A stretch of DNA of 64,000 nucleotides from Ancylonema sp. (taxonomy: Eukaryota), in assembly GCA_050230475.1 (NCBI GenBank), contig JBFLGF010000155.1, positions 1 to 64,000 of the forward strand. The letters run 5' to 3'. Shown here piece after piece: positions 1 to 64,000 of the stretch. How positions within the stretch are numbered: position 1 is the first letter of the stretch; the number at the start of each line of letters is the position of its first letter. The position numbers and the translations under genes were made by a program. Under the pieces are notes generated by a model. That model was not told where the DNA came from. It worked only from the letters and a program-made list of their open reading frames with translations, and did not search any database.

Positions 1-493
1 CCACAACAATATGTGTAGGTTCTTTGAAACGACTGTACAAAGAAGACACGGACTCTGTGGCTGACAATGGTTTGACTTTTTGGATCTTGGTGATTTGCTC
101 ATTGATAGATTGCCGAAAACGGTCATGTAGCTCTTTGCACAAGGTGGTGAGCTCGTCAGGTTCTGGTCCAGGTAGAGGTGTCGGTCGTGCCATAGGTGTG
201 GCTAAGAATCTACCCTGTATTCTCCAGTAGTACATTTCAGAGTTCGTCTCACGATGGGTGTCACGAGTGGCCATAAGGGTTGCGTCACCAAGATTGTCCT
301 TCCTAAACTTTTTCCAGACATCGTGTGCTATTCCCTTGGTGAATTGACCTGCATACTCGATCGTATCCCACTGAACATGTCCGTTCCTTTCGTTCAAAGT
401 TTTGTATCTAGAATATGACCACAGTGCATCCACAAATTCTTCTTGCTTGTCACCGACCTCGCCTGAATACAAGGGTACTTTCTGTTCAGACAT
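1..493 (-). mobile_element. Ty3/Gypsy-type gag ORF, partial (runs off the window start)
   Basis: Stop-free minus-strand frame translated by hand from ATG 493: MSEQKVPLYSGEVGDKQEEFVDALW...EYAGQFTKGIAHDVW...ESVSSLYSRFKE. This is a retrotransposon-gag pattern. It is absent from the ORF track because there is no stop in the window. Confidence 0.6.
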
Positions 494-1429
494 GTCGTTT
501 GTAGTAGTGTCAAAAAAAAAAAAAAATGTTCCGGGATGACGGTAAAAGGTAGTGTCGGTATCAAAGCAAAGGGTGCTGCAACGGGATTGAAGACAATGGA
601 ATCAGGGTGAAAATCGGCGCGGAAAAATGATTTTTGTGGTGAAAAACCTGGATCCAGTAGATGGTGAATACACTCCTGCACACCAATATTTGTAGCAACG
701 CCGTGGTTGCTTGGAAGAATTTAATTTTTGGTGAGCTGTTAGTCAACACTAGGCGACAAAGTTTTAGAGCAAACAAAAAAATTTGTAGCTCAATCGATAA
801 TTTTACGTGAACTACATCTGGACAGCAGTCTGGCAGAGCTGTCACGTCAATGAAATGGAAAATGCTATAAGTCAACAAATACTTATTCAAATTGATTGTC
901 CTTTAGAGGGATTATATATAATGAAAAACAACAGAAGCTCACAAAACTTCAAGGCGATTTTTTTTTTTTGCAGAATCTGACAGCTGCATGAAGTTGACAG
1001 TGTTCCCAAGGGTGCCTTTTGCGAGAGTTTGGAAATGGAAATGGAGCTGTTCAGCTCCTCCTTTTTCTTTCACAGCAGAAATGAAATATCCGTTTACCGA
1101 GGCACGGTGTGGATCAAAACAAGTTTCTGAACCGATGAAAAATGTCCGTTTACCACTGAGGGTGTGGATCGAACGATTTGATGATCACTTATCCGTTTAC
1201 CGAAATTCGGTGTGGATCGACAACGAGGGTACGAACCGGTCCCATAAATTTATTCATATGCACAAAATATCCTATAACCAGGACTTGCAAAAGAATATAC
1301 ACACGGCTACTGAGGTGGTCAGCTAGCGAACAAAACAAATCGGATGAAACGGGAAGGGGAAAAAAAATTATGACCTTCCAAGCTTGAAGACCTCGATGCA
1401 GATTTACTCTCTTCCTTCCGCTGTGTGTT

Positions 1430-2200
1430 TAGAGTATGGTGTTGATTGAGTCTCAACTGATAGAAGTAGAAATGAAGATCTACGACTATATGCGACTTAT
1501 CAGTGGAGGTCACAAAAGTTACTGCTCACTGAAGGCTGCGATGCACTCGATGCAATACACTAGAGGTCAATAGCGTAGGATCAATCAAGACATGCAAGTG
1601 CACAATTTCACAACACGCGACAATTGATGCAAAAAAATTGAGGGCAAATAGCCGATGAATTTCTGCAGATGGAATTGCAGAATCTGATATAAGCTTCGGG
1701 ATATGCGCAAACACTTTATAATATCAAACGATGCGATGGACAAGACGGCTCAAAGCGTGAGGACACAATCTAGCGTACACTAGGGGGTGTAGCTTGAAGT
1801 AAACGATTCTGGTGACGCCCACTTAATGGCTGGTCACAAGGGTGCAAAACTTGCAAGGGTGATGACATTTGCGAGGGTAACGAGATTCTGGCTACGGCAG
1901 AATTCACAACGATGCGTATGCAAAACGGCACACGGACGGCTTTAATTCACTTGCGATGAGAAAAACACGCACAAGAAAGCAATCATAATTTATGAACTTA
2001 CGGCTATGGAAGCGACGCGCAGCTCGTACAATTCTGGCACGGAGTCAAAATTCGAACGGCGCTGATGACATAAGAAGAAGATGGAAATATTCAGAACACT
2101 CAGATTGCAAAAATATCTCTAGAAATTTGACAGTGTAAACTTACAGCGGAAGCTGAAAGTTGTGAGCACAAACTTTGTTCTTAAACAATCGACGCGGCTT
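1430..2200. repeat. Degenerate copy of LTR family X; carries the empty site of the hAT insertion at 23252
   Basis: Shares blocks with 29390-30150 (agggcaaatagccgat..; aacaatcgacgcggc) and, inverted, with 20878-20940. Reads tgttgattgaGTCTCAACtgatagaa with a single GTCTCAAC. Boundaries approximate. Confidence 0.65.
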
Positions 2201-3065
2201 TTTGCACTAAGCAAGACAATATTAATTACGACATGGCATTTTCACGTTACAAAGAGTACGCAGAGAAGAATTGGGTGAGAGTTGAGAAGTAGATGACAAT
2301 CAAATATGATCGGAACGCCGCTGAATGTGCCCAACTATGTATGCAAGGCGACGCAACAGAGGGCAAATATTTGACAATAAAACTCCACCACGAAGCATGC
2401 TAAAATAGTGAATAACATAAATGTTATCAGTTGGTGATTGGAGGGCCCGCAAACCATTGCTAGTAGATGCTATAGATTGTTAAATGGTGCAAAAATCCAT
2501 TGTAAGGCACATCTTTGAATACATTCAGCCCCCCCCATTTAGACACATATAAAGAGAGTTGGCACTATCTAGTCGTGATATTCAGTCTCCCTCAAGGATC
2601 ACGAATCTCAAAAAACACGGACGTGTTTTTTTTCCGGAATTATGTTACACCTTACTTTACCCAAAACTAATGTTTTGCTTGTTTTCCTTGCCCAACGACT
2701 ATCTTTGCCCAATTCTTGCAACAGCCTCTGCAACTTCCTGCATGACGTCCCCAACTAACCGTCCAACCTCCGAATCAGACCTGCGCAGTCACAAAGGAAA
2801 CAACAACAATCGACATAGCAGTCGCAGTAAGAAACCAAAAAACATTGATCTTGTACTGCCGCTCGATTCAAGAGAGACCCAACGCATCTTAAAGCGAGTT
2901 ATATCGCTTACAGCTTATCGCTTGTAGCAACTATTGTTATTAGGCAAATTCGCATATTCTGAACCGCTAAGGTAGAAGCAACGCTACGCTCATCATCCAC
3001 ATGTGAGACAAAGGTTTCCCCCTTCCGTTTCAAACAACGCGTTTCTTCATTCCTCCCTCCCTTCC

Positions 3066-4099
3066 TTACAATGTATTGCTTAGAGCTTTCCTGCCCCTCC
3101 GTTGGCTCGCACTCACTCCCACGTTTGAGTAACTGTTCTTAGAGTCGTAGGCACGACCCTTTCCTAAACCATAGCCAAATCTGCATTTTTTGGCACACAC
3201 AACCGGGCAAGGAATCAAGTCTCTTCACCAAGTATCGGGTCCCACTCGTCAATCATGATGAGACGTAATGGTAAACACTTCCTAGTAATCTCATGCAAAC
3301 TGTTGTGTACAATCTGTTGGGTATGACCTCATTAGTGTGCTGCAGATGACTGCTATTATTTTGGTCTGATTATATTTTACCCTAACCTCTAGTGTACAAC
3401 ACAAGCACCTCGTGTAAAAAACTTCAAACCAAACCCCAACCGCTTTGATACCAAATGGCAGAAGCATCCGCTGCAAATGTCACCAAGTTGAAAAGGCCGA
3501 AGCTTCTTGGAAGCCATGGATAGACTCACCCACTGCCAACTCCGCATCCACCTCCGAATCCGAAACCAAATTGCAGACCAGGTAGACCGACTCCCAGTCC
3601 CACACCTGAGACAGAAACAATGGCGAAAAAGATTGCATCACACACACACATACACACTGGAGTACGACGAAAACGAATGTCGAAAGACCTTTGCTACGCT
3701 TTTGTTATGATTGCGAGTAACACGATGCTCTTTGGAAAGAGACACGAATGCCACATTCCTAAAAGACCTCGACTTCTTGTGGATTCGCACATCACTTGAC
3801 CTCATTGAAGGTAGCCATACATGATGGCCACCCAGTGGAAACAAGACAAGGAGGATTACGGCTGCTTTTGACTCGTATCAGCGGGTTGTTTACCATCGTG
3901 GTCCACATCAAATCATGCGTTGCCACTCCGTATTATTTTTGTGTTTTGTGAGCGAGTCACACTCACCACCTACAATGCCAACGCCAAAGCCGACACCACA
4001 GCCGAGTCCATAACCAAATGCTGGCCCAAGCTTTCCCCACTCTGGTGACTTGACCTCGGGAAGAATCTTCCAAAGACCTTTCTTGTCTGATCTAGACAT
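3066..4099 (-). CDS. Conserved plant glycine-rich protein (At4g10330-like), 3 exons: 4099-3967, 3605-3530, 3180-3066
   Basis: GT-AG splicing gives MSRSDKKGLWKILPEVKSPEWGKLGPAFGYGLGCGVGFGVGIVGG-VGLGVGLPGLQFGFGFGGGCGVGSG-FGYGLGKGRAYDSKNSYSNVG..TL*. Family recognised from memory. The last exon boundary is uncertain. Confidence 0.75.
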
Positions 4100-6012
4100 G
4101 GCACCTCTTGGACACGGGTGGGAAGAGCAACGCCAGTCGGTGAAACAAACTTTGTCGGTGCTTTACTCAGTTGGAAGGGGGCAGGCAGGATTGAATGCGA
4201 CCAGAAGCAATCTGCATGACAGAGACAGTAGGCTGGAGAATAATGAAGAGATTTTAACGATTCGACAATTACAGGAAACATAGATGTTGACAACGGCTAC
4301 TCAGAAGCAATCTTGCTTTTCTATAGAAACAAGTATAATTTCATAAAGAACTCACGGAACCATCAGCTTTTGAATGCAAATATAGAGGAATTTCCTCGTA
4401 GCGCCTGGTTCATCTTAACTAGGACAATCAATCTTTTTGACTAAAAATGCACAGGAAGGTAATGTGACAGTTCACAACGCATCGACAAAGAAAACATGAA
4501 AACCATAGTGCCGAAGAATTCTTCCTTACAACTCTTTTTCTGTTTCACTTCTTTTTTTGATTCATCGCTCTCCTAATACTTCCACAGGCATGGCAGCTTC
4601 ACAGGCAATATATGTCCCTGTTCTTGTCACCAGCACCAACAGCAATTGCCCAATCTGTCTCTGGATATTTATCCGCCAGAATTCTGCGGGAACGAAACTA
4701 CTGCAGAGTCTAGTCCCAAACAAGTGGACGCCATGGCTATGTACCAATTCTTCAGAAATCTGGACCTTACGGTGTACGGTTAATACAAGAGCCGGTATAT
4801 CGATCTTCGAGACGAACGAAATTCAAGGGCAACCGACACCTACCTTCTCGAACGTTGCGCATTCTGTTCACTGTATCGGTACTTGCCGCTGTATTCGTAC
4901 AGATCCCTAAAGGTCAGCTATTTCTCTGAGCACACACAGCTGAGCATCGTTCTCGAGGCACACACAGCTCGCAGAAATGGCTGAAGCTGATATAATATCA
5001 CTTGCATCTTTGAGTGGCCGTTGATCAGCGGCGTTTCGTCCCTGTAGAGGCCAAGACTAATTCTGAAAGGATCTGTAATTGTTGGTATAGGCGGTGAGCA
5101 TCTCACGGCTGGAAACTGCAAGTTTTCAACATGTTTTCTTTCATTCGACGTAAGCAGTGGTCAAGAAACTTTCCATGTCATTTTTTCCCGTCGTGTTCTC
5201 ACCTTCCACTCAATTTTTCCCGGTCCGAAGTGCTTCGTGAAGCATTAAATGGACGCGCAAAATGACAGACCGACTCCAGAGTCCCCGAAAGATTTTCGGT
5301 TGTAAAACAAACAGACAAATTCTAGCATTCAATACATATGTTTGGAAGCATACTGGAGAATGAAGTTGCCTCCAAGTGGCATTGCGGACAATATCATTGC
5401 TAAGTCTGACTGTGATGTGCAATGTCATGATTTCTCTGACTGCAGATTCTGTCCATTGCTGATCGCGCGCCTAATAGCAAGTGACGATTTTTCTTGAGAA
5501 AAATGAGAGAGAGGCTGTGCAAGCTGGGACTTCAGCTGTGGACGGCCAGCTCGAGGGTTCCTGGCTCAGCAAAAGGTATAGTTTTTTCAAATTAAGCTGG
5601 TTGATTATCTTGCTGAATATTATACTAATAAGAATACACGGATGATCTTGCTTCAAGAAGTAGCTTGTATTCATTGTTTTATGAAGAATGCGTCATGACT
5701 ACAGTTCACCGCATCATGCTTTGTGTGTCATTAGTGGTAAAATTAGTCTTCGACCTCATTTCGGTCTGTATATATTGTTTTACATTACGTTTTTGAGAAT
5801 AGATAGAAGCATGTCAGCACTTAAACACCACAATCGGCGATCATGTGCATGTGAATTCCACTTTTATAAGTCTTGATAGTCAGAGTAAAACTTCGCGAAA
5901 CTTCGCAATTGGCTTGCATCTTCCAGTCATAAGAAAGGTGATTATTTCCACCGCTTCCGTCAATCTGGAGAAAGAAAAAAACTTATGGCAGAAACAGAAT
6001 AGGTGCCCTGTG

Positions 6013-6852
6013 ATGAACATGATGAAGAAGTATAAGAGGTATGCTTGTCTGCACTCCCGATTCTCGTCTCCAAGTGCTTCATTCTCAGATTTTGGCGGAC
6101 TTTGTGCCAGATGTGATCAGTCCTCTCACCCTAGTTTGCATCTGCACATTCCAGGGGGAGGCACGCATTGTGAATTCAGGCAGTCTGTTCCCTCACCGTC
6201 TTCAGCTGCTCAACATGCCTGCGGGCATCAACTTCTTGTACCATGGGAGTTCGGGAATCAACGTCGCCCGCTGAGCAGCTGGACGAGAGCAAGAACAGCT
6301 GGCGCTGAGGCGGGCAACTTGAAGGACCCGGAAGGGTGGGCCAATACGGGAGGCGGATCGGAGGCAGGAGAGGCAGCAAGGGTGCAGGGCTCATATGTGA
6401 ATGGTGTAGGACCGGAATACGTGGCTGCTAGGGCTGCCGAACCTGACACAGGTGCTGCCCCGTCGCAATCTGAGCAAGTAAGCAATGACACGGAAATTGC
6501 TGGAGGGACAAGTTCTGGGGCAGGAGAGCCAGAATCGGTCGAAAAGAATGGAGATCAGCACACTTCAAGGAGATCAAAGCGACATGACCTCGCTATTCTC
6601 TACACTTGTACAGTGTGTGACACTCGCTCTGGCCAAACTATGAGTAGGTCGACCTATGATACGGGTGTAGTGATCATAAGATGTCCGAACTGTAAGAATC
6701 TGCACTTAATAGCTGACAGGCTGGGTTGGTTTGGGGAACCAGGCAGTGTGGAAGACTTTTTGTCAGCCAGGGGTGTGTCCGTCAGAAGAGGGGCAGAAAA
6801 GTCATATGAATTCACAGCCGAGGACCTGGTAGGCTGGTCCAAGACGGAATGA
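6013..6852 (+). CDS. DNL-type zinc finger protein (Hep1/Zim17-like organellar Hsp70 escort)
   Basis: C-terminal YTCTVCDTRS...GVVIIRCPNCKNLHLIADRLGWF is the zf-DNL signature, preceded by a basic/Ser-rich, transit-peptide-like N-terminus. Start uncertain: the frame is open from 5845, and ATG 6013 is in frame. Confidence 0.88.
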   Translation: MNMMKKYKRYACLHSRFSSPSASFSDFGGLCARCDQSSHPSLHLHIPGGGTHCEFRQSVPSPSSAAQHACGHQLLVPWEFGNQRRPLSSWTRARTAGAEAGNLKDPEGWANTGGGSEAGEAARVQGSYVNGVGPEYVAARAAEPDTGAAPSQSEQVSNDTEIAGGTSSGAGEPESVEKNGDQHTSRRSKRHDLAILYTCTVCDTRSGQTMSRSTYDTGVVIIRCPNCKNLHLIADRLGWFGEPGSVEDFLSARGVSVRRGAEKSYEFTAEDLVGWSKTE

Positions 6853-7900
6853 TTGAGAAATTACGAACTCTTGTATGATATTGCTTTCCGTTTCATGTGT
6901 CAATGGACACCCATATTTAAACCATAATTAGGACATTTTGACACAATCGTAGAGGATCCATTCCACATGTAAGACGATGGTGTGGACCTAGATCACGTCT
7001 GTGAGATCCGTGAAATATTCCTCCAGTCAAAATGTGAATTTCGTCCAAAATCGGTTATCGGAGCATTCCAGGGCTCCTTGAAGTGGATCCGTAGAGTTAT
7101 AGCAGTACACCAAGATCGGGAGGATGAAGAAGGGGGAGATGATGAAGAAGGGGGAGATGAGCACGAAGAGGGAGAGGGGAACGAGGAGGGGGGGGGAGAA
7201 AGAAGAAGAGGAGGACAAGGACAAAGAGGAGGAGGAAAGTTGGTCGATAATCACGCAAAAATGGAATTTGAAATCGAAAATTGACTTTTTACTCTTGCTC
7301 GTTACGTTAGCTCTATTTTCACTTCTTAATTATCTATGTTCATTTCTATGATGTCAATATCATGTTCCATCCCAAACCTGCACATTGGGACGCACTTATT
7401 TCCACTAGTACCCCCATTTCCACTAGTAACAATCTAGTCTTTTCTGTCGAATTTCTTTCTCTATGGTCAATGCTATTTGGTTGCGATGTAGTCATTATAC
7501 TTCATATCACCAACATTTATATTTCATATCTCCATTAAATCATTCATAAGCTCTGGGTCTCACTTCGATACTCTCGAGTAGTGGCGCATGCAATACCTTC
7601 TCATATGGCAATTTGCGTGTGTGGCATTTTTGGCCGCACTTGGAATTCAAGGACATCAAAAGAGATAACAATCAATCACACTACCGTATCACGATATCGA
7701 ATCATGCATATGAGATTGCTTGGCAATATACAACTACTTGTTGATTCCGCAATTTGATTCCCAAAAAACGTATGGGGACAATGTTTTCTACTCCCCGTTT
7801 GGGGCCCATATGAATCTAGTTTTACTCTTTTCTAACGAAAACGATAAGGGCTTGGAGATGGGGTTTAACGAAATACTTCAAAATTCATTCCCTATATATG

Positions 7901-7939
7901 TATTCCATATTCCATATTCCATATTCCATATTCCATATT
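7901..7939. repeat. (TATTCCA)n microsatellite
   Basis: About five tandem 7-mers. Confidence 0.9.
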
Positions 7940-9555
7940 GTATATCATTTGACGATAATGTGGGACCATAGTGGGTTCCGCTCCGCTCCCGGAATTTGCG
8001 AGCCTGGCTGCGAGCCGGTTTCCGCCCGGGGTGGGTCCGCCCTGGGCAGAATTTTTTCCTCCCGGGACAGCCAACTATGCATATTGATCAAGTGATTACC
8101 AAATGTTGCTTGATGTATGCTTTCTAGTAAAGTTTCTAGGTAGAAAGTTTCTACCTACATAGTGGTAATAGATAATGACCCGAAATAATTCCAAGAGGGG
8201 TGGGTCGGGCCATTTTTTTTATTTAAATTATCACCCACTCGGCCATGCATTGAATACTATTTTCGCAAAGTGGGAAGTGGGTCATTATATTGACTGCATT
8301 TGGTGTTTCCTACATTTTCGTGGCTCGATCCCGGATCCCCGTGCTCCCATTGTGATCTCAGGTCGCCGGATTGATCGGATCCAACGGATCAATTGCGATC
8401 AACCCCATCCGTACGTGTCTATTCATACGGTATATGATATTGCTGCGGTTCATCATATGCATATCCTATTGGTTATAAATAATGACAACCCAATTAATCG
8501 TGTGTTGTTTTTGGGTGGATTTGGGTCATGACATATTAATTCCCATCTGCCCGAGTCAAATTAAAGGGTCACCGGATATTGATAAGGAACAAGTTTTAGA
8601 TCCTGATGAAACCAATTCAAATAAAGACTCCCGGGTCATTTACCCGGCTCATATCTATGCTGCGGTATAAGTGTCATGGGGTGCGAGTTTGACAAATATT
8701 AATATTCCATTCAAATATTTGATGATATTGTGGACCTCCAACATTCGGTACCCTCACAAGCGACACACATGAAAAAAGTCGTTAGAAACTCCGTTGCTAA
8801 CCGATTATTTTTCAAGTATCTCAGAGCTATCAAGGGCATCAATGTGGTGAACTTGTCCTTGGGTACTTTTGATTTTGTTCCCTAAGATTTTGTTCTCTAA
8901 CAAGTGGTACAAACCAGCAAATGAATGCTTAGTTTTATTTCACCCATTATGCAACAAGAATAATCACAGCCAACCAGTATCAAATAAGTAAGTGTACCCG
9001 AAAATTACATCCGTGTGTAAATAGAATGTACATCAGGGATCTGTCTCTACGCAACCAAAGGTTCGGGTCATAGACATGCCCATCCAATATTACACAGGGG
9101 CCACCTGGACTGCCCTGCGTGTTTGAAATTTCAATCATTTAATAATAAAAGTATACATGAATGGTTAATATCCCTTAATTTCCCTTCAACACTTGATTTT
9201 CATTCCCTTCCATTGGGGATAAAAATTGCAAATGTACAAAGTATAGGTAATAATGGGGGCACGAAAAAGAGGAAAATATGTGCATTTCACCAGTTTTATG
9301 ACTGAGATTTAGCTTGAAATTCGGTGAGCTATATTTGGACCTGGTATCCTTCATGCTACTAGTAATCCGATTTAGTGTATAATATTAGCATTCAGCACTT
9401 GCGTAAGTTTGCATGTACAGTACAACTGTATCAGAATATCTGACGTGGGAAGCACCTTCGCCCCTGAAGCTAACACCCCATCAAACATTGTCTTAAACAG
9501 GGAACAGGTAGTATAGCAGATAGGCAGCTGGTTGAAACACTTCCTGAAGGTTGGT

Positions 9556-9571
9556 GGTGTTAAAAAACACC
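9556..9571 (-). terminator. Histone 3' stem-loop of H2B
   Basis: Minus strand reads aaaat GGTGTT TTTT AACACC accaa: 6-bp stem, 4-nt U-rich loop, 22 nt after the stop codon. Confidence 0.85.
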
Positions 9572-9593
9572 ATTTTGAATATATTCACCAGAT

Positions 9594-10214
9594 CTAGACG
9601 GACGTGAACTTTGTGACTGCCTTGGTGCCCTCGGACACCGCGTGCTTCGCCAAGTCTCCTGGGAGGACCAATCGAACAGCAGTTTGAATCTCCCTGGAGG
9701 TGATGGTGGGCTTCTTGTTATACCGGGCCAGTCGTGCAGACTCTGTAGCAAGCTTCTCGAAGATGTCGTTGATGAAGGAATTCATGATGGACATCGCCTT
9801 GGATGAGATACCGGTGTCCGGGTGCACCTGGAAAAAACATTGTAGCTTGTCAGTGAGAATCATGATCCACTGGCGTGCCGATCGATATTTAGATATAAGA
9901 CACAACGGGCAAACACGAAGGAAGAACGCAGGGAGCACGCAATGGTGATTCATCCAGCGTACGGTATGAAGCGAATGCCATGGATCTCGTCTAGATCATG
10001 CGAATGAACAACTTTTTTATCAACCGCTTACCTGTTTCAAGACCTTGTAGATGTAGATTTTGTAAGTCTCGACGGACTTCCTGCTTCCCTTCTTCCTTCC
10101 CTTCTTCTCTCCAGCGGGCTTCTTCTCCGCAGCAGGCTTCTTAGAAGCGGCAGGCTTCTTCTCAGCGGCAGGTTTCTTGGTAGCGGGGGCTTTCTCAGCA
10201 GCTTTGGGGGCCAT
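9594..10214 (-). CDS. H2B: Histone H2B, 2 exons (10214-10032, 9827-9594)
   Basis: [56 protein letters not shown], with a 204-bp GT-AG intron. Confidence 0.97.
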
Positions 10215-10724
10215 GGTGCAAGATGTGAATGTGTACGGTTAGGTGGATGTGGAACTGCGGTGGAGTCGGAAAACAACTAGGTAGACGGGCGGGGGATAAT
10301 TCTGGATATAAATGCCACAAGCTACGCACGGGAAGCTGCGATACGAAGCTTCAAAATTTGAAATATTGAAATTTTCGGCCTAGACGCCAGGTTTCATCGG
10401 ACCAATCGTTTGCCTCTCGCGGGAAGCAAACGTTCAACAATTTCGACCGTCCAGATAGACATCGACGGCTCATTTTTCCTACATATGAATACCGTTCGAT
10501 TGTGGGAGATGGACGGTGTGGATCAAACATGATTCATAACTTCTGGAGGGTCTTTTTGAACTGTTTTATTTCGACGCGAAGTATGGAATTGAAGGACGTG
10601 TCTCCTGACAGCTACATATTCGTCGTCCGCGACAGCAGATATCCATCCGCCAACTTCGCCTCGTCTCTCTGTGCCCGAACCTCGTCTACACTCCTTCGCA
10701 GCAGTTCTACTTCCACCTTCAAAC
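10215..10724. promoter_or_regulatory. Bidirectional H2B/H4 promoter region
   Basis: 510 bp between divergent ATGs. Contains a TATA-like gatataaa (~10306), CCAAT (10402), an E2F-like cgcgggaa (~10418) and several (A/G)ACGG MSA/nonamer-like cores (10445-10520). Confidence 0.6.
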
Positions 10725-11394
<670 letters not shown>

Positions 11395-11421
11395 CTAATC
11401 CAAGATTTAACTACCAAAAAT

Positions 11422-11437
11422 GGTGTTTTTAAACACC
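11422..11437 (+). terminator. Histone 3' stem-loop of H4
   Basis: aaaaat GGTGTT TTTA AACACC accaa, 27 nt after the stop. Same stem and flanks as the H2B hairpin. Confidence 0.85.
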
Positions 11438-12543
11438 ACCAATTTGGAATTTGATCATTTCGCATGTATATTTGTACTTTACTCAGCTGTTCTATTGGCT
11501 CACAAATACACAGGCAACTGCCATGTACGGTCCGGTTGCGGTTTAAACATCCGCCTAGAATTTCCCGCCATCATTGTGCACCTCGACCGACACTTGATAC
11601 CGTTTTCCCAACATTTGATTTTCAAACAAAGTTGGCCAGCAATCTAACGTTCGTCACAAACTTGAATTGCCTCACTAATCTTGTGTTCTGGTTATGTAAT
11701 CCGACATATCTGAAAAATATTTAGTTGTATACGTGTAAAGTATGGTGCATAATTATCTTTCTCAATGGTTGTGCACGTATTTGCAAGTGCGTTGCAATTG
11801 CAAATTTTCAAAGTAGGAATGATGTTACATAGGAGGTCTACATAATGACATGGAATAATGTGTATATGATGTGTATTCATATGTTCATATTACAAAAGGT
11901 TGAATGTGCAAAATGTTGAATGTTGAACACAACACCGAATTCATTATTGACATAGAATTTGTGAACTTCATGCATTCTGTGATGCATGTATCAGGCTTTT
12001 TCTTTTGATAAATGGAATGCAAATTTGGAGTAATATTTGAGATGCAGACAACCATGTGGTTGTACACAAGAGAAATGTTTGTTATACATTTTATTGATTA
12101 TCAAATAACCAATGGTTCGAATTGATGGCTTTGTTTAGTAAACTAATACAATATCTATAAACAATAACCAACGTTAAGGCAAAGAGCACTTGCACAACTG
12201 TAGACACTAATGTGAACAGAAAATCGAACCATGAAAAGTGAACAACAATCAAACAGTCATTGATATAGTCAAATGTCACATGAGAACTTTCACATGAGAA
12301 ACTACAGTATAACCTTTCTAAAGGAATATTGTATAAAGAAATAACCTCTTTAAAGGAATACAGGATAGTACCAAACCCGGATTTCTTGGAAACCATTTTT
12401 GTCTAAATAAATAATGTGTCTAAATAAATATAATTGCCCGGTCCCGAGAATATCACTTTAGACAGGTTTTTTAGTATTGTGTTTGTGGTGCGTTTTTGCA
12501 CGTAAATTCATAAATGTACAGGGGCTGGCGGGCAGGCGGCCTA

Positions 12544-14036
12544 CCGAACTCGCCATACATAATGACCCACAAATAATCATTGAAAGGGTGGGTCGGGTCA
12601 AATTGAATAATTCATTTTTTGGGGTTGGGTCACTCCATACTTTCCGAAATTCGGCGTAGTGGGTCAATATCGTAAAATCGGGTTTTTTCGTTATTTTGCT
12701 CAAAATACATACGTGGTTGGATCCCGATCGCCAAGAATCAATCGTGGTCCTTTATCGGCGGAATCTATTGTCATTGGTTTCCTTTTCACAAATTTAGGGG
12801 GGTAAATGGACATGTTGGGGAACAATTAAGGTGCATATTTTTCTTGCATTTTTGCGGCATGCACAAGCCAACATGATAAACAACATAGAGTTTCTATATT
12901 TTTTAAAACACAATACACCCTTCAAAATTCCGAAAAGTATGGAAAAATCGAAAACCCGAAAGAATGTGGATATTTCCACACACTCACTTACTAGTCACTC
13001 ACTCACTACACACTACTCACACTCTTTCACTATTTAATCTTCACTTCTCTTCCACTTCATGAGTCACTGTTCAGGTGTGAGAGTCGCAAGGCCGCAATCT
13101 AGAGCCGACAATGCACCCCACCGAGATAAGGCTTTTGAATGAAAGAGAGCGGATGAACGGCGAATAAATTTGAGATGAAGGAAAGTGAACGGATTCTAGA
13201 TTGTAAAGTGAACGGATGAACGGCGAATGAATTTGAGATGAAGGAAAGTGAACGAGTTTTAGAGTGTAAAGTGAACGGATGAACGGCAAATGGATTTGAG
13301 GTAACGGAAAGTGAACGGGTTTTAGAGTGTTAAGTGAACGGATGAACGACGAATGAATTTGAGGTGAAGGAAAGTGAACGGGTTTTTTAGTGTAAAGTGA
13401 ACGGATGAACGGCGAATAATTTGGAGGTAAAGGAAAGTGACCGGGTTTTAGAGTGTAAAGTCAACGGATGAACGGCGAATGAATTTGAGATAAAGGAAAG
13501 TGAACGGGTTTTAGAGTGTAAAGTCAACGGATGAACGGCAAATGAATTTGGGGTAAAGGAAAGTGGAAAGATTTTTAGTGTAAAGTGAACGGATGAACGG
13601 CAAATGAATTTGAGGTAAAGGAAAGTGAACGGGTTTTTCACTTCAAAGTGAATGGATGAACGTCGAATGAATTGGAGGTAAAGGAAAGTGAACGAGTTTT
13701 TTAGTGTAAAGTAAACGGATGAACGGCGACTAAATTTGAGATAAAGGAAAGTGAACGGATTTTTTAGTGGGAAGTGAACGGTAGAGTAAAAAAAACCTCG
13801 GGAATATCAGAAAAAAAAAGATGGCCGAAAGATAACCCCCCAAGGTTTACAGTGCCATAATAATAGTTCGGTACTCGTGCGGTACAAAATTGCGTGGGGT
13901 TTGAAGGTGGGTCATTTTTCTTGCCGGGTCAAGATATTTAAAATAAAAAAAACCCTGGTCATAATTGTGGGTCACGGGATAATAACTATATTTTGCCCGG
14001 GTCAAGTTGGTGGGTCATTATGTATTGCCACTATGG
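12544..14036 (+). mobile_element. Non-autonomous TIR element (family A) with internal ~60-bp tandem array
   Basis: Imperfect TIRs ta|CCGAACTCGCCATACATAATGACCC ... GGGTCATTATGTATTGCCACTATGG. Homologous to 46790-48110 and, inverted, to 14228-15460 and 35950-38073. Confidence 0.7.
13140..13781. repeat. ~60-bp tandem repeat, about 10-11 units
   Basis: Unit approx. AAGTGAACGGATGAACGGCGAATGAATTTGAGGTAAAGGAAAGTGAACGGGTTTTAGAGTGT. Confidence 0.9.
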
Positions 14037-14227
14037 CCACTACTGTTTTAATATGTATGACTATAGGGCTTGATACATATTTAGCGGGCCTATTGAATGA
14101 CGAGAATTTAGAATAGTTCATTTTCGAGGATTTCGGGGTTCAAAAATACAAGATAAGTAAACTATGGCTTTTAAACATTTGAAATGTATCGTACGGGTTA
14201 GATATAATGATCGACAAATTATAAATA

Positions 14228-15460
14228 CCGGAGTGGCCATACCTAATGACCCGGTTAAAAAAAAGAGGAATTAAATTTAGTGATGACCCACCAATTTGAC
14301 CCTGGAAAAATATATGTATTATCCTGTGACTTAAAATTATGACCCGGGTAAAATATATTTATTATACCGTGACCCGGGAGGCAAAATGACCCACCCCGAA
14401 CCAACGCGCAACTTTTACCGCACCGATAGTGTACTAATTGTGGTACCGTAAACACTGGGGGGGTAACTTTCGGCCATTTCTTTTTTTATTATTTTTCCGA
14501 TTTCTTTCTTCACTCCGTTCACTCTCCTCTCGCTCAAATGTATTCGTCGTTCATCCGTTCACTTAACAAAATCCGTTCACCTTCCTTCATCTCAAATTTA
14601 TTCGTTGTTCATCCGTTCACTTCACACAAAAAAAAACGTCCACTTTTTTTTTTCTCAAATTTATTCGCCGTTCCTCCGTTCACTTTCGTTCAAAAGCCTT
14701 ATTTCGGCGCGGTGCATTGTATTCTCAAGATTGCGGCCGCATACTGTAGCGGACTATGAGATCTGGACACGGGCTGTGAGTCCACAACCGTATTTTTAGA
14801 CCGTCGGTGATCGTCATGAAAAAAGGTCCGTTATACATATATATATTTCGGGAGATCCCCAAGAGATAAAGGCGAATGCATTGAAAGCAGTAATATGTGG
14901 ACAAAAAGCAGATCCCGACTGTAAGTTGGAGTATGATGCTAGGAATCAGCTAAAATTTCTCGACATCGAAATATTGAAACAAGGAGGAGGAGAAGAAATC
15001 CAAAAAAACGAAAGGGTTAGGTGAGGGTGCACGAGGTGAGGTTAGATGAGGGGGAGAGGGAGGGGGGAGGAGAGGAGGGTGGGGAGCACGATTGACACGT
15101 CTCGTTGATGGATTCAAAGCGGGAAGAGGGCGACGAGGACGAGAAGGATGAAGTGTAAAAGTAGTGAAGACTAGAGAGTGGTCGAGTATGAGTCGTGCGC
15201 ATTGAGTAGCGAGTACTAAGTGATTATGTGGAGATATCCGCATGCTTTTGGTTTTTCAAATTTCCATTACTTTTCAGAATTTTGAAAGGTGTATCGTGGT
15301 TTTAAAATATGGAAACTTTATGTCGTTTATTATGTTGGCTTGTGCATGGTGGAAAAATGTAAGAACATGTACAACTTTATTATTCCCGACGTGTCCGTTT
15401 CCCCCCTTATATCTACGAAAAGGAAAGCGATGACGATCGATGAGGCCGCTACCGTACCAA
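14228..15460 (-). mobile_element. Family A element, inverted and truncated copy
   Basis: Starts ta|CCGGAGTGGCCATACCTAATGACCC, contains reverse-complement tandem units (ttcatccgttcact) and a block homologous to 12760-13000. Confidence 0.65.
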
Positions 15461-15916
15461 CATTGAGTTCTAACCACATATGTTAGGGGCGGATGCAAAG
15501 GCGTCCCTAGCAAGCTAGTTGCAAAATGCACACAAGCAATATGATGGCGAAAGGCCGGATAGGACAAGATGGCGTCAGCCGGATGGAATGGTTGTGCTGT
15601 AATAATGACTCTAGAGGTATTCCTATGGACTAGATATAGGAAAGTCGACCCTAGTCGACTCTAGGATCAATGTGGGATAACTCACTCTGAATATTCTAAT
15701 GACACATCAAGTCTGGCTGAAGGCACAATTGCGTGAGCTAAGGACACATCAGAATACTCCCTAGGGGCCAGGCGGCCGCTAGGGACACAACTCTCACTAT
15801 ATAGGGGCAAAACTCGCTATAGGGAAATCTGAGCTAGTAGCGCTCTAGCGCTAAGTGTGGGGACCTCGCTAGGGAGCCCTAGTGATTGTAGCGAGGGTCC
15901 TAACAGTACCCCCCCC

Positions 15917-18550
15917 TCAAGGCGCGGAATGCGATGAGGAGGCGGCGAAGGCCGATCTGGAAACGTGGCATGGAAATCTCGATCGCGTCAGCAGCATTGC
16001 CCATGTTGTTGGCAGGTTCCCAAGAGCGCTCAGATTCATCGAACCCGACCCAATCGACGAGGTAAAAAATCTTGCCAGCACGAGCTTTGAATCGAGGACC
16101 GTGGCCACCTCATGCTCGGGCTCGCCGTCCACCACGACCGGAGGAGGAGGCGCCACGACACGGCCTGGGAACGTATTGACATTGTGTGGCTCTATGAGGC
16201 TGTCGTGGAAGACGGGATGGATTTTGATGGATGACGGCAGCTCCAAACGATACCGAGGTCCCGATCTGGCCAATCACAGGGAAGAGCCCTAGACGACGGA
16301 CATCCAATTTTGAAAGGACGAGTAGATCCGACGTGGCGACGTAACAGCCAAACTTTTTGGCCTGGGACGAGAATCGGGGCGGATCTGCGCTTGCGATTGG
16401 CTGACGTGTCGATGGCGCGCTGGAATTGGCGGAGCGCCGCTTAAATAACATCCTGAGCATCGTGGATATTTTTGACGAAGTCGTCGGCCGCAGGGGTGGG
16501 AGAATCTGGGGTGGGGGGAGCAGCGACATTCGCGGGTGGTACCCGTAGTTGGCGAAAAACGGGGAGAGGGTGGTGGCGGAATGCTTAGAGTTGTTATAAG
16601 CAAACTCTGCCATCGGCAGAAGGCGCGCCCAATTAGACTGCTTGTAGTCGGTGTAAATGCGCAGGTACTGCTCCAGGACTGAGTTCAGGCGCACCGTCTG
16701 GCCATCCGTCTGCGGGTGGAAAGCCGTCGAGCGGTTGGCATGGCCCAACAGCTCCAGCAGCCGACGCCAAAAATGGATGGTGAAGATGGGATCGCGGTCG
16801 CTTATGAGGCTAGAGGGCAACCCGTGCAGGCACCACTCGTTGGAGAATCACTGCAGCGACCTCAGGAGCCGCCATGGCTTTGGTGGTGGGAATGAAGTGC
16901 GCCTGTCTGGTGAGCCGGTCCACCACCACTAGTATATCATCGTGGTAATCGCTAGGAGGTAGGTCCGTGATCCAATCCAGGGACACGCTAGACCAGGGCT
17001 GCTCAGGAGAGGGGATAGGAGGCCATATGGCGCGTGGCGCACCGGCTTGTTCCGGGCGCAGACGTCGCATGTGCGCACGTAGTCTTCCACCGCGTTAGAC
17101 AGCCCCGGCCAATAAAAATACTGGGCCAGCAGCGCGTGCGTCCGTGCAGTCCCGAAATGGCCTGCCATGGGCGCATCGTGATACTGCTTTAGAATTGCGA
17201 GTATGAGGGGAGCAGCAATAGGGGGAATTGCCAGGCGCTCGCTGGCCGTTGCGGTAGAGTAGGCCCTCACGTAGTGTGTAGAGGGATGACGACGTGCCTC
17301 AGGTTTGATTCCTGAGCAGATTTGTGTAGCAGGTCCGTAGCAATAGCCGGGTCCACCATCTGAGCCTCCTTGATGATAGGTAGGAGTGGGTGAGACGGGG
17401 ACAGGAGGATAGGTGCAGCTCGTTGAGGGGGGACAGGCAAAAGAGCCGCATCGGAAAGGATAGGGTGGGGGGACTGGGCTGGCGGCATGTAGTTAGGTCT
17501 GCGGGAGAGGGCGTCCGGCTTGCCATTGCTGGACCCCTTCCTGTAGACGATAGAGAAATCGTGAGCCGCCAGCGTCTCGACCCACCGTGCATGACTCCTA
17601 GAGGTCGTCCACGCAGCCCGAAAGTACTCCACGTTTTTGTGATCCGTGTAGACCACGATAGGGTGCGCTACGCCTTCCAGGTAGACCCGCCACTAGCGGA
17701 AGGCAGCCACTATCGCTAGCAGCTCCTTGTCGTAGATAGGGTAGTTCAACTCCGCATCGCAAAAAATTCGCGAGTAGTAGGCGAGGGGGTGGAGCTCTCC
17801 TGCCTCGTCCGTCTGGGAGAGGACACAGCCCAGACCGAATTCAGAAGAATCTGCTTTAATGGTTAGGGGGAGGGTCGGCTGGAAGTGTCGTAGGACAGGT
17901 GCGGTGGTGAATGCGGCCTTGAGTGCCTGGAAGGCGGTCTCAGCTGCCGGCGTCCACTCGAACTTGGCTCCCTTGCGGGTCAGGGAGGTAAGGGGGCAGG
18001 CCACTGTAGAGTAGCTAGCGATGAAGTTGCGGTAGAAGTTAGCAAAGCCCAAGAAGGACTACACCTCCTTGACTAACTAGGGAATTGGCCAGTCAAGGAG
18101 AGAGGCCACCTTCTCGGGGTCCATCTCCACGCCTGCAGGAGAGATCCGGTAGCCTAGGAAGCTGATGGTGTCCACATGGAACTCGCATTTCTCAATCTTT
18201 GCATATGGCTTGTGCTTCCGTAGGAATGCGGACTGTACGGACGTGGGGGACGTGCTCCTCGGGGGTGTCTGAGTAGATTATCATGTCGTCGAGCATGCCT
18301 GCTAGGAAGACGTCCAAATACTCCCTAAACACGTCTGTGATGAAGGACTGGAAGGTTGCAGGGGCATTGGTCGGCCCAAAAAGGCAGACCTGGTACTCGA
18401 AATGCTCGTAGCGACAACGGAACGCGGTCTTGTATTCATCCCCCTCCTTGAGCCGCAGCTGGTGATAGGCATTGCGCAGGTCGATTTTGGTGACGACCTT
18501 GGCGCTATGCAGGCGATCCAGCAGCTCAGGTATGAGGGGGAGAGGGCAGC
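15917..18550 (-). pseudogene. Gypsy pol (RT, RNase H, integrase, chromodomain), frameshifted
   Basis: [31 protein letters not shown] (RT); DSS..GLG/NYPIYDKELLAIV/YTDHKN (RNase H); HDAPMAGH..CDVC, SLDWIT, SDRDP, HPQTDGQT (integrase); IHPVFH..EHEVATVLDSK (chromodomain). Confidence 0.93.
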
Positions 18551-18962
18551 AATGTATGGATGTTGTATTCATCAACCATTACACTCTACCTCTTTATAGA
18601 GGTTGTACCGACATCATCATTACATTACATTTTTGTTAACAATCCACTTTACACCGATTTTACAAGCTCAAGCACAAGTTGTCGACGCTACCCTGACAAC
18701 TCCAACTTTTTTTCTCCTCGCCTGAACGCTCTACTGTGCGACTGCGATCCTGCTTCCTATATCTGCCTCATCGACCCAGACGTGGACGCATGACTTGCCA
18801 GTCTAGGGGGGGGGAGTTAGGGTAGATGCCCAGTTACACTTACAAAGTCATCGATATCGACATTCACCATTTCATGTCGATGGACTACGTTATGACGTCA
18901 TACATCAAATGATTACGTCATCAACGACCCTTTGCCCTATCGATCCTATCTGGCACGTCAGT

Positions 18963-19822
18963 TGTCACGACGCCTGAGATCGTTAGCTATTTTACCCCTA
19001 ATATCTACTAAATCTCTCCCTATATTAAATCACGTCTGCGCCGCGCCAAATCAAGGGTTCCGCCGCACTACAACTTCCGCCCCGCTCGCCGGTCCCGCTC
19101 CCGAGCTCCAGTTGTCAACCTGCGCCCCCGCTCAATATTTGAATTAGATTTGCTTAGCATTTATTAATCGTCGATCCGACGTGGCACCTTTGTACAAGTC
19201 AGCAATCAACTTGTGATGACTGTCATAATGTTAGCCGTCGATGAATATCTGACGATAGATATTGTAGATAAGACATTTGCGCGCGAGACATATTTCTTGA
19301 GATTGAATTGTAGATCGACACGCGTCTAGCGTCGTCTGTAGAGTTAACCTTTAATATAACCTTTGTACTTCGAACTCAGAATTCAGCTTTCGCTGAATCT
19401 AACGCTGAAGAGACTTGCAATCTTGCCTCTCGTGTAATATGTATCTCTGTCTATATATGTTCTATCTAGACGTTGATAATCTAAGAGTGTGAAGCGATAG
19501 CTATAGTGGTCTTACTTAGTTGTTGTATTGCTTCACACTCTTTTTAGAATCTTCAGAGTGTCGATGGCATTGTTTGCTTGCCCGCAGCGAGAGAGTAACG
19601 AGTCAAGTTACCGTTCCTGCCGACGTTTCGGTGATCCTTTATGATCACTGCCGCGATTCAAGCGCGCCAAACTCCTTAGTTAGGGCAGATGCCCAGTTAC
19701 ACTTACAAAGTCATCGATATCGATATTCACCAATTCATGTCGATGGACTACGTTATGACGTCATACATCAACTGATTACGTCATCAACGACCCTTTACCC
19801 TATCGACCTACATGGCACGTCA
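18963..19822 (+). repeat. LTR-like insertion (family Y); its 3' end is duplicated at ~18818-18960
   Basis: TGTCACGA...GGCACGTCA termini, a ~145-bp direct repeat (18818-18960 vs 19678-19822), and shared blocks with 56683-57590 (agctttcgctgaat..acgctgaagaga). Confidence 0.6.
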
Positions 19823-20401
19823 TAGCTCCTTTCCGGACAAGAGGGGAATCTCGAGGTCATAGGGGCGGTGGGGGGGTAGGGTGTTGGAAGTTTGCTTGGA
19901 AAACACGTCGGCAACGTCATGGTACTCCGTAGGGAGCTTGGAAAGGATGGTTGGGTATGGGGAAGGAGAACAAACAACGGCTAAAACTACGGGTTTTGGT
20001 GAGGGATCTTGCTCAGATGAGGAAGGGGGGGGGAGGGGGGGGGGAAGGCTCGGGACTATACAATCGGCTCCGTAGTGAGGGCCGGTGAAGGACACCTCTC
20101 CTGCCTCCCAATAGATGGTGGGGTTGTGGGTGCCCAAGACAACCGAGTAGTGGGCAAGGCGGGTGACGTCGAGGTGTAAGTCTTTGGTGTGGTTTCCGGG
20201 CGATCTGACCTTTGCATAGTAGTAGCAGGTGATAAGACCTACTGCAAGTGGACTACCATCGATCAATTCAACGGGGATGGGCTTGGGGTGGGGTTCGGTG
20301 ATCAGGTTCTGGGTTGCGAGGAGGGAGGGGTCGACGAACTTGCTCGATGCACCATTGTATATCAAGGCGACCACGGTGATAGGGGAGAGGGGGTATTGCA
20401 A
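19823..20401 (-). pseudogene. Gypsy aspartic protease to RT-linker remnant
   Basis: VVALIYNGASSKFVD (degenerate DSG), LPTEYHDVADVFSK..LPPHRPYDLEIPL. Confidence 0.85.
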
Positions 20402-20459
20402 GAGTTGGACCGATAGGAGAAGCTCGCAGGGAAGGGGAAGGGGGAAGAGGGAGGATAAG

Positions 20460-21651
20460 TGTCATCCCGCTAGAGATCGTTCGAGAATAATCAATTCTTT
20501 TGTGACGAGTTCCTCAAAATATAGCGAGTTCCAATACTTTGTCGATTTTAGCCGCTAAATTGAACTTGTTGCTATAAGTGGTCAATTGTAGCTCGGATGA
20601 TTTTTTTTATTTTGTTTTCGTGTTCAGTATATTGGAGAAAGTCGGTGTACCATTTTTCAGAAGTTGATTCCGAGTAGTCTAGCCTGTCAGCGTTTCCGAC
20701 GAGGTTTAATATTCTTAGTGCGCGCTGAGCTAATTCTAAAATGTCAGCCTCTTCGGTGAGTTGTCGCACGTGCCTAAGATAAGATCCTAGAATGGGCAGT
20801 CCAGATGTCATGTCTAGTCGATAATTTTTCTCAGCCTTATATCAAGAGATGATCTAGAATGTTCCGCGTGTGAAAAGCCGCGTCGATTGTTTAAGAGCAA
20901 AGTTTGTGCTCACAACTTCCAGCTTCCGCTGTAAGTTTACGTTGTCTGAATTTCAACAAACTCCTTTTGTGAATTCGTGTACTCTGAATCGTCGAATCTC
21001 TTTGTCAAGTGTCCCGCTTCGCCTTTGACATTCGCTACACCGTTTTGTGCAAACTAAGCCAGACAATTCACCCTTTGAATTGTCTGCACCCGTTACTAAA
21101 TTCGTGAATCGTTCATTCACCGTGACGTTTGATTTATCGTGACCCTTATCGTGTGCGTATTCTGAAGCAACCAATCATCAATGATTCTGCAACCCTTGTA
21201 GAAATTCTATAGCTATTTGCCCTGAATCCCATCACCAGTAGTTGTCGCGTGTTGTGAAGAGATGTGATTAGCGATTCTTTATTAACCCTAGTATTGTTTC
21301 CTAAGACCTTCCAATACTTTGCGTTGAGTGCATCTCAGCTATCGGCGAGTAGTAGCTACGGAAAACTTTGTTGATAAGTCACATACAGAGCTTGAATTAC
21401 ATTCTTGTGTTGTTAGTAGGGACTCAACCTACACCAAACTACTCTAGTGAGACAAGATGATAACTCCAAAGCCAATCAAGACGCTCCAAACTCCATGAAA
21501 GCAGTCAAGTCATCAACTACAATCCGCCAACATCATCGGCGAAGAAAACTACAACGAATCATGTTTTCCATATTTTCCCAAAATCTGTCGATTTTCCAGT
21601 TTTTGTGATATTCCGTCCACATTTTGTATGCCGACTCCATCTGGCACGTCA
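20460..21651 (+). mobile_element. Solo LTR (family X) with 4-bp TSD
   Basis: TGTCAT...GGCACGTCA flanked by TAAG at 20456-20459 and 21652-21655. Interrupts the Gypsy gag-protease junction. Confidence 0.75.
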
Positions 21652-21699
21652 TAAGGAATGCAAAAAAACTCCTCCTATGAGTGAGTCGGGGGGTCGTTT

Positions 21700-22640
21700 T
21701 TTGGCTCCTCGGGTCACAGATCCAAAAGGCGCACGGTGTGGGACTTGCCCTTGTTGGGGCAGTTTGCGAGCACGTGGCCTTGCAGACCACTGTAGTGGCA
21801 CAAGTTGCTTTCTTTGCGTTTGGATAACTCTGTGAACTGCAACTTGAGGACCTGGCGTTGGGACCCATTGATGTCCATGGCGACCACACGAAGGTGAGGG
21901 GGAATGTGCAGAGGGGGGATTTGATTAGCAAATCTGGCCTGGGGAGGGGTGTAAAATGATCGGCAAGGCCTGTCGAGGCGGGCAGCCGCCACAACGTCTT
22001 GATGTTCTTCACAAAGGTAACGTACTTCGCGAAGGGCTAGGGGGGGGGGGATTTGCACTTTCGGAATCTCCTCCTTTAGTTTGGCTTGAGCTTCTCAAAG
22101 TAAGTGAAGATCAGAGGGTGATCCCCCAAGTAAATAAACCTTTTAACCAAAGTCCTCAACTTTGCGGTGAAGTCTTGAACGTTGTCAGTCTTTCTGGGCT
22201 AACGTAGATGTCTTTCTTTGGTCACGTTGGAGTGAGCCTCGCCAAAGGCGTGAGACAAGCCAGCCAACATGCGCTCGAAGGTGTAGCCAGCCGGAAGCCT
22301 GCCTTGAGGATCGAGATTCTCGAGGTACCAGGAGTGGGATACACTAGTCAACCTATATCCGAAGTAGATGATGTTTGCGCCCCTAATCACAGAATTTGTT
22401 AGATGCTAGCTGAAGGCAGCCGCGAACCTCATTGACGAATTGAGATAGTTTGGTAGAGTCGCCATAATACTTATCGGAATTATTAAAAGGATAATCAGCC
22501 GGTGGTTGTTATTATAGAAGACGAGGTTGAGTTGGGGGTGTAGATAGAACGTCTGAGCTTGTAACCGCACCTCCATGTTCATCTGGTTTGAGAGAGCGTC
22601 TTGGTTAGCTCAAATAAGCAAGCTATTTGCTCATCTAATT
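21700..22640 (-). pseudogene. Gypsy gag remnant
   Basis: VAMDING..RKESNLCHYSGLQGHVLANCP (degenerate CCHC knuckle); YFGYRLTSVSHSWY capsid-like segment. Confidence 0.75.
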
Positions 22641-23336
22641 TCATTGCTCGTTCGGCCCCTACCTGATGCATGCTTTGCATTTATTCCAAGAGCTTTTGCG
22701 TTGCTTGTTCCATGATTCAAAAAGAATGGCGGCCGAAAAGGGTCTCTCACAAGATACACGAAAATGAAAAAACCCCAACTCAAAAGGTTAGGGGCGGAAT
22801 GCAATGAGCCCCTAGTAAATTATGTTGCACGTTCACACACAATAGAATGGCAAAACGAGTCAATGGATAGGATGGCGAAATGAGCCGATGGTAAAGATTT
22901 TGGTTGTAAGGTAGGCACGACAAATGCAATTACATGAGTTGATAGGAATGCTCTAGAGGCATTCCTATCGGCTAGATATAGGAAAGTTGACGTGCCAAAT
23001 TGAGTCGACATGGAACTTGCCGATGAAAATTCGAAAAACTTGATCTCGACAGATTTTGGAAGAATCTAGAAATTTTTCAAACTTTTTATTTATTTATTTT
23101 TTATTTTCTTTCTAAGACTTTTAACAAGGTTACATCTTTCTCACTCTATCATAATGAATGTTGCATGAAACTCCAATGCCAAGAATGAAAGTTGCAACAG
23201 ATGTAGTCCCCATTTGGGCTCACTAAAGTGATGTGTTGATTTAGTCTCAACCAGGGATGCACCGGGACGGCAAAAATGTATGCAAACGCGGACGTACGGA
23301 ATATGTCCGTACGGCAAAAGTATTGCAAACGTTTGT

Positions 23337-24453
23337 ACCCACCCATCTCGATTTGCTTTTTTTAGGTGATTTTTCGTGTGTTCCTTTCCCCTCCCTCCTC
23401 GATTTACTCCTTTTTATAAGGTCTTTCCCTCCCTCCCATCTCTGTTTACGATTTTTTTTTTTTTAAAGATTATTTAAGGTGGTTTTTTATTCCCTCCCAT
23501 CGAGATTTTCTTTTTAGGTGATCTTTTCTTGTGTTTCTTTATTCCCTCCCATCTCGATTTTTCTTTTTAGGTGATTTGTTCTTGTGTTTCTTTACCCTCC
23601 CTCCTATATTTACTCCTTTTTATAAGGTCTTTTCCTCCCTCCCATCTTATGTTTACGATTTTAAAGGTTATTTAAGGTGGTGTTGTTTTGTTTTTTATGA
23701 TTTTCGTGAAGAACAGCGGAAAAAGTTGTAAATCGGGAAAGGACAATTATAACCCACCCATCTCGATTTGCTTTTTTTAGGTGATTTTTCGTGTGTTCCT
23801 TTCCCCTACCTCCTCGATTTACTCCTTTTTATAAGGTCATTCCCTCCCTCCCATCTCTGTTTACGATTTTTTTTTTTTTTTAGATTATTTAAGGTGGTTT
23901 TTTATTCCCTCCCATCGAGATTTTCTTTTTAGGTGATCTTTTCTTGTGTTTCTTTATTCCCTCCCATCTCGATTTTTCTTTTTAGGTGATTTGTTCTTGT
24001 GTTTCTTTACCCTCCCTCCTATATTTACTCCTTTTTATAAGGTCTTTTCCTCCCTCCCATCTTATGTTTACGATTTTAAAGGTTATTTAAGGTGGTGTTG
24101 TTTTGTTTTTTATGATTTTCGTGAAGAACAGCGGAAAAAGTTGTAAATCGGGTTTGTCCCTCCCATCGAGATTTGCTTTTCTTTAGGTGATTTTTTCTTG
24201 TGTTTCTTTTACCTCCCTCCTATATTTACTCCTTTTTATAAGGTCTTTTCCTCCTCCCATCTAGATTTTTTTTTTTTTTTAGATTATTTAAGGTGGTTTT
24301 TTATTCCCTCCCATCGAGATTTTCTTTTTAGGTGATCTTTTCTTTCTTTCGTCCCTCCCATCGAGATTTGTTGTTTTTAGGTGATTTGTTCTTGTGTTTC
24401 TTTACCCTCCCTCCTTACTCCTTTTTATAATTTCCTCCCTCCCATCTCTGTTT
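23337..24453 (+). repeat. Left tandem array (415-bp unit, ~2.7 copies) of the pPolB cassette
   Basis: Near-identical units starting at 23337 and 23752 (identical ORFs at 23531 and 23946, offset 415), built from ccctcccatc..tttaggtgat subrepeats. Confidence 0.92.
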
Positions 24454-24496
24454 ACCCAATTAATACCCCAGCCTTTATATTATGTACCCATTTCTT

Positions 24497-27307
24497 TCAG
24501 ATCTCTATTGCACTGCCCATCGTCATCTTCTTTAACACAAAGTTTGAGTTAAGCAGGAGCTTTTTCCTTTGCATGTGCGAGCACAGTATGTACACACTGT
24601 CCCCAGCCGCCATCCTCCTGTAATACTCCTCTATCGTTACGCTTCTATTGCCCCTATCGTAATATTGGCTGTGCCTATCGTGTACGCTTGCATTTCTGTG
24701 ACACTCTATGTACCGCTGGTCCGTGATCACCTTGTCTTTTTGGGTCTCAATTCCCTTCATTCGCATCTTTATGGCTACCTCTTTGCCGTCCCTTAACACA
24801 TAGTTGACGTACACCTTTTTGTTGATATATATCCCGAACGGGCCGACATCCTCTTCTTGTGTCAGCTTATGTAGCTCTTCTTTGAACTGGCCAAAGGCAT
24901 TGCCGAATAGTTCAGGCCGTTCAGCCTTTACCCTGTCATATTCGGCCTTGCTGGTGAACAGGGAATCTGTGTCCATGCCATACCTATCGTTGAACAGCGT
25001 TATTAACTCGTACATCATAGACCTTGCGTAAGAGTATATCAGCACACCCCACACACTGGGCATCTTGTTATCAACATCCGATCTAGTGCCATGGCCTATC
25101 CAGTAATGTTGCTCTGACACAGGTTCAATTGTGTATCCTGGTATCACGTTGCTAATAAACTTTAAGGCGTCCGTGCTGCTGCATATTAGAGAGGTCAAAT
25201 TCTTGTGCAGTCTCTGTATCAGCTTGCCGCTCAGGCCGTTCATGCCTAGCTTGCACATGTTCCTAAGCGCTATGTTGTTGTCACCGCCAGCATCTATCCT
25301 GAGTTTCGTGTCTATCATAGGTTGCAGAAACTCACGGAATATCTCTTTCGACGATTCTTCCCAATAGAAGCCATTAGACACGCGGACATCGGCCCCGTAC
25401 TTGAGTAGCAGCAAGATGTCTACTGATGTCGCTATTATCTTTATTTCACCCGCGTAGTCCCAGTCTAGGGACAGGTCCGCTTCTCTTATAGGTAGTATGT
25501 TGGGCGAAGGCTGTTCCATCACGGTCACTTGGTACACACCTATGCGCCCGGGCACGGATATTGGTGTGGCTACAGGCTGCCCGATAGGGAACGCTTGTGA
25601 GCACAGCAAGTACGGGTACTCGCTTGTCATGTCAAGGCAGACTACATCTCTGTCAGCCACGACTTTCCCTAATTCAAATACCTGCGCACGCCCGCCTATC
25701 ACAGCCGAGCGTATCATAGCGTCGATGGCTACGTTTTTTACCACCGGCTGCTCTGTATCGTTGTGCAGGCAGAAATGTTTGTACATCATAGAAGACAGGG
25801 TGATGTGGCTCTCGATCTTGGCGCCTAGCATTTCATTTATGGCTTTTTTGACCTTGAAGAAAAGCTCGCCTGTGCACTCAGCATCTGTTTTGACGTAGGC
25901 CTCTATCTCTGCCCTGTGCTCTTGCAGGTGTGTCTGAAGCTTATTGTTAAGACGGGCATCCTGTGTTTTTTCATGATCAAGTTCCCTCTTCTGAAACTCA
26001 CAGCCGAAAGACAGACAGGCATCTCGCAAATTGGTCTGCACAAACCTTTGCACGTCCCGCACTATAAACCCCATGAGGTTCATGTTTATTATGTGCTGTC
26101 CGCGAATATACATACACAGCGTTGGATTTTTATCAACGCACAAAGCCTGTTTCAATAGTATGTGGTTATCAAACCTAGAATTGTTGAAGCCAACCAGATA
26201 CCTTTTGCGCTTCTAACACACTCTCTCTTGTCAGATAATCTATTATGTTGTGACGGGTCCTCTCAAATTTTATTGTGGTACAAACAAGCATTTTGCTTGT
26301 GCCATTTGCTGACAGCCCACGCGTAAGGGGGGGGTTACATTGCCATGGTGATCATAGGTAGTCTCATGATCAAAAAAATAATACAGGATGTTGTCATCCT
26401 CATCATCATCTTCCGTGAGCCCCTTGCCGGTCAGGTTGTAGGATACCTCCGCGTCTGTGAGCTTGTTCCTGTGGCCTACTAGCTCACCGGTGATCATGCA
26501 GTAGCAGCTTTCAGGCTTAAAAGCCTTAAGGATGACGCTGTAGTGTTTATCGTGGTACAGCAGCTTGTAATCAGAGTTGTCATCCCCGCACAACAGAGAT
26601 GGGCTGCATTCCATGACACGCAGTTCTGTGCCCCACTGGTTGGTATCGGTTTCTACCCTAGTAAACGCAACGTTGTACCTGTCCTCGTACACACCTACCT
26701 CGATGCCGTACATGGCTGCGATCTCATTGACATCGCGCATTCCCTGGACAGCCGTGATTGGCACTCGATTTCCCGACAGATACTCTAGGCACTTGTACAG
26801 GCATTCACCATCGGAACGGTGGCTTAGGACCCGATAGCACAGCGTATGTTTCACAGCCGCCTCGCCAGCACCCCCTTCCGTGTCCCTAGTAACTATGCGG
26901 AACCAGCTAGTATATATGTGCGAAAGCCTTAGCACAGTAGAAAAAGTGTCTGAGCCAAGAGAGTCGTGATCCCCTATCTCAAGGCTGTCGATGACAGCAT
27001 CTAAGTCGTCTAGGGACGGTGTGGGCAGACTAAGGTTTGTCACCGACCCGTTTCCCCAGATGACCCTGAACACTACGTTGACGATATCAACGAGCTCGTG
27101 CTGAATATCATGAACAGCGCGGCGCACAACCTCTAAGAACTCTCTGCGTGACAGATTGTCTGTGAAGTCGTCGCCTTCGTAAATATTGGCAATAAAGCCG
27201 CCGTAGTATGGGAAGCCATTACGCGTGAAACGGCTAGAATGGTCGCGGATAAAAAAACGAAGGGCGCGGTTTATGAACCTTTGGTACGGTGTAGGCAGAC
27301 AAGTCAT
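24497..27307 (-). pseudogene. Protein-primed family B DNA polymerase polyprotein (putative terminal protein + OTU-like protease + exonuclease + polymerase), disrupted at ~26195-26335
   Basis: ExoI FFDHET, ExoII LVGFNNSRFDNH, ExoIII YVKTD; IRSAVIGGR, DMTSEYPY (motif A), KLGMNGLSGK (B), YGMDTDSLF (C), KKVY, MKGI. ORFs 26270-27346 and 24497-26155 join across 2-3 lesions, including a G8 run at 26327-26334. Confidence 0.9.
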
Positions 27308-27644
27308 GATTGGCCTAAAAGGTATACAGGGCACACAATGATTCAATAATTGTTGATTCTTTTAAAATTATACACACACCGAACAACAGTGAAACCAATA
27401 ATCCTGACTTGGAGCATTACAGCAAAGTACACGCAACAACTAAGCAGTTGTCACTAGGGGTCGCATATAAACCTTCCTCTAATCATCATAAATTACCATT
27501 TTTCCATATCCTATATAATTTTATCAAAGATAATTGTTTTTCCGGTAAAAATTAATTTTATCTTCGCCTTACGGAGCCCAAGAACGAGTTATTGGGCTAA
27601 TTTCATCAAAGATAATTTCATCCGTGAGGTTGAAACTATTTAAC

Positions 27645-28336
27645 AATAATTGTCCTTTCCCGATTTACAACTTTTTCCGCTGTCTTCACGAAAATCATAA
27701 AAAAAAAACAAAACCACCTTAAATAACCATTAAAATCGTAAACAGAGATGGGAGGGAGGAAAAGACCTTATAAAAAGGAGTAAATAGAGGAGGGAGGGTA
27801 AAGAAACACAAGAACAAATCACCTAAAAAAAGAAAAATCTCGATGGGAGGGAATAAAGAAACACAAGAAAAAATCACCTAAAAAGAAAATCTCCGATGGG
27901 AGGGAATAAAAAACCACCTTAAATAATCTAAAAAAAAAAAAAAATCGTAAACAGAGATGGGAGGGAGGGAAAGACCTTATAAAAAGGAGTAAATCGAGGA
28001 GGGAGGGGAAAGGAACACACGAAAAATCACCCTAAAAAAAGCAAATCGAGATGGGTGGGTTATAATTGTCCTTTCCCGATTTACAACTTTTTCCGCTGTC
28101 TTCACGAAAATCATAAAAAACAAAACAAAACCACCTTAAATAACCTTTAAAATCGTAAAAGAGATGGGAGGGAGGAAAAGACCTTATAAAAAGGAGTAAA
28201 TAGAGGAGGGAGGGTAAAGAAACACAAGAACAAATCACCTAAAAAAAGAAAAATCTCGATGGGAGGGAATAAAGAAACACAAGAAAAAATCACCTAAAAA
28301 GAAAATCTCCGATGGGAGGGAATAAAAAACCACCTT
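27645..28336 (-). repeat. Right tandem array (same ~415-bp unit, inverted, ~1.7 copies)
   Basis: Reverse complement of the left array: aattgtcctttcccgatttacaac at ~27648 and ~28064 versus gttgtaaatcgggaaaggacaatt at ~23725. Confidence 0.92.
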
Positions 28337-31300
28337 TCATGATGAAGTCATCCAAGGGCCTCAAGATACGCGTGCAGCTTTCTCAGATGCTTGTGCACAG
28401 TATGATTGAAGAGGATTTTTCACTCGCAACAATAGAGTAAAATAATATATTCTTGGTTGGTATCCAACCCTCACGGATACAATACCTTGCGGAGCAAATT
28501 ATCTCCCCCCCCTCCGCGGGTGTTATTGTCGTCAGCAGAGTTAAGGATTGTTGCTCGATTGTTTTAGGATTGGGGTTGTTTTCCTTCTTCTGTTCCTTTA
28601 GGTTGGTACGATAACGTTGGTGTTGTACTAAGATGGGGTTCCCATCGTGCTTGAATAAAATGCGTCTTTCTCTTTTGCAACCGTGTGCATTTTGCAAACG
28701 TCCGCAAATTTATTCCTAGATAGGCCCGTTCCCGGATAAGCCGTAAACCCATTATATCCGGCGGACTCTCTATTTTGTCGTACCCCCATTTTGTCCCCGT
28801 CTGTTTGTTGTGTTCCCGTTTTTGTCATCATTTCATTTCCCCCATTTTTTCCTTGTTCCCGTCGTTTTGTCATGTAGCACGTCTCTATTATGTCGTGTCT
28901 TCCGTTCCACCATGGTATCTTGGCCCGTAGCCCGTCTCCCGTTCCATCATAGATTCTGTTTGTAGTGTGTGAGACAGAATCTTTAAGTTTTCTTAAATAT
29001 CTAGCATCTGACGGGTGAGCGTCGTTCACGACCGTGTCCCATCCCCCGATGCCGTCGATGAATCCCCTATTGTCAGTAGATTCTCTACACATTCACGACC
29101 GAATCTGCCTGTTTTTTTTTTTAAATCCGGAGTCATTAGTACGGACATGTACGGACATGTACGGACCATAAGGACGCAAACGTTTGCAAACGCAAACGTT
29201 TGCAAGCGCAAACGTTTGCATCCGTACAGTCCGTACCCGTTTGACGCATTTCACGTCCGTATTCCGGACGTTTGCGGGCAAATCCGTACGCCGTTTGCAT
29301 TTGCCAGGGCCGGCAGATTGCCCTCGGCCCCGTCCGGAAAACGTGCCGTACAGAAAACGGGCCCCGGCTCGGTGCATCACTGGTCTCAACTGATAGAAAT
29401 AGAGAATGGGTGACTACAACTATATGTAACTTATTAGTGGACTTCGCAAGAGTTAATTCTCATTGAAGAGTGAGATGCACTTAACGAGACACGTTGGGAG
29501 GTCTGATAAAAACAATTTATGGTTAATCAAGTAGCGCAGATGTTTAGATTTGCAACACGCGACAACTAGGCAAAAGACTGCAGGGCAAATAGCCGATAAA
29601 ATTCTACAGATGGTTGTAGGAAATTGAATAAAACTTCACGTTACGCAAATCGGGATAATTAACATTGGACAATGAATAGACGACTACTCAAAAACTAACT
29701 CAAATAGCGCTGCAATTCAATGAAAATAAGTTGCATGCAAATATACGCGGAACAACGCAATTTCAGTTCGTAACGGTATTTTTTACGTCAGCGAATCTGC
29801 GAGTAAAACAACTTGCCAGCGTGAGAGCGATAGCAAAGGTGAAACGAATTCTGGTCAAATGAAAATACAATCAACGTGTCAAACTAAACGTACGCAAAAT
29901 GTTTAGGATGCAGATAGTATGCAGGGAAGAGAAATTGCAAGGCAAATGCTCACGTGAGCGAAACGATGAACTGTTCGCGGAGTATACAGGATGCCAATGG
30001 CCGGAGGCGAGAATGAGGAACGCAAAAGAGATTTACATAGAGATTGCATAAAGATAAGAGTTGCAAAAAATATTGAAATTGTGAGAGCGTAAACTAATAG
30101 CGGAAGTTGGCACTTATGAAAGGAAATTTTCATTTTGAACAATCGACGCGGCGGTTCTAGAACTCGCTCGCGAAAAAATTAGAGATCGAAATCTGATCGA
30201 AGGGATGAGAATAAAAGTAATCAACTAGACTAAAGATAAGGTTCTATCAATCTAGGATATTCTGATAGCACGTGCGACATCTTAGCTACATGGATTGACT
30301 TGCTATTTTGACAGGCCAACTCGGCGCGCACTGAAATCAAATAATCTGATTGACGCGCTAGACAACGTGGACTTAACTTCTGGAAATTGCTATGCCGATG
30401 TTTCGTGGTGTACTCGATATATAAAAATGCTTAGATCTCACGTAACTTGTTGCAATCATTTTATAACAACAAAATCATTTATAACGATGAAAATCGACAA
30501 AGTTCGAAACATATGCCAAAAAGTAGTTTTCTTTCTAACGATCTCTTTCAGCATGACAAAGTCGGCCCTAGCCGACTCTAGAAACAATGTGGGACAACTC
30601 ACTCTGAATATACTTATTACACATCAAGTCTAGCTAAAGGCACAACTCCGGAGCTAAAGACACATTAGATTAGGGGCGAGGCGGCCGCTAGGGACACAAG
30701 AAGAGTCACTTTAAAGCATAGTAGCATCAAAACGCGTACGCGTTTTGCAAACGCAAAACGTCCAAACGTCAAAACGGCAATTTTAGACGTACGGACGCAA
30801 CACCACACGCTGGTCCAAACGCACCTATCCAAACGTCCGCACACTACCTTTTTTTTTTTTTTTTTTTTTTTTTCCCGGTTTTTTTTTCAATATATTTCCC
30901 ATTTTTTTTTTTTTTTTGTATTTTCCATTTCCGTAGCTTTTGCCATGAAAGTGAATATTTTCGAATTATTTCCCGATTCTTCTTTTCTTTTCTTTTCCAC
31001 ACAAAATAACATTAAAAAAAATCCTATATCGAGCGTATGTTGTACAAATATATTTACTTGAAAAGACAAATGTATTTTTTTGTACATGTGAACGATACTT
31101 TTTTTTGTTGAAATGAAAGACACTACTTGTGAACTTTCAAGTAAACACGTGCGGTAGAGAAAACATAGAAAACACACGAGTCCGTACGTGTTCATTGGTT
31201 TCTACACTTGGGAACTTAAAAATCCTGGCTTCACATCGATATTTCGCCGAAACTTCGTGTCTAAATTGGCCGAGCATAAAGTGACGCTTCCCAAATTACG

Positions 31301-32599
31301 ACTAATGGGGTTTCCGTCTGATTGACGAGATTTCGTCGGTAATTACGGGGCAAAATCCCAATTGCAATCTCACAACCCTTGGTGTACCCTTCTTATGCAT
31401 TGCACTTTAGGCCCTAATTCCTGCAATCACGAACCGAGTTGTCAGTCCCAGGTATGGAAAATAAGCCCCCGTATTGCTTTGTTGGGGGTTATTAACTTAA
31501 AAACCCCAAGTAGGGGTTGCACTTATATTGCTAAATTGCTATGATAGACATGATTTGGGGTTCCTTTGGCAGGTTTAAACACAATGGTGCCCATAAAAAA
31601 TTGTCGTTCCAACGGATAAATATGTTTCAAGCATAGTATCAAATTGATTCGACAAAACGGGACTCACCATGTTTGAAAGGGCCCATTCGCAACCACATTC
31701 ATTCTATCATGCATCATCATTTTGGTGAAGAAAAACGTTTTGCGTTCCCAACAACTATTTTGGCGTATGGTATATTTGGAAAACTTGGAGCGAGAATTCA
31801 TCAATTGGCGTCTCAAATATTGAAAAACTCCATAGTCGAAGTGACAAACAAAGAGAGAACGATTGGAGGCATCGCCGATTGCGTAGTCAAGTAATAAAGC
31901 GATACATCGCCGCATTTACTCTAAACATCGGCACGTATTTCCTATTTTACAAACACAAACGTGAATAATTGATGAAACATGAGAGTTTCGGTCATCAGAG
32001 CTTGAAGGGGAAAGTAGCGTGTCCAAGTAAACGGTCGTGCGAGGAAATTGATGGCATTGATTGAATTATCTATCAATGCCATTTATCCTCCCACCCGTTC
32101 GAGACTTTTGGGGAGGGGGGCGGAGGAAAAACGAGATGGTATTTCCTCCGACGAGCCTCGATTATAAGTTTCCCGGGCGACTGAATTACGTACGCCCCGA
32201 CGAGAGGTCACCAGCGCCAAGATATACTCTCTCGCAATTCATGGCACACATTACCCGATTGAGCATGACAAATTCGTGGTACGCCAAAATGTATTGTCCG
32301 ATGTCCACTCAAACTATCCGCAATGGCGGCGCGTTACTTGTGAGTGACAATTTTTGTTATTACGTTTCGGTCACAGGCCTCCAATTTTTTTTTTGTATTT
32401 TTCAACGGAGAGCGATTTAGGCCATGATTTGATGGTTGGGGGTGGGAAATGCCCCTAAATCGCCCCTAAATTCAAATTTATATGTAGGGTTTTTTCAGGG
32501 GTGCTTCCCATTTGTACCTTTATTATGATTTTGTAATTACGGTCTAATCACCCCTAGTTACTAAGAGGGTTTTTAGAACTAGCCATCCCTAGTCTGTCC

Positions 32600-33132
32600 C
32601 ATAGTTGGCTCCGCCCCGCCAATCCCTCCCCGCTTTCCGCCCCGGGCGGGCCCGCCCCAAGGCGGCGCCACGAGCGAAAAAAATTCCGCATGGGGCGGAG
32701 CTCTAGAGGTTTTTTTTGTTTTTAATAAAAGGATCCCAAGACCACGTAGATCATGTACATTTGTAAAAAAAACAAATCCAACTAGTATTCGAGATGTTAT
32801 AACACTAAGTACGCCTGCCATCTTTACCCGTGTAATATTATTTTGTACATCTCAAGTTTGGTTTTTTTACTTTTCATTTTTATCGCATTATACCACGCCA
32901 CGCTACGTAGTCGGACTCATGGGTGACATTAGATGGTGTCGGACGTGTAATGTATGGCGCACACCCTTCAAGAACAAAACCCATTGCGGCATATTTTTTT
33001 TTGTATTTTGGCCTATAAATTCGCCCCCCAAATTCCGCCCCGCTTTCGCCCCGAGCAAGCCGCCCCGGGCGATTTCGTCCCGAACGGCATCCCGGGCGAA
33101 AAAAAATCCCGCCCGGCGCGGGGCCAACTATG
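32600..33132. mobile_element. hAT-type MITE in the RuvBL1 promoter
   Basis: TIRs CATAGTTGGC(T)CCGC / GCGGGGCCAACTATG; 8-bp TSD GTCTGTCC at 32592-32599 and 33133-33140. A short relative lies at 7967-8079. Confidence 0.88.
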
Positions 33133-33292
33133 GTCTGTCCTTGCCAGCCTGCACTGTGGCGGCCATTGTCAGGAGTCAAGGAGTCGACGTTGGGAGAGCT
33201 GCAGATGAAGTCGACTTTCGGTCTCTCCTCGTGCCCAGGAAGACACATCACGACCTGTGGTTTCTATCGACACTGAAGAACCATTCCAAGCC

Positions 33293-35023
<1,731 letters not shown>

Positions 35024-35631
35024 CCTGCTGTATGGCGCTCCATGGACAGGGGTGTGGACCCCGATAAGGGAACATGGCCCTTGGTGAGCCCAAAGGCGCT
35101 GTGAAAGGACAGCCTGGAGACTACCTTGCGGGTCTGAACTTGGCTGTGGTTTATCGTGGGCATCCTTGTCGCAGTTTTTGTAGATGTGAAAGGTGGTTGC
35201 CTTGCTTGTCTACATGGCCTATGTCTGAAACACCTTTAGGGTGAAGCCTCCAATTTTGGCAATGGTGGGCGCAAAATGCTCCACCTTCCCTAGGTATATA
35301 AGTTGGTGTCACCATTTTGATCCTAAGGAGATGTTTGCTAACAATAGCTTTGTAGCACATTAGGCACTCTATAGTCGATTGTCGTTTTCCGCGGTATGGG
35401 TGAGTACACGTTGTGTTTGTCTCGAGTACACTCAATTGTAAGAATGACAACACTCCCGATTGTAAAATTTCACAAGGCTTTTGTTGTGCACTGCTGTGTG
35501 AAGGACATAATGAGTTCACTATTTGTCATTAATAATACCAGCCGTAAATTATATCTCCATGTAATAGGTGTTTGCCAACACCTATTACTGTATTGGCCAC
35601 ACATAATCACCCGGTTTTTTAAAATGAAATA

Positions 35632-35949
35632 CCGTACTGGCCATACATAATGACCCGGGTAACAAAAAAACACAATTAATCTTTGTACTGACCCACCAAC
35701 TTGACCCGGGCAATATACCGTAGTGGCGATATATAATGACCTGGCTTTAAAATCGAATTAATTTAGCCAAGAAACCACCACTTGACCCAACCCGCGCACC
35801 CAAAATAAAATTCCCCAAAATCCTGAAAAACATTTATTTTATGGTGGTCCACATTATAGAATGATACATTAAATAAAAAATAAAAAATAAAAGACCCCAC
35901 CCACCCTTTTCGTAATTAGTTGAGGGTCATTATGTGTGGCCAGTACGGG
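35632..35949. mobile_element. Tc1/pogo-like MITE related to family A ends
   Basis: ta|CCGTACTGGCCATACATAATGACCC ... GGGTCATTATGTGTGGCCAGTACGG(g)|ta. Confidence 0.7.
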
Positions 35950-38073
35950 TATATTTATTATCCCGTAACCCAAAAATATGACCCGGGTAAAAATAATTAT
36001 TACACTGTGACCCGGTTGGCAAAATGACCCACCCCAAAACAACACGTAATTTTCGCCGCATCAGTAACGTATTAATAAGATACTACAAATCTTGGGGGGG
36101 TAACTTTCGGCCGTCATTTTTTTTCTGATTTTCCGGGTTTTTGTATTTTTTGCATCACACCGATCACTTTAAAAATCCGTTCATTTTTCCTTTATCTCTA
36201 ATTTACCGTACGGGCAACTGGGCAACTTAAATGATTTTAAATTAATTATTGAAACCCGAAAGTAATCATTTAAATTAATTACTAAATGGTACAAAAAGGA
36301 TACTCAAAATCATTAATAAAACCCGTTTTAGGAATCATTTACGGGATATTCGGGGCCACCTGGATTCGACTCAATATGTGATGAAACGGGCTACACGACA
36401 AAGTAGGCACGTGCAAAAGGACACATTATTGGACGAGCGACATGTATGACGTCAGAAACTACGGACCGGGCCCTAAAGTCCCACGGTATGGGAAACACCA
36501 CCGATTCGACGCGCTAAACGACAAATTAAGACCAATCATAACAACAAAATTGTGGCCGGTCAAGATATCGCGACTAGAACGAGTGCTTGCCACGTGCACT
36601 TGTGACGTCAAAATGTACGGTAAATATGTAAGAATGACCCAGAGATAGACAAATCATTCGATTTTTAATTCCTAAACAAGGAAATCTTTTACGTACGCTG
36701 TTTATTCCTACAATCCGGAATCATCCCCAAACATATTGATAATAACTAACGGATTCATGGAATCATTACCAGAAATCATCGATAGTAACTAACGGAATCC
36801 CGGGATTTTGAGAAATCATTACGAAAACAATTAATTTTGGAAAAACAGAAATCATTTAGGGTGCCCAGTACGGTATTCGCCGTTCATCCGTTGACTTTAC
36901 AACAAAATGCCCGTTCACTTTCCTTAATCTCGTATTATTCGCCGTTCATCCGTTCAATTTACACTGAAAATTCCGTTCAATTTCCTTTATCTCAAAATTA
37001 TTCGCCGTTCATCCGTTCACTTTACACCACAAAAAAACACTTTCCTTAATCTCATATTATTCGCCGTTCACTTGTTCGCTTTAAAGGGAAAATCTAGTTT
37101 ACTTACCTTTATCTCAAATTTCTTCGCCGTTCATCCGACCACTTCACACTAAAGATCCCGTTCACTTTCCTTCATCTCAATTTTTTTCGCCGTTCATGCG
37201 TTCACTTTACACTAAATTTTTTGTTTACTTTTATTCAACTCAATTTCGTTCGCCAATCATCCGTTCACTTTACACCCTGAAACCCCCTCATTTTTATTTG
37301 ATCTCATTTTGTTTCGCCATTCATCCGTTCTCTTTACACTAGAAAATCCGTTTCCTTTTTCTTTATCTCAAACATATTTGCCGTGCATCCGTTCACTTTA
37401 CGCTGAAAATTCTGTTCACTTTCTCCTTTATTTAAAATTTATTCGCCGTTCATCCGTTCACTTTACACCAGGAAATCTGTTCATTTTCCTTTATCTCAAA
37501 TGTATTCGCCGAGCATCCGTTCACTTTACACTGAAAACTCCGTTCACTTTCCTATATCTCAAATTTATTTGCCGATCATCCGTCCACTTTCGTGCCAAAA
37601 AGCATTATCACGGTGCGGTGCGTTGTCGGCTCTAGATTGCGGCCCTCCGGAATGCAGTAGACTTTGAGCCTCGAACACATACTCTTAGTTCACAATTGTA
37701 TTTTCAGACTTTGTCGCTGATTGTCATGAAAAGATGTCCGTTATACAAATATATTATGAGAGATCCCAAATAGATACAGGCGAGTGCTTTGAAAGTAGCA
37801 AGTGAGTGTGTGGTGACATCCGCATGCTTTCGGTTTTTCGATTTCCCCACACTTTTCGGGATTTTGAGAGGTGTACTACGGTTCAAAAATTCTGGAAAGT
37901 CTATAGTGTTTATCATGTTGGCTTGTGTATGGTGCAGAAGTATAAGAAAAGGGAAGACCTTCATTATTCCCCGACATGTTCATCCCCCCCCCTAAATTTG
38001 TGAAAAGGAAACGAATGACGATCGATTAGGCCGCTACCGGACCACGATTGATCTTGGGCGACCGGGATCCAAC
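35950..38073 (-). mobile_element. Family A element, inverted, with 60-bp tandem array at ~36875-37590
   Basis: Reverse-complement match to 12715-13990 and 46955-48090. Confidence 0.7.
36206..36873. mobile_element. TA-targeting MITE nested in the tandem array
   Basis: ta|CCGTAC..TGGGCAACTTAAATGATTT ... AAATCATTTAGGGTGCCCAGTACGG|ta. Confidence 0.75.
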
Positions 38074-38160
38074 CTGTCGTAATGTATAGGCTCGTGTCCT
38101 TGTAGTGCGTGCCAGGCACTGTTATAAAGGAACGGGTGTGTATATTCGGTCTAGCGGACC

Positions 38161-39245
38161 TTATGTCGTTGTAACGGGGTAGAGTGTTCCATACGCCCGG
38201 TAGAAATAAGGTGACTTAGAAGCTTCTGCGGATCTTCTTAGGGCTTGAGCATGATTGGCGCCCCCACGTACTTGTCCAATCATTGAGTTAGGGGTTCCGT
38301 CAGTCGTTGAGTGAACGATCGGGATTGCTCTGCCACTAGTCAATCGCCGTTAGTTAGACTTTTGGCATAGTGGGCAGTAAGGATAGGGTTGCTGAACCGT
38401 TTAGGAGCCAGCCTGATCATGGATCGGACCTGGTTGCAGAGACATTTTGGTTGTTGGGGTTCGCCATCAAACTCAGGGGGGTCAGCTGGAACCAGATCTT
38501 GGAGAGGTGGTGTAGTCTGGGGTGCTGGAGCGGCTGGCTCAGAGGTAGAGACCAGGTAGTTAGCTTCATAAGCCACCTGATAGGAAAGCTCTGTAAATTT
38601 GCCCTTAATATCCTTGATTTCATCCGCCAGAATTCTGAACTTTTCATCCTGTGATATTTGCATCTGGCGAAAGAGTTCCATTACTTCTTGTAAATTGGGA
38701 GAAGACATAGTGGAACGGAAGGAAGATGAAAAAGAAAGGCGGCTGAATGAGGTTCAGATCCATAATATTTTTAAGGTTCTTTAAAAAAACCTCAAAAAAT
38801 GTTAATTCCTATCAAAGTGTTAGGGCCGGATGCAAAGGCGTCCCTAGCAAGCAAGTTGCGAAATGCACACAAACAACAAAATGGCGAAAGGCCGGATAGG
38901 ACAAGATGGCATGAGCCGGATGGAATGGCTGTGTTGGTGTAATGTGAACTGAAGATGAGTGTAAGTACATGAGTTTAGGAAAGTCGGCCCTAGCCGACTC
39001 TAGGAACAATGTGGGATAACTAACTCAAGGGCGGCTCAGTACACAACAAAATCTGTCTAAAGGCACAACCGCCATGACTAAGGACACAACAGAATACTCC
39101 CTAGGGGCCAGGCGGCCGCTAGGGACACAAGTCTACCTATAAAGGGGGAAAACTCGCTACAGGGAAATATGCTCTAGTAGCGCTCTAGCGCCAAGTGTGG
39201 GGACCTCGCTAGGGAGCCCTAGTGACCGTAGCGAGGGTCCGAACA
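38161..39245 (-). mobile_element. Truncated Gypsy element: 5' LTR (38818-39245) plus N-terminal gag (38708-~38161)
   Basis: LTR TGTTAGGG...CCGAACA is highly similar to 15481-15905. ORF MSSPNLQE..DPPEFDGEP..RLAPKRFS is Ty3 gag-like. Confidence 0.82.
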
Positions 39246-40536
39246 TTATTCATTATCGCCGGGATTCTTAGGGCCTACAACTGCAATCCTAATGGGGGCT
39301 GGGAGAGTGGAGAGCGTCACGTGTAGTGTTGGGGCCCACTTGCCAAACACCTCCGGTTGGGTTGAAATCCGACCCGCCACTCGCCTTCGACCCGCCAACA
39401 CCCCCCACCCGCCCTCCACCCGCCCCCCACCCGCCCCACCCGCGATGCACCCGCCGACTGCCAAAAATGGCGGGTGCGCGGGTTAAACGGACATTTTGAG
39501 TATGAAAACTTATAAAAATACAAATAGATGTGCATATGTTGTGTTACTTAACGGACAACATGGAAAGAGATATCAAATGTCTCGGATTCCGGACAATTCG
39601 GACATTTCCCCTGCTGCAAGGGTGTTATACATGAAGTAATACACGACACGGACACTACTCGGAAGTATCATAAGAAGAGTATCATATGTACATCCAAGGG
39701 GAGATTTGCAAAGGGAGTCGCAAGTTAATTGTTAGCGTTTTGGTGTGGATGGCGGTGGTTGTTGCCATTTTACATGGTTGGCCCGGCCCAATGAAGTGCA
39801 TGAAATGATGGTTTTTGCAATGCGGCATTAATTGCGCGACGATATTCAAGTCTTGGCTATGCATGTTAATAATCCCACAAGAACAATACCTACTTTACAT
39901 GTGTGGAGATGAAACGCATGAAATTATAAATAAAAGTTTGCACATTTTCAACAAATTTTGCCATCACTAAACTGCACTCAAACCCCGATATAAGAAACCT
40001 TAAATTATTGAGGAACATTTTCTTATAGCGAATATTTCTTATATGTATAGTAAACTTTGTATGGGAGACCTCGCAAAGATGTTTCATATAACGAGGTTTG
40101 GACACGTGCATCCATGCCGTCGAATTTATGAGTGTGCGGTAGTATATTTTCAACATGTGGACGTGCAATACTTGAACTGGAGGACCTCAAAAGTTTTTGT
40201 GATAATAGTTGCACTCGCGATCTTTGCGTAAATAGTTAATTTCAGGCGGTTGCGAGATATTGGGTGAGATAATTAATATAACAAGTGTTGATTCATGAAT
40301 ATATTTATCATTGAATACTAATCTAGAGGGGTTCTACTTTATCTAAGAAACCCGTAACACTAAAAATTGGAAATTTTTGTTTCTTATATCGAAGTTTCTT
40401 ATGCTTGTATTGGGAAGGTTTTATCGAGGAAAAAACAATGTTGAGAAAAACGTTTATCTTAGCGAGGAGTTTATTATATCGAAGTTGTTTATATCGGGGT
40501 TTGAGTGTAACTAATCACACACGTAATTCTGGCATA

Positions 40537-41218
40537 CACTGCTCCCTCGATATAACGACAAAATAAAAATCCAATAAAGTGTCGTTATATCGAGGTGTCG
40601 TTATACACTGTAAAACGACATTTACATACTATACACGTGCATCATGATACCAATACATGCGGATGGACACAATATACCACAAAACTTTACGAGGAGAGTT
40701 GGGGAGGTATTAAGGTTGTTACAAAGCAACACCGGACACGCGCATTCTGCTGGACATGGAGTAAAAGCAGTGGACAGTTGAAACAATGAACAACATGAAC
40801 ATTTTTAACAGCTGGTAACGTTCATATTGAATGAGTGTAACTTGTGAGTGCTTCGCAACTCAAGAGGAATTACTACTACATATACAGGAGCTTAGTTCTG
40901 GACCATCCGAGGAGGACAGAGGCAGCGTTCTCTTGATATGATATATGGAACAACTCAAACACTTCGTAGAGAATTTGGGGTGTTGTTTATGAGGTTTCTA
41001 GATTTTTATCGATCTCCATACATCGTTAATCTGCGAGCAATAGCGTTATATACACAGTATAACGACATTGAGTAACAAATTTCTGAAATAATTTGTTAGA
41101 TTATATAGAGTGTCGTTATGCTTATATCGAGGGCGATTTCATAACGATTTAAAAAAAGTTCCTGTCGTTATATCGAGGTTGTCGTTATAAAGAGGGTCGT
41201 CATATCGTGGGATCACTG
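40537..41218. mobile_element. Tc1/pogo (Tigger-like) MITE
   Basis: ta|CACTGCTCCCTCGATATAACGAC ... GTCGTCATATCGTGGGATCACTG|ta, with repeated gtcgttata subterminal motifs. Confidence 0.72.
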
Positions 41219-41379
41219 TACTAAAACTGTCGATTATCCGTACCACCCGACACTTTTGGCGGGTCGGCGGGTGCATCGCGGGTGGGGCAGGTGGAGGGCG
41301 GCTGGAGAGCGGGAGGGGGGGGGGCGCTATAGCAACCGCCAAAGTGCTGAGGGTGGCGTGGGTTTCGGACGGGACATGG

Positions 41380-41790
41380 CCCCTACTAACTGCGTACAGA
41401 CCCCCCGTAATATCGGGAAAACGGCAAGACTCATAATGTCGCTGTACGTAGGGACCATGGCCCGTCCAAACCCGTGGTTTCGTTATGGGAGTTGTTTGTA
41501 CATCGACGCCCTACGAATTATCCCGACGCCCCTTTCCACTAACGGGGACCGTAGATTCGGCTCGATTAGATTTGGTGGCCTGTGAGCCGTCGGTCCGTCG
41601 TACGGACTATTCTTTAGATTCGACCGATTCTCGTTGGGCGACGTGGCTGTCGCTGACGCCAGTACCGGTGACGGAGATTTGCGCATAACGAAAAATCACG
41701 GTTTGGACGGCCATGGCCCCTGTGTACAGCGACATTATGAGTCTTGCCGTTTTCCCGACATTACGGGGGTCTGTACGCACTTAGTAGGGG
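41380..41790. mobile_element. Foldback element/MITE with ~105-bp inverted arms upstream of SFR2
   Basis: 41380-41487 is the near-perfect reverse complement of 41684-41790. Confidence 0.8.
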
Positions 41791-42087
41791 GTCTGTACGC
41801 CTTTCGGACCCGATCGGATCGCGGGTGGATGAGGATGGCGGGTGGGCCCCAACACTAGTCACGTGGCGACTACCCGCTGGGGCACGAACTTTCAATCAAT
41901 TAATATTTGCCACCTGTGCACTCGATTGAAACTACGCACCGGACGACACGTGCGCTGCCTAGCTTCGACTAAGCTAAACTTGGCAGGTCAGGTCAGGTTG
42001 CCATTACATTGCTTAGAGGGGTATTTGGAGGTGTTGTTTCATGCCTGATCCCCCTGAATTTGAGCCAGTTTCTGGATACCTCCTTCG

Positions 42088-45000
42088 ATGGATTCTCCTC
42101 CTCGATCTGAACGCAGATTCTTGACAGGTTTTCCAGCTAGCGGTGTTAAATCTGCAGTTGGAATAGTTGGCGTTGCGGGCGTCATTTCAGTGGTCGTCAA
42201 TGCCGTAATTTATCGCAATTTCGCGAACACCAATCTGCATGACTTTGAAAGCCCCCTTGACGAGGACCAGGAAGTACTTGCCAAATTTGCAGTGGACAAA
42301 GATGGTAAGCTGAGCTACTTGTATCTGCACCTTTCTGAGACAGAGATTGGTGACCTGACCCTGAAATCATGCGTTGTCACACCGGCTTTTTTTTGTGTAG
42401 CTTGCCAATACTTTTTTAGGCTCACATGCGAGCATATAAGTTTTCTTGTCAGTTTGACCGGGCGACCATTCCTTCTTTATTATTTCGTGGTAAGTGCAGA
42501 TATTAGTTTCCTTCAGCTCGAGCTGGGATGCCGACCTGGTAGCGTCTGCTGCATTTGCATATATTTAAAGGGCTACTAGGGTCCTGCATACACGGACATA
42601 CTCTGCAGAGGGACATACTCTGAATGACATACTCTGCTCGACTGACATTGTTCCGCTGTAACTGCTGTCTTGTTATTGTCAGCCTTCGCCCTGCCTGCTT
42701 AGTAAAATCTAGCATTACTGAACTGGAGCACATCGATGTTGGCGGTGCAGTGGACGAGGGCGGCTTTTTTTTTGGGGTGGCGACGGCCCCAGCTCACGTG
42801 GAAGACAAGCTGAATGATGCTTGGCTCGAATTCGCACAGGAGACAGCTCCCAGCAAGCCCCAGCCGCCAATCAAGTATCCGCCCTATGGCTGTGGGGGAG
42901 AGGAGTTTACGGAGGATGAGGGGGCAACCTCGTCTGCAGGTGTGGAAGCCATAAAAGAAGAGGGGGGGAAAGAGGGAGAAGGAGGTGGGGAAGGGGGCCT
43001 TGGAGAGAGTGGGGTTCTCGTGAAGTCCGTTGACCTCAGCGAGGGCGAGAAGAATGGCAAGGAGGCGGGCGAGTGGCAAGTGGTGGAGCAGAACAAGGGA
43101 GGACGTGCAGGGGGGCAGGGGGAGGAGAAGCCCGTGGTAAAAGCCAAGCAAAAGGGGGGCAAGAAGTCAACCAGGGATCCAGTGTTGCAGTTCACAAACG
43201 GATTTAACATGGCGGACCGCATCGATCCCGCAAGTAATGCAAGGAGGCTTCTACGAAAAGTGAGTGGGAAAGTGCACGATGCCAAGCAGTGGACGGAGAA
43301 GAAGAAGGGGGGGGTGCAGGAGGAGGAGGCAGAGGATTATAGCCCCAATGTGGCGGCCTTCCATAACGTGCCTAACCCGTAAGTAGACCACCTGGCACAC
43401 TAAATGCTCAACATCATCTGTAACCTCGGGTCACCGACAAGACATACGTCTAAGTGACATTTCTGCCATCCGAATGGACTGAGCATGGCCCATCGGCTAC
43501 AATAATGTCGATGATGTCGATGGTAATAATGACGATACGATGATGATGATGCTGCCTACCATCACGGTGCCACCATGGTCACAGCAAGGGAGGATAGGGA
43601 TGGGAGGCTTGACAACTATCTGTGGGGTTCACCAGGCTGAGAGAGTAGATCGTTTTCACACATCCTGTGTGCACATCCGCTAGAACGCCTTAGGATCTCT
43701 TCTCGCATGGCGGCTGCGTATCATCTTAGGAAGTTCTGCAGAGACATTTTAAAATGTTTTATCCATGGAGAACATTCGGACACGATCTAGAAAATCTACT
43801 GTCCACATATACTAAAAATCTGTCAGAAGCATGTCTTCATTCTGCATGTGTTCATACCCTTTTTCCTCCTCGTCCACCCTCCCCCCTGCCGCAGTGAGAC
43901 GCGTCTGAAATTCTGGACCGAGCCTGAGACCGAGCTCCAGCTTGCGGCCGGTACGGGTAGCAGCGTGTTCCGCCTGGGGGTGGACTGGGGCCGGATCGTG
44001 ACCCAGGAGCCTGTGGACGGAATGCCGGCTGTGGTCGACTGGGATGCCGTGAAGCACTACCGATGGATTCTGGAACGAGTTCGTTCTCACAACATGGAGA
44101 TCATGCTATCGCTCTTTCACCACTCGCTGCCCAAGTGGGCGTCCCCCTATGGAGGATGGAAGGAGGAAAAAACCATCACCTACTTTGTCGAATTTGCGCG
44201 GTACCGGTTCCGACCACTCCTATCCCACATCCTGCATCCAGCTGCTCCCCCGCCTGACCCCCCCCCCCCCCCCTTCCTCCCCCCCCCAGTCTGTGCGCCC
44301 AAGAGTTTGGCGACCTTGTGAAGTGGTGGATTTCCTTCAACGAGCCTCACGTGTTTGCCATGCTAACCTACTGCGTGGGGGCGTGGCCGGGAGCCAGTCC
44401 CGACCTCATGGAACAGGTGTCCTCCGCACTGCCCAGGGGGGTGTTTGAGGTGGTCATGAAGGCCATGGCTGCCGCGCACAACCAGTCGTTTGATGTCCTC
44501 CATGAGGAGGCGGGGAAGAAGGGGCGGAAGACGAAAGTGGGTGTGTCTCACCACGTGTCCTACCAGCGTCCGTACGGACTGTTTGACACCCCCCTGGTGG
44601 CCATCAGCACAATGCTGACGAGATTCGCGTTTGTGGATGACGTGTGCGACAAGTGCGACTTCATCGGAGTGAACTACTACGGACAGGTAACGAGAGGGGG
44701 AGGAGATCACTTTGATAATGGGCAAGGGAGGCAAAGAGCATCCTCATACATTGATAATCCAAGGGTTGCAAGGATTGTGTTTTGCGGGTTTATATCGAAC
44801 GCAGGAAATGCGAAGTTGAAGTTCACCAAATTAGTCAAGACGATTTGCAGAATCTGAGCTTTTCGATTGTCCACCTTCCACTCTGAAGCGTGTTCTCTTG
44901 GCCACCTTGTCCTCCTCCCCCCCCCCCTCGCAGGAGTTTGTGTCTGGCCCCGGCCTGAAGCTGGTCCACAACGTCGAATTCTCCGACTCTGGTCGCGGTG

Positions 45001-46087
45001 TGTACCCCGACGGTCTCTTCCGCGCCCTCGTCATGGTCCACCAGCGGTACAACACTTCCAAGGGGCGCAGCGTGCCGTTCTACATCACGGAAAACGGGAG
45101 TGCAGACGGCACCGACCTCATCCGCCGCCCCTACATTCTGGAGCACCTTCTGGCAGTGCGGGCCGCCATGAACCTGGTGCGCCTTCACCCCAATTTCAAT
45201 TTCAATCTCAGTCTGCATACGGCTACGCCCTGGGGCAAGATGGTCACACTCTGTGTTTCTTTTCTCCCTTCCAGGGCGTCCCTGTGCAAGGCTACCTGTT
45301 CTGGACCACCTCCGACAACTGGGAGTGGGCGGACGGCTATGGCCCCAAGTTCGGCCTGGTGCACGTGGACCGGGAGAACAACCTGAAGCGCACCAAGCGA
45401 CCCTCCTACCACCTGTACACACAGGTAGCACTGGCAACCACCCTTTCACCTCATCGTGGGGACCTGGGATGTACAGCAATTGAGAGGAACCAAGTAGGGA
45501 CAGCATAGAAACCAGAGGAGAACTGGTAAGTATTGATCCGAAGTTTACGACTCTGCGTTTCCCATCCGTGTTCCCTTTTTCGTCAGATCTGCAAAACAGG
45601 GGAGGTGACAGCTGCCATGCGTGATGCTGAGTGGAAGACCCTTCAGGACGCAGCCGAGGCCGGCAAAAAGCGGCCCTTCTTCCGAGCTGTGGCCAACGGG
45701 GTCATGTTCGCAGGTGGGAACCAGGGGTCAACCCCCCCCTACCTGTACCCCTTGCGCTCTCTTTCCAGGCAGGAAGTAACAAGTTTTGTGTCTTCCCATG
45801 CAGGTGGGCTGGACACTCCCATAGACCGCCCGTTGATAAAACGAGATTGGCGATTCGGGCATTACGAAACCGAAGGCCTTCAAGACCCAATCTCCAAACT
45901 CGTACGCCTGGCCATCACCATTTGCACCTTCGGACTACTGAAACGCAAGGGCAAAAAGGGCGGGAAGAAGTCGGAGAAGGACCTGAAGACTATCTCGAGT
46001 GGTGGTCATCGGGTGCCCTCGGGAGCCCCCTCTGGTGATGGGAAACTGGACCAAGATCTGGTCATAGCTCTAGCCCTCGAAAGATAG
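42088..46087 (+). CDS. SFR2: SFR2-like GH1 galactolipid:galactolipid galactosyltransferase, 8 exons: 42088-42304, 42751-43378, 43895-44200, 44290-44686, 44934-45176, 45275-45424, 45587-45713, 45804-46087
   Basis: N-terminal hydrophobic anchor; FESPLDED; FFFGVATAPAHVEDKLNDAWLEFA; RLKFW; FRLGVDWGRI; catalytic SFNEP and ITENG; WTTSDNWEWADGYGPKFGL; RDWRFGHY..GLQDP. Confidence 0.93.
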
Positions 46088-46789
46088 AGTAGATGAATGA
46101 ACGACTAAAGGAGTGCCCATCGGAGATACTCGGGTACTCCGCAAATGGCATGGCAGAGGAAGAATAATATGGCAAGGGCGAATCAGATTTGGGCGTTGTT
46201 GTAAAATACTTGTTGTTGTAGACGAAGGAAGTTCATGGTGACAACATATAAGATGATCAAGACGAAGTTGGGGGGATTTGGGAGTTTAGGTGAAAAAAGA
46301 ACCCCCAAGAATCGGTGCACATTTTTGGGTGAGGATGGTCCTTCTAGTGATTTCGAATTTAAAGGTTTCTAGCTTTGTGTACTGCATTGATGTGTGGAGG
46401 TAGCTACGTGACTGTGTGTATGAGACGGCGTGAGGAGAAATTTTGATAGATGGGAAGTGGACAAGCGTCCAAGCGCACTTTTGTCGAAAGTAGTCTAGCT
46501 TGCAGGGATGGTGGTGGAGTAGATACGTGCCCCCCCTTGTACTCCTACTCACTTTGACCAACAAACAAAATTGACAACATAATTGGGGTAATAGTCGGCC
46601 CCTTTCGACAAATATTGAAAGGCGTACCGAACTCCACAAAATCATGGCAGTCGTAAAAAATGATAGTTGCATATGTTTACTATCAGAATGGTAGATGCGG
46701 CGCAGATCCGGATTTGGTGCAATTCGGATTATTAACGAAATGTTGTAGAATGGTGTGTATTACCCATCATGGCACACACTAGTACAGTA

Positions 46790-48110
46790 CCGTACTGGCC
46801 ATACATAATGACCCGTAAATAAGTATTGAAAGGGTGGGTCGGGTCAAATTAAATAATTCATTTTTTGGGATCACGCCATAAATTCTGAAATTCGGCGTAG
46901 TGGGTTAACATCGTAAAATCCATTCTATTCGTTTTTTTTTGCTCAAAATACATATGTGGTTGGATCCCGATCGCTAAGAATCTATCGTGGTCTCGTAGTG
47001 GCGTAAACGATCGTCATTGGTTTCCTTTTCACAAATTGAGGGGGGGAAATGGACATGTTGGGGAACAGTTAAGGTGCATATTTTTCTTACAGTTTTGCAC
47101 CATGCACAAGCCAATATGATAAACAACAGAGGGTTTCCAGATTTTTTAAACCACCCTTCAAAATTCCGAAAAGTATGGAAAAATCGAAAAACCGAAAGAA
47201 TGTGGATATCTCCACTCACTCACTTACTAGTCACTACTCACTACACACTACTCATACTCTATAACTATTTACTTGTCACTACTCTTCCACTTCATGAGTC
47301 AGTGTTCAGGTCTCAAAATCTGTTGCAATCTGCAAGGCCGCAATCTAAAGCCGACAATGCTCCCCACCGAGATAAGGCTGTTGAACGAAAGTGAACGGAT
47401 GAACGGCAAATAAAATTGAGATGAAAGAAAGTGATCGGGTTTTGGAGTGTAAAGTGAACGGATGAACGGCGAATGAATTTGAGATAAAGGAAAGTGAACG
47501 ATCTCTCGGAATCTCTCGGGATCTCTCGGAATATTTGTATAACGGACCTAATTGCATGACGATCCGCGACAAAGTCTAACAATATAGTTGTAGATGAAAA
47601 GTATGTGTTCACGTCTCACAGTCTGGTGCAATCTCCAGAGCCGCAATCTAGAGCCAACAACGCACCGCACCGAGATAAGGCTTTCGAACGAAAGTGAGCG
47701 GCGAACGGCGAATAAATTTGAGATCATGGACAGTGAACGGATTTTTCAATGTAAAGTGAACGGATGGATGACTTGCGAAAAAAAACGAGAGAAGGGAAAG
47801 GGAACGGAATTTTTATGAAAAGTGAACGGATAAACGGCGAATAAATTTGAGATATAGAAAGTGAACGGAATTTTAAGTGGATACTGAACGGCGTAGTGAA
47901 AAAAAATCGGAAAAACCATTAAAAATTTGACGGCCGAAAGTTACCCCCCCATGGTTTTTATACGGCACTAGTGCGGTTGAATCACGCGTTGTTTTGGGGT
48001 GGGTCATTTTGCTTGCCGGGTCACGGTATAGTTTTTTTTTTAACCCGGGTCATAATTTTGGGTCACGGGATAATTAATATATGTTGCCCGGGTCAATTTG
48101 GTGGGTCACC
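46790..48110 (+). mobile_element. Family A element with interrupted 60-bp array
   Basis: ta|CCGTACTGGCCATACATAATGACCC start; colinear with 12544-14020. Confidence 0.72.
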
Positions 48111-48591
48111 ACAAAAATAAATTGAAATTACTCTTAACTGGTAGAGATTGGTAGAGATCGATAGGGATCGGCAGGGATTGGTAGGAATGGGTGACGTGCT
48201 GTTTGGAGTCGGCCGCCTAAAATGATATTCTTCATACTTTGTTCCCTTTGTTCCCGGATGTTTCTCAGAATGATGCATGTGGTAATGCACGCGGTGGTGT
48301 GGTGATGATGTCGACTGGGTTGGTATCGATGATGTTCGTCTGAGGTGGACTTGGTGGTCCGGCTGCTCTCACTAAGTAGTATTGCAGATTGAGTCTCTGC
48401 TGAGATATCAATATTATATCTATTACACGTCTGAGCGGTCTGGTGAAATTCACTACTTAACGCCGAGGGCGAGCTAACATATGGTTTATAGTACAAAAGT
48501 TTGTGAAAATACTATAAAGCAAACAAGATAGTCTGGTGCAGACTATCAAGGTTGAGTTGCTTTCGGTGCGAAAGCAAAGTATCGACGGCAA

Positions 48592-51500
48592 TATAAGCTT
48601 TTGAGTGATTAGACTTGCCGGATTACTTTGGTGGGCGACAAAACGAACCGTACGCAAAAGGATCTCTTTCACTGATGATCAACGAGACAGGAGTTGCGTG
48701 TGTGGATCGAATTATTTTTGTGATTGCATCGGAGATGGTAATACCCGATGCGCTTTACAGATTGTTGCGTGCCGACGGTCGGCACAATTGACCGTCGGCC
48801 TATCATTGACTGACAGCTCTTCTACATGTCAACGGCACATGCCGAACATTTCTGACACGACTAAACAAGCCAGTCACGACGCTTCAACCAAATAACGTCT
48901 CTAAGCGTCGGAAACATGTCAGGTGCCCGGGCACAAACTTGCCCGGCCCCGCATACAGGCACATCTAGAATATTGCTCCCGGTTGAGTAACCAACTGGAC
49001 TAGCACGCATAACATATGGCTATCCAAAATATTCTAACACCTGCCCCCCCTCGGATGCCATGCTAAAGTTGGCATAGATGCAGACATCAAAAGGAGTCCC
49101 AAGTCATTGCCAAAACATGGCAGAACCATCACATAACATATAAAACAGTTTTGGTCTTCCCTAGCATAATGTGCTAGGGGATCTATCGATAAATGCAGCC
49201 GTTCGAGAACGGAAGACGATCGGAAGCCGATCGGAGAAGACGATCGCTCCATATGTCCTTTGTCGTTTTTCGGGCCGAAGCCCGCCGAAGCCCTGCACAT
49301 ACAAACAAATACCACAACTTAGGCAAAAAACAAAAAAACTTATGAAAATATTTTTGATTTCTTAACTCACGATTCTGAAAACTTCACACTTTCCAGTCAG
49401 AAAAATCTCAAAAACAGCATAACTTCAAAATTACAAATCCTAATCAGGCACCAACTTTTGACACAAGCTTTGCAACGATGATTAGGACATACATACGAAA
49501 AATTCAGAAACAAACTGACAAGTTTAAATAAAGTTGAGCAGATTCACACTTTCTGATTTCAAAGTGTACTTAAGCGTTTTCAAGTGTCTTTTCGAGGTCT
49601 TTGGGTGAAAATGTGACTTAGCTGGATGTGCTGAAGTTGGTGTACCCTCCCCATTACTTCTGCCTGAAAAGAGACATAACAACACACCCCCTGCCAACAT
49701 GCATGTCATTCGAAACCTTCGATCATAAAAATAAAAGAAAACTACTGACACCCCCAGTTCAGTATAACCGTCCGTCCAAAACCTAGATAGACTTTTGCTG
49801 TGTCTGTCCAGTAAAACTTGGGGTAGAGCTTTAGTTAGCATATCTGCTGGTTTGATTTGCGCCTTGCAAGATACACACATATTTTAGTCTCCCCGTGCTG
49901 TGTGGCATTCCCGTACCCAGTGATATACCACATTTTAAAATGTTTTGCTTTCTCTCTTTGCACAGGATTCTGGATCATGGAGAGAGCTGAGGAGGTTGAA
50001 TCAGTGTGGATTGTGATTTGGTGTGGGAATTTGAGTTCTTTCAAGAAGAGAGACGACTTTAGATAACAGCATTCTTTAGACACACTACAGGCAGCCAATA
50101 TACTCAGCCCTCAGCAGTGCTCTGCTCTGTGCAACAGTTGACTCTGTGACTTCCAACTCAGTGCTGTCCCCCCAACCGTGGTTACCCATCCCAGTGACCT
50201 TGAACTTCCCTGTCATGCTACAACTGTTCCATGATGCATCGCAGTAAACCCCTTTACTTCAAATGTGTCTTTTCCCACAAACGTCAGTCCGTGGTTGACA
50301 GTTCCCCTTCAAGTATCTGACTAATAGTTGATGTAGAGCCCTTATGTGTGCCACCCCAGGATTCCCCATGTGTTTTGCCAGTACCCCAAGTGCATACCCG
50401 ATGTCCAGTCTGGTTTGTTTCATGGCATATATGAGTGATCCCACTTTCCCACGAAAGTCTGTTATTTCTTCAGGGGTAGGGGGAAGAGTTGGTTCATCAT
50501 TCTGTGTGAATTGATCCAGGGGCGAGTGGGAGTTTGGTTGGATTACACTCGTGCATCCCATAGCGTTCAAGCACTCCCCTTAAGAATCCTGACTGTCCCA
50601 GTGCGAGCAGTCTTCTCTGTCTATCCCTCTTCACTTCCACCCCCAGGATATGGGTTAGGGAACCCAGATCCTTAACTTTGAACTTTTTACCCATATCTTC
50701 TTTAAAAGTTTTGACGACCATTGCGTTAGGACCTGTGATCACCTGATCATCTACATGTATGCCCAGTATGATTCTGCTGTCTGCTTCCCCCCTCATATAT
50801 ATACATGTGTCCATTACGCACTGTTTAAACCCTTCAGATATCATAAATTTTCTGAACATTTCCTGCCATACGTGGCTACTCTGCTTTAGACCGGATAAAG
50901 CTCCCTTCCGTCGTAAGACCTTTCCCTCAGCACCCCCATTGATATACATGTGGTGGTATTTTCATGTAAACTTCTTCCTCCAGACGTCTATGCAGGAACG
51001 CTGTGATTACGTCCATCTGTTCCAGTTCCCAGTCATATTGGTTTGCTATAGAGAGGAGTAGGGTGATATAGATGTACTGTCTCGATTACTGGTGCGCAAA
51101 AAATACTTCATTATAATCAATACCCTCTTGTTGTAAGAACCCCTGGTGCGACCAGTCTGACTTTATATCTTTCAATATCCCCCTGTGGTGTTGTTTTGAC
51201 CTTAAACACATATCTGCACCCCACAGCCTTTTTACCTGGAGGAAGCACACACACCTCAAAGGTGTTGAACGTCTCCAGGGCTGCTAACTCCTCCACAACA
51301 ATGGCCCTGTCCCACTGGTCCCAGTCTCGCCTCATCATCGCATGGTTGATGAGTGGCTCGGAGGAGTTGCTGTTAGATGCTACGCACGCGTAGCCCGGAT
51401 CCACAGGACCGTTGAAGCCAGTGTAGAAACTGCTGGGCTCCCACTCAGTCGCTGTGTAGTTGGCGTGTGCTGCGTCATCAAACTCCTCCCCATCACATCA

Positions 51501-54500
51501 CATGAGGTCCCCATACTCCGCAAAGTTGGCTCGCCTCCTGGCCATCACCCGATCTGCTACACTGCCAGGCTCCCCCACATCTGGGTTCGCACCCCCTCCT
51601 TGCACCTCCTCCTCCCCTGCATCTCCACCTCCTGCGTTGTTGATCCCTGATTGGCTGTCAGACAGCACAATCGTGGCGTTAGGGACCTCAGCAGCTTGTG
51701 GCTGGAAGTTGTCGTGCGGATAGTCGATGGCAGCTGCTGGCTCAGGGACTGCTGGTTCTGCTGGTGCTGGGATTGGCTGCAGAACTGCTGGCATCGGGCA
51801 TGATTGGGCTGCTGCTGGCATGTTGGGGTGGACTGCTGCTGCTGGCACCAGTGCTTTCATCTTCAGGGTCGGGGAAAAGGTAGAAAAAGTGTTTTTCTGC
51901 TGCCGCCTTGCCTCCTGAACCTCTGGGGAGCTCTCCCACCCATCAGCGTCGGGTACCCCGGCACCTCCTCAAAGAACCTCACGTCCATGCGTGATATCAC
52001 CCCAGCTCTATGGGGATCGAAAACATTGTAGCCTGCAACTCCCCGCACCCAGAAACACACCAAAGCAAGTGCGAGTACGAGGGGCAAACTTGTCCCCTTG
52101 ACAGTTCTTTTCCCCCCCAACCTTCAAATATTGGACCAGACACCCGAAATTATGACTTTTATTAACTGACATTTTCTTCCCCTCCCAGACCTCACTTGGA
52201 ATTTTCCCAGAAAGCGACTTAGTGGGTGTTCTATTCCTCAACCAGTTTGCGTGTAACAATGCCACGTCCCAATAAGACTTCGGTAGACCTGACCAGATTA
52301 AGATGCATCGCATTTTTTCTGTCAATGTTCTCAGTCTTTCACAGATTCCGTTTTGTTCAGGACTATATGCTTCTGTGGTTTGCTTCTTATCAATACCCTT
52401 CCCCCCACAGTAGTTTATCCAGTCCTGAGACACATACTCCCCTCCCTTATCTGTCCGAAGAGACTGTAGGGGCAGACCCGACTGGACCTCGAGGTATAGT
52501 GACTCTTGCTCGGTTCAGTGCTTCATCCTTTGTTTTTAACAAGCTGACAAATGACAGACGTGTGGATACCTCGATCCTTGTCTGAGCATATGTATACCCT
52601 CCGTTAGCTGACCTGACAGACAGTGGCCCAATGAGATCTAGGTGGATGCGACCCATCTTGGGGCATGTCCCCAGATCTGCACTGACCTTAGCATGACTGA
52701 GCTGAGTCATCTTCCCCTGACAAGCAAACCTGACATCCCTTTACTTCCGTTAATTCCCCCTGACTTAACTCTGGGATGTCCCCACGTCTGGCGAAATCTG
52801 ACATCACATCAGAACTGGGGTGACCCAATTTGTGATGCCAGACCATGCCTGTGGACAAATTCGCTGTAGTATCATGAGATCCAGGCATAACGATTGTGGC
52901 AGCAAGCAGAGTCAGACCACTAGGCTGCTGCAACACATCAGCCCATTTCACATTTCCCTTGTTTAATTCAGGACCCGTGGGCAGCTGTAGAAAGCTCAGC
53001 CCACCTCTTCTGACGAGGCACGATGTCGACACGAGGGTGCAGGCAAAGGTTGGGACGTGGATCGAGCTGAGTGGCTGCACAAAGAAAGCGTCGCCATTCC
53101 TCACTCGGATGTGCACGAAACCAGTGCCCTCCACCTTGTGTGACGAGCCGTCAGCAGTGGTGATGAAGGCCTGCTGCGTGCTCAGGGTAGGTGTGTACTC
53201 CACAAAGTGTTCACGTGCCGTGAAAATGTGGTCGGTAGCACCTGAATCCAGGATCAGGGAGTCTGAGTGAGGACCAGCAGACATTGCCCGGGCAACATCG
53301 AACGAGAAAGCACCGAATGCTAAATAATCCACATTAGCGTTGAAGGGTTTGTCAACAAAGCGAGCAAGTCTAGCTTGTGCATCAGCCCTCCTAGCAGCCT
53401 CTGGGTTCATTAGAGCCATGTCAGATGTTCTTTTTCTGCAATGTTCAATTGTGTGACCGACAATGTTGCAATATCTGCACTTTTGCCTCCCCCCTGAACT
53501 TCCCTGAGTAGCGTGCGCGACATTTCCAGCTGCTGGTGATGACGCAGGGCATTGCGCAGCTCGGTGGCCTGCCTGATGGCACCTGTGACATTTCCATGGC
53601 CCCGCATGGCCTCCGCCAGATGCTGGTGAAGGGCAGTTCGCTCTGATGTGCCCGAATTTGTGGCAGCCGAAGCATTCGACGCCTGCAGCGTCTCTGCGAC
53701 CAGCTCCTCGCACCACCAGATCTGCTGCTACCTCCAGCTCCATTTCCCCCCCCAGGTCCGCCATAGTGCGCCTGGTGTCCTCCGGGCAGCGCCCGCCTTT
53801 TTCGCTCGTTCAGCTCTTTCCGCACGTCGTCGCGAAGCAGCGCACTCACGATGTGTGGAATCGTGAAGAGGTGTGGCGACGACTCCGACCATGGCATCAG
53901 CGTTGAAACCATCGGACTGTAATGCGTGTTCAACGAATTTAGCAGGTTAATCGCCTGCTTGTGGAGATACTGGCGCCCCCAAATTCTTAAGGTCCTGATG
54001 CAGCTGCTGCAGACGCTTCACGTACACGTTGAGGTCCTCTGCCTCCGTCTGAATCGCGCTCAGCAATGCCTCCGTATTTGCGATCTCGATCGCACCCTGC
54101 ACCTGGTAGAATGTCCGCAGAGCATCCCACATGCGCCGGCAGCTGTCGTGCAGTCAGTGACGTGCGTCAGCTCCGATGGCCCCAGGTGCTTCACAATATA
54201 AGACATAGCAAGCCGCCAGATTATCCTCGTCCCATTTCTCCAGCTCTAGAAGCTGCTGGGAAATCTGCTGTTGTCGCACCAACACTTCGACATCCACGTC
54301 GATCCCCCTGGCGGCTAATTGCAGCTCGTTATCAGGTGAATGGAAGGATCACGTCTGCGCGACACTTTCGCGGCAAACTGTCCCAATCCATCACCAAACG
54401 GTGCAGTTTCTTGTCCGCCAGCCCATATTTGACCTTGAAGGCCCATCCTGTATAATCAGCTCCAGTAAATTGAGGGATTTGCGACCTATCCGACATTATG

Positions 54501-55228
54501 GCAGCTATTGTGTAGGACTTTACAAAAATTCTCGCACAGCTCGAGTTCAGTGCAATAATTCCTGCACTGCGCAGCACTCACAGCTCAAAAACTTGCAGCG
54601 AGCTGCGCAATATCAGAATTACGTGCAGACCTTAACAACCTCGAATATATTTGCGCTCACTGGCTGAATATACCGTTCACAGAGATTACCGCAGCGAAAT
54701 CGCGTGGAGCCTTTAGTTTTTAACCTAAACGGCGTCTGAACTAGACCGCTAGACCGCACGTGGGCCCATAACCTATAAGCTTTTGAGTGATTAGACTTGC
54801 CGGAGGACTATTTAGGTGGGCGACAAAACGAACCGTACGCAAAAGGATCTATCACTGATGATCAACGAGACAGGAGTTGCGTGTGTGGAACAATTATTAG
54901 TGATTGCATCGGGGATGGTAATACCCGATGCCTTTAACAGATTGTTGTGTGCCGACGGTCGGCACAATTGACCGTCGGCCTATCATTGACTGACAGCTCT
55001 TCTAACATGTCAACGGCACATGCCGGACATTTTCTGACACGACTAAAACAAGCCAGTCACGACGCTTCAAACAAAACGTCTCTAAGCGTCGGAAACATGT
55101 CAGGTGCCCGGGCACAAACTTGCCCGGCCCCGCATACAGGCACATCTAGAACATTGCTCCCGGTGGTTAGATAACCGGTCACAACTGGACTAGCACCATA
55201 ACATATGGCTATCCAAAATATCCTGCCA
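48592..55228 (-). mobile_element. Full-length but frameshifted Ty1/Copia retrotransposon; LTRs 48592-49039 and 54774-55228
   Basis: Paired ~450-bp LTRs; PBS GGTTATGGGCCCA (54761-54773); PPT adjoining 49040. Gag with three CCHC knuckles, LILDSGATDH protease, WHHKLGHP, HLDLIGP/PEQNGICER integrase, GCRYVFKVK/GLKQS/HVDD RT, IHTDS..ADMLTKAL RNase H. Confidence 0.95.
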
Positions 55229-55689
55229 GCAAAGTATCGACGGCGCGTCGATAAAAGATGCTAGCTCAGAAAGAGCGTCAGCAGACAGATGTAAACAACA
55301 AATGCTGGCTCGGAGCGAGCGACAGCAAACACACACACACAATTGAAATTGCCGGTTCGGAGCGAACACAGGCAAATCGAAAAACGCTTTTCACACACAC
55401 GCATGCTTGCTGGCTCAGAGAGAGCGTCAGCGAATCGATGTAAGAAATTACAGTCGATAAACAAGCTGGCTCAGAAAGAGCGTCAGCAACAGATTCAGAT
55501 GAATCAGATCAAATACACACACACACAGATTGCAAAGAATGATTTGCATACTTACTGTCTGGCTGACGGATGACAGGCTGAGACGAAAGACGAGCACGTT
55601 GCGAAGTCGCGTAAGCGAAGGGATGCAATATTCACAGAATTGCAAGAATCCAGGTAAAGATTTGTTGGAAGGGATTTCTTAATAGCTCA

Positions 55690-56441
55690 ATCTGATAGCG
55701 GAAGCTGGCAGATCTGAAAGTATAAATTGTCTTTTATCACAAAGTTGTTGCGTGGTGCTAACCGGCAGAGTTAACTAGAGTTAAACTGTCGAATATTGCG
55801 ACAGGCTGGCTTCTAGAACATTACAATTAATCTCGGCGCTCCGATGAAAGCGGCGCGAGATATTCCTCTAGTTCTACGGCTGGATTTAATCGCCGGGATT
55901 ATCGACAAGTCGAAAGGGACTTGTGATTTTAACAAAATCGACACGCAGCTATTTATTGAAGACTGTGGATTATAGACTTCGGAAAATACGCCACGCGTTA
56001 TTTTCGAGTCGTACAAATTTCCTATTTTTCTTGTAAAGTACTAGTTTTGATCTAAGGCTGAAAACAAATATCGACTATTCAGGTAATCTCGACTGTCTAT
56101 TCTAGAGTTATAGATTTCACACGTGTGACAGCTCACTAGTCAGGCTGACTGACCGAAATCAGCTCGGCGCGCACTGAGAATCTTCGAAAATCTTCGAACT
56201 CGTCGAAAACACCGATAGGCTAGACTACTCGGAATTAACTTCTGAAAATTGGTACACCGACTTTCTTCGATATACTGAACACGACAAAAATACTAGTCAG
56301 TTCATCCGAGTTACAATTGACCACTTATAACAACAAGTTCAATTTAGCGGCTAAAATCGACAAAGTATTGGAACTCGATATATTTTGAGGAACTCGTCAC
56401 AAAAGAATTGATTCTTATCGAACGATCTCTAGCGGCATGAC
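55690..56441 (-). repeat. Family X LTR fragment
   Basis: 56200-56440 is the reverse complement of 20460-20700 (shared RINSFVTSSSKY..FQYFVDFSR frame). Confidence 0.7.
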
Positions 56442-56682
56442 CACTTGTCGCAAAGCACCATCCGCTTCGGGTAGTACCGCAAACCACACATCCAACAATG
56501 TGTTGTGTCCCCGCGATCATACACCTCCGGGTAGAGTCTCTTGTCTCCCACCGGCATAGTGCAGTGAGCAATGTGCTTCACTTGCTCTTGCATCGTTGTC
56601 ATGCGTGAATGAATCGTCATCCAGAAACCCCTTTGTTTTAAGAAGAATATTAAAATATCCGTACCACTATATTTTTCCGCCT

Positions 56683-57590
56683 TGTCACGACTTCGCCCCC
56701 GCTCATTTCATTCCGAGCTTTGTCGATGACCGGCGCCCTTTTGTTAAGTTTTGAGTAGTCAACCTTTGACTAGCTCCCTTGGTATTTGAATTGATTAGCC
56801 TACGTGTCAAATACTCGCCAACCATATCAACCGTGACCGTAACTTTATAGATCATCCGCTCAGAATCAAATAGAGATGTCTGCAACCAATTATATCGTGC
56901 GCGCCGAGTTGATTACATATTTCCTGCCACGCGTATCCTAGCGAACGCGCGAGTAGAATTATTTGAGTTGACAATAAAAACTTCGTGTAACTTTTCAAAT
57001 CTGAGCTTTCGCTGAATTTGACGCTGAAGAGATTTTCCTTGCACACCATTGTTTTCCTCGACTATCTGAATTCTTTGCCTCGCGCAACCTTGCATTTGTG
57101 TTATATTTTGCTTACGCAATATCGTGTGTATCTAGCGTTCGCTTATTTGTGATTACCTTGCATCAAGCTTTCGCTTTGCAATTGTGTGATTTATTCTCGT
57201 TACCGAAGTTATCGATTGTCAGACCTACTGCGCAGTCAGAAATCAACTACTTTCACTACCGAGCTTACGCTCATCCGTGCAATCCACTCGCACCTCACTT
57301 TTGCTACTGTTGACAAGCTTTGTAGAAATGTACCGAACTCGATTGCTTGCTGATCAATAATCGACGCGTCTTTTGTTGTAATCTTGTGTCGCTCTCGTTA
57401 CTTTCTGCCGTCAAGTAAGAGCAACGTGTGATAGCTTGCTAGCAATGAGCAGTACAGCGAATAAAACTCGAAAAATACCTCGTTCGTGTGATCGTTTACG
57501 ATCTCTGCCGCGATCCAAGCGAGCATCGTACTCTCAAATTCAGCGAAAGGGTCTCTGACCATCAACTACGTGACTTCGACGGCTTCCGTT
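56683..57590 (+). repeat. Family Y LTR-like copy
   Basis: Starts TGTCACGA and shares internal blocks with 18963-19822. Right end approximate. Confidence 0.55.
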
Positions 57591-57743
57591 TCATAAAGGT
57601 ACGTAAAAAGTGTTTTTTTTTTTTTTTTTTTTTAACTTACCTCTTTTCGGTGGCATAGTACCCTATCCTTGAATCGAGAAGTAGCTTGAATCAAATTTTG
57701 TACGATTTTCGTGGTTTTACATGTGAAAGTTACTTGCTGAATT

Positions 57744-60700
57744 TGTTCTGATTCAGTCATCGGGGACATCCTATTCTTCGACTGACGCTATTCCTGTCAA
57801 CCTATTCACCGGTTGATGCGACTTGACAGCCTATAAATCGACTGACGCTATGACAACCTATACTTCGGTTGACGCTGACGAATTGCTGGTAACATCCATA
57901 AGATCAAGCAACAATATGATTGCAAATGAAGATAGTGGATGAAAAGAATTACTTCGAGGTTGTCGCCAATACAGACTTTATCCCTCGAGTTACAAAAAGA
58001 TCTCGAACATTCCGACTGACTACCGTACGATTTTCTCTACGGCGCCGCAAATGTTTAGTCATATTGCTAACTCATCTAATCATCCCGATAATCTATCCTA
58101 ACCCCTATCAATATCCTAGTCACGACTATCAATTTACTAGAACCTTCCCTCAACCTATTTCTTATATATGAATTATGTCATCGATCAAATGTCGAACAAT
58201 CGACATATCGATATACCAAACAATTTATTGTCCTTTTACAAAATAACCCCTAATATGTCGAATGTCATTTTTCAATTACTTCCAATACACCCCCTAATTG
58301 AAAAATCCAACAAACTTCAACCCACAATGATTACAAGTTCCATATCCCAAAAAGAAAGTCATCTAACCGTACTTATCAATTTTTTGTCTCTTACTGACTC
58401 TTACAAAGTTGACATCTTTATTGTACAAAAAGAACAAATCCAAAAGTTCATCTCCTCTCTTTCTCATATCCCAATTCCTTTCACCTTGATTCAAAGCACA
58501 CTCTGAACTTGTTTACTCAACCATATGTACTTCCTTTCTTCCTCTTCATATCATTCTCTTGACTATTCGGAATGTCATAGTGTCAATTCTGTCAAATGTT
58601 TTCCGAGAGGAAACTAATCATCGATATACTCTCCATGTTCGATGTTGTTTTCCCAGAGTCTATCACCGTATTGTCAATCCCATTGAATCCAGCTGGAATG
58701 TACAAGGATTGCACTCCTTTATCTTGAAACTTGATTCCCCCATCGATTGTCACCAAGTCTGCTCTCTCTCTATGAATGCCTTTTTCCGACGACGCTCAGT
58801 CTCCAGCATCTTGTTCCTCCTCGATGCATCAACACTTCCTCGCTCCTTCTTCGAGTCTCTCCACTTTCCTTGTTATATTTCCAGATTTGCAGCTCGTTGC
58901 CTTCGCTCTTCCTTCTATTCCTCACTCTCGTCCATGAGGTCTGGAACTTCTTCCTCATCTTCTGGCTCGAGATTCACCTTCAACACTGACTTTGCCTCAT
59001 GATCGCTGGACTTTAGCACTTGCTTTTTTTCCATAGTGATTCTGAAATAATTCCCCACTCTTTCGTTGAGATTCTCATTTTCTCCGGGCCTCTACAGCAT
59101 TATCGATCCATCTCTTCACACTGTCCTTTGAATTGAATGATTCGGCTCCACTCTCTCGCTGCTGATTTCGCTCAGATTCGTCAGCACCAAGGCCACTCGG
59201 ATGATGTTCCCCGTAATGATGCGGTCTGGTAGATCTCTTGTCATAGGTAGCGGCTCCGTGTATCCCTCTGCATATGCTCGCTCGGCAATATTCCATCCTT
59301 CTGATCCCCAACCTAAGATATATCTATCTCCTTTCTTGCTGCATAACTCTTGATGCACGTAGAGATGATCTAGCCCCTTGTACTCCCACTTGTGTCTCAC
59401 ACAGCAGTCCAGATACGAACGGAATTGATCATCCTCCGTCCCCGTGGCCACGTGGTAGAATCGATCGTCGGGAGTCTGCACTTCTCTTAGCTCCGGGTCC
59501 CATGGCCTGCCGAGAACTACCTTCTTGTATCTGAGTCGCCAATATGGGGTGATGTCGCTCCCCTTTAGGCGCTGCAGATTCATCGCTCCTCTCGGGATGT
59601 ATAATACTCCACACAGGTGTGAGAGCATCTTGCCGTCGACCTCGAACAGGATTGTTCCGATGTGCGTCACCTAGATGCTTCCACTCACGAATTGCAAGGT
59701 TACTTCTTAGTTGACGCTCTGAAGAGTATGAAATGACTGGAGATCGCAGCAAACGTGCTCGGAAGAGCCGGTGTCGATCATCCATTTCTTTGTCTCTCTC
59801 ATCGTGAGGATCCCGGTTGGCATGATGTATGTTCCCAATGCAAATCCTTCATACACACTCCTGCTGTTGGTCTTTTCAAATTGTTGCATTTCCCCTTGTC
59901 AATATCCGCTATGTCCACCGCCATACTGGTTCCCGCCTCGACGTTCTCGGTGGGAATTTCGGTGCCGTTGAGCCATTGATGGCACCCCCTGCTCTTTTGC
60001 TCTCCGGACATTCTCCATGTGACCTCGTCGGCCATAATGACTGCACCGGGTCTCCGTCGATCTGGAGTTTCGAGCGATGTGGCCGGGCTCTCCACAAGTG
60101 TAGCATGGTTCCGAATTCTTGTTCCCGTTGTAGCTGCTTCCACCGCCATTGCCCCTTGCATCGCCACTGTAGCCGGTGCCTCATTGGTTGTTGTTCCGAC
60201 CGATACTGCGACCGCTTGCTGATCGCTGTACTCACAGAATTTCCTCCTTCGTCATGCGGGCCGCTCCCTCCGTCATTGATGGCGTGTCTTTCTTCTTCTT
60301 GAATTCTAGATCGAAATCTCTCAGCGACTCTTCAATCCGTTATAGAGATGGCTTCGTATCCACCAACTGAAAATTGCTCTTGACTTGTTTGTATTGGGGG
60401 TTGACTCGAGCGAGTATGACTCGTCTCGCCTGATCATCACCCACCGCCACCTTCTGATATACGCAGGCCTCTCGAAGTGCGTTGAATCGGCTGATGGTCT
60501 CGTCCGCGGTCTACTCAAGAATGTGTGCGAATGCCATAATTTTTTCGGTGGCTGCATCTCCCGCTGCGGTCGAAATTCTCGCATATTTCTCATGGATATT
60601 CTTCCATAGTTTTACCGGGTCATCCTGCTCGACGATGTAGTTCACTGCTTGGTTCACTGCTTGGTCGACTGCTTTATCATGCTACATGCTCGCCGTTTTG

Positions 60701-61481
60701 ATTTGTCCCACTTCACTATCGACTTCATAACCGCGTCGATCTGCGCTTGGTTCGTAATTGCCCCATCTCTCTGAGTCGGCGCTGGAGGGGGACCCGGTCT
60801 TGCCTCAGTTCCCAATGCCAGGTCGAGCGCCTCGAAATTGTCGAGTGCTCGCTGCATCTTCGCCTCTCAGGCCACGAAATTCTTCTCCGTGAGTTCATAA
60901 CCCGTCCGGAGTCCTCTCTCTCTGATACCATGTTCTGATTCAGTCATCGGGGACATCCTATTCTTCGACTGACGCTATTCCTCTCAACCTGGTCACCAGT
61001 TGATGCGACTTGACATCCTATAAATCGACTGACGCTATGACAATCTATACTTCGGTTGACGCTGACGAATTGCTGGTAACATCCATAAGATCAAGCAACA
61101 ATATGACTGCAAATGAAGATAGTGGATGAAAATAATTACTTGGAGGTTGTCGCCAATACAGGCTTTATCCCTCGAGTTACAAAAGATCTCGAACATTCCG
61201 ACTACCGTACGATTTTCTCTACGGCGCCGCAAAATGTTTAGTCATATTGCTAACTCATCTAATCATCCCGATAATCTATCCTAACCCCTATCAATATCCT
61301 AGTCACGACTATCAATTTACTAGAACCTTCCCTCAACCTATTTCTTATATATGAATTATGTCATCGATCAAATGTCGAACAATCGACATATCGATATACC
61401 AAACAATTTATTGTCCTTTTACAAAATAACCCCTAATATGTCGCGATATTCCAAAATGTCATTTTTCAATTACTTCCAATA
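57744..61481 (-). mobile_element. Non-autonomous Copia-related LTR element (TR-GAG-like); LTRs 57744-58287 and 60931-61481
   Basis: Near-identical ~545-bp LTRs; 5-bp TSD GAATT (57739-57743, 61482-61486); tRNA-iMet PBS TGGTATCAGA (60921-60930); PPT agggggtg. Gag, CCHC and WMIDTGSSEHVC protease remnants; no integrase or RT. Confidence 0.9.
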
Positions 61482-62754
61482 GAATTATCATTGTGCAAGC
61501 TATTTGTGAAATTGTGGAGTTTTCTAGCATCACTGTAATCTGGATTGCTGTAATCTTTGCTTTGGCTATCAATCGTTACTAGTTGGGACTTATAATTACC
61601 GCTCTATGACCAAGAGAACGACGAATATACTTCATAGAATAAGTTTGTGAACCTGGATCACGCAGTACCCTACCTGTCACGTTGGTAAGGGAGGGTCAGT
61701 TTCTTGTAAGTTTATTCTGTTTTCTGTGACATCCAACATCGATCGATACGAGAAGAACCGTTACCTATACATTGCCCGAATTGTTACTTTTACCTTGCGA
61801 CTTTACGGTCCTCCCAGCCCTGATTCGAATTTACTTGACCGTGCTCAATTTATTCGACATCACCTGTTTACTGTCCTTACAGGATAGTACTATAGAAAAG
61901 GAACCAAACTACGTGATATATCCCGGTACTTTACTCAAAATTTTGGCGAAATGAAAAGATTTGCAGTATACTCTCAATATAAACACGAGCTTACATAAAT
62001 TTCTTTCACTGACATTGATTTTGCAAAAGTTTTTGTTTCCTTACTATCTTTACCTGTTGAAGTTGCTTCCACAAACTTTCTTTTGCTGCTGGGCGCACTT
62101 AGAACTGCTCACCCGAAATAATTGTACGCCTATCGACAGCCACTACTTAACAATAATTCTACGTTATTCATTCCAAAAAAAAAAGAAAAAAAAAAGTAAT
62201 TTATAATCGTTCATGATACGTAGTCTCAAGACACTCGTTACGATTTCGACAAGTTTAAGTGTACACTGAGTTTTTCACAGTTTTATGCTGTGGAAATGTG
62301 TCAAAGGAAGACTGATGAAAATTGCCAATCTGGAGGATATACAACACACGGGAACTTCAACAGACAGACAGACAAGCAAACGGTCCAGGAGGACCGATTG
62401 CTTTACCAAAAAATTTCTTCGATAGCATCGATTCTGAAGATAATAATGTAAGGTTAACACGACATGTGTCTCAACCTACTCATTACATAAGCTCGTTAGG
62501 AAGAACAAACAGTGAATTACCAACAAAAAAATCGATATTCCAGATATTACATTACGTACATCAAAAAGTCATACAAAGTGCACCGACTGTAATTGATTCA
62601 CATATATTCCGAACCAACAACTATCCATCTACACGGCTATTTGGATCTGCACCCATTACTAAGGCCACTAGCCCATTCTCAGGATCAACTTCTGATAATC
62701 CTACAAGTCCAACACCCACACCAAACCGTGAAATACCGTTACCTACACCAATAC

Positions 62755-63071
62755 TATTAGGGGCGGATGCAAATACCTCCCTAGCAAGCTAGTTGCAATG
62801 CACAATAGCTTTGATGGCGAAAGGCCGGAATGGCAATGATGGCCGGAGCCGGGAAGGATGGTTTGGTTTTGGTAATAATGATCAACTCGAAAAGAGTGCA
62901 ATACATGAGTTGATAGGAATGCTCTAAAGGCATTCCTTTCGGCTAGATATAGAAAAGTTGGCCCTAGCCGACTCTAGGAACAATATGGGATAACTAACAC
63001 AAAGTCGGCTAATTACAGAACAAAATCTGGCTAAAGGCACAACTGTTATGGCTAAGGACGCAACAAAATAC
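62755..63071. repeat. Truncated LTR of the 15481/38818 Gypsy family
   Basis: ttaggggcggatgcaaa..ccctagcaagctagttgc..ggccctagccgactctaggaacaat. Confidence 0.8.
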
Positions 63072-63670
63072 TGGGCGGGTAAATGGACATTTTGAGTATT
63101 GAAAAGAAAGGGTAACAAACGCATTTGATTTAGTCTTTAACGGACGATTTGGAAAGATACTTAAATTTTTGGTATTACGACAATTTGGACATACCGTGGA
63201 GGAGGATACACGGTACGGATTTATTTTTATTTTTTATTAAGGATATTATTCTTGAAATAATTCACCACACGGACACCACAAGTACTTTTCATGTAAAGAG
63301 TATCTCGTAGACATGCAAGGGGACTTTTGTAGAGGGAGTTTGGTTTTGGGCGAGTTAATCGAGTTTTTTTGGTGTGAATGGTGTTGGCCGTTACCATTCT
63401 ACATGGTTGGCCCGTCCTATGAAGTGAATAAAACGATGGTATTTCAATGTGGCATTAATTGGGAGACGATATTCAAGTCTTGGCTATGTCTTGGCGATGT
63501 TAAGGAGCCCACATAGGGTGTGACTCGTATTGTCGTACCGTCATCCACACACATGTTTAAAAAAATAGCTAATTCATTTGTGTGGAGAAGAAACGCAGTG
63601 AAATTCAAGAAATTACAATTAAGATGTTGCACATTTACAACAACTTTTGTATGTAATAAACTAACAAATA
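63072..63670. repeat. Unclassified dispersed repeat homologous to ~39475-39960
   Basis: Shared blocks ggacattttgagtat, caatg(t/c)ggcattaattg..cgatattcaagtcttggctatg and tgtgtggaga. Confidence 0.65.
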
Positions 63671-64000
63671 CTGGGTGAACATGCACCGACATAACTTCTC
63701 AATCACTTTCATTTCAAACCAAAATTCGTTTAAGTCAACGGAATACGATAAATGCTAGAAATCCTATTTGCAAGGGTGCTCAAAATGGAAAAAAACTCAC
63801 TACTCACACAAATGCTACTAGTTCACATAGGCCACAAACTGCAACACTAATCATAGCACAAAAAATATTTTCTTTGAGAAGATACAAATGCTACTAGTTC
63901 ACATAGGCCACAAACTGCAACACTTATCACAGCACAACATTTATTTTCTTTGAGAAGAGACATATTTTTTACTCCACAGGAGTGAAGAGTACAGGAAATA

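Follow-up and report, generated by a model that had tools for sequence, protein, structure and literature searches.

A protein-primed polymerase element related to fungal linear plasmids, nested within hAT-like ends in a likely streptophyte alga

The stretch of DNA analysed here (the window, 64,000 nucleotides) contains, between hAT-like ends, a broken copy of a linear element of 5 kb that has one gene and whose inverted arms consist of 415-bp repeats. The host is likely a streptophyte (plant-lineage) alga, and the main interest of the locus likely lies in this replicon, related to the fungal cytosolic linear plasmids (VLEs) and host-like in its GC content. The coupling between hAT ends and polymerase is itself most likely an ordinary nested event. 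We favour, with somewhat better than even confidence, a one-off capture or nested insertion of the linear element, by DNA repair, into a non-autonomous member of a multi-copy hAT-like family.

The initial annotation had described Ac-like TIRs and a perfect 8-bp TSD, and both are borne out. The hAT-like left end (23252..23336, + strand), only 85 bp long, is composed of a 13-bp TIR (23252-23264) and subterminal GCAAACG/GTACGG motifs; the right TIR (29370..29382, - strand) matches the left one at 12 of 13 positions; and the two copies of GTCTCAAC read in the sequence on either side (23244..23251 and 29383..29390) agree perfectly. By itself, the TIR 13-mer is not above chance: it has 2 matches where the mean is 1.06, and 2 are reached in 33 of the 100 shuffles. 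When TIR and TSD are tested jointly, an 8-bp direct repeat abutting an inverted repeat of at least 12/13, spanning at most 10 kb, is found 3 times in the window vs 0 in 20 base shuffles. Furthermore, 11 of the 18 GCAAACG sites of the window fall in the two hAT ends. An 8-nt TSD is a feature of hATs (PMC8903248, in excerpt), and the assignment of the ends to this superfamily, for which TIR and TSD are the sole basis, is a putative one. A homologous empty site with one TSD copy had also been proposed. Sequence comparison does place a single GTCTCAAC at 1450-1457, in a region (1440..1672, + strand) whose flanks match, the 3' flank with 70.7% identity over 232 bp (E 1.9e-22) and the bases directly upstream at 9 positions out of 10, though the site is a paralogous host repeat and not an allele. 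A second TIR/8-bp-TSD element of the window, at 39316-41865, likewise carries a nested insert in its end. Among the public contigs listed, 27 (X1) and 33 (X2) have loose ends exactly before 23252, next to unlike flanks (flank agreement of 0.39 and 0.38, respectively), and 45 and 44 depart from the window sequence after 23289. With so many other flanks meeting the left end exactly at its first base, these ends can be assigned to a hAT-like family present in multiple copies.

The enclosed cassette begins at 23337, after 85 bp of left hAT end, in agreement with the distance first estimated, and the data also fit the earlier remark that it has no TSD of its own. Its left arm (23337..24455, + strand; 35% GC) consists of 2.7 tandem 415-bp units of ~53-bp subrepeats, the first two of which have private variants in common. 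The right arm (27646..28336, - strand) is an inverted copy of the left one, at 96%, made of one whole unit and 275 bp of another, cut mid-unit at 28336. Both arms are internal to the hAT ends. Between them are found the gene for a protein-primed family B DNA polymerase (24497..27307, - strand), with predicted terminal protein, vOTU protease, exonuclease and palm, and the AT-rich region upstream of it (27308..27645, - strand).

That a protein-primed PolB lies inside hAT ends, as initially annotated, is confirmed by the pPolB domain (PF03175, E 2.6e-29) and by the exonuclease and palm motifs found in the polymerase. A model of the homologous P0001 aligns with the phi29 polymerase over 516 residues (Z 28.6, rmsd 3.3). 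The fold searches, covering residues 259-878 only, list no TP or OTU fold match; in the N-terminus, whose single-sequence model has a pLDDT of 35, the order of helices and strands fits the published description of terminal protein and vOTU. In the alignment, the GS[DE]-loop Ser is present in 18 of 18 non-gap rows and the Cys in 17 of 17. The window gene carries three frameshifts relative to the intact P0026, near 26332, 26292 and 26213, one of them in an 8-G run, and 868 of 929 aligned codons (93.4%) are identical between the two. P0001, P0026 and P0030 are intact ORFs with a mutual identity of 94-96%; P0028 and P0029, both listed on a Logan contig of 2,230 bp, are fragments that, judging by their ends, were broken at different points. 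A pPolB-transposase fusion was considered and rejected, as a scan of 29 long homologues, from a list of 150, finds a transposase domain in none.

Beyond the cut right arm lies a separate right-end sequence of ~1,045 bp. In a profile search, the interior of this hAT right-end module (28337..29369, no strand assigned) is devoid of Pfam domains, and subterminal repeats follow from ~29125. The six frames of the module contain no transposase remnant, so that the proposal that the cassette sits where the transposase would be is left without support. A 154-aa ORF of the module (29092-28628), considered as a possible additional gene or subtilase, is likely spurious from its sequence features: it has no Pfam match, none of 196 candidates is a longer homologue, its atlas score is 0.88 with low recognition, and its start differs among four relatives, one of which changes frame. 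P0181 covers 29179, which lies in the subterminal repeats, to 28823.

How could such a composite have formed? An intact copy of the cargo would start its replication at the tips of its arms, with a protein as primer, as the conserved GS[DE]-loop Ser and vOTU Cys/His suggest. Repair may then have inserted one copy into a broken hAT end, or gap repair may have captured it, with 5-6 nt of microhomology at the join: GTTTGT at 23331..23336 (+ strand) occurs both in the hAT-type motif GCAAACGTTTG and at 24152-24157, where arm unit 3 begins, and could be this junction microhomology. In the process, the incoming copy would have taken the place of the hAT interior and lost part of its right arm, leaving a composite that may still be moved passively by transposase in trans. 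In addition to the GTTTGT overlap, the three frameshifts, the mid-unit arm cut, the 85-bp left hAT end and the missing cassette TSD point to such a single capture, as do the nested insert in the end of the element at 39316-41865 and the different breaks of P0028 and P0029. Yeasts are known to have captured VLE DNA in their nuclei (PMC4431711, in excerpt). The initial annotation had offered a single landing in a resident hAT as one alternative, and it is this alternative that fits the cut arm, the missing TSD and the fact that, among the contigs listed, none joins the cassette to hAT ends at a second locus.

The public contigs give a rough view of how often the two parts are joined. X1 and X2 represent one sample, which may be the source of the window; contig depth is not copy number, and the left hAT/arm junction is the one junction examined on these contigs. 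Arm landmarks reach 98-282x the depth of the locus-specific contig, which corresponds, very roughly, to ~49-70 cassette equivalents, or some 50 for each single-copy locus; the element is thus likely abundant in its source organism, as free copies or as many integrated copies, both being compatible with the high relative depth. In the bin 23353-83, the observed depth is 824 (X1) and 6666 (X2), when 686 and 7353 are expected for one junction copy and ~1252 and 13428 if 50 copies shared the junction. By this rough depth arithmetic, the exact hAT/arm junction is confined to a minority of the cassette copies.

The X1 depth nevertheless permits ~13 locus equivalents of extra arm-start entries, which could be further hAT-joined copies and would then speak against a single capture. 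The composite might, after one capture, have given rise to a Pack-hAT lineage, spread to several loci by a hAT transposase acting in trans, with the polymerase as a decaying passenger. Plants do have Pack-hATs with 8-nt TSDs (PMC8903248, in excerpt), and the TIRs, subterminal motifs and TSD are all preserved here. We consider this multi-locus history rather unlikely, as the number of extra joined copies estimated from the X2 depth is negative, none of the contigs listed bridges 23336/23337, and the left end measures just 85 bp.

The missing bridge is also what would be expected of an assembly chimera, in which a high-copy free plasmid or repeat had been stitched into a hAT copy. At several arm positions the letter of the window occurs in no X1 contig among those listed, and the frameshift in the G run would suit such an artefact as well. 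However, the join between left flank and TIR is bridged with 0 differences (contig 22960-23276), the TSD copies agree, and the ~3% difference between the window arm and the X3 consensus, together with the private variants of units 1 and 2, is as in a resident decaying copy. Contigs of X3 and X7 extend over the arms but not over the hAT end, and such a contig gap proves nothing. A chimera is improbable in our view, and single capture remains the preferred reading.

The initial annotation had also raised a hAT-mobilised, self-synthesising element. In such a working partnership, hAT ends and transposase would form the integration module and the element's own pPolB would amplify the excised form, which would make it a novel type of self-synthesising transposon. 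It would account for a cassette that is abundant though devoid of integrase, and for intact ORFs as similar as those cited above; the GC3 of the element (59%, against 29-52% in its relatives) would suit nuclear expression, and Teratorn, a transposase-virus fusion, is a precedent (PMC6431247, in excerpt). Nevertheless, protein priming requires origins at the tips of the molecule, whereas the arms are here internal and one is cut, the polymerase gene is frameshifted, and the majority of arm copies appear without this junction. This copy is unable to self-synthesise, because of its three frameshifts, its right arm cut mid-repeat and the position of its arms inside the hAT ends. The claim finds no support at this locus, and we regard a partnership as very improbable. 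Carriage by hAT ends with other junctions could still explain how a cassette without integrase reaches ~50 equivalents. In the boldest version, which we hold to be unlikely, fungal-type linear plasmids would have a living descendant in a plant-lineage alga, reduced to its polymerase, nuclear-expressed and entering chromosomes via hAT ends with transposase in trans, and the window would contain a decayed one among many hAT-bounded copies.

Whatever its mode of entry, the polymerase groups, by its sequence, with the VLEs of Kickxellales and not with virophages. In a quick tree, built without a yeast pGKL reference, it falls in a 26-row clade with five Kickxellales proteins and L048 (SH-aLRT 100), and in another tree, from which 23 near-duplicate rows were dropped, the VLE grouping has a support of 0.983. 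Its branch is long (1.36) and its identity to fungal and soil proteins is 32-39%. L048 encodes Rpb2 and a kinase and has an array of terminal repeats; loci with capsid genes, L002 among them, are placed outside the clade, in a tree containing no true Polinton sequence. Close loci were confirmed for none of 63 pattern matches with P0001 in viral contigs, and for none of 17 and 91 matches in genome contigs; the arm and left-end motifs had no match in viral contigs, and the 80 metagenome loci retained out of 148 are all at most 36% identical. The GC content of the element is 48%, against 31-42% in the nearest loci. ATNTGA, the motif of the cytoplasmic UCS promoter of yeast VLEs, is absent from the 343 bp upstream of the polymerase gene.

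Cytosolic VLEs have been placed in fungi only, in a paper whose main text uses the word 'algae' 0 times (PMC13348850), and our literature searches found no VLE report from streptophyte algae. If the host is, as is likely, such an alga, a single-gene, abundant VLE relative with host-like GC and intact copies would extend the VLE range and raise the questions of where it replicates, how it is transcribed without a helper plasmid and whether a fungal parasite was its source. Were hAT ends and polymerase shown to be coupled at many loci, this would constitute a new integrase-polymerase pairing.

The element shares with Polintons/Mavericks and pPolB virophages a polymerase of predicted TP-vOTU-EXO-PALM type and long terminal inverted repeats (bioRxiv 10.1101/2024.03.18.585575). 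Unlike Polintons, it has no RVE integrase, capsid, packaging ATPase or protease ORF, nor the space for them between its arms. Casposons have a Cas1 integrase and prokaryotic hosts, whereas Cas1 is absent here and the window contains LTR retrotransposons and genes of eukaryotic type. To compare the element with Polintons and casposons, as was done at the outset, was misplaced, the polymerase grouping with fungal cytosolic linear plasmids. As in Teratorn, a piggyBac-herpesvirus fusion, cut-and-paste ends surround a replicon of viral ancestry, but Teratorn is multi-copy, its transposase is active and its replication genes are intact (PMC6431247, in excerpt), and the window copy has a broken polymerase and internal arms, one of them cut. 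Short TIRs, an 8-bp TSD, subterminal repeats, the lack of a transposase and a foreign coding cargo are reminiscent of non-autonomous hATs and Pack-hATs, whose cargo consists of host gene fragments (PMC8903248, in excerpt); the cargo is here a whole mobile replicon, known from one joined locus. From fungal VLEs, the element differs by its likely streptophyte alga host, its single gene, its hAT enclosure at this locus, and the lack of both strong A/T richness and the upstream ATNTGA motif. It nevertheless resembles the VLEs of Kickxellales/Mucoromycota in its polymerase, which falls in a clade with Coemansia/Kickxella, in its inverted terminal arms and in having neither capsid nor integrase (PMC13348850), and, as with the nuclear relics of VLEs (NUPAVs; PMC4431711, in excerpt), pseudogene copies occur.

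The hAT-like element at 23252-29382 is flanked on both sides by GTCTCAAC, an 8-bp target-site duplication (TSD), and its terminal inverted repeats (TIRs) are identical at 12 of 13 bases. The 13-mer TIR alone is not above chance (at least two matches in 33 of 100 shuffles); the joint TSD-plus-TIR pattern occurs three times in the window versus never in 20 base shuffles. These ends, proposed in the initial annotation, are thus confirmed, as is its homologous empty site, a single GTCTCAAC at 1450-1457 in a paralogue of the host repeat that surrounds the element (70.7% over 232 bp). Subterminal motifs cluster at both element ends. As no transposase is found in any of the six frames of 28337-29130, the hAT label rests on TIR type and 8-bp TSD (PMC8903248). 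Public contigs other than those of this locus (encoding the protein relative P0181 and three cluster mates) also contain the stretch that starts at 28823 and extends into the subterminal repeats on the right, and this stretch is therefore likely part of the hAT right end.

Public contigs of two sequencing runs (X1 and X2), from one sample that is possibly the window's own source and thus not independent, were aligned to 22950-23850. One contig spans the flank-TIR join (22960-23276) with no difference. Among the contigs listed, 27 in X1 and 33 in X2 have their first matching base at 23252 and differ from one another in the flank before it, whereas 45 (X1) and 44 (X2) depart from the window sequence after 23289; the left end is therefore a real, multi-copy and varied family. 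A short repeat at 22925-22989, also present at 62897-62960, has very high summed contig depth in both runs.

The cargo, a single-gene element (23337-28336), is composed of a left arm of 2.7 units of 415 bp each, an inverted right arm of one unit plus 275 bp, ending mid-unit, and, between them, a gene for a protein-primed family B DNA polymerase (pPolB; 27307-24497, minus strand). This gene is 93.4% identical to the intact, 933-aa relative P0026. Its reading frame shifts three times, near 26332, 26292 and 26213; the shift near 26332, in a run of eight G, could be a read error. Three long pPolB variants share 94-96% mutual identity, and sister forms are 71-76% identical. The predicted structure of another intact relative, P0001 (pLDDT 82.7), aligns with phi29 polymerase (Z 28.6, rmsd 3.3, 516 aligned). 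At the N-terminus, 18 of 18 non-gap rows show a GS[DE] loop with its Ser, flanked by a helix and a strand and followed by conserved Cys and His, a layout like that of the terminal-protein and vOTU domains described in bioRxiv 10.1101/2024.03.18.585575. By this resemblance, both domains are putatively assigned; a fold search gave no match for either.

At the hAT/cargo junction there is no TSD, GTTTGT is shared with the start of arm unit 3, only 85 bp of the hAT left end are left, and the right arm is clipped. The cassette's lack of a TSD and its start about 85 bp inside the left end, both noted initially, hold. Because this pattern is that expected of repair-mediated entry, the cargo would have entered a hAT copy once, by repair, and such a single capture is the reading we favour, with some reserve. 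A further TIR element of the window with an 8-bp TSD (39316-41865) likewise has an insert nested in one end, and nuclear capture of linear plasmid DNA is known in yeasts (PMC4431711). None of the X1 and X2 contigs listed bridges the junction. An assembly chimera appears quite improbable.

At four landmarks in the arms, the depth of single contigs exceeds that of the locus-specific contig by factors of 98-282. Divided by the number of times each landmark is present in the cassette, these factors correspond to 49-70 cassette equivalents, either integrated or free. If 50 copies carried the junction, about 1252 (X1) and 13428 (X2) would be expected in bin 23353-23383; 824 and 6666 are observed, close to the one-copy expectations of 686 and 7353. 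Depth would thus allow about 13 extra entries in X1 and none in X2, a rough estimate from the contigs listed, as contig depth is not copy number and other junction forms would be missed. A small Pack-hAT lineage carrying the cargo is unlikely, if worth keeping in mind. Of the two initial alternatives, the one-off repair landing fits the junction pattern, and continuing mobilisation by hAT would correspond to this unlikely small lineage.

The self-synthesising element initially suggested is not supported at this locus. Protein priming requires origins at termini; since the arms are internal and one is cut, and the gene is frameshifted, an excised hAT-ended molecule could not self-synthesise. 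A working partnership of hAT and pPolB replicon is very improbable. No report of this pairing was found in the literature within reach, which excludes most subscription journals and bioRxiv supplements; the nearest precedent is Teratorn (PMC6431247).

The window also contains a second non-autonomous TIR element (39316-41865; TSD GTCACGTG, 16-bp TIR TAGTGTTGGGGCCCAC), whose right end is interrupted by a nested insert with inverted repeats (about 41380-41790), and a 533-bp MITE (32592-33140; TSD GTCTGTCC, TIR beginning CATAGTTGG) just upstream of a RuvB-like gene. All three 8-bp TSDs start with GTC. Several copies of another repeat family, in both orientations, contain arrays of roughly 63 bp (12542-14900, 35627-38074, 46788-48123). 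LTR-retrotransposon fragments include two decayed elements, one copia-like (48592-55224, LTRs 91.5% identical), the other with direct repeats 95% identical (57744-61481). Eukaryotic genes encode a DNL zinc finger, TIP49 and GH1. The RuvB-like protein scores best with PDB 9eq2_A (590 bits), which we take to be a plant entry, ahead of presumably human (556) and fungal (495 or less) groups. The main hint of a streptophyte host is the intron-split GH1 gene (PF00232; 43791-46087), which we take to resemble plant SFR2. The host is therefore likely a streptophyte alga.

The interest lies mostly in the replicon and less in the hAT pairing. The pPolB homologues with a named source belong to Coemansia and Kickxella and lie on contigs of 6-9 kb; such contigs are free cytosolic linear plasmids (virus-like elements, VLEs) according to PMC13348850. 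For the C. reversa strain from which the relative P0005 comes, the supplement of that paper gives 17 DNAPs, the P0005 accession being absent there. The best-scoring metagenome locus, L048, has pPolB, Rpb2, kinase and a terminal repeat array; it looks like a helper-type VLE (1-13733), with two PD-(D/E)XK-like ORFs as well. In a quick 44-row tree, the window family, itself long-branched, is nested in a clade of 26 rows (SH-aLRT 100) that also takes in the Coemansia and Kickxella proteins and L048, outside which fall the capsid-bearing L002 and virophage-like loci; FastTree on 118 rows gives the same grouping a support of 0.983, both trees being built without yeast pGKL or Polinton references. 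Full-length pPolB is found on virophage-like contigs (L002, L055, L058, L059, L063), L002 having Sputnik-type major and minor capsid matches and L059 and L063 terminal inverted repeats. Related pPolB genes adjoin a ferroportin gene (L053:331-5288) and a Sel1-repeat gene (L052:1-2805), as integrated copies or plasmid cargo. No report of VLEs in streptophytes was found in the literature within reach, most subscription journals lying outside it. Known VLEs differ from the window gene, which has 48% GC, and a GC3 of 59% versus 29-52% in all seven nearest loci; furthermore, ATNTGA, the promoter motif of yeast VLEs, is not found upstream of the window pPolB.

Follow-up and report, generated by a model that had tools for sequence, protein, structure and literature searches.

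A one-gene protein-primed polymerase unit inside a hAT-like element of a likely streptophyte alga: a possible decayed copy of a minimal linear plasmid

The 64-kb stretch of DNA analysed here (the window) contains a unit of about 5 kb, consisting of a single 2.8-kb gene for a family-B DNA polymerase of the protein-primed type (pPolB) bracketed by inverted arrays of a 415-bp repeat and nested within a 6.1-kb hAT-like element. On balance, if only just, we consider it probable that this copy, now decayed, derives from a minimal linear plasmid of the lineage of virus-like elements (VLEs), which a non-autonomous hAT-type transposon captured in a streptophyte algal nuclear genome. A green alga allied to the land plants is the likely host, which supports the green-plant origin proposed in a sequence-only reading of the same DNA. 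The unit is laid out as follows.

23337..23751, plus strand: outer 415-bp unit of the left arm, starting ACCCACCC, a 4-nt reiteration
23752..24152, plus strand: second unit of the left arm, sharing 397 of 401 nt with the outer left unit
24153..24455, plus strand: degenerate inner partial unit of the left arm
24497..27307, minus strand: pPolB polyprotein gene (ATG at 27307, stop at 24497-24499; about 935 codons in two long frames)
27308..27645, minus strand: unique region upstream of the gene (34% GC), which likely holds promoter and leader
27646..28061, minus strand: inner full unit of the right arm (402 matches, 9 mismatches and 6 gap openings against the outer left unit)
28062..28336, minus strand: outer unit of the right arm, truncated to 275 nt (273 matches to the inner right unit in 274 aligned nt)

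The left arm (23337-24455) holds 2.7 copies of the 415-bp unit and the right arm (27646-28336) 1.7 copies in inverted orientation. Left and right arms are about 96-98% identical (about 96% over 684 nt) and units are 99% alike inside one arm and 97-98% between arms, with nested 52-, 206- and 415-bp repeats making up both. Terminal inverted repeats, a feature of VLEs and linear plasmids, are thus present as the arms, and ACCCACCC at the start of the left one is possibly the original terminus of the element. The inverted arrays described in the sequence-only reading are both there, but the right one is cut short some 140 nt into the outer one of its units. The non-arm core measures 3.19 kb, and outside the polymerase gene no ATG-started frame is longer than 45 codons: the unit contains no second gene, and none for a capsid, packaging ATPase or integrase, in keeping with the earlier statement that there was no room for one.

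The C-terminal frame of the gene matches Pfam DNA_pol_B_2 (E 3e-29), confirming the earlier identification of the unit as pPolB between inverted arrays, and phi29 polymerase is the only PDB match of the alignment profile at E <0.001. Exonuclease and polymerase motifs of the protein-primed family-B type are present, and phi29 polymerase is also what a structure model of P0028, an intact relative of 933 residues, matches (E 2e-22). Over its full length this relative aligns with the window gene (94% identity in the N-terminal part, 93% in the C-terminal). The window gene, with its two long minus-strand frames, is broken by five frame shifts, all within 26330-26092. Such clustering in about 240 bp of 2,810 has a chance probability of about 3e-4. 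An intron as the cause of the breaks can be rejected, since intact relatives have coding sequence homologous to the broken stretch. The window copy is either a pseudogene or locally mis-assembled. Unbroken relatives exist (P0028 and P0003 at 93-95% identity, P0004 at 71%), which indicates that the lineage is under selection, and another close relative, found in a public run, has its breaks in the region where the window gene has them.

Before the exonuclease, two further domains are predicted.

26876..27229, minus strand: predicted terminal-protein (TP, primer) domain, residues about 27-144, little-finger-like fold
26519..26848, minus strand: predicted vOTU cysteine protease domain, residues about 154-263

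The TP region resembles the little-finger domain of Y-family polymerases in 5 of 50 VIA rows (Z 4.1-5.1), and 8 of 10 Atlas structure rows align it to IMS_C, all under the naming bar; a little-finger-like fold is given as the TP signature in section 8 of PMC11071308. For the vOTU region, 22 of 50 VIA rows are titled OTU-type deubiquitinases (Z 4.0-5.6), and the candidate catalytic residues Cys169 and His255 are invariant in all 29 aligned sequences. All Z-scores for the two regions lie below 8. The predicted order terminal protein-vOTU-exonuclease-polymerase, in agreement with the primer, protease and polymerase envisaged previously, is therefore supported by fold and by the invariant Cys and His, with modest scores for TP and vOTU. 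Atlas feature matches to Parabasalia clusters (0.87-0.90) serve as leads only.

TATA-like words occur at -65 and -210 upstream of the gene. Two words resembling plant site II are also found there and are too weak for use. The ATNTGA promoter is not found within 150 nt of the ATG, which says little because two of the three clade pPolB genes checked (see below) also lack it.

The sequence-only reading had assumed direct integration of the replicon. This does not hold, since the unit is the cargo of an element that had been overlooked (23252-29382), with 13-bp terminal inverted repeats (TIRs) and a perfect 8-bp target-site duplication (TSD).

23244..23251, no strand: left copy of the TSD, 8 bp (GTCTCAAC)
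23252..23336, plus strand: left end of the carrier, made up of a 13-bp TIR and a 72-bp stretch of subterminal motifs; the right subterminal region is longer
28337..29382, no strand: remainder of the carrier, about 800 bp followed by a motif cluster and the right TIR
29383..29390, no strand: right copy of the TSD, 8 bp

These ends were the best among 63 TSD-bracketed end pairs, with a TIR match of 12/13 versus 7/13 for the next, and in the 64 kb the TIR pattern occurs only at 23252 and 29382. The TIR presumably resembles that of maize Ac. The right subterminal motif cluster lies at about 29139-29370, and an empty paralogous site with a single copy of the TSD sequence is seen at about 1430-1480 of the window. 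The 800 bp or so of remaining carrier DNA has no Pfam match in any of its six frames, and neither a cognate transposase nor a sister copy of the carrier was found in the 64-kb window. Short TIRs and an 8-bp TSD are those of a non-autonomous hAT element, 8 nt being the TSD length stated for hAT (PMC8903248). With the unit nested in a TIR- and TSD-bounded carrier whose empty site survives, an integrase is therefore not needed.

The sequence-only reading had called for a pPolB phylogeny against reference groups. Our tree, of 46 rows and rooted at the midpoint, provides the placement but is without reference Polinton, adenovirus or yeast plasmid enzymes. A clade of 24 with 100/100 support unites the window enzyme with four Coemansia enzymes and the locus L002, and the four loci with matches to a Sputnik-type capsid or A32 ATPase fall outside it, which favours the plasmid-like affinity suggested earlier over a Polinton or Polinton-like virus (PLV) one. 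L002 encodes pPolB, an RNA polymerase subunit and a kinase, and has a 13-bp tandem array running from just past pPolB to the contig end. All seven clade loci whose DNA was examined carry further ORFs beside pPolB (ferroportin, Sel1 repeats, unknowns), so that none shows the one-gene layout. A Pfam scan of the main non-polymerase ORFs of these loci, short overlapping ones left out, weakly suggests a clade without capsid genes, given that Pfam misses many PLV capsids and six of the seven contigs are under 7 kb.

All nine records of close relatives are on contigs of 0.7-4.3 kb and none is on a longer one, most metagenome contigs being short anyway. Compared with the 3.19-kb core, such lengths are expected if the repeats end the molecule or break assembly, and they suggest that the intact relatives may share the one-gene layout and arms. 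Searching 2.9 million viral contigs with P0028 gave no close relative, an alignment search six distant loci, and the arm motif had no matches among viral contigs. Of four loci from prokaryote genomes, three are other genes that match weakly and one is a pPolB contig of 2.7 kb from a MAG, at 30%; bacterial plasmids gave no match. Closely similar DNA is present in sediment metagenomes of two studies (0.56-0.67 of words), and the best public run contains 0.69 of words. Glacier and ice runs have word shares of 0.06-0.41, two of them being RNA runs and one a guessed RNA run, and are evidence of neither habitat nor expression.

No report of such an element in algae or plants was found in the open-access literature, although Figs 2 and 4 of Heneghan, Salzberg and Wolfe 2026 (PMC13348850) may draw polymerase-only plasmids. 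That paper already describes the enzyme lineage of the window element, as a feature of fungi, and reports plasmid contigs down to 3.9 kb from them. The element is therefore less isolated than first thought.

We infer every property of the free element. From homology, its single gene would give one polyprotein, whose TP domain would take the first nucleotide at each DNA end and whose vOTU domain would then cut the TP loose, while the exonuclease-polymerase would copy all of the ~5 kb by strand displacement, starting at both ends. Jump-back initiation would be in keeping with the ACCC-ACCC with which the left arm begins. The tandem units may be stacked copies of an end or origin, each arm being lengthened and homogenised separately by recombination. 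Having no RNA polymerase gene, the element would need host transcription or a helper plasmid, of which we weakly favour transcription by the host nucleus. Entry into the chromosome was likely by patching of the DNA into the hAT-like element during break repair, without an integrase; this may have trimmed the right arm and probably also the left subterminal region of the carrier. Against a captured linear plasmid, only a single copy is seen, and a broken one; equally, the arms are non-identical and one is truncated, where a working panhandle end would need identical arms. The long stem of the window lineage in the tree (0.83) counts against it too. A bolder version, which we hold only tentatively and regard as rather doubtful, is of a self-replicating single-gene streptophyte plasmid of the fungal VLE lineage, transcribed by the nucleus, with telomere-like arms as stacked origins and riding hAT into chromosomes. 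It would be about the smallest autonomous dsDNA replicon of eukaryotes and the first of its lineage in green plants.

An unlikely alternative, though the one that survives best, is that a helper-dependent cytosolic VLE of an alga-associated fungus, chytrid or amoeba had one molecule patched into an algal transposon and never replicated in the alga. The named clade members are indeed Kickxellales fungi, Rhizopus and an amoeba transcriptome, none of them green; up to 44 polymerase-bearing plasmid contigs occur per fungal isolate, some with broken genes (PMC13348850), and the sediment matches would fit. However, the window gene (GC 47-51%, GC3 0.59-0.60) exceeds all seven clade loci (GC 31-42%, GC3 0.29-0.52), and yeast VLEs are over 75% AT (PMC4431711). 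A long stem (0.83) separates the window enzyme from every fungal member, and the second relative broken in the same region hints at several decaying copies. Foldback-type transposons have long TIRs made of tandem repeats, and the arms could belong to one of these in the host that captured pPolB, in which case a one-gene replicon never existed. The nested repeats of the arms, the repeat-rich window and the transposon capture already evident at the locus are compatible with this, but neither the rest of the 64-kb window nor any of 76 retrieved loci matches the 415-bp unit, no target duplication directly flanks the arms, and L002, too, bears an array at the contig end next to pPolB, making such an origin improbable. 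About as improbable is an internal-deletion derivative of a PLV or virophage, with nothing but the ends and the polymerase retained. Polintons and mavirus have the same four-domain polyprotein (PMC11071308), among viral folds mavirus pPolB matches the N-terminal part best (E 1e-5), PLV capsid groups are reported from streptophyte genomes (PMC10120064), and relatives at 25-31% adjoin capsid and ATPase genes; those loci, however, are the ones outside the 100/100 clade, and neither the viral contigs nor any contig above 4.3 kb supplied a close relative. Finally, a contaminant plasmid artefactually joined to algal DNA might explain five breaks so close together, as a local polishing fault would give, and the incomplete coverage of words in the best run, but is very improbable, since a chimera would not create a TIR pair, a perfect TSD and an empty site in the same window.

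A captured plasmid of the VLE lineage in a relative of green plants, if true, would widen the host range across kingdoms, and its nesting in a hAT-like element shows one way for linear replicons that lack an integrase to become heritable. With the intact P0028, the proposed, unproven self-cleavage of TP by vOTU can be tested directly. Orthogonal replication systems have been built on yeast pGKL1, and a one-gene replicon working in plant-type cells, if true, would be a candidate for this use. As to what maintains polymerase-only plasmids, an open question in PMC13348850, pure selfish replication would suffice.

The closest known systems are the VLEs of Coemansia and Cunninghamella (PMC13348850), the enzymes of the listed Coemansia strains being in the same pPolB clade; its supplement gives 17 plasmid polymerases for C. 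reversa NRRL 1564 and six each for C. umbellata and Coemansia RSA 1358. VLEs of non-Dikarya fungi are likewise capsid-less, TIR-bounded linear DNA with TP fused to the polymerase, and these fungi carry small plasmids in large numbers, every one of them with a polymerase of its own; the Coemansia polymerases form five groups. Their hosts are fungi rather than a streptophyte, 'plant' and 'algae' being absent from the text of that paper, whereas the window element is a chromosomal copy with kilobase tandem arms, no cargo gene, no helper genes seen and a GC content above that of the soil loci. Yeast pGKL1 and pGKL2 share TP-vOTU-Exo-Pol with conserved Cys and His (PMC11071308) but are multi-gene, very AT-rich plasmids of 9 and 13 kb, with ATNTGA promoters 20-40 nt upstream of their genes (PMC6211774). 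Polintons/Mavericks, PLVs and virophages have a four-domain pPolB and terminal inverted repeats too, but measure 14-40 kb against 5 kb here and have the capsid, ATPase and integrase genes that the window unit lacks. Mitochondrial linear plasmids are pPolB plasmids in the green lineage, with a fungal origin argued in PMC10583447; those of plants and fungi are without vOTU (PMC11071308), in contrast to the vOTU predicted here. Pack-hAT elements (PMC8903248) resemble the carrier in being non-autonomous, with short TIRs, an 8-bp TSD and captured internal DNA, but their cargo is host gene fragments, whereas that of the window carrier, seen in one copy, is a whole foreign replicon-like unit.

The unit at 23337-28336 consists of a minus-strand gene for a protein-primed DNA polymerase (pPolB) set between inverted arms of a 415-bp repeat:

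23337-24455, left arm, 2.7 copies of the 415-bp unit
26212-24497, minus strand, second pPolB frame, matching Pfam DNA_pol_B_2
27361-26270, minus strand, first pPolB frame
27646-28336, right arm, 1.7 copies of the 415-bp unit, inverted with respect to the left

The two left-arm units compared disagree at 4 of 401 positions and the two right-arm units at 1 of 274, while each comparison between arms shows 6-9 mismatches and 5-6 gap openings. When the unit was scanned no second gene was apparent, the longest other ATG frame having 45 codons. The sequence-only reading was accurate in this, as in its description of the gene and the inverted arrays, but the gene is broken by five frame shifts. These lie within 26330-26092, after which the starting frame is regained; the computed chance of all five clustering in 240 bp is about 3e-4. 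Combined, the two frames align end to end with the intact 933-residue relative P0028, from an ATG at 27307 to the stop at 24497 (94% and 93% identity).

An alignment of 20 relatives preserves the exonuclease and polymerase motifs. A model of P0028 (pLDDT 81) finds its best match among solved structures in the phi29 polymerase and, among viral models, matches bidnavirus, adenovirus and tectivirus polymerases. A model of the first 303 residues of the window's own pPolB shows two domains. For residues 154-263, OTU-type proteases account for 22 of the top 50 structure-search rows (Z 4.0-5.6); all 29 sequences keep Cys169 and His255 unchanged. For residues 27-144, the little-finger domain of Y-family polymerases appears in five of 50 rows (Z 4.1-5.1) and eight of ten Atlas rows; the single top row, at Z 5.9, belongs to an unrelated S6 fold. 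A little-finger likeness is given for PRD1-type terminal proteins in passages of Krupovic et al. (PMC11071308). Though each score is modest, order and position agree, so that the prediction of a terminal protein domain followed by an OTU-type protease domain is persuasive.

The unit is enclosed by a hAT-like carrier (23252-29382). Its 13-bp inverted repeats, at 23252 and 29382, agree at 12 of 13 positions, are flanked by a perfect 8-bp duplication and have no further occurrence in the 64-kb window; of 63 candidate end pairs carrying an 8-bp duplication in the 1.5 kb to either side, the runner-up reaches 7 of 13. An 8-nt duplication marks hAT elements (passages of PMC8903248). The flanking repeat has a paralogue, near 1430-1480, in which the flanks are joined with a single octamer copy, as an empty site. 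The unit starts 85 bp inside the left carrier end and lies about 1 kb from the right, where a six-frame Pfam scan gave no match. The sequence-only reading, which took the unit for an integrated linear plasmid or satellite replicon, missed the terminal repeats and duplication enclosing it; the arms have no contact with ordinary host DNA. The unit itself has no flanking duplication and a truncated right arm, consistent with capture by the carrier during break repair.

Elsewhere in the window lie inverted pairs of 63-bp tandem arrays (13142-13781, 14514-14738, 36874-37590 and 47297-47905; for example, 13090-13260 pairs with 14568-14738), which may represent a further TIR or foldback transposon family. 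A dispersed 93-bp repeat has four copies, 63-87% alike, at 15641, 30558, 38980 and 62954.

Among the pPolB relatives (25 matches plus the best 150 of 1,163 representatives), there is a tight group at 70-98%, below which nothing appears until a Rhizopus fragment of 260 residues at 47%, and then 41%. Nine records make up the tight group, on contigs of 699-4,262 bp. Three members are unbroken and full or nearly full length; P0031 and P0030, a pair, are broken where the window's gene is, though not identically. In a 108-row tree, seven of 66 metagenome loci fall in the window's clade. A midpoint-rooted tree of 46 rows chosen from these relatives and loci, with no yeast plasmid, Polinton or adenovirus reference among them, gives a 100/100 clade of 24 in which the window enzyme is joined by metagenome locus L002 and four Coemansia enzymes. 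In a quick tree of 50 rows the clade also takes in Kickxella, Rhizopus and a transcript from an amoeba. P0131, from a Paradermamoeba transcriptome, is a full-length clade member, suggesting that the lineage occurs also in amoebae or their food organisms.

Heneghan et al. 2026 (PMC13348850) assign the Coemansia polymerases to free, high-copy linear plasmids and list three of the Coemansia strains among our matches. L002:1-13493 encodes pPolB, an Rpb2-like RNA polymerase subunit, a kinase and two or three PD-(D/E)XK-like ORFs, and ends in a 1-kb tandem array of a 13-bp repeat. It is likely a helper-type cytosolic linear plasmid (virus-like element, VLE) with a telomere-like end, and looks like the Coemansia-type plasmids they describe. 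The one-gene arrangement proposed from sequence alone was found in none of the seven clade loci read. Other ORFs adjoin pPolB in all seven, so the layout is seen only in the window, which counts against a minimal replicon. At L001:4029-5285 and L003:2296-2805, a ferroportin gene and a Sel1-repeat gene directly adjoin intact clade pPolBs, either as plasmid cargo or through insertion into fungal chromosomes. Three metagenome contigs of ~5 kb (L008:1-5397, L009:1-5295 and L012:1-4862) each encode a pPolB of 980-990 aa along with two to four small ORFs, and have inverted repeats at either contig end; they appear to be small linear replicons in complete form, belonging to a separate branch of pPolB.

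The neighbouring genes in the window include RuvB-like, DNL zinc-finger and glycosyl hydrolase 1 genes. The last (43791-46087) resembles SFR2, a chloroplast galactolipid galactosyltransferase that is a freezing-tolerance enzyme in land plants. One of its exons matches streptophyte SFR2 at 54-71% (57 matches, none close), the named matches being from land plants and streptophyte algae. From these sequences the host is likely a streptophyte alga.

By a slight balance of probability, we read the unit as a minimal linear replicon that belongs to the VLE polymerase lineage, was captured by the hAT-like element and is now decaying. The replicon would have existed in a free state: its arms would be stacked origins, the ACCC-ACCC present in the arm would be its terminus, and transcription would take place in the nucleus; protein priming, self-cleavage and strand displacement by the pPolB polyprotein would be as in the family. 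The yeast plasmid promoter ATNTGA (passages of PMC6211774) was not found for the window's pPolB, a weak point since two of three relatives checked also lack it. The main rival, a one-off import from a fungus or protist associated with the host, has perhaps a one-in-five claim. The window's gene has 47-51% GC and GC3 of 0.59-0.60, the seven clade loci 31-42% and 0.29-0.52, and three host exons GC3 of 0.82, 0.79 and 0.49. Capture of the pPolB gene by a foldback transposon is improbable. A Polinton-like virus (PLV) reduced by deletion is slightly less probable still, and the loci bearing a capsid of Sputnik type (L032) or an A32 ATPase (L017, L018, L019) fall outside the window's clade. An artefact is very improbable. 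Twenty public runs from eight studies contain part of the core, seven with at least half of its words; they name no host.

The streptophyte host, bare one-gene layout, tandem arms and transposon carriage were not found in the literature searched, and the passages of PMC10120064, bioRxiv 2025.04.19.649669 and PMC13215967 describe no one-gene transposon-borne pPolB element. The enzyme type and pPolB clade are already known. Those same passages report, from streptophytes, capsid groups of PLVs as well as other viral regions of dsDNA type (PMC10120064; bioRxiv 2025.04.19.649669) and, from fungi, a pPolB lineage without capsid (PMC13215967).
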